From: Octopus vulgaris
Lineage: Eukaryota
DNA length: 64,000 bases
Direction: 5' to 3'
Assembly: GCA_951406725.2 (NCBI GenBank)
Contig: OX597818.1
Span: 38,874,001 to 38,938,000 of the forward strand
Shown here: positions 1-64,000 of the stretch, in pieces
Layout: the number at the start of each line of letters is the position of its first letter
How positions within the stretch are numbered: the first letter of the stretch is position 1
Program-made: the position numbers and the translations under genes
The notes under the pieces: model-generated
What the model was told of the DNA's origin: nothing
What the model saw: the letters and a program-made list of their open reading frames with translations, nothing else
Databases searched by the model: none

Positions 1-833
1 CTATCTTAGCTAAACAAATGACCTTCTCTAGATGCATTAAAAACACTACAACATATTCAGACACTATTTTAGAAAATTATCTCTGTTCCCTTAGAGAATA
101 TAAAAGGCAAATTCAGCTGGGGCAAAATGAGCAAGATAAAATAAGGCAAATTTGCCTCTTCAGTTCTCCAGAATTACGTTAGAAAAAAGACTTATAAACA
201 TCAATATCTATCCTTAGACATCAGAAAGATCAGAAATATAACAAAAGTTTTAAATATTTAGGTCAAATGAAAGAGGATCTCGGAAAGATAGCACACGTTA
301 TGAAATTAACAAAACACGACTACATCTAAAAACACATCATCTCTATAGCTACTTCACTATCTGCTGGAGTGGAACTCTTTCCGATACATAATCGAGCCAT
401 GCAGTCAATGGGAAGGAATTTCAATTATTCATTACTCATTTTGCCCCATTTTAGAAATTTTGTTTCGTTTGAAAATGGAAAATGATCAGATTAGACATTA
501 GTATGGGGTAAAAAAATTGACTTAGAATCTAACAGAAAAAATATCGATTGTTAAGCACCAAAAATTATCCAGATATTTTATTAGCAGCTTCAATTGCAAT
601 AGGGTCAAAGTTGAGGCAAAATTCCTCGAAAAATAAGTACCGTCACATAACTATATTTCAAACTCTATCAGCTTCAGCCACAACTGTGGTGATCAATTTT
701 TTACTGCCAAAGATGATGTAACAGTACAAAATGATGATGCAATATTTGCAATGTAATGGTTTGAAACAGGTAGGGAGAAAATAACGAGAAAACAGAAATT
801 ATTCATTTTGTGCCTCAGCTACCAATTAGTCCT

Positions 834-867
<34 letters not shown>

Positions 868-1261
868 CTAGCAGTATCGCCCGGCGTTGCTCGGGTTTGT
901 AAGGGAAATAATTATATAAGCATTTTTAGAGATGTAAAGTATAATAGCCATCTCAATATGGCTAACCACAAAGGGGGAGGGTGTTACTGTAGCTTTTTAC
1001 GTTCTGAGATTTAATAATAAATTTTAGAGAGTTACTTCCCTTATATATGTCAAAAATGGATTAAAAATGGGAAAAATTGATGGTAAATTTTTTTTTAAAT
1101 CGTAGACTCATCGTAGACGCGCGCTAATACCCAGGCGGTCTCGATATGAATCACGACTATAAGATACCCGGTTTTGGTTAAACTGCACCGCAAAATGTGG
1201 GAGTAGTTAGGAATCTAAATCGTAGGAGACAGACACACAACCTCACTTTTATATATAAAGA
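868..1261 (-). mobile_element. Non-autonomous Helitron
   Basis: Minus strand starts TCTTTATATAT and ends with hairpin CCCGAGCAACGCCGGG followed by CTAG; it sits between A and T with no TSD; related copy at 2815-3451. Confidence 0.75.
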
Positions 1262-2039
1262 TTTCCTCTATTTACATAATATTGAGGTCTCTTTCTTTCT
1301 TTTGTTATCTTACTGTTTTTACCAATATACATATATATATATATATATATAAATATATATATAGTTACAGAGATGTACTTGCATAGCCAGTGACTTGATC
1401 TGAGATCGTGTGCTGGAACGAAAACAGTTGCAGCGTTGAAGGTGTTTATAAGCCATTTAAGAAACACACAAAAACCGTTAGATTCGCTTCAACATTTAAA
1501 TTTATTTGTCAAAATATTTTCATCGCTTTGAGACCGCGACCTGTTAGCACGATATTTTTGTCAGTGAACAGGTCGCGGTCTCAAAGCGACGAAAATATTT
1601 TGGCAAATTAAATTTAAATGTTGAAGTGAATGTAACGGTTTTTGTGTGTTTCTTAAATGGCTTACAAACACCTTCCACGCTGCAATATATATATACACAC
1701 ATATATATATATGTATGTATGTATGTATGTGTGTATATGTGTATGCATGTATGTGTGTGTGTGTGCGTGTCTGTGCTTATGATTGTCCTCCACCACTGCT
1801 TGACAACGAATGTTGGTTTGTTTACATCCCTGTCACCTAGTGGTTTGACAAAGGAAACAGATAGAATAAGTACAATGCTTACAAAAATAAAAGTGGAGTT
1901 GATTCATTAAACTACAATTCTTCAAGGCATTGCCCCAGCATGGCCACAGACCAATGGCTGGAAAAAGCAGAAGAATAAAAGAATACATTCTCTGCTTTGG
2001 TCAAGGCACGAGAAAGCTTGAGTTTACATGAGAAGGCCT

Positions 2040-2308
2040 AACAGACCTGGTAGAAACAGCAGCCAAATCTCCCTCAAATCACACCTTACTGTCTTATGTA
2101 TGTATATATATATGAGCCAATGAGGGGGACCTCTACATGGTAGCTAGACCTGGTAGAAATAGCAGCCAAATTTCCCCCAAATCACACCTTACTGTCTTAT
2201 CTATGTATATATATGTATGTATGAGCCTATGAGGGAGACCCCTACATGGCAGCTAGACATGGTAGAAATAGCAGCCAAATCTCCCTCAAATCACACCTTA
2301 CTGTCTTA
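2040..2308 (+). repeat. Three tandem ~110-bp units (AGACCTGGTAGAAATAGCAGCCAAATCTCCCTCAAATCACACCTTACTGTCTTA + TA/TG tract)
   Basis: Direct repeats visible near 2042, 2145 and 2254. Confidence 0.75.
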
Positions 2309-2546
2309 TCTTTCTGCTACTTGGATATAGGTGTTATATTCGTCGTAAAAAACTTTCCTATCACACACTCACGCACACACACACACACACACGCACACGC
2401 ACACACACACACACGCGCACACCCACACACACCCACTCACACACACGCACGTTAGCTTACAATTTTATTTATATATTTGCGTGTGTATGTGTGGAAAGAG
2501 GAAGTGGGAAGCAGAGTGAAAGAATCACTCACTACAGTAAGTCAAT

Positions 2547-2814
2547 TACTTTCATTTTATTCGTTGCCCACTGTGTGTGTGCGTTTGCGTGTGGTGTAAA
2601 CCAGACTAAGAAAAGCATTTGACACACACACCAGAATGTGAGTTTTCTGTAAATTTTGCTTAATTGGAGTTTAAATTTTAAAAACTGGACCTGGCATGAC
2701 GCGATGCATTGTACTCTTAAAACTGCTAGGTAAATTGTAATTGAAGAAATCCTATATTGTAGATTTGTATAACTCCCAAAGGGAGGCAGATGAAATCTGC
2801 CTTTTATAATAAGA
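2547..2814 (-). mobile_element. 5' part of a second Helitron-like family
   Basis: Near-identical to 4338-4608; minus strand begins (TC)TCTTATTATAAAAGGCAG. Confidence 0.55.
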
Positions 2815-3451
2815 CTAGCAGTATCGCCCGGCATTGCTCGGGTTTGTAAGGGAAATAACTATATAAGCATTTTTAGAGAGTTATAGCCAAAAAATAGCAA
2901 AAAATGCATTAAAAATGGAAAAAATATGATGGTAAATTTTTTTAAAATCGTTGACTCATCGTAGACATTTTTAGAGAGTTACTTCCCTTATATAATAGCG
3001 AAAAAATGCATTAAAATGGAAAAAAAAACGATGGTAAATTTTTTTTTAAATCGTAGACTCATGTAGACGCTTTCTTAGCCATTTCTGTTTTGGTGTCTTC
3101 AAGCCATGAAGTCGTTGTTCTAAAAGAACACTGGTCTCCTTGACAACGCATTACGACGTTGATTTCCTTACACTCCCTTCCCCACAGGTGCAGGTGTGAG
3201 CGTGGACGCCAACTCCGCCGCCATCGACACACGAAAAATTATGCATTAAAATGGAATAAAAAATGATGTTAAATTATTTTTAAAATCGTAGACTCATCGT
3301 AGACGCGCGCTAATATTCAGACGGGCTCGATATGAATCACGACTTTAAGCTACCCGAATTTGGTTAAACTGTACCGCAAAATGTGGGAGTAGTTAGGAAT
3401 CTAAATCGAAGGGGACAGACACTCACACAACTACAGTTTTATATATATAGA
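2815..3451 (-). mobile_element. Non-autonomous Helitron (same family as 868-1261, with internal repeats)
   Basis: TC start, terminal hairpin + CTAG, sequence shared with 868-1261. Confidence 0.75.
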
Positions 3452-3464
3452 TATACATAGCGCA

Positions 3465-3830
3465 GTAGTGGTGAGATATGACAGCAAAGAAAAGCATACA
3501 TTCACTCTCTGCATGCAATTAGACTCGGAAAGTTCGTGAGGAACCCATTGACCCAATTTGCTGACTTTTCCGATAGCACACAGGTGTCAATGAATGGTTG
3601 AATGACCAAATCCAAGCTTCTCTGCTAGTTCCTCAACAGTTACGATGATATTTTGTTCCACCAGGGTTTTCAGGATGTCCTTGTCGAGTTCTACAGATCT
3701 TTCAGGATGAGGCTCGTCTTCTAGGCTGTAGTTTATGGCTCGGGATTTCTGGAACCACCATTGACACTGCCTTACGCTTATTGTCCAATCCCCATATACT
3801 GCATTAATATTTCTTGTACTTTGCACACAT
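3465..3830 (-). pseudogene. Mariner transposase N-terminal fragment
   Basis: QCQWWFQK..SLEDEPHPERS..TVEELAEKLG HTH region, then past a stop KLGQWVPHELS (mariner WVPHEL motif). Confidence 0.85.
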
Positions 3831-4337
3831 TTATATTCTGTTATTCTTTTATATGTTTCAGCCTTGAGGTTGTGGCCATACTGGATCATGTGTGTGTGTG
3901 TGTGTGTGTTATCTGTCTGTCTGTCTGTATGTATATATGTATATGTATGTGTGTGAACAATAATATTTTCAACAGATGTGTTGCAAATGTATCTGATTGT
4001 TCTCAAGCTTCAATACTGTGTGTGTGTGTATGTGTGTGTGTGTATGTATGTATGTATATGTATGTATGTATGTATATGTATGTATGTATGTATGTGTGTA
4101 TGTATGTATGTGTGTGTGTGTATGTATGTATGTATGTATGTATGTATGTATGTATGTATGTATGTATGTATGTATGTATGTATGAGTGTATGTTTACTTT
4201 ATTACTAATTACTCTCTTCCAAGAACATTTTCACTCACTCTTAGCTCTTAGCTTCCCATACATTTTACTCATGTATCTATCAGCGTCATGGACAGAATAC
4301 TTTCACTTTAGTCTTCCTCAAATCACTCTGTCGCTAT

Positions 4338-4608
4338 TTACTTTCATTTTATTCGTTGCCCACTGTGTGTGTGCGTTTGCGTGTGGTGTAAACCAGACTA
4401 AGAAAAGCATTTGACACACACACCAGAATGTGAGTTTTCTGTAAATTTTGCTTAATTGGAGTTTAAATTTTAAAAACTGGACCTGGCATGACGCGATGCA
4501 TTGTACTCTCAAAACTGCTAGGTAAATTGTAATTGAAGAAATCCTATATTGTAGATTTGTATAACTCCCAAAGGGAGGCAGATAAAATCTGCCTTTTATA
4601 ATAAGAGA
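4338..4608 (-). mobile_element. Helitron-like 5' segment, duplicate of 2547-2814
   Basis: Near-identical ~270-bp direct repeat; minus-strand A|TC start. Confidence 0.55.
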
Positions 4609-4634
4609 TATATATATATATATATTATATTTTA

Positions 4635-4947
4635 TCTAGTTTCAGCTCATGTGCTGTGGCCATGCTGGGGCACCACCATTCAGTGTTGTTACATCATTTT
4701 ACTTCACGAATGCTTTTTAGCAATTGCCATTTGGTGCATGAGAGAGTGCATGAGAGTGCATGAGAGCTGCCCTCATCTGCACCTCTTGCCGTGAAGTTGG
4801 TTCATCTGGGACACCTGACAGGAAGAGATCCAGTTTTATTTTAAAGACATCTGCATCCACCCCATGCAGGTCTCTCAGGTCCTTCGGGAGGATATTGAAG
4901 AGCTGTGGACCTCTGAAGCCCAGGCTATCACAGTATCTTGTCCTACA
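4635..4947 (-). mobile_element. 3' fragment of the CR1-group LINE family
   Basis: Reverse-complement similarity to ~18003-18305, including the 3' tail GGTGCCCCAGCATGGCCACAGC..AGCTGAAACTAG. Confidence 0.9.
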
Positions 4948-5049
4948 TATATAATACTTATCAAAGGGAAATGGAAATTAATTGAAATTTTCATTTCCAG
5001 TAGCCTAACATGTAAAAATTTAGTAAAAAGACTATGTATTAGTCATAAG

Positions 5050-5259
5050 ATACAGTGTACATATAAACACATGAGGAATCCACTCGTGGGATTCAACACG
5101 CTAGAAAGAACAGCTAGGTTCCATAACCACAAAATTAGGGATAAAATTCGACAGGAACGAATTTTATACCTAATTTTGTGGTTATGGAATCAAGCTGTTC
5201 TTTCTAGTGTGTTGAATCCCACGAGTGGATTCCTCATGTGTTTAAATGTACACTGTATT
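5050..5259. repeat. Fold-back inverted repeat (~100-bp arms, ~8-nt loop)
   Basis: ATACAGTGTACAT..AAAATTCG pairs with CGAATTTT..ATGTACACTGTAT. Confidence 0.9.
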
Positions 5260-5311
5260 TTATATATATATGTATTCAGGATTAAATAAAAATGCAACAA
5301 ACGGAAAATTT

Positions 5312-5352
<41 letters not shown>

Positions 5353-5361
5353 GTACGTGTG

Positions 5362-5403
<42 letters not shown>

Positions 5404-5438
5404 TATTTCGGCATGTTGGTGTCTTTAGACACCCTCAT

Positions 5439-5473
<35 letters not shown>

Positions 5474-5492
5474 ATGCCCTTAATATAAATAA

Positions 5493-5528
<36 letters not shown>

Positions 5529-6671
5529 GCGGAAAATTATCGGTATTTCTGCTAAGATATTTAAAACTGGACCTTGTTGTCGAAAAAAATCAAAATGCTA
5601 AGGAACATTAAGAATGAAAAAAAAAAAAAAAAGCACGAAATAATAAAACAGAGACAAACCAAGAAAATATCCTTCTAAAAATTATCTAAAATAAGTTAGA
5701 AGGAATAATATTTGTAAGGAAGTTAGCAAAATTATTTGGGCTGGTTGTGTAGGTGAGTATAAGTTAGAACTGAATAACCTTACATTTAGGTTTACGCACC
5801 AAAAATAAGAAAAAATACAAACTAGAAAAGGTACAAAAGATTCTTGCTACTTTTAAACTTTGCTATATGTCTCTATTCTGTATTATATAAAATATAAGCT
5901 CACACCCAAGTCAAAGTAGCATTTTTTATTTATTTGTCTCTAATCCTCTTCCCCTCTCTTTCATAAACGCACAAAAACACACAGTCAAAGGCCAAAAAGC
6001 ACTGCGAAAACGAACAAAATACATAAAAAATCTGACTTGACAATTGTATCATTCTTGACATAAAAACAGATGTAGTAACTTCATTCTTGTTCATGTCTAT
6101 TCATTTCTCAAACACACCTACATGAGAATAAATTTTCTTTTCCTGTCGCTGCCCATTGCGTTTGTCTCTCCTTCATACAGTCAAAGACTGTGTGTATATT
6201 TTCACACAATCGTACACGTTTATTTATTCTGACTCAGCGTAGAATGTAGAATACTTGTGAGATGTATGTATGTACATGTGAGTATGCGCATACAAATATG
6301 CATATATATACATATATACATATATGCATATATACAGACAGACACACATACACATATACACATACATATAAAAAGATCAGGTTTTAAAAAAATACTTTGA
6401 ATACGCAATGCGGGGAGTTAATCATTATTTTATTATTTGATCTCTAGTGCATGAGGACGCAAAAAAAAAAAAAATGAGACCCAGTGATTTAAAATCTTAG
6501 TAATAGTGCAGTAATAATAATAATAAGTATTGTTTTCCTGGGCAATAACTGAAGTTACTCGGTCACTGGTGAAGTCACAACCCTCTATTGCTAATTTCTC
6601 TCTTCATGTGCGCAGATCTATTGGAAAGATACAATTTTACACGTGTTAATTACATAGAGCTGAAATCTCTC

Positions 6672-7103
6672 TTACTCTTTTACTCTTTTACTTGTTTCAG
6701 TCATTTGACTGCGGCCATGCTGGAGCACCGCCTTTAGTCGAGCAAATCGACCCCGGGACTTATTCTTTGTAAGCCCAGTACTTATTCTATCGGTCTCTTT
6801 TGCCGAACCGCTAAGTGACGGGGACATAAACACACGTAAATGCTAGGGGGACAAACACAGACACACAAACACACAAACACACGTAAATGCTAGGGGGACA
6901 AACACAAACACACACATACATATATATATATACATATATCCGACAGGCTTCTTTCAGTTTCCGTCTACCAAATCCACTCACAAGGCATTGGTCGGCCCGG
7001 GGCTATAGCAGAAGACACTTGCCCAAGATGCCACGCAGTGGGACTGAACCCGGAACCATGTGGTTGGTAAACAAGCTACTTACCACACAGCCACTCCTGC
7101 GCC
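6672..7103 (-). mobile_element. tRNA-derived CORE-type SINE (family A)
   Basis: Minus strand GGCGCAGGAGTGGCTGTGTGGTAA (A box), GGTTCAGTCC (B box), TTGGGCAAGTGTCTT core and AGTAAAAG tail repeats. Confidence 0.85.
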
Positions 7104-7133
7104 TATAGATATAATCTATAATTCACTAATGCA

Positions 7134-7352
7134 GGCACTCCGTCGGTTACGACGACGAGGGTTCCAGTTGATTCAAACAGCCTGCTGAGCACTCCACAGA
7201 CACGTATACTCTTAAGGTGGTTCTCAGGGAGACTCAGCGTGGCACAGAATGTGACAAAGCTGGCTCTTTGAAATAGAGGTACTTGCTCAATGACACAACG
7301 TTCCGCCGGTAATCGAACTCATCACCTTACGATCATGAGCTGAATACCCATA
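7134..7352 (-). mobile_element. tRNA-derived SINE (family D), internally deleted
   Basis: Similar to 39536-39856; ends CGTCGTCGTAACCGACGGAGTGC. Confidence 0.7.
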
Positions 7353-7402
7353 ACCATTTTTGATACACCGGTTATAAAGCAACAGAATTAGTCTAAGAAA
7401 TA

Positions 7403-8369
7403 GGCGGCAAGGTGGCAGAATCGTTAGCACGCCGGGCGAAATGCTTAGCGGTATTTCGTCTGCGTTACGTTGTGAGTTCAAATTCCGCCAAGGTCGACTT
7501 TGCCTTTCATCCTTTCGGGGTCGATAAATTAAGTACCAGTTACGAACTGGGGTTGATGTAATCGACTTAATACCTATGTCTGTCCTTGTTTGTTCCCTCT
7601 GTGTTTAGCCCCTTGTGGCTAATAAAGAAATAGGAAATAGGTATTTCGTCTGTCGTTACGTTCTGAGTTCAAATTCCGCCGAGGTCGACTTTGCCTTTCA
7701 TCCTTTCGGGGTCGATTAAATAAGTACCAGCTACGCACTGGGGTCGATATAATCGACTAGATCCGTTTGTCTGTCTTTCTTTGTCCCTTCTATGTTTAGC
7801 CCCTTGTGGGTAGTAAAGAAATAGGTATTTCGTCTGTCGCTACGTTCTGAGTTCTAATTCCGCCGAGGTCGACTTTGCCTTTCATCCTTTCGGGGTCGAT
7901 TAAATAAGTACCAGCTACGCACTGGGGTCGATATAATCGACTAGATCCGTTTGTCTGTCTTTCTTTGTCCCTTCTATGTTTAGCCCCTTGTGGGTAGTAA
8001 AGAAATAGGTATTTCGTCTGTCGCTACGTTCTGAGTTCAAATTCCGCCGAGGTCGACTTTGCCTTTCATCCTTTCGGGGTCGATTAAATAAGTACCAGTT
8101 ACGCACCGGGATCGATGTAATCGACTTAATCCGTTTGTCCTCTCTGTGTTTGTCCTTGTTTGTCCTTGTGGGTAGTAAAGAAATAGGTATTCTGTCTGCC
8201 GTTGCGTTCTGAGTTCAAATTCCGCCGAGGTCAGCTTTACCTTTCATCCTTTGGAGGTCGATAAATTAAGTACCAGCTACGCACTGCGATCGATATAATC
8301 GACTTAATCCCTTTGTCTGTCCCTGTTTGTCCACTCTATGATTAGCCCCTTGTGGGCAATAAAGATATA
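7403..8369 (+). mobile_element. Tandem array of tRNA-derived SINE family B (one head, 5 units of ~183 bp)
   Basis: Head GGCGGCAAGGTGGCAGAATCGTTAG; each later unit restarts at GGTATTTCGTC after tail ..CCCTTGTGGGTAGTAAAGAAATA; approximate TSD AGAATT(A/T)GTC(T/A)AAGAA. Confidence 0.9.
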
Positions 8370-8725
8370 AGAATTTGTCAAAGAAGAGCGGAATATTTTC
8401 AGGATTTATGTTGGCTGGGAGTTGCGGAAAGTGGTGCAGAATAAATGGTAGGAAAGATTTTCAAAATGTGATACATCATAAGAAATTTTGGTTAGTTTAA
8501 CAGTGATAGTAGAGATAATTATCATGCATGTTGACCGATTATAGCCATGTGGAAATGTGTATAGTAGAGAAAATGATAACCTGAATGAATAGTGGAGCCA
8601 CTGGATATAAAGAAACTGTTTATAGGTATGCGAGAGAGTATACGTGAACAAAGTAAAGTAAAATTGCGAAGCAACTGATTAATAAATAAATTAATATAGA
8701 TAAATAAATAAATAAATTTTAGATT

Positions 8726-8944
8726 ACTCTTTTACTCTTTTACTTGTTTCAGTCACGTGACTGTGGCCATGCTGGAGCACCGCCTTTAGTCGAGCAAATC
8801 GACCCCAGGACTTATTCTTTGTGAGCCTAGTACTTATTCTATCGGTTTCTTTTGCCGAACCGCTAAGTTACAAGGGACGTAAACACACCAGCATCAGTTG
8901 TCAAGCGATGTTGGTGGTGGTGGGGGGACAACCACAGACACACA

Positions 8945-8986
<42 letters not shown>

Positions 8987-9146
8987 ACGGGCTTCTTTCA
9001 GTTTCTGTCTACCAATCCACTCACAAGGCTTTGGTCGGCCCGAGGCTATAGTAGAAAACACTTGCCCAAGGTGCCAAGCAGTGGGACTGAACCCGGAACC
9101 ATATGGTTCGTAAGCAAGCTACTTACCACACAGCCACTCCTACGCC
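8726..9146 (-). mobile_element. CORE-type SINE family A
   Basis: Similar to 6672-7103. Confidence 0.85.
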
Positions 9147-9292
9147 TATAGATTAGTTAATTAAGTGCACAAAAGAATGATTCGCAAGATAAATGGATTA
9201 AGGTTTGAAAATATAAGTAGAAGAATTCGTAGGGATTAAAGATTTAGAGATTTGAACGAAAAGGGCTAGGGAGATGGATAATAGAATGAGTA

Positions 9293-9815
9293 CCGTAAAT
9301 CCTCGAGTATAGTCCGCCCATAAGTATAATACGCAGGGGATTTTTAGGGGGGGTGTACGTCTGAAAAACCTAAACCTTGTGTATAATACGCACCACTTCT
9401 CTAACTTGAGTCGTGTGCAATTAAGCCAGCAGCCCCTAGTCGAACAGACACTTCCACGCATGCGTAATACAATAACGGTGATGTTCTTAACTGTTATATG
9501 GGAATGTAAATATGTTTGCAAATTGTTTTTGTTACATGTTATTCTGTGTTCTGAATACTTTTATTTTAATAAATGTTGCTTACTGAAAGTTATGGATGAT
9601 TCTTTTATAACTTCATTGCTTTCAGGCTTAGCTTAAGGTATTTTCGCACCCGACATCACAAAATGCGTCCGAATAAACATTGCCGGACAGCAAATAGAGA
9701 CTCGGACATTGCTTAGAAAATATTATTCATTTTTAACCTCGTATATAGTACGCACTAGGGATTTTGACCTTTAAATTTTGGGGAAAAAATGCGGATTATA
9801 CTCGAGGATTTACAG
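9293..9815. mobile_element. MITE / non-autonomous Tc1-mariner-superfamily element
   Basis: TIRs CCGTAAATCCTCGAGTATAGTCCGC and GCGGATTATACTCGAGGATTTACAG, flanked by TA on both sides. Confidence 0.85.
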
Positions 9816-10176
9816 TAAATATAAGAAATCCGCGAACTTATGATGAATAAACGGTGATATAACTAAGAATTCGTGTAGGAAGAAACGGGAGAGTTTTTCC
9901 ATGTTTGCAGTTCAACAAAAATATGAATGCGTAAATGAACAGCTGTAAAATAAATAATTAAAAATGAATGCGAGGATATTTTCTAAAGTGAGTAAAATGT
10001 TAAACCAATAAATACAGAGGAAATATCTTCGTAAGAGAAGCTTATAAGATAAAAAGTTATTTTTACAGGTCTATTTGTATAATTATAGTGTTTGAAGGAA
10101 TGGTGGATTAGTTTGGTAACCAAATTTTGTTTTCTTTTTTTCAACTATGCAATTCTAATTGTATTTTTTAAAAATC

Positions 10177-10380
10177 TTTTACTTGCTTCAGATATCGGAT
10201 TGCGGCCATACTGGTGCACGGCCATAACGGTTTTTAATCGAAAATCGAACAAACCGACCTAGATATTTATGTTTTGCTTTTAAGTCTGGTAATTATTCTA
10301 ACGGTTACTTATGTTGAACCACTAAGTTATAGGGACAGGAATAACACAACAACGGTTGTCAAGTGGTGTGTGTGTGTGTG

Positions 10381-10451
<71 letters not shown>

Positions 10452-10566
10452 CATGCTTCTACAAAGTTGCCGTCAACCAAATTCACTCAGAAAGTATTGG
10501 TCGGTCCGGGGGCTTCAGCAAAGACACTTGTCGAAGGTGCTGCCCAGTGGGACTGAACCCGAAGCA
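10177..10566 (-). mobile_element. Diverged CORE-type SINE family A
   Basis: Degenerate match to family A with an internal (CA)n tract. Confidence 0.65.
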
Positions 10567-11841
10567 TAGGCGCATAGCTACATTTTTGTAGGAGCGAGGA
10601 TAGGGTCAATGAACTTGGTCGGTACCAAAGCAACTTTGTGTAACTTCATACAAACGAAAAACAACAACAACAAAAAAAAAGAAAATAACACACACACACA
10701 AGCACACACACACAAGTGGCTTTATGTAAAACTCCATTAACTCCATCTATAGTACGCACATTTTCCCACCAGAATGAATATTAAAATTGAGGCGCTAGTA
10801 TTATTAAATGGTATTCGGCCGATATCACTCGTAGGACGACCGTTGTAAGAACTGAATAGAGGTGGAAATTGTCATGTTTAATAATTTCAAAATGGTTTTT
10901 TATCTCTTTAAAACCATTTTGCCAAATTGCCAAATACCGTGGCGAAGAAAGATGCAAATTTCATTTTATCTTAATAGAGAGAAAAGCAAACATTTCCACT
11001 AACATTTTTCGGAGGAGATGATATTCAGGCCATAAAGTTTCTTCTCAGTCACTTTTATTACGGAGTTACACAATAATGAAAAACAAAATGTATTTTAGAT
11101 TACGCTTTTATCGTTTAACGATATATCTATTATATAAAATCCGTTCTGTCTGTGTGTGCGTGTGTGTCTTCTAGGATCTCGGGCATCCTCCATCCGATTG
11201 CATTTGTACGCGCAAGTACATCAGCTGTTACCACTAGCTTTTCCATGCCCTTCAACATCCCGTAAAGTAAGTTAGCTTAAAATTAGTTACTTAGTTCCCT
11301 AGGTTGTTGCTTTTCATCAAAAATCATCCCAAGCTGATTTCCTATATGTTTTTTCGGATAAACTTATTATTGTCCCAGGTACATTCTCATAAATTCATCA
11401 TGCTTTCCCATCTAGATTTACCTCCAGCTAACCCATTTGCACGCATCGTTTCTGTCCTGCTTTTCTTCCGTCAACCTGTACATAACTGCACCTTCCATTT
11501 TTTGTTGTTTTTGTACAGCTTAAAGGCACGTTTCTTTCCTGCCAAGCTTACTTGTTTAACCCATGTTTGTGTTCTCCTCATCAACAGCCTTATCATTACT
11601 GGTACTTTAAACTCTTCAGTTGCATATTTGTGTGAATAAAATCGTTTTTCTTTGGAATAGAAAAAAGTCTATATTTCTTCTTTTGCTGGTGTCTCAAATT
11701 TAGGTTAAATCAGTGTTTCTCAAAGGGGAGGCCTAGTTGTTTTGAGAAAATTTGGTTTAAATGTTTGACAACTCAGCACCGTCCATTGGACGCTGGGGGG
11801 GGGGGGGGTTGCTCGTTTAATATAGTTATATTTCGGGATGG

Positions 11842-12424
11842 TCTTCACTCATTTATTACTCTTCTTATTTTATCTTATATCCATTGTCAGGAAATCTTTC
11901 GTCACACACCTGTGACTTCTTCAGCGACCCTTTCCCTCCACGTGTATCCTCCTGCTCCACTTAGTCTGTTCCGTCCTTCTATGATGTGTATCCTTATCTG
12001 CACATGCGTTTGCATCTGTATCTGTGTGTGTGTGCATGTATGTGTGCATGTGTGCTTGTGCGTGTGTATGTGTGTACTTGCGTGTGCGTACGCGTGACTG
12101 TGTTTCGCATGTGTGCTTATGTGTGTATATGGGCTTGCGCACTACACTGTTTATATCCGTACCCTTTATATAGTGGGCAAGTCCATTTGCGCACATAAGC
12201 ACACATAGTCACGCGTACGCACATGCGCGTGTGCACACACACAGATACAGACGTAAACGCATGTGCAGATAAGGACACACCTAAGAGAAAGACAGAATGG
12301 ACTAAGCAAAGCAGGAGGATACTCGTGGACGGAAAGGGTCACTGAATAGGTCACAAATATGTGACGAAAGATTTCCGGTCAATGGACATAAGATAAAATA
12401 AAAATAGTAATAAACGAGTGATGA
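11842..12424. mobile_element. Fold-back element (~250-300-bp inverted arms) with a hammerhead-like motif in each arm; probably Penelope pLTR-derived
   Basis: 11842-12145 is the reverse complement of ~12170-12424; hammerhead cores at 11886-11928(-) and 12338-12380(+). Confidence 0.75.
11886..11928 (-). ncRNA. Minimal type I hammerhead ribozyme motif
   Basis: GTCG CTGAAGA A GTCAC aggtgt GTGAC GAAAG at TTC c TGAC: conserved core and 5-bp stem II. Confidence 0.6.
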
Positions 12425-12431
12425 ACGATTA

Positions 12432-13003
12432 TATTGGGTTGTCTGGAAAGTTCGTGCCGATTTATTGTAGCTTACCTTTCGACTTATTTTAGAACATGGT
12501 TGAGTCCATAAGATAGGATTTGACTACACCTCCATTTAGAGCACAGTTTAAGCTATATTTTCGTGGAAGAAGGTTTATGTTCCTATAACCTGTGTTAATT
12601 CTGTAACCCTTTAAAATGGAAGATAAGAAAGTTCATTTTCGGCACTTGATGATTTGGGAACCAGGCAAAAATTGGTGCAGCTCGACTGGGATGTGTTACC
12701 CCACCCACCATATTCACCAGATATTGCTCCTTCGGATTTCCACTTATTCAGGTCTCTGCAGAATAGTCTTAATGGTAAAAATTTCAATTCCTTGGATGAC
12801 GTAAAAAAGAAACCTCGATGAATTCTTTGTCATGAAAGCACCTCAATTATGGGAAGAGGGTATTTTCAAGTTAAAGGAAAGATGGAGATGCATTGTGCAA
12901 CAAAATGGTTCATATTTGGTTGATTAAAAATGTAATGGCAAGTATTTATTGACCTTTTTCCTTTCCTTTAAATATCGGCAGGAACTTTCCGGACAACCCA
13001 ATA
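12432..13003 (+). mobile_element. Internally deleted mariner transposon
   Basis: TIRs TATTGGGTTGTCTGGAAAGTTCGTGCCGAT and ATCGGCAGGAACTTTCCGGACAACCCAATA with TA TSD; N-terminus MEDKKVHFRHL joined to C-terminal WDVLPHPPYSPDIAPSDFHLF. Confidence 0.92.
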
Positions 13004-13287
13004 TAGTGCGTGTGCTTATTTGGCAAAAAAAAAAAATTATAAAAATAAAAACTGCCCCCCCCCCCCCCCCGAAATATGGCAATGTCTGTTCCTGCACACG
13101 GTTTTACATTAGGGATCAAGCAACATAAATTTCTAAACGATATATTTACTATGAAATGAAATTTTGAAAAGGCGCTTGAAAGCAGTAACTCAACACTAAG
13201 TGTTACATATAGAATTATAGGTTAGGGCAATATAGACAGCCCGCTTAATCTGGATATCTATCAAACATGGTAATATGCACTGCAATA

Positions 13288-14048
13288 AGGCGGCGAGCTG
13301 GCAGAAACATTTGCACGCCGGGCGAAATGCCTAGCGGTATTTCGTCTGCCGCTACGTTCTGAGTTCAAATTCTGCCGAGGTCGACTTTGCCTTTCATCCT
13401 TTCGGGGTCGATAAATTAAGTACCAGCTATGCACTGGGGTCGATGTAATCGACTTAATCCCATAGTCTGTCCTTGTTTGTCCCCTTTGTGTATAGCCCCT
13501 TGTGGGCAGTAAAAAAATTGGTATTTCGTCTGCCGCTACGTTCTGAGTTCAAATTCCGCCGAGGTCGACTTTGCCTTTCATCCTTTCGGGGTCGATAAAT
13601 TAAGTACCAGTTACGCACTGGGGTCGATGTTATCGACTTAATCCCTTAGTTTGTCCTTGTTTGTCCCCTTTGTGTATAGCCCCATGTGGGCAGTAAAAAA
13701 ATTGGTATTTTGTCTGCCGCTACGTTCTGAGTTCAAATTCCGCCGAGGTCGACTTTGCCTTTCATCCTTTCGGGGTCGATTAAATAAGGACCATTTACGC
13801 ACTGGGGTCGATATAATCAACTTAATCCGTTTGTCTGTCCTTGTTTGTCCTCTCTGTGTTTAGCTTCTTGTGGGTATCAAAGAAATAGGTATTTCGTCTG
13901 TCTACGTTCTGAGTTCAAATTCCACCGAGGTCGACTTCGTCTTTCATCCTGTCGGGGTCGATAAATTAAGTACCAGTTGCGTACTGGGGCCAATCTGATC
14001 GACTGACCCCCCCCCCAAATTTATGGCCTTGTGCCTAGAGTAGAAAAG
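13288..14048 (+). mobile_element. SINE family B tandem array (one head, 4 units; last unit has the alternative tail ..GGCCTTGTGCCTAGAGTAGAAAAG)
   Basis: Units restart at GGTATTTCGTC; TSD AATAT(G/C)CAC(T/A)GCAATA at 13272-13287 and 14049-14064. Confidence 0.9.
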
Positions 14049-14248
14049 AATATCCACAGCAATAGTCTATTATGCATAGACCAGTATTGTGTGAGCGTGG
14101 TTTTATGTCGTGTGTATATATGTATAAAAGTGACCGATAGAATTAGTAGGCTTACAAAGGATAAGTCCTGGGGTCAATTTCTTCGACTAAAAGCGGTGTT
14201 CCAGCATGGCCACAATGAAATGAGTGAAACAAGTAAAAAAATGAAAGA

Positions 14249-14281
<33 letters not shown>

Positions 14282-14550
14282 TGTATGTATGTATGTATGT
14301 ATGAATGTATGTATGTATATATATATATTTATATAAACATACATATACATATATATAAATGCACATACATTTATATACATGCATATATATATATATATAA
14401 ATACATATACATATATATAAATGGATATACATATATAAATACATATACATATATATATACATACATATATATATATAAATACATGTGCATATATATACAT
14501 ATACATAAATACACATACATATATATATATACATATACATATATATTTAC

Positions 14551-14591
<41 letters not shown>

Positions 14592-14808
14592 CATATATAT
14601 ATATATAAATACATATGCATATATATAAATACCTATACATATATATATAAATACATATACATACATACATACATATATATATATATATAAATACATGCAC
14701 ATATATGTATTCATATACATAAATACATATACATATATATATATATATATATAAAATACATGCACATATATGTATTCATATACATAAATACACATACATA
14801 TATATATA

Positions 14809-15245
14809 GAAGTGGAACCGCAAAGGATGGAACCAAACAGCGCACACGGGTGTGTATGTTCTACCTGAGAGGTTCCTGCTGGCATGGAAAGGAAGGTGCA
14901 GACTGCCGCTTTGCAAATCGGGGACCCTGCCACAGAGACACGAGGCAGATGGACAAACCATCAATACAAAGAAAAGGGATGGACCACGCACCACGTGCCC
15001 CAAAGCGGAGGTACGCAGATGTTGTGCGCGTCACAAACAGCCAACATGATGTTGTCGAAAGAGCAGCTGCTGAGCAACAATGTTTTTTGTGCATGGCACA
15101 AAAGATTGTACAGCAGCTGACCTGGCTTCATCAAACCCAAGCCCGCAGGTGGGACTACCCACTATATACCAGACCACCACAGCAAACAGACACAGGATGG
15201 ACACCGCCGGCAACAACATACACCTCACCTCGATACTCCTACTGA
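14809..15245 (+). pseudogene. LINE ORF1 C-terminal remnant with degenerate CCCH-type zinc finger
   Basis: [22 protein letters not shown] (C-x7-C-x8-C-x3-N, where H is expected); overlaps the start of ORF2. Confidence 0.55.
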
Positions 15246-17335
15246 ACATCAGAGGACTGCAAACACTCAGTAACAGGACAAAGATCCCGTTCCTGAGAGA
15301 CTTTGTTGCATGCAATCAAGCCATATGCATAGCACTTACAGAAACGCACCTGAAACCGGACATAGCAGATGCGGAGTTACACATACCACAGTATGCTGTA
15401 CTACGGACCGACAGGAAAGAAAGGAGTCATGGAGGTGTTGCTATGTACATCCGTGAGGACCTCACACCCCAGGTCCTCTTGTCATACTCAAACTCGGTGT
15501 GTGACACACTAATTGTACATATTAGGCAACTTGATGTAGTTGTGTGTGCTACATATCGCCCTCCAGATGCCCCAAGCCATGTGGGCAAGTTTGAAGACTG
15601 CCTTATAAAAATAGAAGAAATTCTAACCACATTAGAACAACACATAGGTGTGCTTCTTATGGGAGACTTCAATCTGCCCAATGTCAGATGGCCCGAGGGC
15701 CTTTCTCTCCCAGGAATGACAAGATGTGAACGAGGACAGGCGAGGTCCCTCCTGAACCTCACCAACACCCTGTACATGGAGCAGGTAATACTCCAACCAA
15801 CCAGGGCAGGTAACACACTGGATCTCTGCTTCACAAATGACATGGATCTCATCCATAATGTGAAAGTGACACCGACACTACTCTCGGATCACAACATGAT
15901 AGAGCTGACCATGTACGGGCCAAAAGAGAGCACGGACATGCAGCCTACAAGAAACCCTCAAAATCTTTCCAGCTTGAACTACCATAAGGCAAACTGGAAA
16001 CAAATTGAGAAAGAGATCCTCAAACAAAACTGGCCTAAATGTCTCTCCTCGCCAGACATCGACGTGAAACTTCAACAATTCATGTCTGTAATGCAAGCCA
16101 TATGCTACAAATGTGTCCCAGAGAGAAAGGCCACTGTACACAAGAACAAAATCCCCAGAGAGAGGAAAATTTTAATGAGACGGCGTACGAAATTTTCAAA
16201 TCGCCTAAACAAACAGATTGAAAGCAGTGAAAAGTCCCGCCTAAAAATAAAACTGTTGGAAATCGAAAAATGTCTGCAACTCTCCCATGAAAAAGAAAGA
16301 GCAGACAAAGAAGCCTGGGCTATAGAAAACATAAAATCTAACCCCAGAGCTTTCTACAGGTATGCCAAAGAAACAGCTACAGTGCACTGTAGAATAGGGC
16401 CACTCCTCGAAAAGGATGGCACACTTACAGGAAAACCAATGAGGGTAAGTGAAATACTGAATGAGCAATTCAAGAGTGTTTTCACTCCACCCCTTGGGCA
16501 TCTCCAAATCACCAATCCAACTGACTTTTTTACCACTGCAGATATAAAATCAGAGGCGGCGACGATAGATTACATCGATATAAAGGAAGACGATGTAACG
16601 AAGGCTATAGATGAAATGAAAACAGACTCAGCTACTGGCCCCGATGGATTCCCGGCAATCCTCCTAAAAGCATGTAAGAGAGTCCTAGCAAGACCACTGC
16701 AGTTCCTCTTTCAGAGCTTCCTTGCAGCTGGCAAACTTCCAGGAAAACTGAAGGAAGGTAAAATATGCCCCATTCATAAAGGAGGTAGCAGAGCGGAAGC
16801 CAAGAACTATAGACCTATCTCTCTGACCTCACACATCAGCAAGGTCATGGAACGAATAGTCAGAAGGAAGCTGATCACCTTCCTTGAAGAGAATGACTTG
16901 CTGCCCGACACCCAACATGGTTTCCGACCAGGGAGAAGCTGTTTAACTCAGCTCCTACAACACTATGACTGGGTGCTGAAACGGCTGCTCAACCACTCAA
17001 ATGTGGAAGTGATATATCTCGACTTTGCAAAGGCCTTTGATAAAGTCGATCATGGAATGATATGTCACAAACTGCGTGATCTCAACATAGTTGGAAAACT
17101 GGGAGAATGGCTTCATGACTTTCTGAAGGATAGAAGTCAGGTGGTAGTAGCCAATGGGGCCACCTCCATTAACACACAAATAGTGAGCGGTGTTCCGCAG
17201 GGCACTGTTCTGGGACCACTACTGTTCATAATGGCCCTCTCAGACATGCCCTCAGGGACCACTACTGTTCATAATGGCCCTCTCAGACATGCCCTCAGCC
17301 ACGCAGAGAGCCACGATCACAAGTTATGCAGATGA
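15080..17335 (+). CDS. LINE ORF2, N-terminal part: APE endonuclease + reverse transcriptase
   Basis: LNIRGL, LTETHL, YRPP, GDFN, SDH; GPDG, NYRPISLTS, QHGFRPGRSC, YLDFAKAFDKVDH, GVPQGTVLGPLLF. Confidence 0.93.
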   Translation: MFFVHGTKDCTAADLASSNPSPQVGLPTIYQTTTANRHRMDTAGNNIHLTSILLLNIRGLQTLSNRTKIPFLRDFVACNQAICIALTETHLKPDIADAELHIPQYAVLRTDRKERSHGGVAMYIREDLTPQVLLSYSNSVCDTLIVHIRQLDVVVCATYRPPDAPSHVGKFEDCLIKIEEILTTLEQHIGVLLMGDFNLPNVRWPEGLSLPGMTRCERGQARSLLNLTNTLYMEQVILQPTRAGNTLDLCFTNDMDLIHNVKVTPTLLSDHNMIELTMYGPKESTDMQPTRNPQNLSSLNYHKANWKQIEKEILKQNWPKCLSSPDIDVKLQQFMSVMQAICYKCVPERKATVHKNKIPRERKILMRRRTKFSNRLNKQIESSEKSRLKIKLLEIEKCLQLSHEKERADKEAWAIENIKSNPRAFYRYAKETATVHCRIGPLLEKDGTLTGKPMRVSEILNEQFKSVFTPPLGHLQITNPTDFFTTADIKSEAATIDYIDIKEDDVTKAIDEMKTDSATGPDGFPAILLKACKRVLARPLQFLFQSFLAAGKLPGKLKEGKICPIHKGGSRAEAKNYRPISLTSHISKVMERIVRRKLITFLEENDLLPDTQHGFRPGRSCLTQLLQHYDWVLKRLLNHSNVEVIYLDFAKAFDKVDHGMICHKLRDLNIVGKLGEWLHDFLKDRSQVVVANGATSINTQIVSGVPQGTVLGPLLFIMALSDMPSGTTTVHNGPLRHALSHAESHDHKLCR

Positions 17336-18236
17336 TACAAAAGTTTCACAGGCAATACAGAACCCTGAGGACACTAAACACCTGCAATGTGAGCTGGACG
17401 AAATATACAAGTGGGCTGAAAAGAATAGCATGCAATTCAATGCTGGAAAGTTTCAAGCTTTATACTATCAGCATGCAAAACTGAATGCAATACCCAATGA
17501 ATACACTGGACCCGGAGGGATTGCAATCCCAGAGGCACAATCAGTGCGTGACCTGGGTATTCACATGAGTGATGACGCGACCTTTCATGTACATGTTGCT
17601 AAACTGACAATGAAATGTAGACGGCTGGCTGGATGGATTCTTAGAACCTTTAGAACAAGAGAACAAGAAACCATGATGGTCCTCTGGAAGACACTTGTCC
17701 TAAGCCACTTTGACTATTGCTCTCAGCTATGGTCACCATCCAGTGTCAAGTTGATCACAGAACTTGAGGCGATCCAACGAAGCTACACAAAGAAGATAGC
17801 CTCTATGCAGAATGTAAGCTACTGGGAAAGACTCAAGAGATTAAAATTATATTCCCTGGAGCGTAGGCGGGAAAGATATGCCATAATATACATCTGGAAG
17901 ATCCTGGAGGGAAGTGTCCTGAACTTTGGCATCGAGAGTTACGCAAATGCCAGAACTGGGCGCCACTGCGTGGTGCCTAGGACTCCAAACCTGCCATCAA
18001 GATGTAGGACAAGATACTGTGATAGCCTGGGCTTCCGAGGCCCACAGCTCTTCAATATCCTCCCGAAGAACCTGAGAGACCTGCATGGGGTGGATACAGA
18101 TGTCTTTAAAATGAAGCTGGATCTCTTCCTGTCAGGTGTCCCAGATGAACCAACTTCACGGCAGGAGGGGCAGATGAGGGCAGCTGCATCGAACTCTCTC
18201 ATGCACCAAATAGCAGCTGCTAGAAAGCCTCCATGA
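17274..18236 (+). CDS. LINE ORF2, C-terminal part (after frameshift)
   Basis: YADDTK catalytic motif, RDLGI, DYCSQLWSP and LYSLERRR; the frameshift is caused by a 43-bp duplication. Confidence 0.9.
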   Translation: MALSDMPSATQRATITSYADDTKVSQAIQNPEDTKHLQCELDEIYKWAEKNSMQFNAGKFQALYYQHAKLNAIPNEYTGPGGIAIPEAQSVRDLGIHMSDDATFHVHVAKLTMKCRRLAGWILRTFRTREQETMMVLWKTLVLSHFDYCSQLWSPSSVKLITELEAIQRSYTKKIASMQNVSYWERLKRLKLYSLERRRERYAIIYIWKILEGSVLNFGIESYANARTGRHCVVPRTPNLPSRCRTRYCDSLGFRGPQLFNILPKNLRDLHGVDTDVFKMKLDLFLSGVPDEPTSRQEGQMRAAASNSLMHQIAAARKPP

Positions 18237-18416
18237 AGTGAAACCAAGTAGCAACACAAAATGGCGGTGCCCCAGCATGGCCACAGCTCATAAGCTGAAA
18301 CTAGAATCAATCAATCAATCAATCATATATATGCATATACATATGTATACATATATATATACATAAGCATATATATGCATATATATACATATATATATAT
18401 ATATATACATATATAC

Positions 18417-18469
<53 letters not shown>

Positions 18470-18587
18470 TGCGTACACACATATATATATATATACATAT
18501 ATACATACACAGATATAGGGTGAAATATAATTAATTTAATAAAATCAACAAATTTCACCAAGTTGTATTTCGGTATGGAAAAGGACC

Positions 18588-18884
18588 ATATTCGGTAAAA
18601 ACTTATATAATTGTAACAATAAGGTTTTTTGCAACAAGTTGCTTAACCACATACCGAACATTTTAGAAATAGCAGCCAAAGAGCTACTATTTCCTTTCAC
18701 TACAAAACTATGTCTCCACAAACAACAATATTTGTTAAAAATATTGTTGTTTGTGGAGACATAGTTTTGTAGTGAAAGGAAATAGTAGCTCTTTGGCTGC
18801 TATTTCTAAAATGTTCGGTATGTGGTTAAGCAACTTGTTGCAAAAAACCTTATTGTTACAATTATATAAGTTTTTACCGAATAT
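18588..18884. repeat. Apparently perfect palindrome (~146-bp arms, 5-nt loop GTTAA)
   Basis: ATATTCGGTAAAAAC..CAATATTT pairs with AAATATTG..GTTTTTACCGAATAT; a diverged single arm lies at ~35168-35264. Confidence 0.92.
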
Positions 18885-18930
18885 ATACATACACACACAT
18901 ATATATATACATATATTCATACATATATGT

Positions 18931-18995
<65 letters not shown>

Positions 18996-19052
18996 GCATG
19001 TACATATATAAATGCATATACACATATACACACATATATAATATGTATATAC

Positions 19053-19118
<66 letters not shown>

Positions 19119-19214
19119 TCATATATATATATATAAATACATATACATATATATATAGGCATGTACACACACACACACACAATGAGAATGGGCCCCAACA
19201 TCCTGCAGCCGAAT

Positions 19215-20120
19215 TCCCCTGCACTATTTCCAATACTTCCAATGCATTTTTCGACATTTCTCTCAACCTGCACCATTCCGCTCTCACTACCTCCATCCAC
19301 TACAAACACACCTAGTCACACTCCTACCTTAACTTCTCTCATCCTCTTGCCCGCACCATGCTCTCTATCCCCCTACTCCCAATTTCTCCGTCTGCGCAGG
19401 CTCTGCAGTGACAACCATGACCTTGAGACTCAGTGTCAACTCATGACTTGCCACCTCATCCTTCGTGGAGATCCTCTCACCACTATCCACACAGCCCTTG
19501 CCAGAGCACGTTCTGTGGACCATGCCTCTCCTTTCTCTCTCCGCACCCGCCCCACCGTGTCCGTCTCCCGTTTTCTCTCACCTACTACCCCTCCATCCTG
19601 CCTCTCCAGCGCACCATTCTCCGAGCCTTCCGGCAACTCCAGTCCGAACCATCCTCGCACATCTTCCCAAACCTATTCTTTCCCTCCTTCAAACGGGCTC
19701 ACAAACTGCGTGACCTCCTGGTCTACAGTTTCTTCCCTAATCCTACCTCCCAACCCGGCTCGTTCCCTTGCTCCCGCCCACGCTGCTGCACTTGCCCTTA
19801 TCTGTCCAACACCACCAGCCTCACAGGCACTCATCATCATCCCTATCATATCACGGGCTACTTTACCTGCACTTTTAGCAACGTCATTTACTGCATCTCC
19901 TGCTCATTCTGTCGTCCTCTGTACATCGGTCAAACGGGATGCCACTTGGATGACTCAGCAATGACATCCCGGTCTCACGCCATTTACGCTCTACCGGTTA
20001 TTCACCACAATACCTGACTGTGTTCGGATTGTCTTTGTACAGGGGCCATCCGGACTCCTGGCTTCGCCTTGAACAAGAATTAATCTTCTCTCTTCGCTTC
20101 TTTGCTCCACATGGGCTCAA
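19215..20120 (+). mobile_element. Penelope-like element fragment (RT thumb + GIY-YIG endonuclease), degenerate
   Basis: FDISL..TSIHYK, PYSQFLRLRRLCS, LRDLLV, CSRPRCCTCPY and FTCTFSNVIYCISC..LYIGQTG across frameshifts. Confidence 0.88.
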
Positions 20121-20229
20121 TTCCCCTCCTCTCTTCATCTGACTCCCCCCTCTTTTCATCTGACACCTTCATCTCTTCACTCCTATCCACCTTCTCACTT
20201 CATTGATACCCCCTCTTTAAGTTTGCCAT

Positions 20230-20505
20230 ATACCACAAGATAGGATCCCTCTCCCAAACAGATGGCTCCCTCACAGGAAACCCCATGAGGATAAGTGAAA
20301 TACTGAACGAACAGTTTGAAAATGTGTTCACTACACCTCTGGGACACAGGTAAGTAAACAAACCAGCAGAATTATTTGCTACTTTACCTGTAAAGAAAGA
20401 GGCAAAATTGAGTACATAAACATTGAAGGTGTAACACTGGCCATAGATGAGGTTGACACAACCTCAGCTGCCGACCCTTATGGATTTCTGGCGGTCCTTC
20501 TCAAA
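20230..20505 (+). mobile_element. Internal fragment of a related CR1-group LINE
   Basis: Similar to ~16390-16665 (IG..DGSLTGNPMRISEILNEQF). Confidence 0.75.
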
Positions 20506-20868
20506 CACACACACACACAAGTGATCCCCTCCCCACCAAACAAAAAAAAAGGTCTATTAAACTATTGAATATCAGGCAGATGTGTTTCAATTTTTAAACC
20601 ATATTTACATGTTAGTTTTTTTAACTGACTGTTGCTACGCCTTACAAAGTATGGAACTGGTAATGTTAAACTCCAGAATAGCTTTGGTATTATTTTATTG
20701 ACTCTGGAGTAATGAGAAGCGGTATTTACCCAGCTTAAACTTGAAGTTAAACGTACAGGATCGGAAATGAATTTTAATATAGCTTCTGAATATAGACAAA
20801 TGCAAATTTCGTTTTACCCGTCGAATATGCTTTATCGTACGCGATTTTGTTTGACTACATCCCAAGAA

Positions 20869-21057
20869 CAGGGTTTTACAAACTGTGTGTCCCGACCCTT
20901 TAGTGGGTCGCGAAACAAAAGAAGGAACTAAAAGAGAACGCCAGTGGTGCAAAGTGCAGAATATATTCCAGTGTTTTTTCAAATTGTGAGTCCCGACCCT
21001 TCAGTGGGTCGCGAGATAAATAATTAGGGTCGCGACAAAAAAGTTTGAAAAACGCTG
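20869..21057. mobile_element. hAT(Charlie)-like MITE with duplicated left end
   Basis: Ends CAGGGTTTTACAAAC and GTTTGAAAAACGCTG; CGACCC..GGGTCGCG subterminal motifs occur twice. Confidence 0.6.
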
Positions 21058-22382
21058 CGCTGGAAGATGCAAAAACAGGCGGCCACGTGGTTTTGAGTTT
21101 ATTGCAACCTAAGTAGCAGAAACATCATTATTTCAGCTATAAACACAAACTCGAGTGTCCACCCGCTTTTGCGTCTTCTAAAAGTGTAGTCAAACGAAAT
21201 TACACTCGCCAATACGTCCTCGCGGGTTTAAATTTTATAGGCATAGGTCAATCGTGGTCGTTAATAGCGGCAATAAAAAAAGGGATATATTCTAAATCAG
21301 GACTTGTAATCTTGTCGCTTACTCAGTTATTGATATCGTGTAAAAAAATAGATTTCCCAATTATAGCTTCTGCTTGAATCTAAAAGGTCCATTGTGTTTT
21401 AACAAATGCTGTCAGTACATAAATTCTCGGGAAATTAATGCCACAAATCAAGAAGTTCGATAAGTATCAGTAAATCGTCAAACAAGCTACTTTGTGTTAT
21501 TAGGTCATATACAATTATATTCTGCTCAGGCCGTTTTATTTTATCTCCTTCCCAGGTAAATAAAATATCACAAGACTCGATGTAAACGACAACCACTGAA
21601 GGTGGTGTTCTATCTTGGCTGCTGTCTAATGACTGAAATTAATCAATGAATAAAAGAAAATGCTGTAAGGGCGGCCAACGTTCCTCCATTTTTGACAACA
21701 AATCATTTAAAAATAAATAAGAGAAATGTAATGTTTCAGTTCTAAACTTTCATAAAATGCTGAGATATTTATTTTGTGAATGTATTTCTTTTTATAGAAC
21801 ATACTTTTCAAGTCAAATAATTTCTAAAAATAAATTCAAATTCTCTGGTAGAATCTGGTCTGGCAACTTTTTCGTTCGTATGAATTTCTAAAGGAAAGAT
21901 ATTTAGTTACCTCCACCTCATTCCAATTTGATAACAACAAAAGAAAAGAATAAAAGAAGTCATGAATAAAATCAAAATAAAATGGGAGGAATATCTTAAC
22001 AAAAGTATTTTTTCTCATAAAATAAAATACCTGAATTTATGTTGCGCATATATCGTTTAGGCAGTGACTTTGGAAATTTAAACACAAATATCAGTCTTTT
22101 CAAGTCTCCAACAAACTTGTTCATCTTGCGCCTAAGAAAGTAATATTTGACTTTGGGCAGTGGAGCGAAATAAATAACAGAGTGCGGAGAGTGCAGTTGC
22201 AACTTTTAGTTACATTGCTTTATGACTCGAATTCCAGATTGTCTATGTAATAACTTGGCATTTCTTTTTCTCCAGTTGATTACAAATGCACTAGTTGTTG
22301 TCGTTGTTGATCACCCCAAGTCAGCCTGGATTCAGTTATTTTGGTGGAAATAAAGAAGAAATAGAAGTTGAAAACGCCCTGG

Positions 22383-24228
22383 GTTTCACAGTTTACACTG
22401 ATTTTCAAAAGATGAGATAGAAAGACGTGGGTTATGCCGCAACTGTCTTGCTTCTGAATTTCTTTATTCAGAATTGGGGCGGGGACTAAACAAGGACTGT
22501 CTTACACAGGGCTGGGGTTACAACCGTGATAAATTTGAATAAATCGAGATGATAAATCGAACATTAAACCGAGAAGTGGAAATGCGAAGCAGTGGAAACC
22601 CTCTATAAAACTCCGCAGTAGTTGCTTCGCTGCCGGCATTGCTCCCCCCAGGAGAACAGGTCTCCGCTTGATCCATGTGTCAATTGTGGAAAGAGGAGCA
22701 GACAATCCCGGCGACTTGTCCCCTGGGCACTCAGAAAGCACCTCTATGACTTCCTCAGCTGTGATCGGCCCTTCACAGCGCTCAGCGTCATGTGCCGAGA
22801 GACGCAGGCCACGGGCTAGGAAATCCCGTAGGACATCCCAATGGTCCAGCGTCCCGCTCCTCCCGAACAACGCAGCAAAGTGCTAGTGAAAGGTCTTGCA
22901 CATCTCTTCCTGTCCTTGGATCTTCTGTCCATGTTCGTTTACCACAGTCCTTATCGTAGCATCTATGCCACGTTGGGTTTCTACCGAGTGAGCCCACCCA
23001 GCAACGTTGATACCCTCGCGACCCAGTGCACGTACTTTAGCTCGAACTCTGCATCCTTCGTGTTTGGCATTGAGGTGTTGGTCCAAGACCGATCTCGCCG
23101 CCAAAACTTGGGGTGCAGAGCCTATTCTCAGCGTCTCTTCTAACGCCTTAACTAGATCCCTTTCTACTCTAGTCTATTCTAGACTTAACTGCTTGCTAAA
23201 TCTAATAGACTCAAGTATAATGGCTCTTTTGAGGGCACACCACCACCGGTTATTTAACACGGTGCCGGTTAGTGCCCTCATTACTAACATCTTAATCTGG
23301 CTACGATAAGTTTCGTAATCCAAAAGGGACTTGTTCAACTTCCAATAGCCAGATCCCTGTCTATGGACTTTATCTATATGCATCCTGCACGTCACTAATT
23401 TGTGATCCGTGTAGACTACACAGGTGAACTGTGAACAGCTAAAACTAGACTTATCTCTAGCGTTAATTATTATCCTGTCTATATAAGACCTGACTGATTC
23501 ATCGGTATTAGTTCACATTAGAACGCTCGGATTATCAAGTCTGTATCGATCTGCCAGCCTAGACCGCTTCAGCAGATCGATGAGGTGTGAGTTACATTTC
23601 CTATCGTTCGAGCCTACGCTGTCCTGGCGTCCATCCAAAATAGCGTTAAAGTCTCCTAGCAAAACTAGTGTTTTGACGTCACCAGAAAGGTCTCAAGGCG
23701 TTGATAGAACTCATTCCATTTGTCTGTCGTGCCAGGCGCGTAAATCTCAACCAACCTGAAGGCCTTACCTATGAATGTTAGATCCAGAACTATCGACTCG
23801 CCTCTTGGGTCCACGAAGATCGTACGTGTCTGCAGGGCCAAGTTTTTCCGGAGCAAAACTACAACGCCTCCATTCTCCCTATCCAACTAGGAGACATGAT
23901 TTTCTCATAGCCATTCAGGAAAGTTGAGAAAGCCTGCAGCTTGTCCAACTTGGTCTCTGTAGCAACCGTAACATCAATTCTGTGTGTCCTGAGGTCATCG
24001 AGGAAACAAGCCTGCTTCTGCTTCGAGCCCAGGCCACGTACATTCAAGAGCTGTCTTGCTTCTGACTAGTATTTGAAGATTGTCCTATTTTTATATACTA
24101 TTTTATGCCACGTACTCCCTATAAAGAATAGGACAAACTTCAAAGCACTTGTCAGAAGCAAGACAATTGCAGTATAACCCACGTCTTTCTATCCCAACTT
24201 TTGAAAATGAGTGTAATCTGTGAAACCA
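22383..24228. mobile_element. Fold-back/MITE element interrupted by a Tx1-like insertion
   Basis: 22383-22457 is the reverse complement of ~24152-24227; inner arms at ~24066-24092 and ~24121-24151. Confidence 0.75.
22458..24050 (-). mobile_element. Tx1/L1-clade LINE derivative: endonuclease + linker joined to the 3' end, RT deleted
   Basis: NVRGL, ATETKL, IYAP, GYWKLNKSLL and KSPG motifs; tail AATAAAGAAAT; 15-bp TSD CTGTCTTGCTTCTGA at 22443-22457 and 24051-24065. Confidence 0.88.
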
Positions 24229-24277
24229 GTTAAATCTTTAAATATAATTTTAAAATTTTAACTATTTTCATCTTCTA

Positions 24278-24347
<70 letters not shown>

Positions 24348-24350
24348 GTT

Positions 24351-24541
24351 TTTACTCTTTTACTTGTTTCAGTCATTTGACTATGGCCACGCTGGAGCAC
24401 CGCCTTTAGTCCAGCAAATCGTCCCCAGGACTTATTCTTTGCAAGCCCAGTACTTATTCTATCGGTCTCTTTTGCCGATGCGGTAAGTTACGGGGACGTA
24501 AACACACCAGCATCGGTTGTCAAGCGATGTTGGGGGAACAA

Positions 24542-24606
<65 letters not shown>

Positions 24607-24689
24607 TACGACGGGCTTCTTTCAGTTTCCGTCTACCAAATCCATTCACAAGGCTTTGGTCGGCCCGAGGCTATAGTAGAAGACACTTA
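24351..24689 (-). mobile_element. CORE-type SINE family A, head missing
   Basis: Family A body and tail; breaks at GAAGACACTT where another SINE begins. Confidence 0.8.
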
Positions 24690-24690
24690 T

Positions 24691-25016
24691 GGAGGTGCAA
24701 TGGCCCAGTGGTTAGGGCAGCGGACTCGCGGTCGCAGGATCGCTGTTTCGATTCCCAGACCGGGCGTTGTGAGTGTTGAGCGAAAACACCTAAAACGCTC
24801 CAGAAAGCTCCTGCAGGGAATGGTGGCGAACCCTGCTGTATTCTTTCACCACAACTTTCTCTCACTCTTTCTTCTTGTTTCTCTTGTACCTGTATTTCAA
24901 AGGGCCAGCTTGTCACACTGTATCACACTGAATCTCCCCGAGAACTACGTTAAGGGTACACGTGTTCGTGGAGTGCTCGGCTTCTTGCACGCTAACTTCA
25001 CGAACAGGCTGTTCAA
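24691..25016 (+). mobile_element. tRNA-derived SINE with family C head and family D-like body
   Basis: A box TGGCCCAGTGG and B box GTTTCGATTCC; 5' half matches 27466-27754(-), 3' half matches 39536-39856(-). Confidence 0.75.
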
Positions 25017-25136
25017 CCCTCATCGTTGTGTATTTTTATGTTTTTTGATTTATTATTAGTGTTGCTTAATATGTTTTGCTAAAATTGCAGTTTCTTTTCA
25101 GAGAACATCAGAAAAAGGTAATTAAAATTCATTAAA

Positions 25137-25952
25137 ATGAGAGATCTATCGAACTTCCAAAGTGGTCAAATTGCTGGTGCTCGTATGACAGACGCTAGCG
25201 TAACAAAAACAGCCGAAATATTTGGTGTATCAAGAAGTACAGTCTCGAAAGTAATGACAGCCTCTTCATCGAAACAAAACTCCAGAAGAAAACCAAAACT
25301 TTCAGATAGTGACCGTCGGACTCTTACGCGAATTGTTAGAAATGATCACAAAAGTACAACTCCCAAAATTACTTCAGAGCTTAATGACCACCTCGAGAAC
25401 CCAGTTTCCACAAAATTTGTTCGCCGGGAGCTGCACAAAGCTGGATTTCACGGGGGTGGGGCTGCAATCAGAAAACCACTACTTTCAAAAACAAACGTTG
25501 CAAAGCGTTTAAAGTGGAGTAAAAACCTACAGAATTGGTCCCTAGAGCAGTGGAAGAATGTCATTTTCTCGGACGAGTTATCCTTTACCTTATTTCTAGC
25601 CACCGGCCGAGTATACGTGTGGAGACAGCCAAAAGAAGCATTTGACCCAGACTGCCTTCTTCCAACTGTTAAACATGGAGGAGGATCTGTGATGATCTGG
25701 GGGTCTATATCTTGGAAATCCGCCGGCCCAATTGTTTCCCGTCATAGCAGAATTATTGAACATTTATTGTGCATTTTAGGAAAACAAGTAATGAGTCAAT
25801 ATCCTCCACCATCATCACTACATGAACTGGAGACTGTTTTAGCTGAAGAATGGGTAAAAATTCCTTTGGAAACAATTCAAACTTCGTACGAGTCCATACC
25901 TCATAGAATTCAAGCTATAATTACTGCCAAAGGCGGTCCTACCCCATATTAA
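25137..25952 (+). pseudogene. Tc1-family transposase, internally deleted; right TIR ends near 26004
   Basis: HTH region, RKPLLS, W..VIFSDE, PTVKHGGGSVMIWG and AKGGPTPY; the middle catalytic D/E segment is missing. Confidence 0.9.
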
Positions 25953-26001
25953 AATAAATTTGTTTGAAAATTTAAGGCGTTTCCATTATTTTGTCCAATC
26001 C

Positions 26002-26032
<31 letters not shown>

Positions 26033-26131
26033 GTAAATCCCAAAAAGAAGAACAGACACAAAAAAAACAATAATGCGAGGACGTTGTACATGTAGAGTAT
26101 TAGCAGACGCTCAGGGAAGGAAAGAAAGATG

Positions 26132-26167
26132 GTTTAACGTTTCGAGCAGACGTTCTTCTTCGGAAAC
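26132..26167 (-). ncRNA. Minimal hammerhead-like motif (CCGAAGA core variant) in a Penelope-type repeat
   Basis: GTTT CCGAAGA A GAAC gtct GCTC GAAAC GTT AAAC. Confidence 0.5.
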
Positions 26168-27045
26168 AGAGGACAGTCCGATAGAAGAGAAGACGGAGGA
26201 AGAAAATCGCCAACAATTCACATGTGGTAAAGTTTGTGCGTGTCTTTGTGTTTGTTCCTCACTATCGCCGATTGACAGGTGGTATTGGTTTGTTTTCGCC
26301 TTCGGTTCGTCATAAACAGACCGTCAGAGAGAGTACCGGGTTTGAAAGTAGGCACTGAAGTCGATTTATCCAGCTAAAACCCTTCAAGGCGGTGCCCTAG
26401 TATGGACACAGTCCAAAGACTGAAATAAGATATTGATAAACAATGATCTGAAATCAACATTTATAAAATCAAGAGTGGTGGTAAACAACATAATTTAATA
26501 GAGTACAATCCTTTTACGTTCTGAGTCACAAATCCTCATCCCGGAGAAGAGTTGCTTTAGGTTTTAAGGATAGGAAAAGTATCAATTATGTATTGAACCT
26601 GATGTAATCGATTATGCTGCTTCTCCAAATCTGAAACCTTGTGACAGTGTGAAAAATCATTATGTATAAATTCGAAGGTGATAGAGTAGTAGAGACTGTT
26701 GGATGTCCGATTAAATTATTTGCAATATTTAGTTACGTTATTTAATTCTGAGTTCATATCTCATAAAAGTTTTTTTTTAAACTTTCATCTAATAACTGCC
26801 AGTTACGTATTGTAGTCAGTTCAATGTATTCAGTCTCCTTCTCTACAAATTTGTCATACCAAAAATTATAATCAGTGTCTAACATCGTTCGTTCAAGTTC
26901 TGTGTTCAAATCCCAACAAAAGTAATCGTGAGACAGTCGACTGTACCCCACCCCATATCAATGTATGGTCTAGTGTTAATATGCGAAAGTAAATGGATCT
27001 TTTAACAAATGGAGTTAATAACGAACACTAAAATCTTTCTAATAT

Positions 27046-27188
27046 CACGTTTTACCGCCTTAAGAAGGAACAGAATATTGGAGTTTATACACACGAGCAT
27101 GTGTGTGTGTGTTACACACGTTTTACCGCCTTAAGAAGGAACAGAATATTGGAGTTTATACACACGAGCATGTGTGTGTGTGTTACAT
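27046..27188 (+). repeat. Tandem duplication of ~71 bp
   Basis: CACGTTTTACCGCC..GTGTTACA occurs twice. Confidence 0.9.
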
Positions 27189-27465
27189 TTAGAATGTCCT
27201 TCATGATTTGTCTATTCGACCAAGACTTACCTGGGGCTAAACAACAATGTTTGTAAAATGTATGTCAAAATATTCCAGTGTGCACAAGACTGGTTTGAGT
27301 CAAGAGGCGTATAGACAAATGTTCCTAGTATGTTACTGTTATCATTTTATCATCATTACTCATGGTAAAATGCTGAATTGGTATTGGTCACGGGTAGGTC
27401 TTTATGAACAGTTCCTTTGTTTAGATAAAAGAGAAGCTTTTGTGGTTGAAATAAATATCTAATTT

Positions 27466-27754
27466 TGTTCCTTCTCGAGCCATATCTGGCTCATAAGGGC
27501 CGGTTTCCCGGTTTCCTTGGCGTATAGGTTCCCCACCTGGACGGGACGCCGGTCCGTTGCAGGTGAGATGCAAGAGGAAAGAGTGAGAGAAAGTTGTGGT
27601 GAAGGGTCAGCAGAAGTTCGCCATTACCTTCTGTCGGAGTTGCGTGGAGCTTAGGTGTTTCGCTCATAAACATACACATCGCCCGGTCTGAGATTCGAAC
27701 CCGCGATCCCTCGACTGCGAGTCCGCTGCTCTAACCACTAGGCTATGTGCCTCC
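27466..27754 (-). mobile_element. tRNA-derived SINE family C
   Basis: Minus strand GGAGGCACATAGCCTAGTGGTTAGAGC..GGTTCGAATC (A and B boxes). Confidence 0.8.
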
Positions 27755-27819
27755 ACAAGTACTTAATTTAGAGAGGTGAAATAACAGGAACAGTAGCGTG
27801 TTGGATGAAATAGCTTACG

Positions 27820-28201
27820 GGATCTTTTCGGTTTGACCGGCAGTTTTAAAAATAATTTCCACGTAACTAAACACTTTTAAACTTCGTAGACTGGTAGAAT
27901 GTGTTTATAAATATCTTTTTCTCTTGGCTTTATTGAGAAAATTCTATAGTTTATAAGATATTTGTTGTTTTTTTTTCTTCAGTTTCTGCAATTTCAACCA
28001 ATCAATGACGTCTATTGGGGTGAAAACACTCTGAGCCGTATGAATATGTCCCTCGTTTAAAAAACAGATTGGGTTTATTTACATTTGTGAAGAAAAAAAG
28101 GGTACCCTTCCCCCCTCTAACCCTAACTCTAAACCTAACCCTAAAATAGATTGAAATGCAATAGATCGATACTAGGGTCATAATTATGGGTGACAATTTC
28201 A
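27820..28201. mobile_element. Truncated copy of the MITE at 39871-40289
   Basis: Same left TIR and internal sequence including CTAACC-like repeats; right TIR absent. Confidence 0.8.
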
Positions 28202-28809
28202 CGTGTTTAATTAAAAATCTTTTACTTTCTGAGTACAAATTTAGTTCAGTTTAACCTGTAATCTAGGCAAAAAGGAATAAGTATCAGTAATATATTAAAA
28301 CAGATTCAATCGAATTCGCACTTTCTCTTACAAATATATGGTCTTGAAATAATATAAGAAATGATTATCTTTATTTCTTTTATTTTTTATCTGAGTGGCA
28401 TAAAATTTGTCTTGATGTATCTAAACAATTTGAGTTGAAGAAACAGAAAAAAAACCCCTAAAATCAACGGACACATTTGTCCAAATCAACACACACAATT
28501 GTTTAATAAAAATCATCAATTTCCCCATGGTGACATCCTTGCAAAATCCATACCTAGACTCAAATTATATTCACGCATCCATCAGCTTTTTTCATTTTTA
28601 ATCTTTTTTTTTCCTTTAATAATTTCCTTCAAAAATCTCACACGTCGAAATCGACGAGTGTGACCATGATTTTGATCTATTAATTGATAACAAAGAAGCC
28701 AACGAGATTTGAACTCAAAGCAATAGATTATCAAATCAAATTAGAATAGTGTTGTATTCACTGTTACGGTCAATTCCATTATTTTATCCTGCAGAATTTT
28801 ATTCACCTA

Positions 28810-29181
28810 GGCGCAGGCATGACTCTGTGGTAAGAAGCTTGCTTCCTAACCATATGGTCCCGGGTCCAATCCCACTGCGTGGCATTTTGGATAAGTGTCC
28901 TCTTCTATGACCTCGTACCGATCAAAGCTTTGTGAGTGGATTTGGTAGGCGGAAACTGGAAGAATCCCGTCGTGTGTGTGTATGACCCCCCCACCGCTTA
29001 ACCGGTGTTGGTGTGTTTATGTCACCGTAACTTAGCGATTCAGTAAAAGAAACCAATAAGATAAGTACCAGGCTTAGGAAAAAAAATAAATAAGTACTGG
29101 GGTCCATTCATTCGACTAAAAATTCTTGAAGGTGGTGCTCCAGTATGGCCGCAATCTAATGACTAAAACAAGTAAAAGAAA
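28810..29181 (+). mobile_element. CORE-type SINE family A
   Basis: GGCGCAGGCATG.. head and CAGTATGGCCGCAATCTAATGACT tail. Confidence 0.8.
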
Positions 29182-29581
29182 AACAATGTCTGTATTTGAC
29201 TGGACACAAAATGGACAAATTCATTGAGAAAATGTAGTGTCCTGCGTATATCGTTTCAATGTCATTAGTGCCTTATATAAAACAAAACGTTGTAAGCGGT
29301 AACTTAAAAGAGCAAACATGTCACAATAGCCTCAATCGTTTAGTGATAAAACTGCCCACAGAAAGAGTATAGAATGATTTTCGCGCCTTGGCTATTAAAC
29401 AGCTTAAATAATAATTTTAATATAATTACAATGCCAAAATTTTGTAGGACGGGTTAGTCGATGAAATTGCCCTTAGTACTTTATTTTATCGATCCCGCAA
29501 GAAAGAAAAGCAAAGCTCACCTCGGCGATGTTTTGAATTTAGAACGCAAAGAGCTGTAATAAATACTGTAAGGTGTTTTGT

Positions 29582-29910
29582 AGAAGAATATAGATGAGTT
29601 TGTGTTGAGGTGTGAAAGGGAGAATTGGGAGGTGAAAGATATAAGAATGAGCGATGAATTCGTGGAAAAAATGGAGAAGGGTTTTGGAGTAAGAATAGAT
29701 ATGGATGGTCTTCGTATTGGGAATGAACATTCAGGTGACAGTGGAAACAACAGGACAGGTAAGTGGTGCTAGCGGATGGGGCCGTTGGCACCGCTTTCAT
29801 ATATCATTTTCAAAATTCATTATACTCATATCTATGTAATTGTGATGCTCTATGTCCCCAATGTTTGTAACGTCCCCTCTATGTAGCCCCTAGTGGGTAA
29901 TAAAGAATCA
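29582..29910 (+). mobile_element. 5'-truncated ORF1-only (HAL1-like) retroelement inside an old family B SINE
   Basis: Homologous to ~32085-32400(-) (CERENWEVKDIRMSDEFVE); tail GCCCCTAGTGGGTAATAAAG; 17-bp TSD ACTGTAAGGTGTTTTGT. Confidence 0.8.
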
Positions 29911-30846
29911 ACTGTAAGGTGTTTTGTTTTATATTTTAAAGATTCTACCAATCCACAGATTTCAGCAATTTAAATAATGCGATATGACTAAAGCAGGTAA
30001 TAGAAACATAGTTGTAAACTGGCATGGCAGCTGTTGATTTTGACCGACAAAGCATGTTGTCAGTATTTGTTTAAAAAAAAAAAAAGGTTAATTATCCAGA
30101 GATGCTATTTGCATGACAATCAAAACTGAAGTAAGGATAAAGACATTCAATGTAGTGCATAAAAAAATCTAATTAGCAATGGTAATGCGGTGAGGAGAAC
30201 ATTAACAAAATGGCTAATAATATTTTAATCGCTTTCGCAAATACCGAAGACAACTCTGAACATGTTTCTGTCTTATTAAATTAATCGATCTCTTACATGG
30301 AATCAAGGTTGTATATTTGTGGGGGGTAAAAACAACTAAGATAGAGTACATCGTGATGATCTTTAATATGGGCTCAAGGTAAGACATTGGTGAGAGTTGT
30401 AAAGTCAAGTAATATTGATCTAAATCATATTAGTCTATAACATGGGCACAAGGCCACATATTTAGCGTGGGTGTGTGGGTAAAGCTAACTAAAATAGACC
30501 CACATTATATAACTAGCTCGTAGAACATTCGACGTAAACGGACAGAAAGGCAAAGACAAACCTAACTCCATTGGGATTCTATCTCGGAAGAAAGACTGAC
30601 AAAACTAAATACTGTTGGCAATTAGTCGGATACTTGTCTGTCTCAGACATTTGCTATTTCCTCCATTCTTTTCTACTCTAGGCAAACGGTTACTAAAACT
30701 TATGGCCACCTACATTTTTGGGAGGTGGAAACTGACATACGTAATAAAAAAAAAGTGAAAGAAATGAAATATCGCTATATTAAACTGGAATTACCTTTTC
30801 TTTGTGATAGATATAACAACTTACCATGACGTAAGTTCACCTGGTG

Positions 30847-30953
30847 ATTCTTTATTACCCACTAGGGGCGACACAGAGGGGGACACCAAGAGACATGGGG
30901 ACATAGAACATTATAATTAAAATTTATGAAAAATGAATTGTTAAGTGAAAGAA
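30847..30953 (-). mobile_element. 3'-tail-only copy of the HAL1-like element
   Basis: Nearly identical to 32081-32180; 18-bp TSD ACGTAAGTTCACCTGG(T/A)G. Confidence 0.88.
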
Positions 30954-32080
30954 ACGTAAGTTCACCTGGAGATTTACTGAATGCATGTAGCATTGTTAAA
31001 CGCCCAGGAATGCAAAGAAGTGTACAGAAAGTGCCTTCCCACGCACACAAAATTTCTTCTACAACAAAACATGCATACGCATACTTAACATAATGATGTT
31101 TTCTAAAGATATGTCAAACGAAGTAAAAAATAAAATGAATAACTTGTTCAGTATAATACTAGTGTTCTATTCTTTATCTGGTGTTTCACTATGACGGAAA
31201 ATTTTTATCGATTTGGAAAAATGTCTATTGTTACCAGATAAGTTCGACTACATTCATAACTTTTCTATTAACAATTTTGACCAAGTTTTGACGTCAAATT
31301 ATTTAAGTGAGCTCTAGCATCACTCCATGTATTAATTGCTATTTAGGAAAAAAATGACGAAATCAAAACAAAACTAAGGCAAGACCAACAATATTTAATT
31401 TAATGGATATTTGTAGCTTAAAGTATAAAGTAACTCGGTCTGATTAAATGGCATTCTATTATCAGGTTATCGAATAAATTCCGTCCAAATTTTGAATAAA
31501 AAACAAGTGATCAAATGTTATATTTAATTGAAATTTAATCATCAATGTACTTTCCCTAATTATCTATGACTTCTTTCCATCTATCTACAATATTTTTAAT
31601 CCCATCAATGTAAAACTCTTTTGGTTTCAAAGCGAAGAAATCTGAAATGTCAGTTTCAACCCCCTCCTGGCTTGCGAAAGTTATCTCCCCCAAATGATTC
31701 TGTAAACTACGAAACAAATGATAGTCTGAAGGAGCAAGGTCGGGAGAATAAGGTGGATGAGGAATTTTTTCTCAACCAAGCTCTTCGATCTTCTGTGATG
31801 TGATCTTTGCAGTGTGGGGTCGCGCATTGACCTGATGAAACGTCACTTCTTTTCGATTCACTAAAGCGGGTCTTTTTTTATCTTCAAAGCTTGGTTCAAA
31901 CGCTCTAATTGCTGACAGTAGACTTGAGCATTGATTGTTGCATTAGGTGGTAACAATTCAAAGTGAATTACTCCTTTACAATCCCACCAGATAGAGAGAA
32001 AAACCTTTTTACCATGAAGTTCCCATCTCGGTTGTGGTTGAATGCCATAACCAATAATGTGATGCTCTGCAATATATGTG

Positions 32081-33020
32081 ATTCTTTATTACCCACTAGG
32101 GGCGACACAGAGGGGGACACCAAGAGACATGGGGACATAGAACATTATAATTAAAATTTATGAAAATGAATTGTTAAACGAAAAAATGATAAAATGAAAG
32201 CGATACCAACGGCCCCGTCCGTCAGCATCACTTACCTGTCCTTTGTTTTTCATAGTCACTTGAATGTTCTTTGCCAATACGAATAAATTCCATATCCATT
32301 CTTACTCCGAAATACTCATCCATATTTTCCACGAATTCATCGCTCATTCTTATATCTTTCACCTCCCAATTCTCCCTTTCACACCTCACCATAAACTCAC
32401 CTATGTTCTTCTTTTCAATCACAGCATACCTAGTCTCACCAACATCATACCATTTATACTCTTCCATTAGACTTTTAACTTCTTTCTGTTCAGTCATAGT
32501 ACAAATGTACGGCCTGATATCGAATTCAATCTCTTGTGTGTGTGTAGTATTTTTTTTTCTTTTGTTTTCTTGTTGGGGGGGAGCGGGTGGGTTCACTGTC
32601 TGCATGGATAGGGTGGGACTCAGAGGGCGTGGGTGGTTTTGGGGTGGATTGGAGTTCCATATTATTTTCTTTTCCACGTATTCTTCTCTTCCTCTTATTT
32701 CCAGCTTCCTTCCATTTCTGTGTATTCTCTTCCTCTTCTACTGTCTCCTTCTCCTCTGGTTTCTGCTTCTCTCTCTGTGGTTCGGAATCCATTTCTTTCC
32801 CTGGGGGAGGGCAGAAGGCTCTTATGTGACCCCTCAGGCCACACTTGTAACAACGTGGAGCCCTGCCCTCCACCCACACTCTCATGATCACGTCTCCCAA
32901 TCTGATGCTTTCCGCCAGGTCCACCAGTACCTCGTTCTCCGCCTGTACGTTCAGCTCCACTGTTACGCCTCTCCAGCCCTCGGACTTAACCGAGGCATGG
33001 AGAATATCCACTTCGTCCTC
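32081..33020 (-). mobile_element. 5'-truncated ORF1-only (HAL1-like) Tx1-derived retroelement
   Basis: Zinc knuckle VEGRAPRCYKCGLRGHIRAFCP; ORF1 stop followed after ~145 nt by the tail and AATAAA; 17-bp TSD GCTCT(G/A)CAATATATGTG at 32064-32080 and 33021-33037. Confidence 0.85.
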
Positions 33021-33595
33021 GCTCTACAATATATGTGTGTATATATTTCGCTTAATTCATTTTTGCTTAAATTATGCAAATTACCTAGACCATAACTGTT
33101 TTCTACTGTTTGTATAAGTGTAAGTCCTGTATTTACTGCAGATAAGATTGGACAATCGTCGAGCTGCCGAAGGCTGGTTACAACTGTCCTCTTATCTCCA
33201 GACAATAAACCTGTCTTTTCCCTTAATGGCATATCAGTTTTGAAGAAACCTTGAATTTTGAGATTATCTTCCCTTCTCAAGTGGAGGCGGTAATAATTAA
33301 CATTCGATAATTATGATGCATCATCTAGAGGCGGAGATGGTTTTAATAAATCAGAAAATTTCGTGGTACTTGACATACCGGTATTTTTATTCATTTATTT
33401 GTTTCAAACAGTTGAGTGTGGTCATGTTTTGCACCGCATTGAAGGGTTTTATACGAACAAATCGATCCCAGGACTTATTTTTAAAGCCTAATACTTGTTC
33501 TATCAGTCTCTTTTGATGAACCGCTAAGCTACCGGGACTTAAACATACAAAAACCGGTTGTCAAGCGGTGATGGGAGAACAAAGACACACACACA

Positions 33596-33643
<48 letters not shown>

Positions 33644-33668
33644 TCATAATTAAAGTTATATGTACATA

Positions 33669-34068
33669 GGCGCAGGAGTGGATGTGTAGTAAGTAACTTG
33701 CTTACCAACCACATGGTTCCAGGTTCAGTCCCACTGCATGACACTTTGAGCAAGTGTCTTCTACTATAGCCTCGGACCAACCAAGACCTTGTGAGTGGAT
33801 TTGGTAGACGGAAACTGAAAGAAGCCCGTCGAATATATGTATATATATGTATGTGTGTGCGTGTATATATGTTTGTGTGTCTGTGTTTGTTCCCCCAACA
33901 TCGCTTGACAACCGATGCTGGTGCCTTTACGTCCCCGTAACTTAGCGGTTCGGCAAAAGAGACCGATAGAATAAGTACTAGGCATACAAAGAATAATTTT
34001 GTTCGACTAAAGGCGGTGCTCCAGCATGGCCGCTGTCAAATGACTGAAACAAGTAAAAGAATAAAAGA
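33669..34068 (+). mobile_element. CORE-type SINE family A (an inverted partial copy lies at ~33390-33595)
   Basis: Complete head, core and tail. Confidence 0.85.
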
Positions 34069-34172
34069 ACATATATATATATATATATACTAGGAACTAT
34101 AGTTGTTTGTAGTGGTGATGCTGTTGATAGGATGGCGGTGATGGCCGCAGTCAAATGACAAAGAATAAAAGA

Positions 34173-34212
<40 letters not shown>

Positions 34213-34663
34213 GCATGTGTGTGTGTGTATAAGTGACACGAGTGAGTATAAACGAGCATGCACATGTATGTGTGTATATAGGCGTAGGTGTGAATTGCTG
34301 TAGGAATACTGATACGTGCCATAGGATCATTAAGTAACCATCAAGTCTAAAGACGTGAACCACACCCCCAGCACATTCTTGGCCAGGTCAAGAATTGACA
34401 AACATGGCCAACTATTAACGAACTCCCACACTTTAGAGTGACTTTCATTCCAGAGTCATTCAAACCTACCTCTTTATTCTTTGCATTCTACTTTGTATTT
34501 TTTATCAACCACTTTCTGCCTGTCGAGCTCTGAATACACATCACAGTTATTCTGCTCTATCAATGAATTTGGGAGCCGACTACTACCAACTCACCTATAC
34601 TAACAATATCATCCAGCTACACATATGAGCGAAATGTAAATTTTATAACTTAGAAGCCTATTA

Positions 34664-34774
34664 TGTCGCCTGATGAGATTTCTTCTGGGCTGTGGGGGTG
34701 AATTTGATTCCATTATGTCATTGCCCATCCACTAGGGAGCAGTGCAGAAGAATGCCGAAACGATCATTGTGATA
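34664..34774 (+). ncRNA. Hammerhead-like motif with extended stem II
   Basis: TGTCGC CTGATGA GATTTCTTCTG..CAGAAGAATGCC GAAAC GATC ATT GTGATA, followed by AATAAA. Confidence 0.5.
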
Positions 34775-34900
34775 AATAAAGTTTTCTCTACGTTGTCTTC
34801 TGTATCAATCATTTAGAATATATATACACATACATAATTAGGATATATATACACATACATTATTTAATGAATTATCAGTGGACACCGTACTAAATTAACC

Positions 34901-34949
<49 letters not shown>

Positions 34950-35288
34950 CGTTTTTGGATTTGGTTTGCAAGATTCTTTATATGAGTTCGTGTGTTGAGC
35001 ATTTTCTATTGTGTCTGGGGAGAGTCATTTTCTTTTTGTGACTTATTATGTAACACACTCATTGGTAAAAATTCCACGTTTTTCTTATTTTTATTGTCCT
35101 AAACTTTTCGTTACGTCTTGCAACCTTTTCAATAGTTTATATATATATTTTTGCCATGTGTGAGTTACAAATATTGTTGTCTGTGGAGACATATTTTTGT
35201 AGAAAAAGGAAATAGTAGTCTTTTAGCTGCTATTTCTAAAATTTTCGGTATGTTGTCAAGCAACCTAACCCTAACCCTTATTGTTATA

Positions 35289-35378
<90 letters not shown>

Positions 35379-35510
35379 TAAATTTAAAATAATACGGATG
35401 AAAAATTGAATATTAATTTGATTAATATCAATTTAACACCAGTGGTCTAGCATATTTAAAAATCTGAAGTTTCAGAAAAAATTATATTGCATACATATAA
35501 AAGGGTTAAC

Positions 35511-35662
35511 CTGTAAGTGGACATCCATTATGCTAGAAGAAGTTCCGCCATGGTCTTACCACTAAGAAAGGAATGTTTGCTAAATTTTTCTTGAGAACAT
35601 ACCTTTCTTAGTGGTAAGACCATAGCGGATCTTCTTCTAGCATAATGGATGCCCGCTTACAG
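35511..35662. repeat. Fold-back inverted repeat (~65-bp arms)
   Basis: CTGTAAGTGGACATCCATTATGCTAGAAGA.. pairs with ..TCTTCTAGCATAATGGATGCCCGCTTACAG. Confidence 0.88.
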
Positions 35663-35683
35663 TTCATCCCTTTTATATGTATG

Positions 35684-35735
<52 letters not shown>

Positions 35736-35839
35736 TATATATTGGGAGAGTTTACGAAAAAAAACAAAAGACGAAGACAGGTGGTGTACAAAACAAACAG
35801 ATGTATTAATATAACGCTCAGGAATAGAAAAAGTCTATG

Positions 35840-35874
<35 letters not shown>

Positions 35875-36254
35875 GATAAATAGATTATCCGAAATGTATA
35901 GTTTTAAAATCCATCACGGCTGATCTTACCAATCGGTTTTGCGTAAAGATATCAATGGAGTGCTGGGTAACAAATCGATTACATAACTTTTCATTGGTTA
36001 TTGATTTTCCCTCTGATTAGTTTGGGGATGAAAATGTCAACATCAGCCAAAGTAGTAATTAAATTCCTTCTATCTGTACAATGAGACACACAGCTTTAGA
36101 CACACACACGCGCCCGCCTCTACACTTAGATGACCAACACATAGCCCAATGGTCTATGGTTCTTTTCTTATCCCTTAAACATCTTAATGACCTTACAAAC
36201 ATTTTATTCTTCATCCCAATACTTTCACCAGGTTATATATATATCAGTATATAT

Positions 36255-36486
36255 ATTTCTTTACTACCCACAAGGGGCTAAACACAGAGGGGACAAACAA
36301 GGACAGACAAAGCGATTAAGTCGATTCCATCGATCCCAGGGCGTAACTGGTACTTATTTTATCGACCCCGAAAGGATGAAAGGCAAAGTCGACCTCAGCG
36401 GAAATTGAACTCAGAACGTAACGGCAGACGAAATACGGCTACGCATTTCGCCCGGCGTGCTACCGTTTCTGCCAGCTCGCCGCCTT
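36255..36486 (-). mobile_element. SINE family B monomer
   Basis: Full head and tail; TSD TATATATCAGTATATATA. Confidence 0.9.
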
Positions 36487-36684
36487 TATATATCAGTATA
36501 TATACATATCTAAACCACATACTTATGTGTGAGTGTCTATACATATATACACGTATTCTCTATCTCTGCTGTGTGTGTGTGTGTTTGCGCATCTGGGTAC
36601 GTTTTGTATGGGTGCATGAGTGTGATGGGTGTACGCGTGTACCCATATATCTATGTTCTCTGTATGACTATATGACTGCGTGAA

Positions 36685-36918
36685 AAAGGCAGCGAGCTGG
36701 CAGAAACATTAGCACGCCGAGCGAAATGCGTAGCCGTATTTCGTCTGCCGTTACGTTCTGAATTCAAATTCCGCCGAGGTCGACTTTGCTTTTCATCCTT
36801 TCGGGGTCGATTAAATAAGTACCAGTTACGCACTGGGGTCGATATAATCGACTTAATCCGTTTGTCTGTCCTTGTTTGTCCTCTCTGTGTTTAGCCCCTT
36901 GTGGGTAGTAAAGAAATA
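36685..36918 (+). mobile_element. SINE family B monomer
   Basis: Full head and tail; 16-bp TSD TATATG(A/T)CTGCGTGAA. Confidence 0.9.
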
Positions 36919-37331
36919 TATATGTCTGCGTGAATTTTCATTCTGGCATAAACACATGCGTATATTTGCATATTTTTTCTACTTTGGACATAATTTTCCA
37001 CAGGCAGCAACTTAGACTTTCTCACTCGTAACGGTTGATGTTCTGGAAATGTAATTTTCCTAAATAAAGTGCATTTCATATTCAAGTCTCCGATGAAGCT
37101 ATTAACTAGGTACTCAACTATGAGTGCACCGCTTCTTATAGCAGAAACAGCTTTAAGCTAATGAAGTTCATTACATAACCTTTGTCTTTTTCCGGTGTCA
37201 TCTCTTTGTTCTTATTACCACTCTATACTCATCTAACACTGTTATGAAGCAACTTTTACATTCTTCATCCCGATTTCTGATCGCTACTTACCAATGTTGT
37301 TTACAGGGTACGATGTGTATATTTGTGCGTG

Positions 37332-37368
<37 letters not shown>

Positions 37369-37769
37369 AGAATGTATGTTTTAGAATGCTGAAAGAGTTC
37401 TAGGTTTCTAACCTAGAAACAAGATTCTTTCTTTGGAATTTAGAGAACAAGAACAGATTCGCCTTGTCTGCATGCATTTGTATGTATATCTGCAGGCACA
37501 TATGTATGCATATACAAATATATGCAGGGTACATGCACATGGCTGCAGGCTTCGATGTCACTACATACGTGGATCATATTCAACACCTTTAAGAGGTTTG
37601 GTATATTTTGACACTGCCTAAAATAGCCTGTAGCTGTCATCTGATTAATCATTTTCTTTCTAGTTTTGTGAAACCCAGCTTTCCAGGATTGATACAGAGG
37701 CATTTAGTCACATATCCAAGTGCTGCAATCATCATTGGTAGAAATCTAAAATTATTGTCCAGTGACCGA

Positions 37770-38703
37770 GATTTTAGGAAATATATTGTGCTTGGGAAGA
37801 CCCGGCAAGTCAAATGAGACCATAACCTCGTGGCCTATGCCAGGAGCGTAACCAGCCCACTTATGCGTACCTTTTCCTTCTTTGGACACTAAACTCTGCT
37901 TGTGAAGACCTGTTGAGGCAAGTGAAATCAAAATCAAATTCGTTGACTGGCATCTGTGCTAGCGGGGTGCAAAGAGCACCATACCAGTGTGATCGTTGAC
38001 AGAGTGGCTAACCGGCTTCCGTGCCAGTGGCACATAAGTGGCACCATTCGAGTGTGATCGTTACCAGCGTCGCCTTACTGGCACTTGTGCCCATGCTATT
38101 AGGGTGCTAAGAGCACCATCCGAGCGTGATCGTTGCCAGAGCGCCTAACTGGCTTCCATGCAGGTGGCACGTAAAAGGCACCATTCGAGCGTGATCGTTA
38201 CCAGCGTCGCCTTACTGGCACCTGCGCCGGTGGCATGTGTAAAAAGATTCGAGCGAGGTCGTTGCCAGTACCTATTTGTTTACTGCCCACAAGGGGCTAA
38301 ACACAGAGAGGACAAACAAGAACAGACAAACGGATTAAGTCGATTATATCGACCCCAGCGCAAAACTTATTTAATCGACCCCAAAAGGATGAAAGGCAAA
38401 GTCGACCTCGGCGGAATTTGAACTCAGAATGCAGCGGCGAGCGAAATACCACAAAGCATTTCGCTCGGCGTGCTAACGATTCTGCCAGCTCCCCACCCCG
38501 TGCCGGCGGCACGTAAAAAGCACCCACTACACTCTTGGAATGGTTGGTGTTAGGAAGGGCATCCAGCTGTAGAAACTCTGCCAGATCAAGATTGGAGCCT
38601 GGTGCAGCCTTCTAGTTCGCCAGCTCTCAGTCAAAATCGTCTAACCCATGCTAGCATGGAAAGCGAACGTTAAACGATGATGATGATGATGATAATGATG
38701 ATG
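37770..38703 (+). mobile_element. RTE-type LINE 3' region with internal tandem repeats and (GAT)n tail, interrupted by a family B SINE (~38273-38497, -)
   Basis: GGAAGGGCATCCAGCTGTAGAAAC..CCCATGCTAGCATGG..AAACGATGATGAT; repeated CGAGCGTGATCGTT units. Confidence 0.65.
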
Positions 38704-38896
38704 GAGTATCCACAGATTTCTCAGCAGTTTTGCATATATGCTTTCTTTTTCACTAATCATTAATATTTTGTTCACTCCTGTTGGGCAACTGATTTTAACT
38801 ACTGTGGATATTTTCTTTTCTCTGTCGCCTTGTCTCTTATGATTGCATCTTACAGAAGTTTTGATGGATTGTTCCGCTAATATTATGTATGGTTAA

Positions 38897-39110
38897 GGTG
38901 GCGATCTGGCAGAATCGTTTACACGTCAGACGAAATGGTTGGCGGCATTTCGTCCGTCTTCACGTTTTGAGGTCGAATTCCGGAGACCAACTTTGCTTCA
39001 CATTCTTGCGGGGTCGATAAAATAACTACCAAATGAACACTGGGGTCGATGTAATCGACTTACCACTTACTCGCGGAAATTGTTAGCTTTGTGCCAAAAT
39101 TTGAAACCAA
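38897..39110 (+). mobile_element. Older diverged family B-related SINE
   Basis: GGTGGCGATCTGGCAGAATCG head and GGGGTCGATAAAA body. Confidence 0.7.
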
Positions 39111-39535
39111 TATTATGTGTGATTATGTCCTCTAAACCATTGTAGCTTCTTATATTTGTCTCCTCAGTGTTAGCCTTTCTACAAAACCCATAAAATAATG
39201 TTCGAGCCTCGATATCATATCTCATAGTTATGTAATACTGTGATGTCTTTTTCGGACATCACGGTATTACATTGGGTGATATACTCAGTGTTAATTCTAC
39301 GGAGTCTACATGGATTGTTGTATCTAGTGGGTTTATCTGCATCTCTATCCCTTTCGTATGCCAGATATATTATTTCTTGCACCTATATTAAAAAGCATAT
39401 TCTTGAAAACGTGAGCTAATATCCGCTTAGTCCAAGATAGACTACTCTTGTTATCAATGTTACTGCCACTTTGAAGCTTTCTAAGAGCATAGCATTTCAT
39501 GATTTTTTTGCTGATATTATACAGCTTTTCTCTGG

Positions 39536-39856
39536 GAGCACTCCGTCGGTTACGACGACGAGGGTCCCGGCTGATATGATCAACGGAACAGCTTGTTCAT
39601 GAAATTAACGTGCAAGTGGCTGAACACTCCACAGACACGTGTACCCTTAACGTAGATCTTAGGGAGATTCAGCGTGACACAGTGTAAGAAGGCTGGTCCT
39701 TTGGAATACAGGTACTACTAATTTTTGCCAGCTAATTGGATTGGAGTAACGTGAAATAAAGTGTCTTGCTCAAGGACACAACGCATCACCGAGAATTGAA
39801 CTCACGTCTTTTACGATCGTGAGCCGAATGCCCTAACCACTAAGCCAGGTGCCTTC
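39536..39856 (-). mobile_element. tRNA-derived SINE family D
   Basis: Minus strand TGGCTTAGTGGTTAGG (A box), GAGTTCAATTC (B box) and TCCTTGAGCAAGACACTTTA core-like segment. Confidence 0.8.
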
Positions 39857-39870
39857 ACATACATAAATAA

Positions 39871-40289
39871 AGGATCTTTTCGGTTTGAACGGCAGTTTTT
39901 AACATAATTTCTAGGTAACTAAAAAATGTTAAACTTCGTATACTGGTAGAATGTGTTTATAAAACATCTTTTTCTCTTGGCTTTATTGAGAAAATTCTAT
40001 AGTTTGTAAGATATTTGTTGTTATTTTCTTCAATTTCTGCAATTTCAACCAATCACTGACGTCCATTGAGGTAAACAACATTCTGTGCCGTATGAATATG
40101 TCCCTCGTTTAAGAAACAGATTGGGTTTATTTACATTTGGGTAATACCCTTCCCCTCACCCCTAACCGTAACTAACCCTAATCCTAAAATAGATTGAAAT
40201 GCAATAGATCGATACTAGGGTCATAATTATGGGTGACAATTTCATATGACACCGCTAGAAAAAACTGCCGTTCAAACCGAAAAGATCCT
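39871..40289. mobile_element. MITE with ~30-bp TIRs and internal telomere-like (CCTAAC) repeats
   Basis: AGGATCTTTTCGGTTTGAACGGCAGTTTTT and AAAAACTGCCGTTCAAACCGAAAAGATCCT. Confidence 0.88.
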
Positions 40290-40738
40290 GAATAAATAAC
40301 AACAGCAATTCGATTTCGAGCAATACCATCACTTGGTTTTTCTCTTAAACATGAGCAGAATGGATGCGACTTCTCAATCGTGCTAGGAACCTACATACTT
40401 TTACATTGATGTGCTATCTCTTGCAACAGGTGTTCAGTGAACTTACCACTCACGCTGACGCATACCTTTATGCCACCATCGAATTTTTCATTGACTGTTT
40501 TTATTTTTCTAGGCTACGGTCAACCATAGTAGCATAATAGAGATGTTAAAATATCCAGCGATATCTGTGCCTGAAGCTCTTTGAATTGAGGAAAAGGTCT
40601 TGCTCAGGACCAATCCCACTATCTAAACAACATATGTGTTTGTTTTTTTCAAAAAGAACTTGTCTACATCATTGGATGAAAATGAGTTCTTTCTCCTAGA
40701 GAGGTATCTCAACATATACTAGTGGTCCTTCGCGCGCG

Positions 40739-40787
<49 letters not shown>

Positions 40788-40796
40788 ACACACACA

Positions 40797-41003
40797 AGAG
40801 GGTGCTGAAAAATGTCTGGCTTTGGATAAAAATACAGAAGGATTAGTTAATGATTTTATTCAACATATTTCTCGCTCATATTCATTCACTAATTGTAGCA
40901 GTCCTTCAGTTTTTCTAAGCCCTGTAAAAGAACTCGGAAGGGTGGACCTCCAACCAGGACTTTCGCAACACCCTTAAAGCCAGGAATTTTTCAGCATCCC
41001 ATC
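40797..41003. mobile_element. Mariner-like MITE
   Basis: GGGTGCTGAAAAATGTCTGGCTTT and AAAGCCAGGAATTTTTCAGCATCC are inverted ends. Confidence 0.65.
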
Positions 41004-44000
41004 CTATGATCATGTATCTTTACTCTGGTCTTAAATACGTGTGGTTTATATTGTGTTCCTTCCATCCAATATCTTGGCGGTTTGGAAAAGCGATGCAGAT
41101 AATATACTGAATAGAATTTAAAAATAAGTTCTGGACTTTAAAAATAAGTATTAGACTTAAAACATAAGCATTGATCGACAAAACCCAGTACTCCAGAAGG
41201 ATTGCAAATCTAGTGACTGAAATCATTAAAAGATTAACAGAGGAATGATTTGGAAACCATTAAAAACATTTTTGTTAAAGTATTTATTATTATTTCAACT
41301 GATTGTGACCATTAAAGAAATATACATAATTTTGTATTTTATAAAATTACAGCTTTTTTCAGTACCTGTGAAATGTATAAGTACCTTCTAAATGCTGGTT
41401 AATGGTCCTTCGAAGACCTTGTCTACCTGTATGTGTCATAGACAAGTGAGCCTTGATAGAGGTCAATGTTTTTCCGATTAAATCCGGTAAAACTACATTT
41501 GATATAATAAGTGAAATGAAGTAACAAACTGAAATTAAGTTGTCTTTGCTTACTTTGCTTCCCAGGACACGATCTCAAGTTTATATAGCTCGCATTTTTA
41601 ACACCTACTCACACACAACCCTCCTCAGCCTGTGTGATTTTTTATTGCGAGAAATGTATTCAGTTTTCACACACGGATGAGAAAATAATCATCGTTATCA
41701 CAGTCAATTTTGAAACAAATTGAGATTTAATATTATAATTAACACCAGTCCTTATTGTTAGAGATAAAAATAGAACTGTTTCAAAGTACAAGACTTCTTA
41801 AAATGTTTGAATGAGAATATTTATATCTTTGCCATGTCAATAATAGCAATGTAATATTGTCACTAGTAATCAGAGGAGAATGTTGGAAGCTATGAATGAT
41901 ACCCATATTTTTATTCTCTCTGAAGTATGAATATTTGTATTACGGTAACTTTATTATTCAGTGACAGCGAAAACAAGATTTCTTGTGTCGTACAGGAAGC
42001 TTACATCATAAACTACTACCTTTAGATTATAAAGTTACTACCAGTTTATTGGGTGGAAATATAAGATTATCAGTTCAGAAATGCAGTATATACTTTCCTG
42101 TTATAGATAAACGAATATTGATTGCAATAAGAGGAAATAAATAGCATACATCGGTTCCATTATATTAATGGTATTTTACGATGGCGGACTGGCAAAATGC
42201 CTTGCGGTATTTGTTCCGGGTTTTTACGTTCTGAATTTAGCTTCTGCTGAAGTCAACTTTGTTTTCCATCCATCGGTTGCCGATAAAATAAAATGCAGTG
42301 TATTACTGGTGTAGACTGAATGCTCTCTCTCCCAAATTTCACTATTAATTATATTAGAAACTTTAAGGGCGGTTAATTGGCAGAACCAGCAGAGTGACGG
42401 AAAAATGCCTCGCGGTATTTGTCCCAAACTTACCCGTTGAAATTTGTTAGCCTTGTGCTTAAATTATAAACCATTATTCTGATGGAATTTATTTCATCAA
42501 CCTTATTTGGAGGTAAGTGAACAGGGTTTTTGAACCTAGAATAATGAGCTTGACAGTATAATATCCGACATTATTGTCTCAGTAAGATCCAATGTCAATT
42601 TCGCTTAAATAGTTTCCGAACCTGTGACTGAACAATTATGCTGTCATTCGACCTGCTAAAACAAGCAGCTACACCTCTCTCAAATAACACTTCTCTGTCA
42701 GTAAAAGACATTTGGTAATGTAGTCTTGCATGTTTTCTGTATTGGAAAAAAAAAAACGAGTTGATCACATCCCAAATGTCTTTAACTGTAAGTCTCGTGG
42801 ATCAGGGCTGACTTACGATTAAACAACAACGCATAAATACAGAAATGTCTTTAGTCAAGGAACTCTTTTTAATGGAAGTTGTATAATTAACTTATTTTCT
42901 TGCCCCAGAGAGACACAAGATGAAGTCTATCGAAGCTGGACATGAACTCAATGAGTAAAGACAGATGAAACTTAACACTGAAAATCATTGTGTGATACCT
43001 ACCAGTTCTACAATCTCCATTGTTTTAACTAGGTATAGAGCTCATATATTGTATAGAATAAATTGAAAATATGGCATTTCTGTTTTCTACACGAAGCAGC
43101 ATTAATTAGGTGAAATAGTTTCCGTTTTAAATTAAAAACCGTGTTGCGGTTCTCGTTTTCGTGATATCACACTTCATATTTCACAATATTCGCTACTATT
43201 ACACCCGAAGATTTATTTCATACAAGGTAAACATTTCTAGAGAAAGCAAGTACTTATATCAACTCTGGAAAATGGAGAGATACACAATCTCACGCATGTG
43301 AGATTTGATCTCAGATTGCAGAGATGCGAAAGTAAATAATAGTATAATCATTTAGTTCGTCGCTCCACCGTCCCCCCCCCCCACACACACACGGCCGCAT
43401 ATGACTCGTAAAATATGCTGAATCTATTACAACCAAAAAGGAAAAGAAAGGAAATCAAAATCAGCGACACAAATATTGTGCCAGAAATTGGTCAACTGTC
43501 AGTTCTTGTGATGCTGAGTGTTTGTAATCATCTGACTCAGTGACAATTCTCGGTTTTGTCTTTTCTTAATCATATCAATTATTTTCAATGATACATCCAT
43601 ACTAACAAAACGCAGTTATCTTGTAAATAAGCTATGCACTAATAGTACAAATTATTCCTAGAATTGTTTGACTCACAGGTGGTAAAGGGTGCATAACAGT
43701 GGAAGACCGACTTCTTTAAATGTAAAACTGGTTTTTCTTTAGTGTTATTAACTCATTTATATTACATAGTTAATTCAGTGCCAACATTTCGGCCGCTTGT
43801 CATACAATTGTTTATTTACAAATCCTCATTCAGAAACATTTTATATTTTATAGACATTTTATTATATTTTTCGAAAAAAACCCAACTGTTTTCAAATTCA
43901 AAACGACATTTTGATTCTACCTTTCTAACTATATCAGTTCCTAAGCAACTTTTTCTTATAAACGTTTGTTATTTACGAGTCTTAAACACAAAGTTCAATG

Positions 44001-45269
44001 TCTATATGAGTCTAGTCTTCCATATTTTCAACCTTCAATTCCCGCATCAATACACCCCACCCCACTCAGCTTATGAAAGAACAAGGAAAAAAATCATTTG
44101 GTGCTTTCCTCAACTTCCAAGACGAAAGATAAATATCCACTACGTGGGAGACAGAATGCTGATCTGTCGTCGGTACGAATTCTTGTGGAATGAATTGAAC
44201 TCAGCACTGCAAAATCGACGAAATACTCGCCAATTATACAGTGCTTTCACTTGACACAGAAATGCCGATCTCTCGGCTGGCTGTCAGGTATCTATTTATT
44301 CGGTCACCCACGATCTAATTACAAACAAACAAACGACATTCCACGCAACCCCAGAACTGGTATTTTAACAAGAATTTGGAGGAGAAACACTCCGCATAAA
44401 AAAGAACCAAAAACGGCAAAAAAGTAATGCGTGAGTATACATAAGCTCGAAGATGATACTAATATTGACAGGAAGTGTAGACCCTCTGAAACACACGACC
44501 GTCACAACACGTCAATTTTAAAGGTCATGTTTCTACAACCAAGAATAGGAGATTACTATAAAATACACAATAAAGAGAAGCAGCGGAAGACTTAATCTCT
44601 CCAGATTAGATAGAAAATGTTGATTATGTCACACTTCTACAGAAGATATTTCGCATGCGACCAGCAGCTGCCCAAACAAGCCATTAACATGCAAGTTTCT
44701 AATGCAGCATGATGATGCTGCTAACCATAAGGAGAAATGATTTGGAACAAATACAGGGAGAGGTTTCCGATTTTTCAGTAAATCAAATTTGTCTTAACTT
44801 AGGAAATATTGGAAAATTTGCATCAATATTTCCGCGATATGCAAACACAGCAGGTTTGATATAATGGTTTGGAACAGAAATATGATGTTCAGTAATAAGT
44901 ACCAGTAGCTCCATAGAGGTGAACATTTATTCTACTATAGCCCCGGCTGTGAGTGAATTTGACGGAAACTGTGTAAGTCCATCGTTTATATACGTGTATC
45001 ACCATACATACAAAGATATATAGATAGTTGTGTGTGTATATGTTCATCTCTACTGCTTGACAACAAACGTTGGTTTGTGCACGTCCTCATGACTTAGCGT
45101 TTCCATTTTAAAGAAACTGCGGTCAAATATCCTTCATTTCTCACCGTACCGTTTTAAATAAATGTAATGGTCATTGTTAGTCTCTTTATTTTAAAATAAA
45201 GCGGATGTAAGTCAAAATTCGAATGCTTTTGATCATTGATTCCCCACCCCATACATATATAGAATGAAC

Positions 45270-46920
45270 TCTTTCAATTTCAGTTGGATAATGTTCTGCT
45301 TTCCAGCCCGCATCTCCACATTCTTCAAAAAGTTCATAAAGGTCAATCTTTTGAGTCCAAGTGGCGCCCATGTTATTTTCAAGGGAAACTGTCAACTCGA
45401 CCAGATTTCTTTACACCATTCAATAATTGGTTTCTCCGCAAATGGAGCGGGGAAGAATCTTTAGCACCTTGGCAAATCTGCAGCCACCTTCCCAAAGCCA
45501 TTCCACTTTTCATCGTTCGTAGGAAGCTCCTTCAAACAGATCAGCTGTCCTGGATGCACGAAGGTGAATAAAATCTTACTGGATTTCTCTATCATTTCTT
45601 GTCATTGTTGATTAGAGAAATTTGGTTCCGTGCGGCATTGAACAGAATATTAACATATTGTGCCTCTATCTATACAACACCAGCTGCAAAGAATATGTTT
45701 CAGTGTTCCTACCTTCCCAGATTCGTATTTATCACACTTTGACAACTTCCATCTCACCAGGTTTGTGGGGAATAACAAGGTATCATAAGACGAACACATT
45801 GAAAGACTTAGTAATGATGTACTCCACTTCCATTCCAACTTATCTCAATTACGTGTTTCTCTCATCATTCATTGTTGAGAGCATTAAATCAAATGAAACT
45901 CATTTCTTTGCTTCCCTTGCCTACTAGCAACAAAACTGCGTTCGCTCTGGATCATACTCGAAAATGGTTTGGAATTATGAGCTAAACCAAAGTCCCCTCC
46001 TTTCAACTATATGGCTCCCACCGTATTTTGTGCTTGACAGGAGGTCATTAATTTCTGCCTTTGCTTTCCACTTTCTAGTTTGTTTTTTTTTACCTCTGGT
46101 GGATTGTGTCTTAATTTTTCTATCCTTCGACTCCCCTAGCATCATCCTCATTGTTCCTACCTTCCCTATTTTATAAATTTCAACCATTGAGATCAGTAGA
46201 AATTGAAATGTCCCCCTTTTGCGATAAAGAGTTGAAGTGTTTATTATACGAAGTGTACCTAGTTATTTCCTGATGAATGCATTGTAATTTTGTTCAACGG
46301 TTTGAACTCGTGACACTGCTACCTCGTATATTACTAGTGGTCTCGAAAGGTGTCGATATTGGCCAAACTGTAGACACTAAATTTTATACATGCCTGGTAG
46401 TTTTGAACCATCAATTGCTTTTAGTCCATTCTCAGCTTGCTTTGCAATCTACATCCCGCGGCTCCAGCCTGACAAAGTTCCAAATCATGTATACCTCAGG
46501 CTCTTAATAGTTTCATAACTGTTGGCATACTTTCTCCTATTTCAAATTCACTTCTTTCTGTATTCCTTTAAATGTCAAACTATGCGAGTCTTTTTTGCTT
46601 TCTTCTTTGTTTCGTGTCCCCCACATGTCTTATATTGTCCCCTTCTGTGTGTACCCCTTGTGGGAAATAAGTTTTTTTTTTGTTTTGAACTGCATCCTTG
46701 CCCCCTATATCAGCTTGTCTAACCTGCGTGGGCATCTGCATGATCCATTCTCCTGATAGAAGCATCAAATCATCCATGAAGGCCGCCTTAAGTGAATTAA
46801 CCCCGGCCGTTTGTTATGAAAAGTCTGTTGCTTTGGAAAGCACTTCTAGAACTAGAATAAACCACGCAACAGATATTGTGTAGGCAACAACAATGTCAAG
46901 CTCCAGGCGGTACCAATCTT
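45270..46920 (-). mobile_element. Highly decayed non-LTR retrotransposon with C-terminal restriction-like endonuclease (HERO/NeSL-like)
   Basis: Fragments FMDDL (RT), RKWKAKAEI and ELTVSLENN..K..YELFEEC..GWKA..PTEI. Confidence 0.65.
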
Positions 46921-47346
46921 ATGAAGTTACCAGATGTAAATCTCATCTCGAACACACGCAACTATCTTTCCCACATTTCCCCCCCTTATCTTTAAACATA
47001 ATTCTCTCCCTGATATAATCATAGACTCACTAGCAGGACGGTAGTTGTTGTAATCACTCAACTACAAGAAATAAAGCCACTTCTCCTTCAAATCCATCTC
47101 TAACATAGGGTATTAGAATTGAAATAATTTATTGCAAATCGTACAACGAAAGACTACATATCGTTGTGTACGTAATATGAACTCATACTCCCAAAATTTG
47201 ACTTAACACGAAAATTAAATATAAATAGTTGATATAATGTGCATACTGATATAGATAGCAGCAGTTCCATATTAAATTTAAAACTGTTTTCTAGAGGGAG
47301 AGAGGCAAAGCTTTCAATATAAAAAGCATAAGTATAAAATAGTATT

Positions 47347-47920
47347 TTTTTCTACTCTAGGAACAAGGCCCGAAATTTTTGGGGAAGGGGGCCAGTCGAT
47401 TACATCGACCCAGTACGCAACTGGTACTTAATCTATCGTTCCCGAAAGGATGACAAGCAAAGACGACCTCTGCGGAATTTGAACTCAGAACATAAAGAGA
47501 TGAAATACATATTTCTTTACTACCCACAAGGGGCTAAACACAGAGGAGACGAAAAGGGACAGACAAACAGAATAAGTCGATTATATCGACCTCGGTGCGT
47601 AACTGGTACTTAATTTATCGACCCCGAAAGGATGAAACGCAAAGACGACCTCGGCGGAATTCGAACTCAAAACGTAGCGGCAGACGAAATACCTATTTCT
47701 TTACTTCCCACAAGGGGCTAAACACAGAGAGGACAAATAAGGACAGACAAACGGAATAAGTCGATTACATCGACCTCAGTGCGTAACTGGTACTTAATTT
47801 ATCGACCCCGAAAGGATGAAAGGTAAAGTCGACCTCGGCGGAATTTGAACTCAGAACGTAGCGGCAGGCGAAATACCGCTAAGCATTTCACCCGGCAACT
47901 TTGTGCCAACTCGCCGCCTT
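47347..47920 (-). mobile_element. SINE family B tandem array (one head, 3 units)
   Basis: Same junction; 16-bp TSD AGT(A/G)TAAAATAGTATT. Confidence 0.9.
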
Positions 47921-48404
47921 AGTGTAAAATAGTATTATAGAGATTCAGCAAAGAGTAACTGGAGGGACACACACTTTCTTAAATATATAACAAGACAACA
48001 TTTGGTGGAGAGCCCAATTTGAACTAGCAATCATATAATATATTCGCCACTTGGATTAAGCAAAATCTATTAATGAGAAAGTGATTCGAAATGGCAAACA
48101 TTTCACTGAGGAGTCGGGAGAAAGTAAATTAAGAGATTCAACAATGTATTCAAGAAGAACGCGATAATTACGTACAAAGAGTAACAGAATAAAATGGATG
48201 TACACATGAAAGCTTTCTCAAATACATATATTATAGTCCTCGCACACAGTTTTCCAACACCGAAGTTGATTCAAGTGACAATAGTCAGCTAGAAGCTATA
48301 ATACACTTGCCCAAACATTGCGCAATGAGATGACTAGAAATCATAGTTACGAATCAAAAATAACTGACTGGCCAGCACTCGTAGTACGAGGGAGAAGTGT
48401 ATTT

Positions 48405-48953
48405 ATGGCAGAAATGTTAACACGCCGTGCGAAATGCCTAGCGGTATTTCGTCTGTGTTACGTTGTGAGTTCGAATTCCGCCGAGGTCGACTTTGCCTTT
48501 CATCCTTTCGGGGTCGATAAATCAAGTACCAGTTACGCACTGGGGTCGATGTAATCGACTTAATACCTATGTCTGTCCTTAGCCCCTTGTGGGTAATAAA
48601 GAAATAGGTATTTCGTCTACCGCTACCGTTCTGAGTTCAAATTTTGCCGAGGTCGACTTTGCCTTTCATCCTTTCGGGGTCGATTAAATAAGCACCAGTT
48701 ACGCACTGGGGTCGATATAATCGACTTAATCCGTTTGTCTGCCCTTGTTTGTCTCCTCTGTGTTTAGCCCCTTGTGGATTGTAAAGAAATAGGTATTTCG
48801 TCTGCGGTTACGTTCTGAGTTCAAATTCCGCCGAGGTCGACTTTGTCTTTCATTCTTTCGGGGTCGATAAATTAAGTACCAGTTGCGTACTAGGGTCGAT
48901 CTAATCGACTGCCCCCTCTCTCCTCCAAAATGTCGGGCCTTGTAGAAAAGAAT
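48405..48953 (+). mobile_element. SINE family B tandem array (3 units)
   Basis: Units restart at GGTATTTCGTC; the last unit has the alternative tail. Confidence 0.88.
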
Positions 48954-49197
48954 ATTTCTTTTTTTAATTGGCCACTGGTAGAAAAGAATATTAAGCGAGA
49001 AAAGTAATGTGAAGTGCTGAAATAAGACCGTGAATCAACTTTTGCGCCCGCGCACACACACAGACGTGTGTGTGTGTCTGGGTAATAACCTCCAAAGCTC
49101 CTATACAGTTATCAGCTATCGTATGGTATTATATCGCAAGATTACTCCTTTTATTGGATATACATGTGGAAATCTGTTAGTATATGCAAAATATAAA

Positions 49198-49849
49198 CAT
49201 AAAACAAGATGGAATGAACATGGTTTAATCACAATTGTGTCTGTGCATTGATAACAGCTGTTAGTAGCTGAGTATTCCATATTCTATTACATCATAAATA
49301 ATAACGTGAATATGATCCTGTAGCTGTTGTGAACAGGCACGTCGTCAGGTGAGTAGCTTTGATAGTGCTACCGGTTCATGTTCAATTTCGCATCATGTTA
49401 TACCTGTTGTATTTTTAGCATCTCCCTACCCTGAGTAATTTATAGGATTTAAATAAACGTAAGTTGTAAAAGTACCGAATAAAGTAATGGCAGTAAAAAT
49501 TGAAAGTATGCATTACAAAATGGACCAAAATTAGTCAATGCAAATAAAAATCAAACGTACAAATTCAAATTAACCAAATCTAAATTGTTTTTTTCTTTTT
49601 AATTAATATTCTTTCATAAATGTCTTTTATGAAGCTAGATTAACAAAGATATTTAGAGATAGACTAGAATTATTCGGTATCGTTTGCAAATGTTTTTCTT
49701 GAACAGACGCGTGGTCATCCTCTTATCCATATTATTTATGTAATATTTTATGTTATAGTGTGATATAGAAAATTAACAAGTAACAGCTGTTATCAATGCA
49801 GAGAAACAATTTTTGTGATTAAAACCTGTTCATTCCATCTTGCTTTATG
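49198..49849. mobile_element. Old MITE-like element with ~65-bp inverted ends
   Basis: CATAAAACAAGATGGAATGAACA..GCATTGATAACAGCTGTTA is inverted at ~49781-49849. Confidence 0.65.
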
Positions 49850-50209
49850 GACATGTAAAGCGGACGGATGGCAACAGAATTCCCAGACAGCCGTTATAGG
49901 GCGCGTTGGCTCAGTACAGCAGACAACTATAGCTGAAATTTAAGTTAAGTGAGCAAACGTAAAGGACGATCACGAAAACAAACAAAAGAAAAACGACACA
50001 CACACACACACACACAGATAAAGCCTTACAACTGTGAGACAGCATTAAGGCAGGACGCATATCCTACAGGATTTGATTAAGAGAAAAAGAAAGGTAGACG
50101 AAAAAAAAAAAGAACAAACGGTGGGGAAATAAGGCGAACCCAGGGCTGAAGGTAAACGCCCAAGCGAGATGGCTGAACAGGTCAGCAGTAACTCATAATA
50201 TATTGCATA

Positions 50210-50257
<48 letters not shown>

Positions 50258-50312
50258 CTCCATGATTGACCGCTGGCCACTAAAGCTTTTTTTCCTCTAT
50301 TTTATCGAGTTC

Positions 50313-50348
50313 CTTTCTGTTGAAGAGCGTAGGCTCGAAACGTAAAAG
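50313..50348 (+). ncRNA. Minimal hammerhead-like motif (CTGTTGA core variant) in a Penelope-type repeat
   Basis: CTTT CTGTTGA A GAGC gtag GCTC GAAAC GTA AAAG with all stems intact. Confidence 0.55.
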
Positions 50349-51383
50349 ACTTTCTCACCTTCCCGAGCGTTAAACTAATACACCTGTTTGTTGTTTACAC
50401 ACCTGTCTTCGTCTTTTTTTTTTGTAAATTCCAACTATATATACACACACACTATCGTGCATAAGATACATATTACATTCGTGTATTGTGTGTGGGTCGG
50501 CATGTCAAAGACTAGACCCAACATTTCCTCTGCATGTCGTGAAACGCAACTAAAAGACGTTGTGGTAGTATTTACACCCCAACCAATAATAACCGCCCAA
50601 ACAAACCCATGTTGGTGGAGCTGTCGCCCGAGTGGTACAAAGGCATCATCTGCCTGGAGTGGCAGGTAATCACCAATGAATGGTGGATGAAGCGATGCAA
50701 TGTTACAGCACATGTTAGCGTGCTATTACTACTGTATATCACATCATATATGTAATTTTACTTGAAATGCATTCCTCAACGGAAATTCACTCATGTCACC
50801 AGTTGACCAGAAACTACGAAATATTTTGCTCAGATATTTCGCAGTATATTACGGGTCGCAATAACCATACAGTCGTAAAGAGAAAAATATAATTGTCTAA
50901 CATTTTCCACGAAAAAAATATTTAATGCGAAATACTTGAATTATTGTACAAGACCTTTAAACGCAAAATATATTCAGGCGACTAAATTTAAGACAATTAC
51001 ACGGTCAATTTTAGCTCATCAAGTTTATTTTCGATTTACTTGTGATAAAAAAAAAAAAAACGAAACAAATAAATAAATAAATAAAACAAAGCTTAGTTTT
51101 TCGATATCGCGAGTACTATGTTTCAACAATAAATCTTTAATACATATAATTAAGATAATCGGTAGATTAAATCAGTCGTTTTAAGCGTAGTCAAATATTA
51201 AATTTTAAAAGGTTTAATTTAAAATTCAGATTAAATTTTATATATTTATATAAAAAAAACGTTTATTTAAACATCGATATGTCTTATAAATACTACAATG
51301 CAAATAAAAATGAATTTTAAGAAATGAATTTGTATTAAAACAGAGCTGAAAGTCCTACGGACCTTGTTTAAAGAGTTGTTCTG

Positions 51384-52235
51384 TTAACAGGAATCCACAT
51401 CCGTTATATAGTCATCGACAGACTGTATATCAAACACTTTCACATTTTCTGACCCAAATTCTGCTAAAATGAGCGTTGATCCATCAGGAGTTACAAAAAT
51501 AGATCCAGGATTCGAAATCGCGTTTGGTTTCGTTTTTAGAACATAATGAAGTCTACCCGCTGACGTAAGGCAATAGATTTGGTTTTGCATTCTACAGGCT
51601 ACATAGATATAACCATTTTTATCTACAGAAACGCCAGAAGGACATTTCAAAGTTTTTTTAGCTCCTTGGTAAAAGAATTTTATATCACCACTTAGATTGC
51701 AGCGAATTAATGCCTGGTAGCCATCGCTTCGTACTTCACTGAGGAGAAGATCACCTAACGGATGCACAGCTAGATAAGAGGGAAATGAAATACGGAGACC
51801 ATTTGATGAGAATGCGGAGAAGCTGTGTAACACATGACCCCTGTAATCGATGACGTCTATGTAGCCTGGACAACCACATTTACCACAGATTAATGAATTA
51901 TCAACAGCTTCAATGAGAGCATAGTCTTTTGCTGTGGGAATGTCAAGCGAAGGAAAAAGTTGGTGTCCAAATTTCACGAGAAACATAATCATATATTCTC
52001 CTTGTAATGTCACTACAATTTCTCCTTCAGGTGTAACGCATGCCCTTCTTGGAGACGACTGTAGATTTAACACACTTAAACATACACCCTCTTCGCAGAA
52101 CGTCTTTAATTTTTTATTAGAGTAGTCAACTGCTATGATATCTGTATCATATCTAAGTATCGTCGTCAGACAGCATGTCGTAGTATCAGAAGGTATTCTC
52201 GCTGAAAAAGAGCGTAGCAATTGCAAGGCACTCAT
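51384..52235 (-). CDS. Stand-alone NHL-repeat/six-bladed beta-propeller protein (similar to the C-terminal domain of TRIM2/3/71-type proteins), 283 aa
   Basis: Uninterrupted non-repetitive ORF with blade motifs IIAVDYSNKKLK, PRRACVTPEGEIVVT, FPSYLAVHPLGDLLLSE, CPSGVSVDKNGYIYVAC and NPGSIFVTPDG..VKVF; AATAAA downstream on minus (~51262-51267). Confidence 0.82.
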   Translation of the reverse strand: MSALQLLRSFSARIPSDTTTCCLTTILRYDTDIIAVDYSNKKLKTFCEEGVCLSVLNLQSSPRRACVTPEGEIVVTLQGEYMIMFLVKFGHQLFPSLDIPTAKDYALIEAVDNSLICGKCGCPGYIDVIDYRGHVLHSFSAFSSNGLRISFPSYLAVHPLGDLLLSEVRSDGYQALIRCNLSGDIKFFYQGAKKTLKCPSGVSVDKNGYIYVACRMQNQIYCLTSAGRLHYVLKTKPNAISNPGSIFVTPDGSTLILAEFGSENVKVFDIQSVDDYITDVDSC

Positions 52236-52771
52236 TGAAGATTGTTCTGTAGCGGAGCTTATTCTGCTGTTTCTGTCTCCCTCTTATTGTCTTTTTTTAA
52301 AAAATACAACTCCCGAATTGTTTTATTTCATAACATACGATATTTTCATGCAAACTAGTTCTGCCTTCTTTGTTTTTTAATGAAGGGGAGTGGAGCTTAG
52401 TTATCGAACAAGTCAAGTTTACTTTTCAGAAATATTTTCAGTCATTTGCTCTCAGTTTAGTTGTAAACATGCACATCGAAAGTTCAAAACTAAGCTTCAT
52501 TAAAAACACTAAAAGATGAATTTCAAACTTATTAAAAAAATATGTGATGCTTTCTGATTTTTGTCTTCTAAGATAGTTGCTAATATTTCATATACTGCAT
52601 TATATCTTCTTTTCTACTCTAGGCACAAGGCTCGAAATTTTTGGGGAGGGGGCCAGTCGATTAGATCGACCCCAGTACGCAACTAGTACTTAATTTATCG
52701 ACCCCGAAAGGATGAAAGGCAAAGTCGACCTCGGCGGAATTTGAACTCAGAACGTAAAGACATGAAATACC

Positions 52772-54681
52772 GATTTCTTTATTACCCACCAGGGGCTAAC
52801 ATAGAAGGTACGTGCACAATATCGGGGAACTAAAATTATAAAAAGGAGACATAAAAAAAGAAGCAAAATTAAAAGAAACGAATGAATCATGAAAAAGATA
52901 ATATAATGAGGCGGAATGCCCACTCGACCCCCGAAGTCGAGTGGTTACATCGAAACCGTTTTGCCGTTCAATCATACTAATCTAAAATTCAGCAGTTCAA
53001 TATTGTAGTCATTTTTTAGTTCGATATACCAGGTCTGTTTTGGCAATTGCTCTCTTTCCCCGACCACCTTCCACAACTCAATACCCTTATCATACTTTTT
53101 TACCATCTCCATGTGTGCCTTATTTAACAATTGACATATCATAGGATCACCATCTTCACCCCAGAATTCCACTCGCTCCCCCGGTTTACAGCGTCACCCT
53201 CCGCGTCCGCATACAAAACGCAAGCAAAACAAACAGGGGGAGAGGGAGCCATATCTACATCATGTGTGTTTGCATTTTTTTTCTGTTTTGTTGTTGGAGG
53301 GGAATGGGTAGGTTTGGTGTCTGCGTGGGGAGGGTGTGGTGAATAGGGAGAGGGAGGGCACTAGGTGGGTTGGGGGTTCACAAGTACTTACTTTCTTTTT
53401 CTTTTTTTTCTTTTCCCGGCTATTTCCCGGCTATTTCCCATTCTCTATCTTCTAATACTGGAGTTTCTCTTTCTACTTCTTGTATCCTCTCCTGTGATGG
53501 TGGTTGTCGCTCTTCTACCATTTTGGGTGGTGGAGGGCAGTTCACTTTTATGTTGCCTTTCTGGCCACATTTAAAACAGCGAGGAATCCTGCCCTCCATC
53601 CACACTTTCAGGATCAAATCCCCAATCCACAGGTTCTCGGGAAATACTTCGAGGACCTCCACCTCAGTTTGGACGGTAATTTCGATGTTTTTGCCCCTTC
53701 CATGTTGCTCCTTCCATCACTTCCGCTTGAATTACTTTCACCTTTTTTTCTCTTTCAATAAAGAGAGTCGCCACCACCCAAGCCGCATCGATTTCAGGAG
53801 GAATCCCTTCCACTTTGATTTTGGCAATCCTCTTGCCCATGTAAGACGGCAAGAGGAGTACCTTTTCCGTTTTTAACACTTTGGCAGCTTGGGCTCTTTC
53901 CTCTGTTTTATAATGAACGATAATCGTCCCGAACTTGCTTCCTCTGGTCAGGTAGGTAATATCTGCTCAGACTGTCATCAGCGTCTTGTCTATCACTTTC
54001 TCCTCCATGTGGTCGACTCTCTTTTTCTAAACTGAGTAAACTTTGTACTTTACCATCTTCTTTTGGATTTCCTCCATCCTTGGCTGTCGTGGGGACAACC
54101 TCACGTCGTTCCCCACCTTTACAGCCATTCTACTGTCTCTTTCCATATTTGCCAGGTTTATTTTCTTCCTTCTCATCTCGGTTGCCTCTGCAAAACTTTT
54201 CTTTTCCAGATATGCGTCCAACATCTTTACTGCCTTAATCAGTTCTTCCTCCGAAGAGGACAACTCAGTTTCGCTTAGATCCGAATATACACGACTTCCC
54301 CCTGCCATCTCTCAGTACTACCGAGAGACAGCACAACAACTCAAAAACTGCTGCAAACGCAGCACAAAGAACAACAAAATCAATCTGTAATACACAATAT
54401 ATATTTCTTTACTACCCACAAGGGGCTAAACACAGAGGGGACAAACAAGGACAGACAAAGGGATTAAGTCGATTATATCGACCCCAGTGCGTAACTAGTA
54501 CTTATTTAATCGACCCCGAAAGGATGAAAGGCAAAGTCGACCTCGGCGGAAATTGAACCCAGAACGTAGCGGCAGATGAAATACCGCAAAGCATTTCGCT
54601 CGGCGTGCTAACGTTTCTGCCAGCGCGACGCTTTCTGTAATACACAATATAGCTAAACAAACAAGCTCGTATAACTCACAG
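52772..54681 (-). mobile_element. Apparently full-length ORF1-only (HAL1-like) Tx1-derived element, frameshifted
   Basis: 5' UTR, ORF1 from ATG at 54308 (LLPSYMGKRIAKIKVEGIPPEI; MEGRIPRCFKCGQKGNIKVNCP) to ~52972, then 3' UTR and shared tail; no EN or RT. Confidence 0.82.
54402..54633 (-). mobile_element. SINE family B monomer nested in the 5' UTR of the HAL1-like element
   Basis: Perfect 18-bp TSD TCTGTAATACACAATATA at 54384-54401 and 54634-54651. Confidence 0.92.
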
Positions 54682-55147
54682 AGACGAAATACCTATTTCT
54701 TTACTACCTACAAGGGGCTACATACAGAGGGAACAAACAAGGACAGACAAACGGATTAAGTCGATTATAGCGACCCCAGTGCGTAACTGGTACTTATTTA
54801 ATCGACCCCGAAAGGATGAAAGGCAAAGTCGACCTCGGCGGAATTTTAACTCAGAACGTAACGGCCGTCGAAATACCTATTTCTTTACTACCAACAAGGG
54901 GCTAAACACAGAGGGGACAAACAAGGACAGACAAACGGATTAAGTCGATTACATCGAGCCTATTGCGTAACTGGTGCTTATTTAATCGACCCCGAAAGGA
55001 TGAAAGGCAAAGTCGACCTCGGCGGAATTTGAACTCAGAACATAACGGCAGATGAAATACCACTAAGCATTTCGCCCGGCGTGCTAACGATTCTGCCAGC
55101 TCACCGCCTTATACCGCATCATATACTACTACATTTATGTTCTATGT

Positions 55148-55333
55148 ATTTATCCCCACTTAAACATGGATGTACTGTTAGAACAAACTATACTGTGGTA
55201 ATCAAAATGAGAGAAACTTTCATATTGGCTTTTGATGCATTGCCAATATGAGTTTCTCTCATGGTAATCACCGCAGTTCTAAAAGAACATACGTAGTTCT
55301 AACAGAACATCCACGTTTAACTGGGGATAAATA
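55148..55333. mobile_element. Fold-back MITE
   Basis: TATTTATCCCCACTTAAACATGGATGT pairs with ACATCCACGTTTAACTGGGGATAAATA, plus an inner hairpin. Confidence 0.7.
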
Positions 55334-56233
55334 TTACTTCTCGGTATGCATCATTAATATTGCCTCTATCGCTAATAAATATTATCCTCTATGATACAAG
55401 TGTGGTATACGAAATGTTTTAAGGAAAGCATAATAATTTGATTACATGAGCTTTATATTCTATCGTTTACTGTTTGAGACCAGCACGGGTTACTCCTCAT
55501 CATCGTTTTTATATTCAAACGCTGTGCAGAAGTTGCATACAACATTCTCTCAGCTTTCAAAACTTAGCGTATAATTAGTACTGAACTTTTTAAGGCTTAT
55601 TGATACATTCCAAAATAGCTTAATTGTCAATTTGTATCTAATGCAGTTTCGTTTCGATGTGGCCAGAGAGAAGTGTTTGCCTTCTTAATTCCTCTAAGAA
55701 GGCAAAAACTTTTTACACATACATACATACATACATACATACATACATACATACATACATACATACATACATACATACATACATGCATGCATGCATGCAT
55801 ACATACATACATACATACATACATACATACATCTAATATAATAAATGAGAAAACTTATTTCTGTCTGTCAGTGCGACACACTTAGACTCCCTCTCTCACT
55901 ATTCAATGACACTCCTACTATTCCTCATGATGGGGTGAGAGTAATAATAGGCATAAAGACGGTGAGGGCAGTGGCGAAAACAGAGAGAGAGAGGGAGGAG
56001 AAGGAAAAAGGGAGGGAGAGAAAGAGAGACAAAGAAATTTAGGGGGAGTTGATGATGCTTTATTAAAAGTAGTAGTGTTGATGGTGGCAGTGATAGTATT
56101 AATAGAAAAAAGAGAAAGAGTGAGTATATGAAAGAGGGAAAGGATGTACAACTTTGATTAACCATGTCTGTTTGACAGAAATTCCTGTCACCAACATACT
56201 GAACACTATCATTTTTGTTTTATTTTTTCTTTC

Positions 56234-56279
<46 letters not shown>

Positions 56280-56371
56280 GAGAAATTCACTTTAATTGAA
56301 ATAAAGTTTCCCCAAACTTAAACAATATAATAAATGTGAATGTCAGTGTGTCAGACTTTTTCAACTTTAAT

Positions 56372-56760
56372 AAATCCTTTCTACTGGAAGCACAAGACCT
56401 CAAATTTTGAGGGAAGGGATTAAATTGATTACATCGACACCAGTACGTAACTGGTACTAATTTTATCAACCCCGAAAGGATGAAAGGCAAAGTCGACCTC
56501 GGCGGATTTCGAACTCAAAACCGTAACGGCAGACGAAGTACCTATTTCTTTATTGCCCACAAGGGGCCAAACATAGAGGGAACAAACAAGGACAGACAAA
56601 GGGATTAAGTCGATTACATCGACCCCAGTGCGTAACTGGTACTTTATTTATCGACCCCAAAAGGATGAAAGGCAAAGTCGACCTCCGCGGATTTCGAACT
56701 CAAAACCCTAACGGCAGATGAAGTACCGCTAAGCATTTCGCCCGGCGTGCTAACGATTCT
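56372..56760 (-). mobile_element. SINE family B array (2 units) whose head is split by a LINE; the rest of the head is at 61925-61956
   Basis: Head sequence continues on the far side of the LINE. Confidence 0.88.
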
Positions 56761-59700
56761 TAATTTTTTTATTATCCATAAGGACATACATAGAAGGGAC
56801 AGCACAATGAAATCGAATGGTTTTACATGAAATGCGATTGGGGTCCTTTTAAGAATTCTAAATACATTATATATAATACGGATGATGATAGGACACAATA
56901 AGACATAACAGATGGAGTGGAGGTGGGTTTATAATGGACCCCACGAGCCCCACCTTACCACTGACCTGGGTTTCACGCGGAGCCTTTCATGCCCAACATT
57001 CGTGCGACATTCTTCCATCTTTTTCCAAACATGTCTTCAGTCAAACATCTCCTCTCCAGCCCTATTTGCCTTTTTAGGTGGAAGATGAAAAAATTCACCA
57101 GATTAGGGCCAAAGATGAAGGTGCCTGACCTTATTCATTTCATTCTTGTCCTCTGTATAATCCCTCTCGCAGTTGCTACTTCAGAAAGAAAATAATTCTT
57201 ATCTTCTTTCGTTAAGAAATCCGGTGAGTTAATTTTCACTATAGATTCAGTCGACAGCTGTACTCTTCCTCCACCTGACATCAGTTGTTCGGCATAAATC
57301 CACACGTCAGACACTTTCGGGCACTGAACGATAGCATGCGGGACGGTTTCCTTGTCCCGCCCACATCTTGGACAGATCGGAATGTCTCGGTCATTGTGCC
57401 TTGAGAGTTTATCCTGGACAGGTAAAGCTCCGCGGTAACACTGCTATACCAAAGACTTCTGGAAATTATCCAGGGTCTTCGGCCCGAATGTACGTTGGAA
57501 CAGACTGGCCAGCTGATTATCGTCAAAACGTAGGGTCTCCCCCAATGTATCATCACGTTCCGCCTCTACAAACCCTCTATAAAAGACAGCGGTGGAACCA
57601 CTACCACATGCATTGCCCGAGCGACGGAAAAGCAGGAGTGCCTTGAGACACTCCGTATACTATGTACCCAACTTCGATTGAACCAGGTTTCCCGTCCACC
57701 GAAACTAGTGAACCTGGGAAACATCTGCTTCGCCAGCGAAGACCACACTCGTTTCCCATCCAGGTAGAGTCACAGGCGCCTCAGCCTCAGCGCATGTCTG
57801 CGCATCAATAGTCAAGGCATCCCTAACCCACCCTTTAACGGTTGTTGACAGCAAATAGATTGTCTCACAAGCGGTTTCAAGCCCTGCCACAAGAAGTAGA
57901 AGAGCTGTCTTTCCAGCTTGGTCAACCACCGCCTAGACCAGGTCTTGGCAATGTGGGTCATCTTGCTCGATACCTCGGTTCAATTCTTCTCTATTTGGAG
58001 GTCTGGTCCGAACCAAACTCCTAGCAAATTAATCGGACCCTCCGTTCAACGTCCCACGACGCTGTCAGAAGGTATCGACTTGCCTCTCCAGATGCCGAGC
58101 TGCAAGCCGAAAGACTTTTCACGATTAACTTCTGCTCCTGCTACAGTCTCGTATTTTTCAATGGCCTTGCTTACCCTCTGTAGGTGAACCATTTTGGTCA
58201 CGATGATGGTGATGTCATCCGCGTAGGCAGAAACCGACATCTTACAACTTGGCTGTCTCGGAATGTCACTCAGCTTTCGCAGCAATGGCTCAAGAGCCAT
58301 CACATACAAAAGTGGGTAGAGCAGACATCCTTGACGAACTGAGCATTTGACGTAGAACGGTTTAGAAAGAATGCCGTTCACCCGAACTACCGAGTCAATG
58401 CTGTTATACATTTGAACGATCCACCTGAGGAAGCCAAGACCCCAGGCCGAACTGTGCCAGAACGGACACCAGGTAGTGATGGTCAACTCTATTAAAAGCT
58501 TTTGATTGGTCTAAATGGACCACTGCTCCTCCCCAGCCGGAATCGTTATTAATTTCCTCTTTAGTGTATCGTATAAGATGGAGATTATCCTGAATGGATC
58601 TGCCAGGGATAGCACATGTCTGTGCTCCCCCAATCAGCCCATCCGCAACACGCGCCAATCTTTCGATACCACTTTGGCCAAAATCTTCAGCTCTGCGTTG
58701 AGCAGAGTGATGAGCCTAAAATTATCAATGACATCGCCCTTGTTCGGGTCCTTTCTGACGAGCGTCACCACTCCCCGGCGTACAGATCTGGGGATGAGCC
58801 CATTCTCTTGCCAGTTCGCGTAGACAGCTCGTAGGGTAGATCATCCAGCCCTGGCGCCTTACCCACGCCGCAGTCCGACATAGTCTCTTTTATCTTCTCA
58901 GGCATGATCGGCCCCTCACTACACCTCGCATCCTGCCCCGAGAGGCGTGGAATATCGGCGAGAAAATCCGTTAGTCCTTCCCACACTCCGGCCCCCCGCC
59001 CCCCACGAAAAGCTGGGCGAAGTGGTCCTGAAAGCTCTCACACATCTCCTCGGGATCGTCTATCAACTTACCTTTGTTGGTTCGTCAAAGATCGAATTGT
59101 GGCATCATTGTCACGTTGGGCTTCCATTCGGGCCCATACCGCAGCATTGATTCCCTCGCAACCCACTGCATGTTATGTACGCCCTGACAATGCAACTCGT
59201 GTGTTTGGCTTTGATGTGCTGGTTTAACACCAGTCTCTTGGCCTTCACCTGAGCCGCAGAGTTCGCATTGCTTCCTCTAAGTCCTTAACTAGAGCTGATT
59301 CCCTTCTAGCCTCTCTAACCTCTCTAGTCAATAAACCTATGCTATATCTCATAGACTCATATTTAATGGCTCGCTTGAAGGCATACCACCATTTGTTGTT
59401 AATAATGGATCCGCTTAATGCCCTTTGAATTAACATCTTAATCCGGTCTCTGTACTCATTAATCGCCAAAAGGGACGTATTAAGTTTCCAGTAGTCGGGA
59501 CCTCTATATAACTTATCTATTTCGAGATTACAGGTGACCATCTTGTGATCACTGTTGTTGACCATGTGAAATTGTGGACACCTAGCTAAGTTCTTATCTA
59601 CTTTTCTAACTAATACTCTATCTAGATAAGACCTGGAAGATCCGTCGCTATTTGCCCATGTCAAAACGTCTTAGTAGTACCTGGAAGCAAGCATTGCTTC

Positions 59701-61924
59701 TCCTATTAACACACGAGCCAACATAATCTACGTGTGCATCACAGATTGTATTATAGTCTCCTAGCACAACTAAGGGATGTGATGTACCAAGAAACTTCTC
59801 TAGGTTCCGATAATATTCAGTTTGCCCCGTATCTTGAGGTGTATAAATTGCAACCGGTCTGACAGTCTTACAACGACTGAACGTCAAGTTAATGACTACC
59901 CGCCTATCTTCTGGATTTGTAAAAATCAACCTTTTCTCAGAAACACGTTTTTTTTAAGAGGATCAACACCCCGCTCCCGCTAAGAGGACAGCACGGAGAG
60001 ATGAAACTCTCGTAACCGTCAAACAGCGGTAGCAGATCTCTCGGCCCCTTCAACAGGGTTTCTGTAGCAACAACAACATCTAAATCCCGTGACCTGACGT
60101 CATTTAGGAGGCGTCCATGCTTCCAACTAGACGTCAGGCCACGCACATTTATACATCCAACATGAATGCTTGACGTGGACTTACCTTAGTCAATGGTACT
60201 CTCTTTTTCACTGGTTCGTCGGGTGATATTCTGGCATAGGTCCTCGTACATCGACTTGCTAAAATCAAGTCTTGGAGGACCCATGTCAGTTGGGTGGTAG
60301 TTTTTAAAAATGTTATAGTTCATTTTATCTATTTTATAAATGGCAATATTTTCTGGAGTCTTATGGTGATGTTTGTAAATTGACGCCGTTGGTATTTGCT
60401 TTAACCTTTTTTTTAATTGTTCGTTATCATTGTTTATTGCAGTTAGTATTTCCTTACATTCGTTAGATTTTCTTGAACTTGATATCGGGGACAGATTGCC
60501 TGGGTTTGGCGGGTGAGGAGTGATGTCTGGGAGAGGGAGGAAATCCGAACCAGAGGAGCAAGGGGGAGGGGAATCATCGCCGAGGGGGAATAGGATGGGG
60601 AGGAATCTGATATTTTTGACTTGGGGGGGAATAGTGGTGGGGTGGGGTAATTTTTCTCTGAGTATCCTGAGTTTTTCTTTTGGTTGTTGTAGGGTTGGAT
60701 CTGTTGTTATTATTTTTCCCTTTTTGGCGTCTTACTACCGACCAGCCGTCTTTTTCCCCGGCTCGTTGAACACCATCAGTGCCGGGGTTCTGCTGGTCGT
60801 TCTTTTGGTTTTGTTCTTTTTTTCTTCTTCTTTCTCCTTGCGGGTGGGGCAGTTTACCCGAATGTGGCCTTTTTCGCCACATTCGTGGCATCTGGGTTTC
60901 CTGCCCTCCACCAATACCCGCAAGGTGGCTTCTTCTCCGATGTGCATGTTCTCTGCAATTTCTTCTAATGTCGGGGGCGGGGGGGGGGGGACTTGGACTA
61001 TGATCTCTAGCCCTTGGCCCCGCCAGTACTGTTGTATTCTGGAAGTTTCAATCATTTTGATTTTATCCTCAAACCCCATTAGAAGGTCTGAGATAATCCA
61101 GATGGCATTTATTTCTGGTGCGATTTCTTCAATAACTATTTTGGATGTTCTGCTACCCATATAAGTTAGTAATAAAATGACTTCATTGGTTTTTATCGGT
61201 TGGAGCGAGTATTTTATAGCCTTTTCCTCATTTTTGAAGTCCACCACAGCTGTGGCGTATCTTCTCCCTATGGTCAAGAACTCGATGTCTTGCCAAGATG
61301 GGTTGTAGACACTTCTCGATTTGTTCTTTGGATTCCTTGTCTATTTTCTTGTCTGTTATTATCATAGTCTTATATGTTATTATTTTCCTCTTTGTTCCTT
61401 CGATGAGTTCGTTAGGGAGGGTGGCTTTAACTTCAAAACCTTCCCTTTCGAACATACCTTTGTGTTGCCGCGGTGAATCTAGCTCTATGTTCAATTTATT
61501 TTTTCTCACACCTGCTGCGGTGACAAAATTAATCTTCTTTTGGTTGTCTTCTGTTGGGTTTACTTTTCCGTTATTCATTTTATCGTTTTCAGCATTTATT
61601 TTTCCTTCTTGGTTCCTTTTCCCCGTTTACTGCATTTATGTGGTTTTCGTTCACATTTTCGATCATTTTGTTTTGTTTTACAGTTGCTCTTTGGTTAGCT
61701 TGGTCAGGGTTAGAAGACTTGTCCTCCGAATTCATTTTCACAAAAATAAATATTTTCCAAAAATATTTTTTCCAAAAATTATTTTCCCCTCTTTACGGAG
61801 GGGAACAACAGTCTACTATGTCTGTTAAAACAGAACGTAGAACAATAACAAAAATTCAAAATTTAACAATAAATGGCAACAATAACAATAACTAACCAAA
61901 TTCTCGCAGTTCAAATTAACCGCA
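56761..61924 (-). mobile_element. Full-length but decayed Tx1/L1-clade LINE (ORF1 gag knuckle; ORF2 EN-RT)
   Basis: ORF1 VEGRKPRCHECGEKGHIRVNCP; EN INVRGL, GDYN, YLDRVL, SDH; YWKLN; RT QTCAIPGRSIQDN, LDQSKAFNRVDH, VRQGC, AYADD; perfect 16-bp TSD GCGTGCTAACGATTCT at 56745-56760 and 61925-61940. Confidence 0.93.
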
Positions 61925-61965
61925 GCGTGCTAACGATTCTGCCAGCTGGCCGCCTTAATGTAATA

Positions 61966-62740
61966 ATATGATATGATATGATATGATATGATATGATATG
62001 ATATGATATGATATGATATGATATGATATGATATGATATGATATGATATGATATGATATGATATGATATGATATGATATGATATGATATGATATGATATG
62101 ATATGATATGATATGATATGATATGATATGATATGATATGATATGATATGATATGATATGATATGATATGATATGATATGATATGATATGATATGATATG
62201 ATATGATATGATATGATATGATATGATATGATATGATATGATATGATATGATATGATATGATATGATATGATATGATATGATATGATATGATATGATATG
62301 ATATGATATGATATGATATGATATGATATGATATGATATGATATGATATGATATGATATGATATGATATGATGATGATATGATATGATGATATGATATGA
62401 TGATGATATGATATGATATGATATGATATATGATATGATATGATATGATATGATATGATGATGATATGATATGATATGATATGATGATATGATATATGAT
62501 ATGATATGATATGATATGATATGATATGATATGATATGATATGATATGATATGATATGATATGATATGATATGATATGATATGATATGATATGATATGAT
62601 ATGATGATATGATATGATATGATATGATGATGATATGATATGATATGATGATGATATGATATGATATCATGATGATATGATATGATGATGGTATGATATG
62701 ATATGATATGATATGATATGATATGATATGATATGATAAG
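61966..62740 (+). repeat. (ATATG)n pentanucleotide array, ~775 bp
   Basis: Pure for the first ~400 bp, then interspersed with ATG variants. Confidence 0.97.
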
Positions 62741-63149
62741 ATAAATGTGAATGTCAGTGTATCGGTGAGTAATACTTTTTCAACTTTACTCCAATAGGGC
62801 GGAGCCCAACATATCATACCATTTTGGAATCAAGTTGACCCCGTGAGTAAATTAAAAACATTCCGGGCCGAATCCGGACCTACTATCCTGACATTTTGGA
62901 TTCTTATATTTTCATTACTGAGATTGTTTACGGCGATTTTTTTACATGATTTTTTTTGCGACGAATATTATCATCATTAGATAAGACTTTGGAGGAAACA
63001 ATTGCAACAAATTCTCCAAAACAAGTCAGAGATCTATTTGCAGATCTCCTCATTCAGGGTCGGTTGCTTAAAAGCTAGTACATACGTATGTACATACATA
63101 CATACATACATACATACATACATACATACATACATACATACATACATAC

Positions 63150-64000
63150 CTTTAAATCCATCGGAAGGATAATCCCGAGGACAAAGAAATAAGAATCGCA
63201 ATATGGTAGAAGCCATAGCCACTTATAATAAAAAAGGAATACTGGTGGAATGTACCAGTGAAGACCTCAATAAAATACATTCATACATACAGGAAAAGTA
63301 CTAAAATGTGACAACCGATGCAGATTTTGTGGAGTTAACACCGAAGATATCACCCACATCGTAAGCAGTTGTCCGAAAATACCATCACGGTATTATCTAC
63401 CGATGAGACGTGATGTTGTAGCTAGGACACTGTATAACGAAATCCGTGGAAAGTATAACTCCGAAGACAAAGAAATAAGAACCCACAGTATGGTAGAAGC
63501 TAATTCGAACACTGGAACTGTAAAAATCTGTAAAACTTTTTAGAAGTTTATCATTAAAGCGTATATGAGCATGGAGATTTGGTTATTTATTGCAAGTCGA
63601 GCGATCCCATAGAGATTTCTGCCTTGGTTCAAGTATTGGTGCAATGCCCCAGTGAAAACCTCAATAAAATGTAAACACAAAAAACCTGATATGATGATTT
63701 GGGATAGAAAAAAGAAACTGTGTACAGTTGTGGAAATCAGCTGCCCACTGGATGTTAGCATAAAGCTGAAGATCAGTGAAAAAGATAATACCTATGCTGA
63801 ACACACTGCCTAAATACCAATCTTGAGAAATTGGGCTTCCCAAAACCAAAAGGGGGAAGCTAATTTGAACACTACGGATCCAATCCATCACTGGAACTGT
63901 AAAAATCTGTAAAACTTTTTAGATGTTTATCATTAAAGCGTATATGAGCATGGAAATTTGGTTACTATTTATTGCAAGTCGAGCGATCTCATAGAGATTT
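63150..64000 (+). mobile_element. Scrambled fragments of an R4/CRE-like non-LTR element (C-terminal zinc knuckle and restriction-like endonuclease)
   Basis: HIVSSCP..YYLPMRRDVVARTLY and KPDMMIWDRKKK.CTVVEISCP..K..Y motifs; internal duplications. Confidence 0.7.

Follow-up and report, generated by a model that had tools for sequence, protein, structure and literature searches.

How can a SINE come to lie in tandem arrays that carry a single 5′ head but several bodies, with each further body starting at about the same point of the head? We addressed this question in a 64-kb window (the whole stretch of DNA analysed, to which all DNA-level comparisons are confined) of AT-rich animal DNA dense in microsatellites, SINEs and decayed LINEs. 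Its repeats resemble what we take to be octopus repeats, the head and body of the SINE presumably corresponding to octopus SINEs and the Meta domain, and tRNA-derived SINEs were reportedly described from octopus by Ohshima and Okada in 1994. The answer that we favour, and judge rather probable from this one window, is that new copies inserted at head position 48 of resident copies, where homology conceals the insertion, and that some local duplication was added.

One-headed SINE arrays with a fixed internal junction

The family, SINE-A, has the order tRNA-like head, body and tail ending in GAAATA, with a monomer of ~232 nt, and is represented by four young monomers and six arrays, that is, by 24 units at 10 loci (Table 1). 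An A-box-like sequence, TGGCAGAA(T/A)CG, lies at head positions 11-21 (position 1 being the first G of GGCGG) and a B-box-like sequence, GAGTTCAAATT, ~25 nt past the internal junction, both recognized by eye against the consensus of such boxes. The last ~40 nt of the SINE align with six LINE-type tails, best with those of a gag-only family. With the two boxes, the tail of a partner LINE and a short non-coding body with target-site duplications (TSDs), SINE-A would be classed as a tRNA-derived SINE, a class whose families also number at least 100 dispersed copies and are transcribed by Pol III. Arrays of tRNA genes were rejected as an identity of these loci, ARAGORN having returned no match in the window.

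A self-BLAST search with the head and first unit as query placed the start of the downstream array units at query position 47-49, nearly always 48, and a second head was found in none of the six arrays. The internal junctions, 15 in number, follow a SINE tail in 14 cases and the tail of a gag-only element in one; the sequence after the tail is GGTAT at 13 of them and GGTAC and TGTAT at one each, and the sole change in length is found at 7640, where 7 nt of the tail end are repeated. The tandem period is 184, with TRF scores of 538-1327 for the five arrays that TRF reports. A chance origin of one-headed arrays with a fixed junction is excluded. Four distal units carry a B tail and a fifth a related B′ tail, the distal unit of array 1 being a diverged A type; all four B-tail bodies of the window lie within arrays, and no B-tail monomer was found in the 64 kb. 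A first-pass annotation of this DNA had already described at most one head per array, later units starting near head position 47 after a Tx1-type tail and a different distal tail in five arrays, and each of these descriptions stands. The separate array that it had placed at 52606 proved to belong, as distal unit, to the array headed at 55108, a single outer TSD bracketing both.

Table 1. SINE-A arrays and monomers and LINE-type insertions in the window.
Feature	Position	Strand	Composition and context	Target-site duplication
Array 1	7401-8369	+	head 7403-7449; A-tail units 7450, 7640, 7824, 8008 (units 2 and 3 a local duplicate); diverged A-type host unit 8186	7384-7399 / 8370-8385
Array 2	13287-14048	+	head; A units 13336, 13520, 13704 (units 1 and 2 a local duplicate); B unit 13888	core 13272-13286 / 14049-14063
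Array 3	47347-47920	-	head; A units 47877, 47693; B unit 47509	16 bp, 1 mismatch
Array 4	48406-48951	+	head truncated at position 11; A units 48443, 48607; B unit 48792	none found in TSD search
Array 5	52606-55110	-	head 55108-55062; A units 55061, 54877; left junction copy 54693-54678; gag-only element; right junction copy continuing as B unit, 52771-52606	55124-55110 / 52605-52591 (15 bp, 2 mismatches), bracketing 55110-52606
Array 6	56372-61956	-	head positions 1-30 at 61956-61925; LINE; head resumes at 56760; A unit 56727; B′ unit 56542	
SINE-A monomer	36254-36486	-	junction site in head reads TAGCCGTA	perfect, 16-18 bp
SINE-A monomer	36686-36918	+	junction site in head reads TAGCCGTA	16 bp, 1 mismatch
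SINE-A monomer	38273-38497	-	within another repeat; tail followed by GGTAC	none found in TSD search
SINE-A monomer	54402-54634	-	nested in 5′ part of gag-only element of array 5	perfect, 17-18 bp
L1/Tx1-type LINE	56761-61924	-	full-length, decayed, 5.2 kb; in array 6 head at position 15	61940-61925 / 56760-56745 (perfect, 16 bp)
Gag-only element	52772-54677	-	decayed, non-autonomous LINE derivative with ORF1(gag) only; at head position 48	~16 bp
Control insertion	22456-24046	-	rearranged ORF2 fragment of same LINE group, own tail; outside SINEs	15 bp
Control insertion	32079-33015	-	5′-truncated gag-only element, same tail type; outside SINEs	17 bp
Control insertion	30845-30953	-	short tail fragment of gag-only family	16 bp
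Control insertion	29582-29910	+	LINE-type 3′ fragment; antisense in very old SINE relative near position 48-50	17 bp

Some features adjoin these loci. The head of array 6 abuts a 155-copy (ATATG)n satellite at 61966-62743, which has probably overrun the outer TSD. Array 5 is closely followed downstream by an open frame of 299 aa (51384-52283, minus strand) that matches NHL repeats and beta-propellers and is probably a host exon or gene fragment. The host repeat of the monomer at 38273 (37957-38270) contains internal tandem units of 65/137 bp, and the GGTAC after the tail of that monomer resembles the position-48 site.

A LINE relative inserted at the junction site

LINEs of the Tx1 clade encode a zinc knuckle in ORF1 and an APE endonuclease, a reverse transcriptase and a C-terminal zinc motif in ORF2. 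In the LINE that interrupts the head of array 6, separate open stretches match zf-CCHC (E = 0.001) and Exo_endo_phos (E = 0.0015), neither of which reaches the curated cut-off, and ORF2 stretches match RVT_1 (E = 2e-13) and zf-RVT (E = 1.9e-6); a CCHC knuckle in ORF1 with endonuclease, reverse transcriptase and zf-RVT in ORF2 would agree with the domain set of Tx1, which is the label that we assume for this partner. Its best relative among solved structures is human L1 ORF2p (E 3e-6), barely ahead of R2, and homologue searches returned 3 and 1 proteins, all unnamed.

The gag-only element of array 5 measures 1.9 kb, a length whose 5′ end is not independently fixed. Pieces of its ORF1 are 48% and 40% identical to the ORF1 of the LINE (E 5e-16 and 1e-22), and its 3′ tail can be aligned with those of the SINE and of the LINE-type elements. 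It is because of this ORF1 identity and the same type of tail that we regard it as a relative of the LINE; the earlier description of an unrelated element was in this respect mistaken, whereas the statement that it uses the same junction holds. The copies of the junction on its two sides match at 13 of 16 positions, the left boundary being inferred and readable as 12 to 21 nt. This ~16-bp duplication is read as a retrotransposition footprint, and it would place a real nick at position 48. Template jumping by the reverse transcriptase in a single event was rejected because it seems less simple than a TSD: the enzyme would need to jump back into positions 48-63 to make the left copy beside the gag-only element.

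TSD scores of 8-18 were obtained for 13 of the 16 elements tested, and 4 of 300 random pairs scored at least 8. Each of the five LINE-type insertions other than the gag-only element at 52772 has a TSD of 15-17 bp, as have three of the four SINE monomers with 16-18 bp. As to the surroundings of the control insertions, a pair of ~76-bp inverted repeats, 91% identical, brackets the ORF2 fragment (22382-24227), which landed in one arm of an apparent MITE or DNA transposon end. Tc1/mariner transposase remnants lie at 25122-25952 (plus strand; HTH_Tnp_Tc3_2, E = 5e-15) and, by eye, at ~31500-32060, and the gag-only element at 32079 is inserted beside or into the latter.

Insertion and local duplication within the arrays

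Two rows were excluded from the distance tests, namely the old monomer at 38907 and the 24-nt junction copy on the left (54693). Distances among the 19 A units average 11.4% within arrays (n = 16) and 10.9% between loci (n = 155). Two of the nine adjacent A-A pairs are near-identical, namely units 2 and 3 of array 1 (1.1%, support 98/89) and units 1 and 2 of array 2 (3.8%, support 100/97). Moderate clustering is seen in two more (units 1 and 2 of array 3, 88/89; unit 4 of array 1 with units 2 and 3, 86/85), and the remaining five, 8.2-20.2% apart, show no local clustering. Local duplication therefore accounts for two clear and two probable cases among the 14 inner units, leaving an independent source for 10-12 of them. 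Greater likeness within an array than between loci, which the first-pass annotation had named as the mark of local duplication, is thus a property of some neighbours and is absent from five of the nine pairs. The second unit of array 3 also looks chimeric, having 3′ rare alleles in common with unit 1 and one 5′ allele with unit 3.

A purely DNA-level origin, in which one ancestral junction was multiplied by tandem duplication or ectopic gene conversion, would explain the two near-identical pairs, the two further local clusters and chimeric middle units of this kind. It could not, however, place an A tail ahead of a B body, nor would it yield five unrelated adjacent pairs or a gag-only element with its own tail and TSD in the same place; as the sole mechanism it is contradicted, and we hold it to be very improbable.

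Insertion into resident copies must also be weighed against the retrotransposition of whole multimers, by which multimeric masters (complex SINEs of the form head-A-A-B) would have been copied through the distal tail. The restriction of B-tail bodies to arrays would be expected of such masters, as would outer TSDs that bracket whole arrays, and the first units of arrays 1 and 4 are sisters at the same position (97/91). This is the lone cross-locus sister pair, and the units downstream of it are unrelated. Yet no two of the six arrays match unit for unit, a match across loci being what had been named beforehand as the sign of a multimeric master; the penultimate A units are 11.9% apart, above background; the distal units are of three different types and, with the outer TSDs, look older than the inner units; and the origin of the multimers would still have to be explained. 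We consider this reading quite improbable. Between the two sisters the body differs at 7 of 164 positions and the head at 5 of 37 (p = 0.048; this and the other p-values are uncorrected and come from tests picked after inspection of the data), a discordance that is expected if heads stay with their hosts.

Were arrays built by insertion, the distal unit should be the oldest, as had been predicted. It is indeed the more diverged: the nearest neighbour at another locus is 9.1% away for distal units (n = 6) and 5.4% for inner units (n = 14, p = 0.001), and locus-private changes number 4.8 against 1.9 (p = 0.015), a contrast that is confounded and inflated by the sparser sampling of relatives for B and B′ units in the window. 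Array 5 reverses the trend, with one private change in its B unit against two and four in the others. In the outer TSDs of arrays 7 of 62 bp are mismatched, and in those of monomers 1 of 52 (p = 0.07). Among the inner units, an age gradient is weak and inconsistent, first and penultimate A bodies standing at 7.8% and 8.2%.

In array 6, the two units share rare alleles only within the first ~40 nt. They differ there at 2 of 40 columns, against at least 4 in comparison with every other unit, and at 10 of the next 80 columns, and their tails are different. Because the downstream unit has this 5′ part in common with the upstream unit, the stretch starting at the junction appears to be derived from the host and not from the donor, although later gene conversion could yield the same pattern. 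Over the first 16 columns of the 12 non-duplicate adjacent pairs no excess likeness was found (14.1%, against 15.1% between loci). At 48792, moreover, a B unit begins as A-type units do, and this calls for recombination or an RNA-templated junction.

Use of position 48

The six LINE-type insertions are found once at position 48, once at position 15, once antisense in an old SINE relative and three times outside SINEs; two of the six, a small sample, thus struck SINE heads in sense orientation, each at a different position. The antisense fragment is hosted by the old relative (29476-29582 / 29910-29927) within a few bases of position 48, which may be chance or may mean that both strands of the head region are accessible. 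Five SINE insertions by the same machinery also lie away from position 48. With five of the six LINE-type insertions elsewhere, the endonuclease does not seem to be strictly site-specific, bearing in mind that the six elements are diverged subfamilies whose target preferences might differ. The chance that at least one of six such insertions strikes one of the ~10 position-48 sites is 0.0005 for uniform targets, 0.013 for NNTAT targets and 0.10 for RC|NRWAY targets, the last motif having been drawn from the same window data as are used in the estimate. Position 48 is occupied by 11 of 16 SINE units and by 1 of 6 LINE-type elements (p = 0.056, resting on our own count of independent events), and this more frequent use by SINEs points to a role for homology.

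The model offered in the first-pass annotation was a strictly sequence-specific Tx1 endonuclease that recognizes TAGC|GGTA, followed by annealing of a full-length cDNA to the upstream head in the manner of R2. TAG(C/T)GGTA is present in all six array heads and in none of the four young monomers, a split that chance would give once in 210 but that is confounded with subfamily, and the window contains no more than 10 instances of the motif, six of them in array heads. Furthermore, many Tx1 elements are target-specific according to PMC4494074, which takes more than 20% of copies in one sequence type as the criterion. Weighing against such an enzyme are the LINE-type insertions at other sequences, with the same proviso about subfamilies, and weighing against its second step are the discordance of heads and first-unit bodies and the geometry of the TSDs, in which 15-17 bp downstream of the nick are duplicated, so that the homology comes to lie downstream as well. 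We find the model improbable. Its claim of targeting rather than slippage survives insofar as the arrays grew mostly by insertion, given the TSD of the gag-only element and the five unclustered pairs; strict targeting, and annealing to the upstream head as it was stated, find no support, though annealing to the head is conceivable.

A hairpin was considered as the cause of targeting, since position 48 adjoins the hairpin loop of the SINE head. The RNA fold of the unit showed no extra stability over shuffled sequences (z = -0.36), and neither a local hairpin around position 48, in several folds, nor a 5-bp hairpin of tail and junction beat shuffles (z -0.5 to -1.64); the hairpin was set aside and stays a lead only. 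Retrozymes are tandem retroelements with a self-cleaving ribozyme in each unit. Rfam returned no match at the gathering score across the whole window, and with no special fold of the unit a ribozyme or circular-RNA origin was likewise rejected, although an undescribed ribozyme is conceivable. Tethering through Pol III factors is possible, position 48 lying between the A and B boxes. The excess of SINEs at position 48 is probably due to a loose nicking preference (RC|NRWAY) together with homology, and not to a strictly site-specific endonuclease.

A role of RNA at the junction itself can also be envisaged. Pol III read-through RNA, in which a tail is followed by position 48 onward, might pair with a nicked or broken downstream SINE body and be copied across, and one founding dimer could then spread the junction without any endonuclease preference. 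The SINE consensus holds no T4 terminator, so that Pol III would be expected to read through the arrays, and the arrays with heads at 7403 and 55108 contain no sense-strand run of four T. The bias of SINE over LINE-type elements towards position 48 (11/16 against 1/6) and the A-type 5′ end of the B unit at 48792 would follow from such templating, and co-transcription with the target is described as strengthening targeted integration (PMC4494074). The ~16-bp duplication around the gag-only element, by which position 48 would have been truly nicked, and the host-derived rather than donor-derived 5′ part in array 6 tell against it, and as the origin of the arrays we think it unlikely; it is compatible with insertion at position 48 as a booster.

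A model for the growth of the arrays

We propose that SINE-A, by way of its A tail, is mobilized by an L1/Tx1-type LINE, whose enzymes duplicate ~16 bp of the target. The bottom strand of a resident SINE would be nicked at head position 48, where the gag-only element has left its footprint, and target-primed reverse transcription would begin exactly where the A tail ends. To judge by the TSDs of 15-17 bp, the top strand would be cut ~16 nt downstream, leaving a 3′ overhang that corresponds to SINE positions 48-63; a downstream second-strand cut that creates the TSD is the model of PMC2666801. With the second cut downstream of the first nick, this overhang, and not the head, would be the natural homologous partner. 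The SINE cDNA carries its complement and would anneal to it in register, the branch at times migrating further inwards, and the product would be host head, new body and tail, and host body, the new head being discarded. For seamless R2 junctions, annealing over no more than 11 bp is reported to be enough (PMC11331408). The TSD of a SINE-into-SINE insertion would be invisible because it is itself SINE sequence, whereas a LINE-type RNA without that homology would leave it visible; no SINE-into-SINE event in the window displays a TSD directly. Once direct repeats are present, unequal exchange or slippage copies and shuffles neighbouring units.

We speculate further, and with considerable doubt, that SINE-A could be a retroelement that targets itself and is driven by positive feedback: the LINE partner would prefer the promoter region of the SINE for landing, homology would hide the insertions, and read-through RNA from the arrays would pair with the nicked target and raise targeting, head variants without the site (TAGCCG, TTGCGG) acting as escape alleles. 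If so, Pol III heads already in place would be captured by new bodies and no further loci would be disrupted, and retrotransposition would drive a route from SINE to satellite seed, with SINE counts and ages misread in such genomes. As 14 of the 19 A-tail units lie inside older copies, repeat landscapes would miscount and misdate them.

More generally, dispersed repeats could seed tandem repeats by repeated insertion at one spot in older copies, and short arrays of this kind may preserve a record of the initial duplication from which SINE-derived satellites arise. The window provides a built-in control, in that a non-homologous gag relative at the same site reveals the duplication that SINE units would hide. 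Should the pattern hold genome-wide, it would show, in nature, an APE-type retrotransposon whose 5′ joining is guided by homology, and this joining is poorly understood.

Relation to known systems

Tandem Alu insertions consist of full-length copies, each with a head, and R2 uses a restriction-like endonuclease. R2 junctions of the 'anneal' type resemble our model in that the 3′ end of the cDNA pairs with a homologous target to give a seamless joint for which 11 bp suffices, but R2 pairs upstream of its nick and targets rDNA, whereas pairing would here be expected downstream, given the 15-17-bp TSDs (PMC11331408). SINEU-3 of crocodilians is mobilized by Tx1-type machinery and prefers a site in another repeat, where sequential insertion gives tandems around a 16-bp TSD (PMC4494074). 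SINEU-3 and Tx1-Mar would resemble the window arrays in machinery, repeat-internal site and tandem growth by sequential insertion. They differ in that SINEU-3 targets Mariner-N4_AMi and leaves the TSD visible between complete copies, while the SINE of the window would target itself, with the TSD hidden and the heads unrepeated; and SINEU has a poly(A) tail (PMC4494074), whereas the window elements end precisely and without poly(A).

The squamate satellites sSat1-3 comprise tens to hundreds of homogenized units, for which the main explanation offered is unequal recombination, invoked and not tested in the available part of PMC10702118, where insertion into the same locus is mentioned only in passing. 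Subtelomeric clustering is a further mark of the sSats. As in the sSats, the unit is shorter than the SINE (184 nt against ~232 nt, with one head), the terminal unit reaches the SINE end and short loci are heterogeneous. Unlike the sSats, described as having at least four homogenized middle monomers, the window arrays have 2-5 units of different subfamilies and a retrotransposition footprint at the junction, with at most three middle units that are no more alike within arrays than between loci (11.4% against 10.9%). In the Dip/B1 multimers of jerboas (cited in PMC10702118), SINEs also accumulate at earlier copies, but these are full-length and each has a head. By analogy, the window arrays would work like a SINEU-3 that targets itself and would look like early sSats.

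The supplement of PMC13282606 lists 80 L1-Tx1 families for O. vulgaris, and such arrays are undescribed in the accessible text of PMC13282606, PMC4758252, PMC5804259, PMC3747384 and PMC3531059. The ingredients are known (tandem insertion of SINEU-3, anneal junctions of R2 and SINE-derived satellites of reptiles), and their combination is unreported in the literature searched, which covered subscription journals and Repbase Reports thinly.

Other repeats of the window

An older monomer at 38895-39100 (plus strand) has the same head and body as SINE-A with a third type of tail, and its uninterrupted position-48 site reads TGGCGGCA. Two very old SINE relatives lie head to tail at 42160-42470, and the second of these appears to jump from just past position 48 to an old-type tail, without a body. 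A lone B-type tail end with no SINE body, possibly from a LINE partner of subfamily B, is found at 30665-30690 (minus strand). Another LINE, with endonuclease and reverse transcriptase domains in two overlapping frames of 753 and 334 aa, occupies 15074-18236 (plus strand) and is in part similar to 20240-20505. A second abundant SINE family, which has an internal (AT)n/(AC)n microsatellite (6672-7123, 8682-9153, 24247-24883, 33384-34089 and others), forms no arrays of the SINE-A kind, and copies of it flank array 1 on both sides.

Follow-up and report, generated by a model that had tools for sequence, protein, structure and literature searches.

The window, that is, the entire 64,000-nucleotide stretch of Octopus vulgaris DNA analyzed here, contains a full-length LINE of family A (56761..61925, minus strand) inserted at position 17 of a SINE; head positions 17 and 50 are numbered after the SINE copy at 36254-36486 on the minus strand. 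Both reading frames of the LINE are broken. It retains a piece of ORF1 with a CCHC knuckle and a reverse transcriptase piece (58046-58510, PF00078), and 1052 of 1132 ORF2 positions could be mapped onto an intact relative. Perfect 15-bp repeats, CGTGCTAACGATTCT, at 56746-56760 and 61926-61940 bracket the copy inside the SINE head. The interrupted element, host SINE 2, lies on the same strand and consists of head positions 1-31 (61926..61956), which end with the upstream copy of the target duplication (61926-61940), and of SINE positions 17-233 with the LINE-derived B1 tail (56543..56760), which begin with the downstream copy (56746-56760). Its final unit, read directly from the sequence, starts at position 50 and carries a non-B1 tail (56380..56542, minus strand). 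Private variants at approximately positions 50-90 are common to this final unit and the preceding one.

The gag-only element G1 (52772..54681, minus strand) possesses an ORF1 with a CCHC knuckle, broken in the window, and no ORF2. It sits at position 50 of a SINE head, flanked by GGTATTTCGTCT and GGTATTTCATGTCT, the former being the upstream copy of the site-50 duplication that precedes G1 (54682..54693, minus strand). The surrounding host SINE 1, likewise on the minus strand, comprises a first unit with the whole head, body, and B1 tail (54878..55110), a second unit with positions 50-233 and a B1 tail (54694..54877), and a final unit made of positions 50-168 and the other tail, B2 (52606..52771). 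An imperfect 15-bp repeat encloses the entire composite (52606-55110). Within the 5′ UTR of G1 lies a full-length B1 SINE (54402..54633, minus strand) with an 18-bp duplication (54384-54401 and 54634-54651), for which another locus (L033) provides the empty site. SINE arrays with position-50 junctions occur elsewhere in the window: five units at 7402..8369 (plus strand), units 2-5 of which start at position 50; three B1-tailed units and a final B2-tailed unit at 13287..14050 (plus strand); two B1-tailed units and a final B2-tailed unit at 47340..47920 (minus strand); and two B1-tailed units and a final B2-type unit at 48406..48960 (plus strand). A second gag-only family, G2, is represented by a 5′-truncated copy lying antisense within a degraded SINE head (29580..29910, plus strand; 15-bp duplication at 29565-29579 and 29911-29925), by a 5′-truncated copy with a 16-bp duplication (32081..33021, minus strand), and by a short 3′ piece with a duplication (30848..30955, minus strand), the latter two not in any SINE.

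A first-pass annotation of this DNA had noted nearly the same tail in four element types, which we could confirm in the sequence. It had also placed three elements inside SINE heads with target duplications of 15-18 bp. The LINE and G1 indeed occupy SINE heads, but at different positions (17 vs 50), and the copy reported at 29582 lies in a degraded head, but antisense, and belongs to the G2 family. A duplication of 15 bp applies to the LINE and to the G2 copy at 29580, but not to site 50, where both G1 in the window and family D, described below, show 12-13 bp.

The SINE is a short, dispersed, high-copy element with target duplications and a LINE-derived tail, and it makes up 2.8% of a random sample of 600 kb of randomly placed DNA. 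Its head contains conserved motifs that are A-box-like (TGGCAGAA.CG) and B-box-like (GTTCAAATTCC), and its central domain may resemble the Deu/Nin domain. ARAGORN called no tRNA gene in the head, and the Rfam tRNA model gave no match at E up to 10 with two window copies and six loci.

For family A, SINE position 17 follows directly after the tail in all 18 loci (at least 82% identity), a set that includes the window's copy, one locus judged by eye (L010), and one with a short deletion (L012). The target duplication measures 15-16 bp, and SINE sequence lies immediately upstream in 23/23 loci that reach the true 5′ end. A T/A variant at position 21 is the same on both sides in eight of the nine copies readable on both sides, and one copy (L020) shows a private variant on both flanks. 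The downstream SINE halves (n = 18) comprise 8 B2, 7 B1, and 3 others. Six of eight 5′-truncated copies examined lack a SINE head directly upstream. Two RNA runs yielded 15 and 18 reads over the A junction, mostly less than 90% alike and derived from SINE tails or other families; these runs were uninformative on the expression of A.

Site 50 is owned by a second autonomous LINE family, D, which is absent from the window. Several searches for the driver of this site returned other elements: an exact junction pattern gave 12 SINEs and two G1 copies, a pattern combining a LINE with the whole 63-bp tail of the SINE gave no match, and a LINE-type tail pattern led to relaxed families with 1/28 at site 17 and none at site 50. 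The matches of an ORF2 protein search were taken up by a young family with a different target, an ORF1 search gave G1, G2, and further gag elements, and the first 5′-junction pattern retrieved two G1 copies and one deleted SINE. A second 5′-junction pattern revealed family D, which was then tested with a 3′ UTR query free of SINE sequence. SINE position 50 followed in 30/30 loci, of which four were known beforehand and two could be read for only 6 letters before N (L331) and approximately 18 letters (L354). All seven D copies with both ends carry a 13-bp duplication, and the downstream halves (n = 28) comprise 17 B2, 8 B1, and 3 others. None of the 14 5′-truncated copies examined has a SINE head directly upstream. 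A single SINE copy (L281/L293) carries one A plus one D insertion. Contigs of four organisms contain the SINE and D-like 3′ pieces, and one of them spans the junction of D tail and site 50 by at least 31 letters on each side, which is a weak hint. Among the sequencing runs listed, no RNA run contained D.

G1 was found at SINE position 50 in 12/12 copies. It is approximately 1.6 kb long, is known from five further near-full copies, and combines ORF1 with a LINE-type 3′ end; tblastn detected no ORF2 match upstream of the tail. In these respects it corresponds to a HAL1-like, ORF1-only element with several independent copies. Its ORF1 is about 38-48% identical to the D pieces and is not a near copy of the ORF1 of A or D. 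The first-pass annotation had included the gag-only family of 32081 and 29582 in the same loop. We rejected G2 as a member of the targeting system, because none of its relatives (0/30) was located at a SINE head; the 30 loci are the youngest copies, the older 29582 type not being sampled separately.

To classify A and D, we used the intact relative L301, which contains PF03372, PF00078, and PF13966 and whose best solved relative is human L1 ORF2p (E 8e-66, far above R2). Copies of A and D align to L301 across 948-1111 of 1132 positions. They have an AP-type endonuclease, a reverse transcriptase, and a C-terminal zinc motif, but no RNase H, and further share with the L1 group an ORF1 with a CCHC zinc knuckle before ORF2, a target duplication, and an A-rich 3′ end. 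Sequence-specific insertion into a repeated target is typical, though not universal, in the Tx1 clade, and it is displayed by A (18/18) and D (30/30). The homologue searches returned no match named Tx1, and the trees contain no named Tx1 reference. A and D are L1/Tx1-type LINEs, their assignment to Tx1 rather than L1 being unconfirmed. Phylogenetically, the sister group of A is formed by families E and F (support 100/99), whose targets differ; a single clade of A and D was rejected (p-AU 6e-5). The endonuclease region is 52-68% identical across families, as calculated from broken copies.

Judged by the site density in the random sample, a given insertion would hit one of these sites by chance in approximately 3-4 of 10,000 cases, compared with 18/18 for A, 30/30 for D, and 12/12 for G1. 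The downstream SINE halves diverge more (0.159) than the LINE parts (0.094 and 0.103), and the two divergences are uncorrelated (centred Mantel r -0.02 and -0.05). The target SINE copies of A and D are independent of one another. The 3′ end, too, is often missing from copies of A and D that were retrieved through their 5′ end, and the composites of LINE and SINE halves have no surrounding duplication; we therefore read the missing upstream head of truncated copies as a later deletion. ORF2 is intact in none of ten A and D copies checked, so the system looks old. Used sites are used again: a junction made by a SINE tail hosts 7/20 A copies, compared with 2/59 such sites in the random sample (Fisher p 7e-4), and 10/17 D or G1 copies, compared with 12/77 (Fisher p 5e-4), in a test that is biased to young, well-preserved sites.

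Tailed SINE copies are enriched at both sites. In the random sample, 12/40 are located at site 50 (positions 48-50), whereas 0.015 were expected (approximately 780-fold), 2/40 at site 17, and 25/40 outside SINEs; over all loci, 155/161 SINE-tail junctions fall on the two LINE sites, 20 of them at site 17. The first-pass annotation had offered to give up its proposal if tails were no commoner in SINEs than abundance predicts, or if breakpoints were scattered. On this sample, 15/40 lie in SINEs, where 1.1 would be expected, with no scatter of the breakpoints, so the proposal withstood its own test. Solitary B1 copies, 13 of 28 of which could be measured, have duplications of 14-19 bp, not 13, apart from two shorter ones. 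Where a B1 unit precedes a non-B1 unit (21 pairs), 9/28 rare variants within positions 52-80 are common to both units, but hardly any (7/121) within 81-168, which is the pattern predicted by a short duplication. For 59 B1-B1 pairs, the sharing of rare variants extends over the entire unit (0.11-0.27 vs approximately 0.04 when shuffled), indicating that part of the arrays stems from local duplication or from repeated copying of a single template. In one case (L210), an 18S rRNA fragment is spliced into the tail of a site-50 unit, which we take as the mark of a template switch by reverse transcriptase. Among the SINE-in-SINE junctions, none has a full-length 5′ end after position 62 and one has it after position 70 (L095); the homology-based 5′ junction invoked below is thus required by the model, not observed.

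The D tail matches the last 45 letters of the SINE at 36-40 positions and the A tail at 32, the least SINE-like of seven tails compared. A relaxed family, C (L175), matches them just as well (41/45), and no fewer than eight related families, with other targets or none, share the tail. Therefore, the tail does not name the driver. The hairpin described in the first-pass annotation does fold in the LINE tail, as TCC/GGA, but in four of five folded tails its stability is not above that of shuffles (z 0.07 to 0.61; G2, z -2.4), and a stable CCC/GGG structure is unsupported on this comparison.

Taken together, we consider it probable that A inserts at head position 17 and D at position 50 of one abundant SINE, and that G1 and many tailed SINE copies share position 50, likely because they borrow the endonuclease and reverse transcriptase of D. 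D, B1, and G1 have both the 3′ end and the target site in common, as expected of a LINE-SINE partnership, although the 3′ end alone is not specific for D; judged by shared site and shared tail, D likely mobilizes G1 and B1.

The first-pass annotation had instead envisaged one Tx1 machine, the LINE of the window, that sends the SINE, G1, and G2 to a single landing pad. The tail common to all of them agrees with this, as do the B1 tails at site 17 (2/40 in the random sample, 20/161 junctions), often placed directly before an A copy (7/20), so that the enzyme of A may move some SINE copies. Yet A never occurs at site 50 (0/18) nor G1 at site 17 (0/12), site 50 has its own autonomous family, the tail of A is the least SINE-like, and G2 is not located at SINE heads (0/30). 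With two sites and two autonomous families, a single machine with a single target is very improbable, and the window's LINE is unlikely to drive G1 or most SINE arrays, since A uses site 17, and G1 and most SINE-in-SINE junctions lie at 50. A different proposal dispenses with targeting: a few master LINEs would have landed in SINEs, and their read-through RNAs, ending in a SINE tail, would have been copied whole together with the flank. The lack of an upstream head in most 5′-truncated copies examined fits this idea, which is nevertheless highly unlikely given that the flanks belong to mixed subfamilies, diverge more strongly than the LINE part and show no correlation with it, that duplication variants agree within copies, that the composites lack a surrounding duplication, and that full-length copies show several kinds of upstream flank.

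The LINEs might also be site-specific while the 184-bp arrays arose mainly by DNA-level duplication, through slippage or unequal exchange at the GAAAT repeat of tail and head, making the SINE a target and not a self-inserting passenger. GAAAT precedes position 50 both in the native head and in the tail, B1-B1 neighbours have rare variants in common across the whole unit, 7/81 neighbours are at least 97% alike, and tandem SINE arrays of a clam have been attributed to unequal recombination (PMC11481361). We regard this as unlikely, because median neighbour identity is 0.91, the final unit often belongs to another subfamily with another tail, and the sharing of marks stops after approximately position 62-80; furthermore, solitary B1 copies also prefer GGTAT starts (5/25), the junctions are confined to the two LINE sites (155/161), and the 18S chimera at L210 points to reverse transcription. 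Finally, specificity could reside in the RNA rather than in the endonuclease, if read-through transcripts or tail letters complementary to the site annealed to the nicked target. The target lies just downstream of every copy and would therefore be included in read-through RNA; the GAAAT that closes the tail can pair with ATTTC (positions 53-57); and the D duplication (50-62) coincides exactly with the 3′ arm of a predicted 12-13 bp hairpin of the SINE RNA (33-62; z -1.75, weak). However, the end AAAGAAAT also occurs in families C, H, J, and E, and site 50 was never found after a non-SINE tail of this type (0/27); this end is therefore insufficient. As a substitute for endonuclease specificity, RNA guidance seems rather doubtful, and it may act together with the two-family targeting preferred here instead of replacing it.

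Under this two-family targeting, the ORF2 protein of each family would nick the bottom strand at its own site and prime reverse transcription there, and RNAs with the shared 3′ tail would be copied in trans. When SINE RNA is copied into another SINE, its 5′ end would be joined by homology at approximately position 62, giving a seamless first unit with the whole promoter and a new tail, followed by the remainder of the old copy. Every insert would end up flanked by the site on either side, and remade sites would be used again, producing 184-bp arrays and mixed stacks. The loop is partial: the 25/40 tailed SINE copies outside SINEs were probably inserted either at similar-looking sites by these enzymes or by relaxed sister families that share the tail. 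The landing pad of the first-pass annotation survives in this form: the SINE head is a sequence-specific target of L1/Tx1-type LINEs, a gag-only element uses one of the sites, tailed SINE copies accumulate there, and used sites are re-used. As two LINE families, a one-gene element, and SINE copies all occupy fixed spots in the head, the SINE likely supplies landing pads for enzymes that spread the SINE. We see an even balance for and against a fully closed parasite loop, in which D spreads the SINE as its own landing pad, each SINE-in-SINE event restores the site and puts a D-type tail, under the promoter of the old copy, in place of the older one, and the unrelated sister family A captured the target again at another base.

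Multicopy RNA genes, microsatellites, and DNA transposons are known refuges of target-specific LINEs. In the octopus, a SINE multiplied by machinery of the same kind takes this role; the more active the element, the more targets it would have, and this would account for the abundance of 184-bp SINE arrays without recombination alone. The natural series of endonucleases, 52-68% identical with different exact targets, makes specificity change of AP-type enzymes directly testable. If the closed loop is true, the genome would contain a set of closely related endonucleases whose targets differ and are known (A, D, E, F, Y, and the relaxed C/H/J), illustrating how sequence specificity is switched.

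Our literature search found no LINE that aims at its own passenger SINE; the closest case is Tx1-Mar/SINEU in Mariner of crocodilians (Kojima, 2015; PMC4494074). LINE families and SINE passengers there also favour another mobile element, two hot target regions are used by different families, and tandem insertions occur around the duplication. Passengers differ in strictness in both systems, with 90% for SINEU-3, 23% for SINEU-1, and 13% for SINEU-2 (PMC4494074). Their target, however, is a Mariner DNA transposon and not the passenger SINE, and the available text reports no ORF1-only tier; the octopus system differs further in using single positions 33 bp apart and in that passenger insertion remakes the target. 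Another Tx1 LINE, Tx1 (Tx1L) of Xenopus, as cited in PMC4494074, likewise inserts into a non-autonomous mobile element, Tx1D, but the latter is a piggyBac-type DNA element that is not mobilized by the LINE. HAL1 (half-L1), a non-autonomous element with ORF1 only, has the same build as G1 and G2; the accessible part of its description (PMC5753468) states no site specificity, whereas G1 inserts with strict site specificity, and neither A nor D has an ORF1 of which that of G1 would be a near copy. The A box and the surroundings of the anticodon are where the targets of Dada DNA transposons cluster in tRNA genes (PMC8869645); similarly, site 17 falls inside the A-box-like motif and site 50 between the two boxes, although Dada elements are DNA transposons in real tRNA genes and the octopus elements are retroelements in SINE copies. 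In the clam Scapharca broughtonii, SINE arrays also have a complete first head and later units cut at one head position, but are explained by unequal recombination, and the portion of the report at hand mentions no LINE with the same breakpoint (PMC11481361). The octopus system, whose observed A and D copies have all decayed, is not a new kind of element but a twist on the Tx1-Mar/SINEU arrangement.

Positions in the SINE are numbered after a 233-bp reference copy in the window (36254-36486, reverse strand). Its head and body (positions 1-168) are followed by one of at least two tails: the LINE-derived B1 tail, which terminates in CCCCTTGTGGGTAGTAAAGAAATA, or the B2 tail, which terminates in CCTTGTGCCTAGAGTAGAAAAGA. 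The SINE made up 7.8% of the window (G000:C5:38874001-38938000; genome, 2.8 Gb) and 2.8% of 60 randomly placed stretches of 10 kb, a sample that is only roughly uniform, as contigs were weighted by their largest coordinate in prior matches and the smallest were left out. The head carries A-box-like and B-box-like motifs, and neither ARAGORN nor Rfam called a tRNA in it. Hence, the tRNA origin proposed by the first-pass annotation is plausible only. A hairpin of 12-13 bp is predicted at positions 33-62 (z -1.75).

Family A is represented in the window by a LINE at 56761-61925 (reverse strand), flanked by perfect 15-bp repeats that correspond to SINE positions 17-31. A genome search with the family A 3' UTR returned 40 matches, and 30 loci were examined. 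Position 17 directly followed the tail in all 18 family A loci with at least 82% identity. The other 12 loci (71-74% identity) belonged to two other families, E and F, with different constant flanks. The family A 5' end gave 30 matches, seven of which were excluded from the flank count as partial matches or a duplicate. SINE sequence preceded the true start in all 23 remaining copies: head positions 1-32 in 13, a B1 tail plus positions 17-32 in seven, and other SINE pieces in three. A T/A variant at position 21 was concordant on the two sides of the insert in 8 of 9 copies readable at both ends.

The gag-only element G1 (52772-54681; approximately 1.6 kb minus an inserted SINE) encodes ORF1 with a CCHC knuckle and lacks ORF2. 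Among 30 loci examined of 40 matches, all 12 that qualified as G1 (at least 87% identity and reaching the tail region) had SINE position 50 after the tail; the remaining 18 were families that have only a 3' UTR stretch in common with G1 and do not sit at SINE heads. The elements at 32081, 30848, and 29582 form a separate gag-only family, G2, for which no downstream SINE was found in 30 loci examined of 43 matches. Most of these loci were head-to-tail arrays of G2 itself with a period of ~1.73 kb, and some copies had an open ORF1 of 496 codons. The copy at 29582 lies antisense within a decayed SINE head, a location best read as chance. The long G2 arrays (L061-L090; compare window copy 32081-33021) combine open ORF1s with short varied linkers and often adjoin copies of the related LINE family Y.

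Some G1 bodies terminate in a SINE B1 tail or in body plus tail (L040:1640-1705 and L260:1700-1807); these copies may be chimeric, or they may reflect the route by which the SINE gained its tail. A B1 SINE occupies the identical spot of the G1 5' UTR in the window (54402-54633) and in L036, L033 being the empty site, which may reflect either a repeated hit or joint movement of a G1-plus-SINE piece. A further ORF1-bearing family, 46% identical to G1, begins at the site-50 duplication, as seen at its 5' end (L262:883-1890).

The position used by G1 differs from that of A, which prompted a search for autonomous elements inserted at position 50. Of 14 matches to a 5'-junction pattern for this site, 11 belonged to one new family, D. 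Four D copies carry ORF1 and ORF2 across 4.8-5.3 kb, and others are internally deleted. Since the junction pattern itself demanded the site, the search was repeated with the D 3' UTR devoid of SINE letters, and position 50 followed the 3' end in 30/30 loci (of 40 matches). Seven D copies with both ends showed a 13-bp duplication of positions 50-62. In the last 45 letters, the B1 tail was matched by D at 36-40 places, by A at 32, and by the relaxed family C at 41. Open frames did not exceed 372 codons in any of the 10 A and D copies checked. The earlier idea of insertion into SINE heads held, and for the window's LINE it did so at position 17; the assignment of parts to one Tx1 machine with one landing pad has to be replaced by A at 17, D and G1 at 50, and G2 outside the system.

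The SINE flanks could also have been carried along with the LINEs. In favor of such hitchhiking, an upstream SINE head was missing from every one of the truncated D copies examined (14/14) and from most truncated A copies (6/8). Large internal and 3' deletions, which cannot be products of retrotransposition, are however frequent among A and D copies, so that these heads were likely lost by later deletion. Moreover, several SINE subfamilies were represented among the downstream halves, whose divergence exceeded that of the LINE parts and did not correlate with it, and one SINE copy contained both A and D insertions (L281/L293). Sequence-specific targeting of the SINE by A and D, and with it the reality of the system, is strongly supported.

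Tail-bearing inserts had been expected in SINEs beyond the abundance of the latter, and the random 600 kb agreed with this. Of 40 B1 tails, 12 were followed by positions 48-50, two by position 17, and one by the beginning of a head, while the remaining 25 lay outside SINEs; the 15 SINE cases compare with 1.1 expected by chance anywhere in SINEs, and 0.015 at site 50. Across all loci gathered, a non-random sample, 135 of 161 tail-to-SINE junctions fell at 51-53 and 20 at 17-19 (alignment start). Non-SINE tails with the same tail end were never followed by site 50 (0/27); the tail end alone thus does not select the insertion site. At L341 and L342, past the first downstream unit, a B2 tail precedes position 17, and the B2 subfamily may also use this site; in the random sample, 0/6 B2 tails did so.

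SINE arrays have a period of 184, with a complete first unit, later units beginning at position 50 and often a B2 tail on the last. B1 units preceding a non-B1 unit had rare variants in common with it at 52-80 and hardly further on, whereas successive B1 units shared them along the entire unit at a low rate. We conclude that arrays start through insertion and partly expand by local copying. Junctions made by SINE tails were over-represented among the sites adjoining A, D, and G1, which fits re-use of used junctions; joint insertion of two RNAs in a single event would give an identical picture. In one site-50 unit, the tail contains ~120 nt of 18S rRNA (L210:2640-2757, reverse strand), the kind of trace expected from template switching by a reverse transcriptase.

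The junctions, duplications, target independence, enrichment, and tree are the established part of our account. Mechanistically, reverse transcription would be primed at nicks in the bottom strand just ahead of positions 17 and 50, the tail common to several elements would be used in trans, and SINE RNA copied into a SINE may form its 5' junction by homology.

A/D-type proteins are of the L1 group (AP endonuclease, reverse transcriptase, zf-RVT, CCHC ORF1), with human L1 ORF2p as best solved relative and no named Tx1 reference among the homologues returned. The group is meant here in a sense that spans both Tx1 and L1 proper. A 22-row tree, from which three copies were omitted because too little of their ORF2 was available, had A as sister to E and F (support 100/99), and the place of D was not resolved. 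A single A plus D clade, a group named only after the first tree was inspected, was rejected (p-AU 6e-5). SINE targeting therefore had two origins, or one with a later target change in E and F. Family Y, a related LINE family of very recent age, has many open 1132-codon ORF2s and tandem copies of 5.3 kb (L145-L174 and L301; for example, G000:C10:47707500-47714000). The same decayed ORF1-like repeat follows 23/30 of its 3' ends, and the constant flank of E lies ~340 bp further along in that repeat, a second case of two families with one mobile-element target.

The window also holds a LINE of another clade (15074-18236, forward) with endonuclease and reverse transcriptase, its open frames of 753 and 334 codons split by a 43-bp tandem duplication (17212-17298); pieces of another L1/Tx1-type ORF2 with ~50% identity to A (22500-23512, reverse); a 276-codon frame read by eye as Tc1/mariner transposase-like (25122-25952, forward); and a probable host exon, a 299-codon open frame matching NHL repeats (51384-52283, reverse).

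A 2026 octopus repeat annotation lists L1-Tx1 and tRNA-Deu families, and the words "target" and "nested" are absent from its main text (PMC13282606). In the full-text literature searched, no LINE was described as aiming at the SINE that is its own passenger; such a case may be recorded in subscription journals, article supplements, Repbase, or Dfam, which fall outside that literature. Crocodilian Tx1 families resemble A and D in targeting other mobile elements, with passenger SINEs at the same target and tandem insertions (PMC4494074, which also cites Tx1 in Tx1D); G1 and G2 resemble HAL1 in having ORF1 only (PMC5753468); and clam SINE arrays likewise consist of head-truncated units (PMC11481361). 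The octopus elements are strongly supported as a known kind of target-specific retroelement system with an unusual target.
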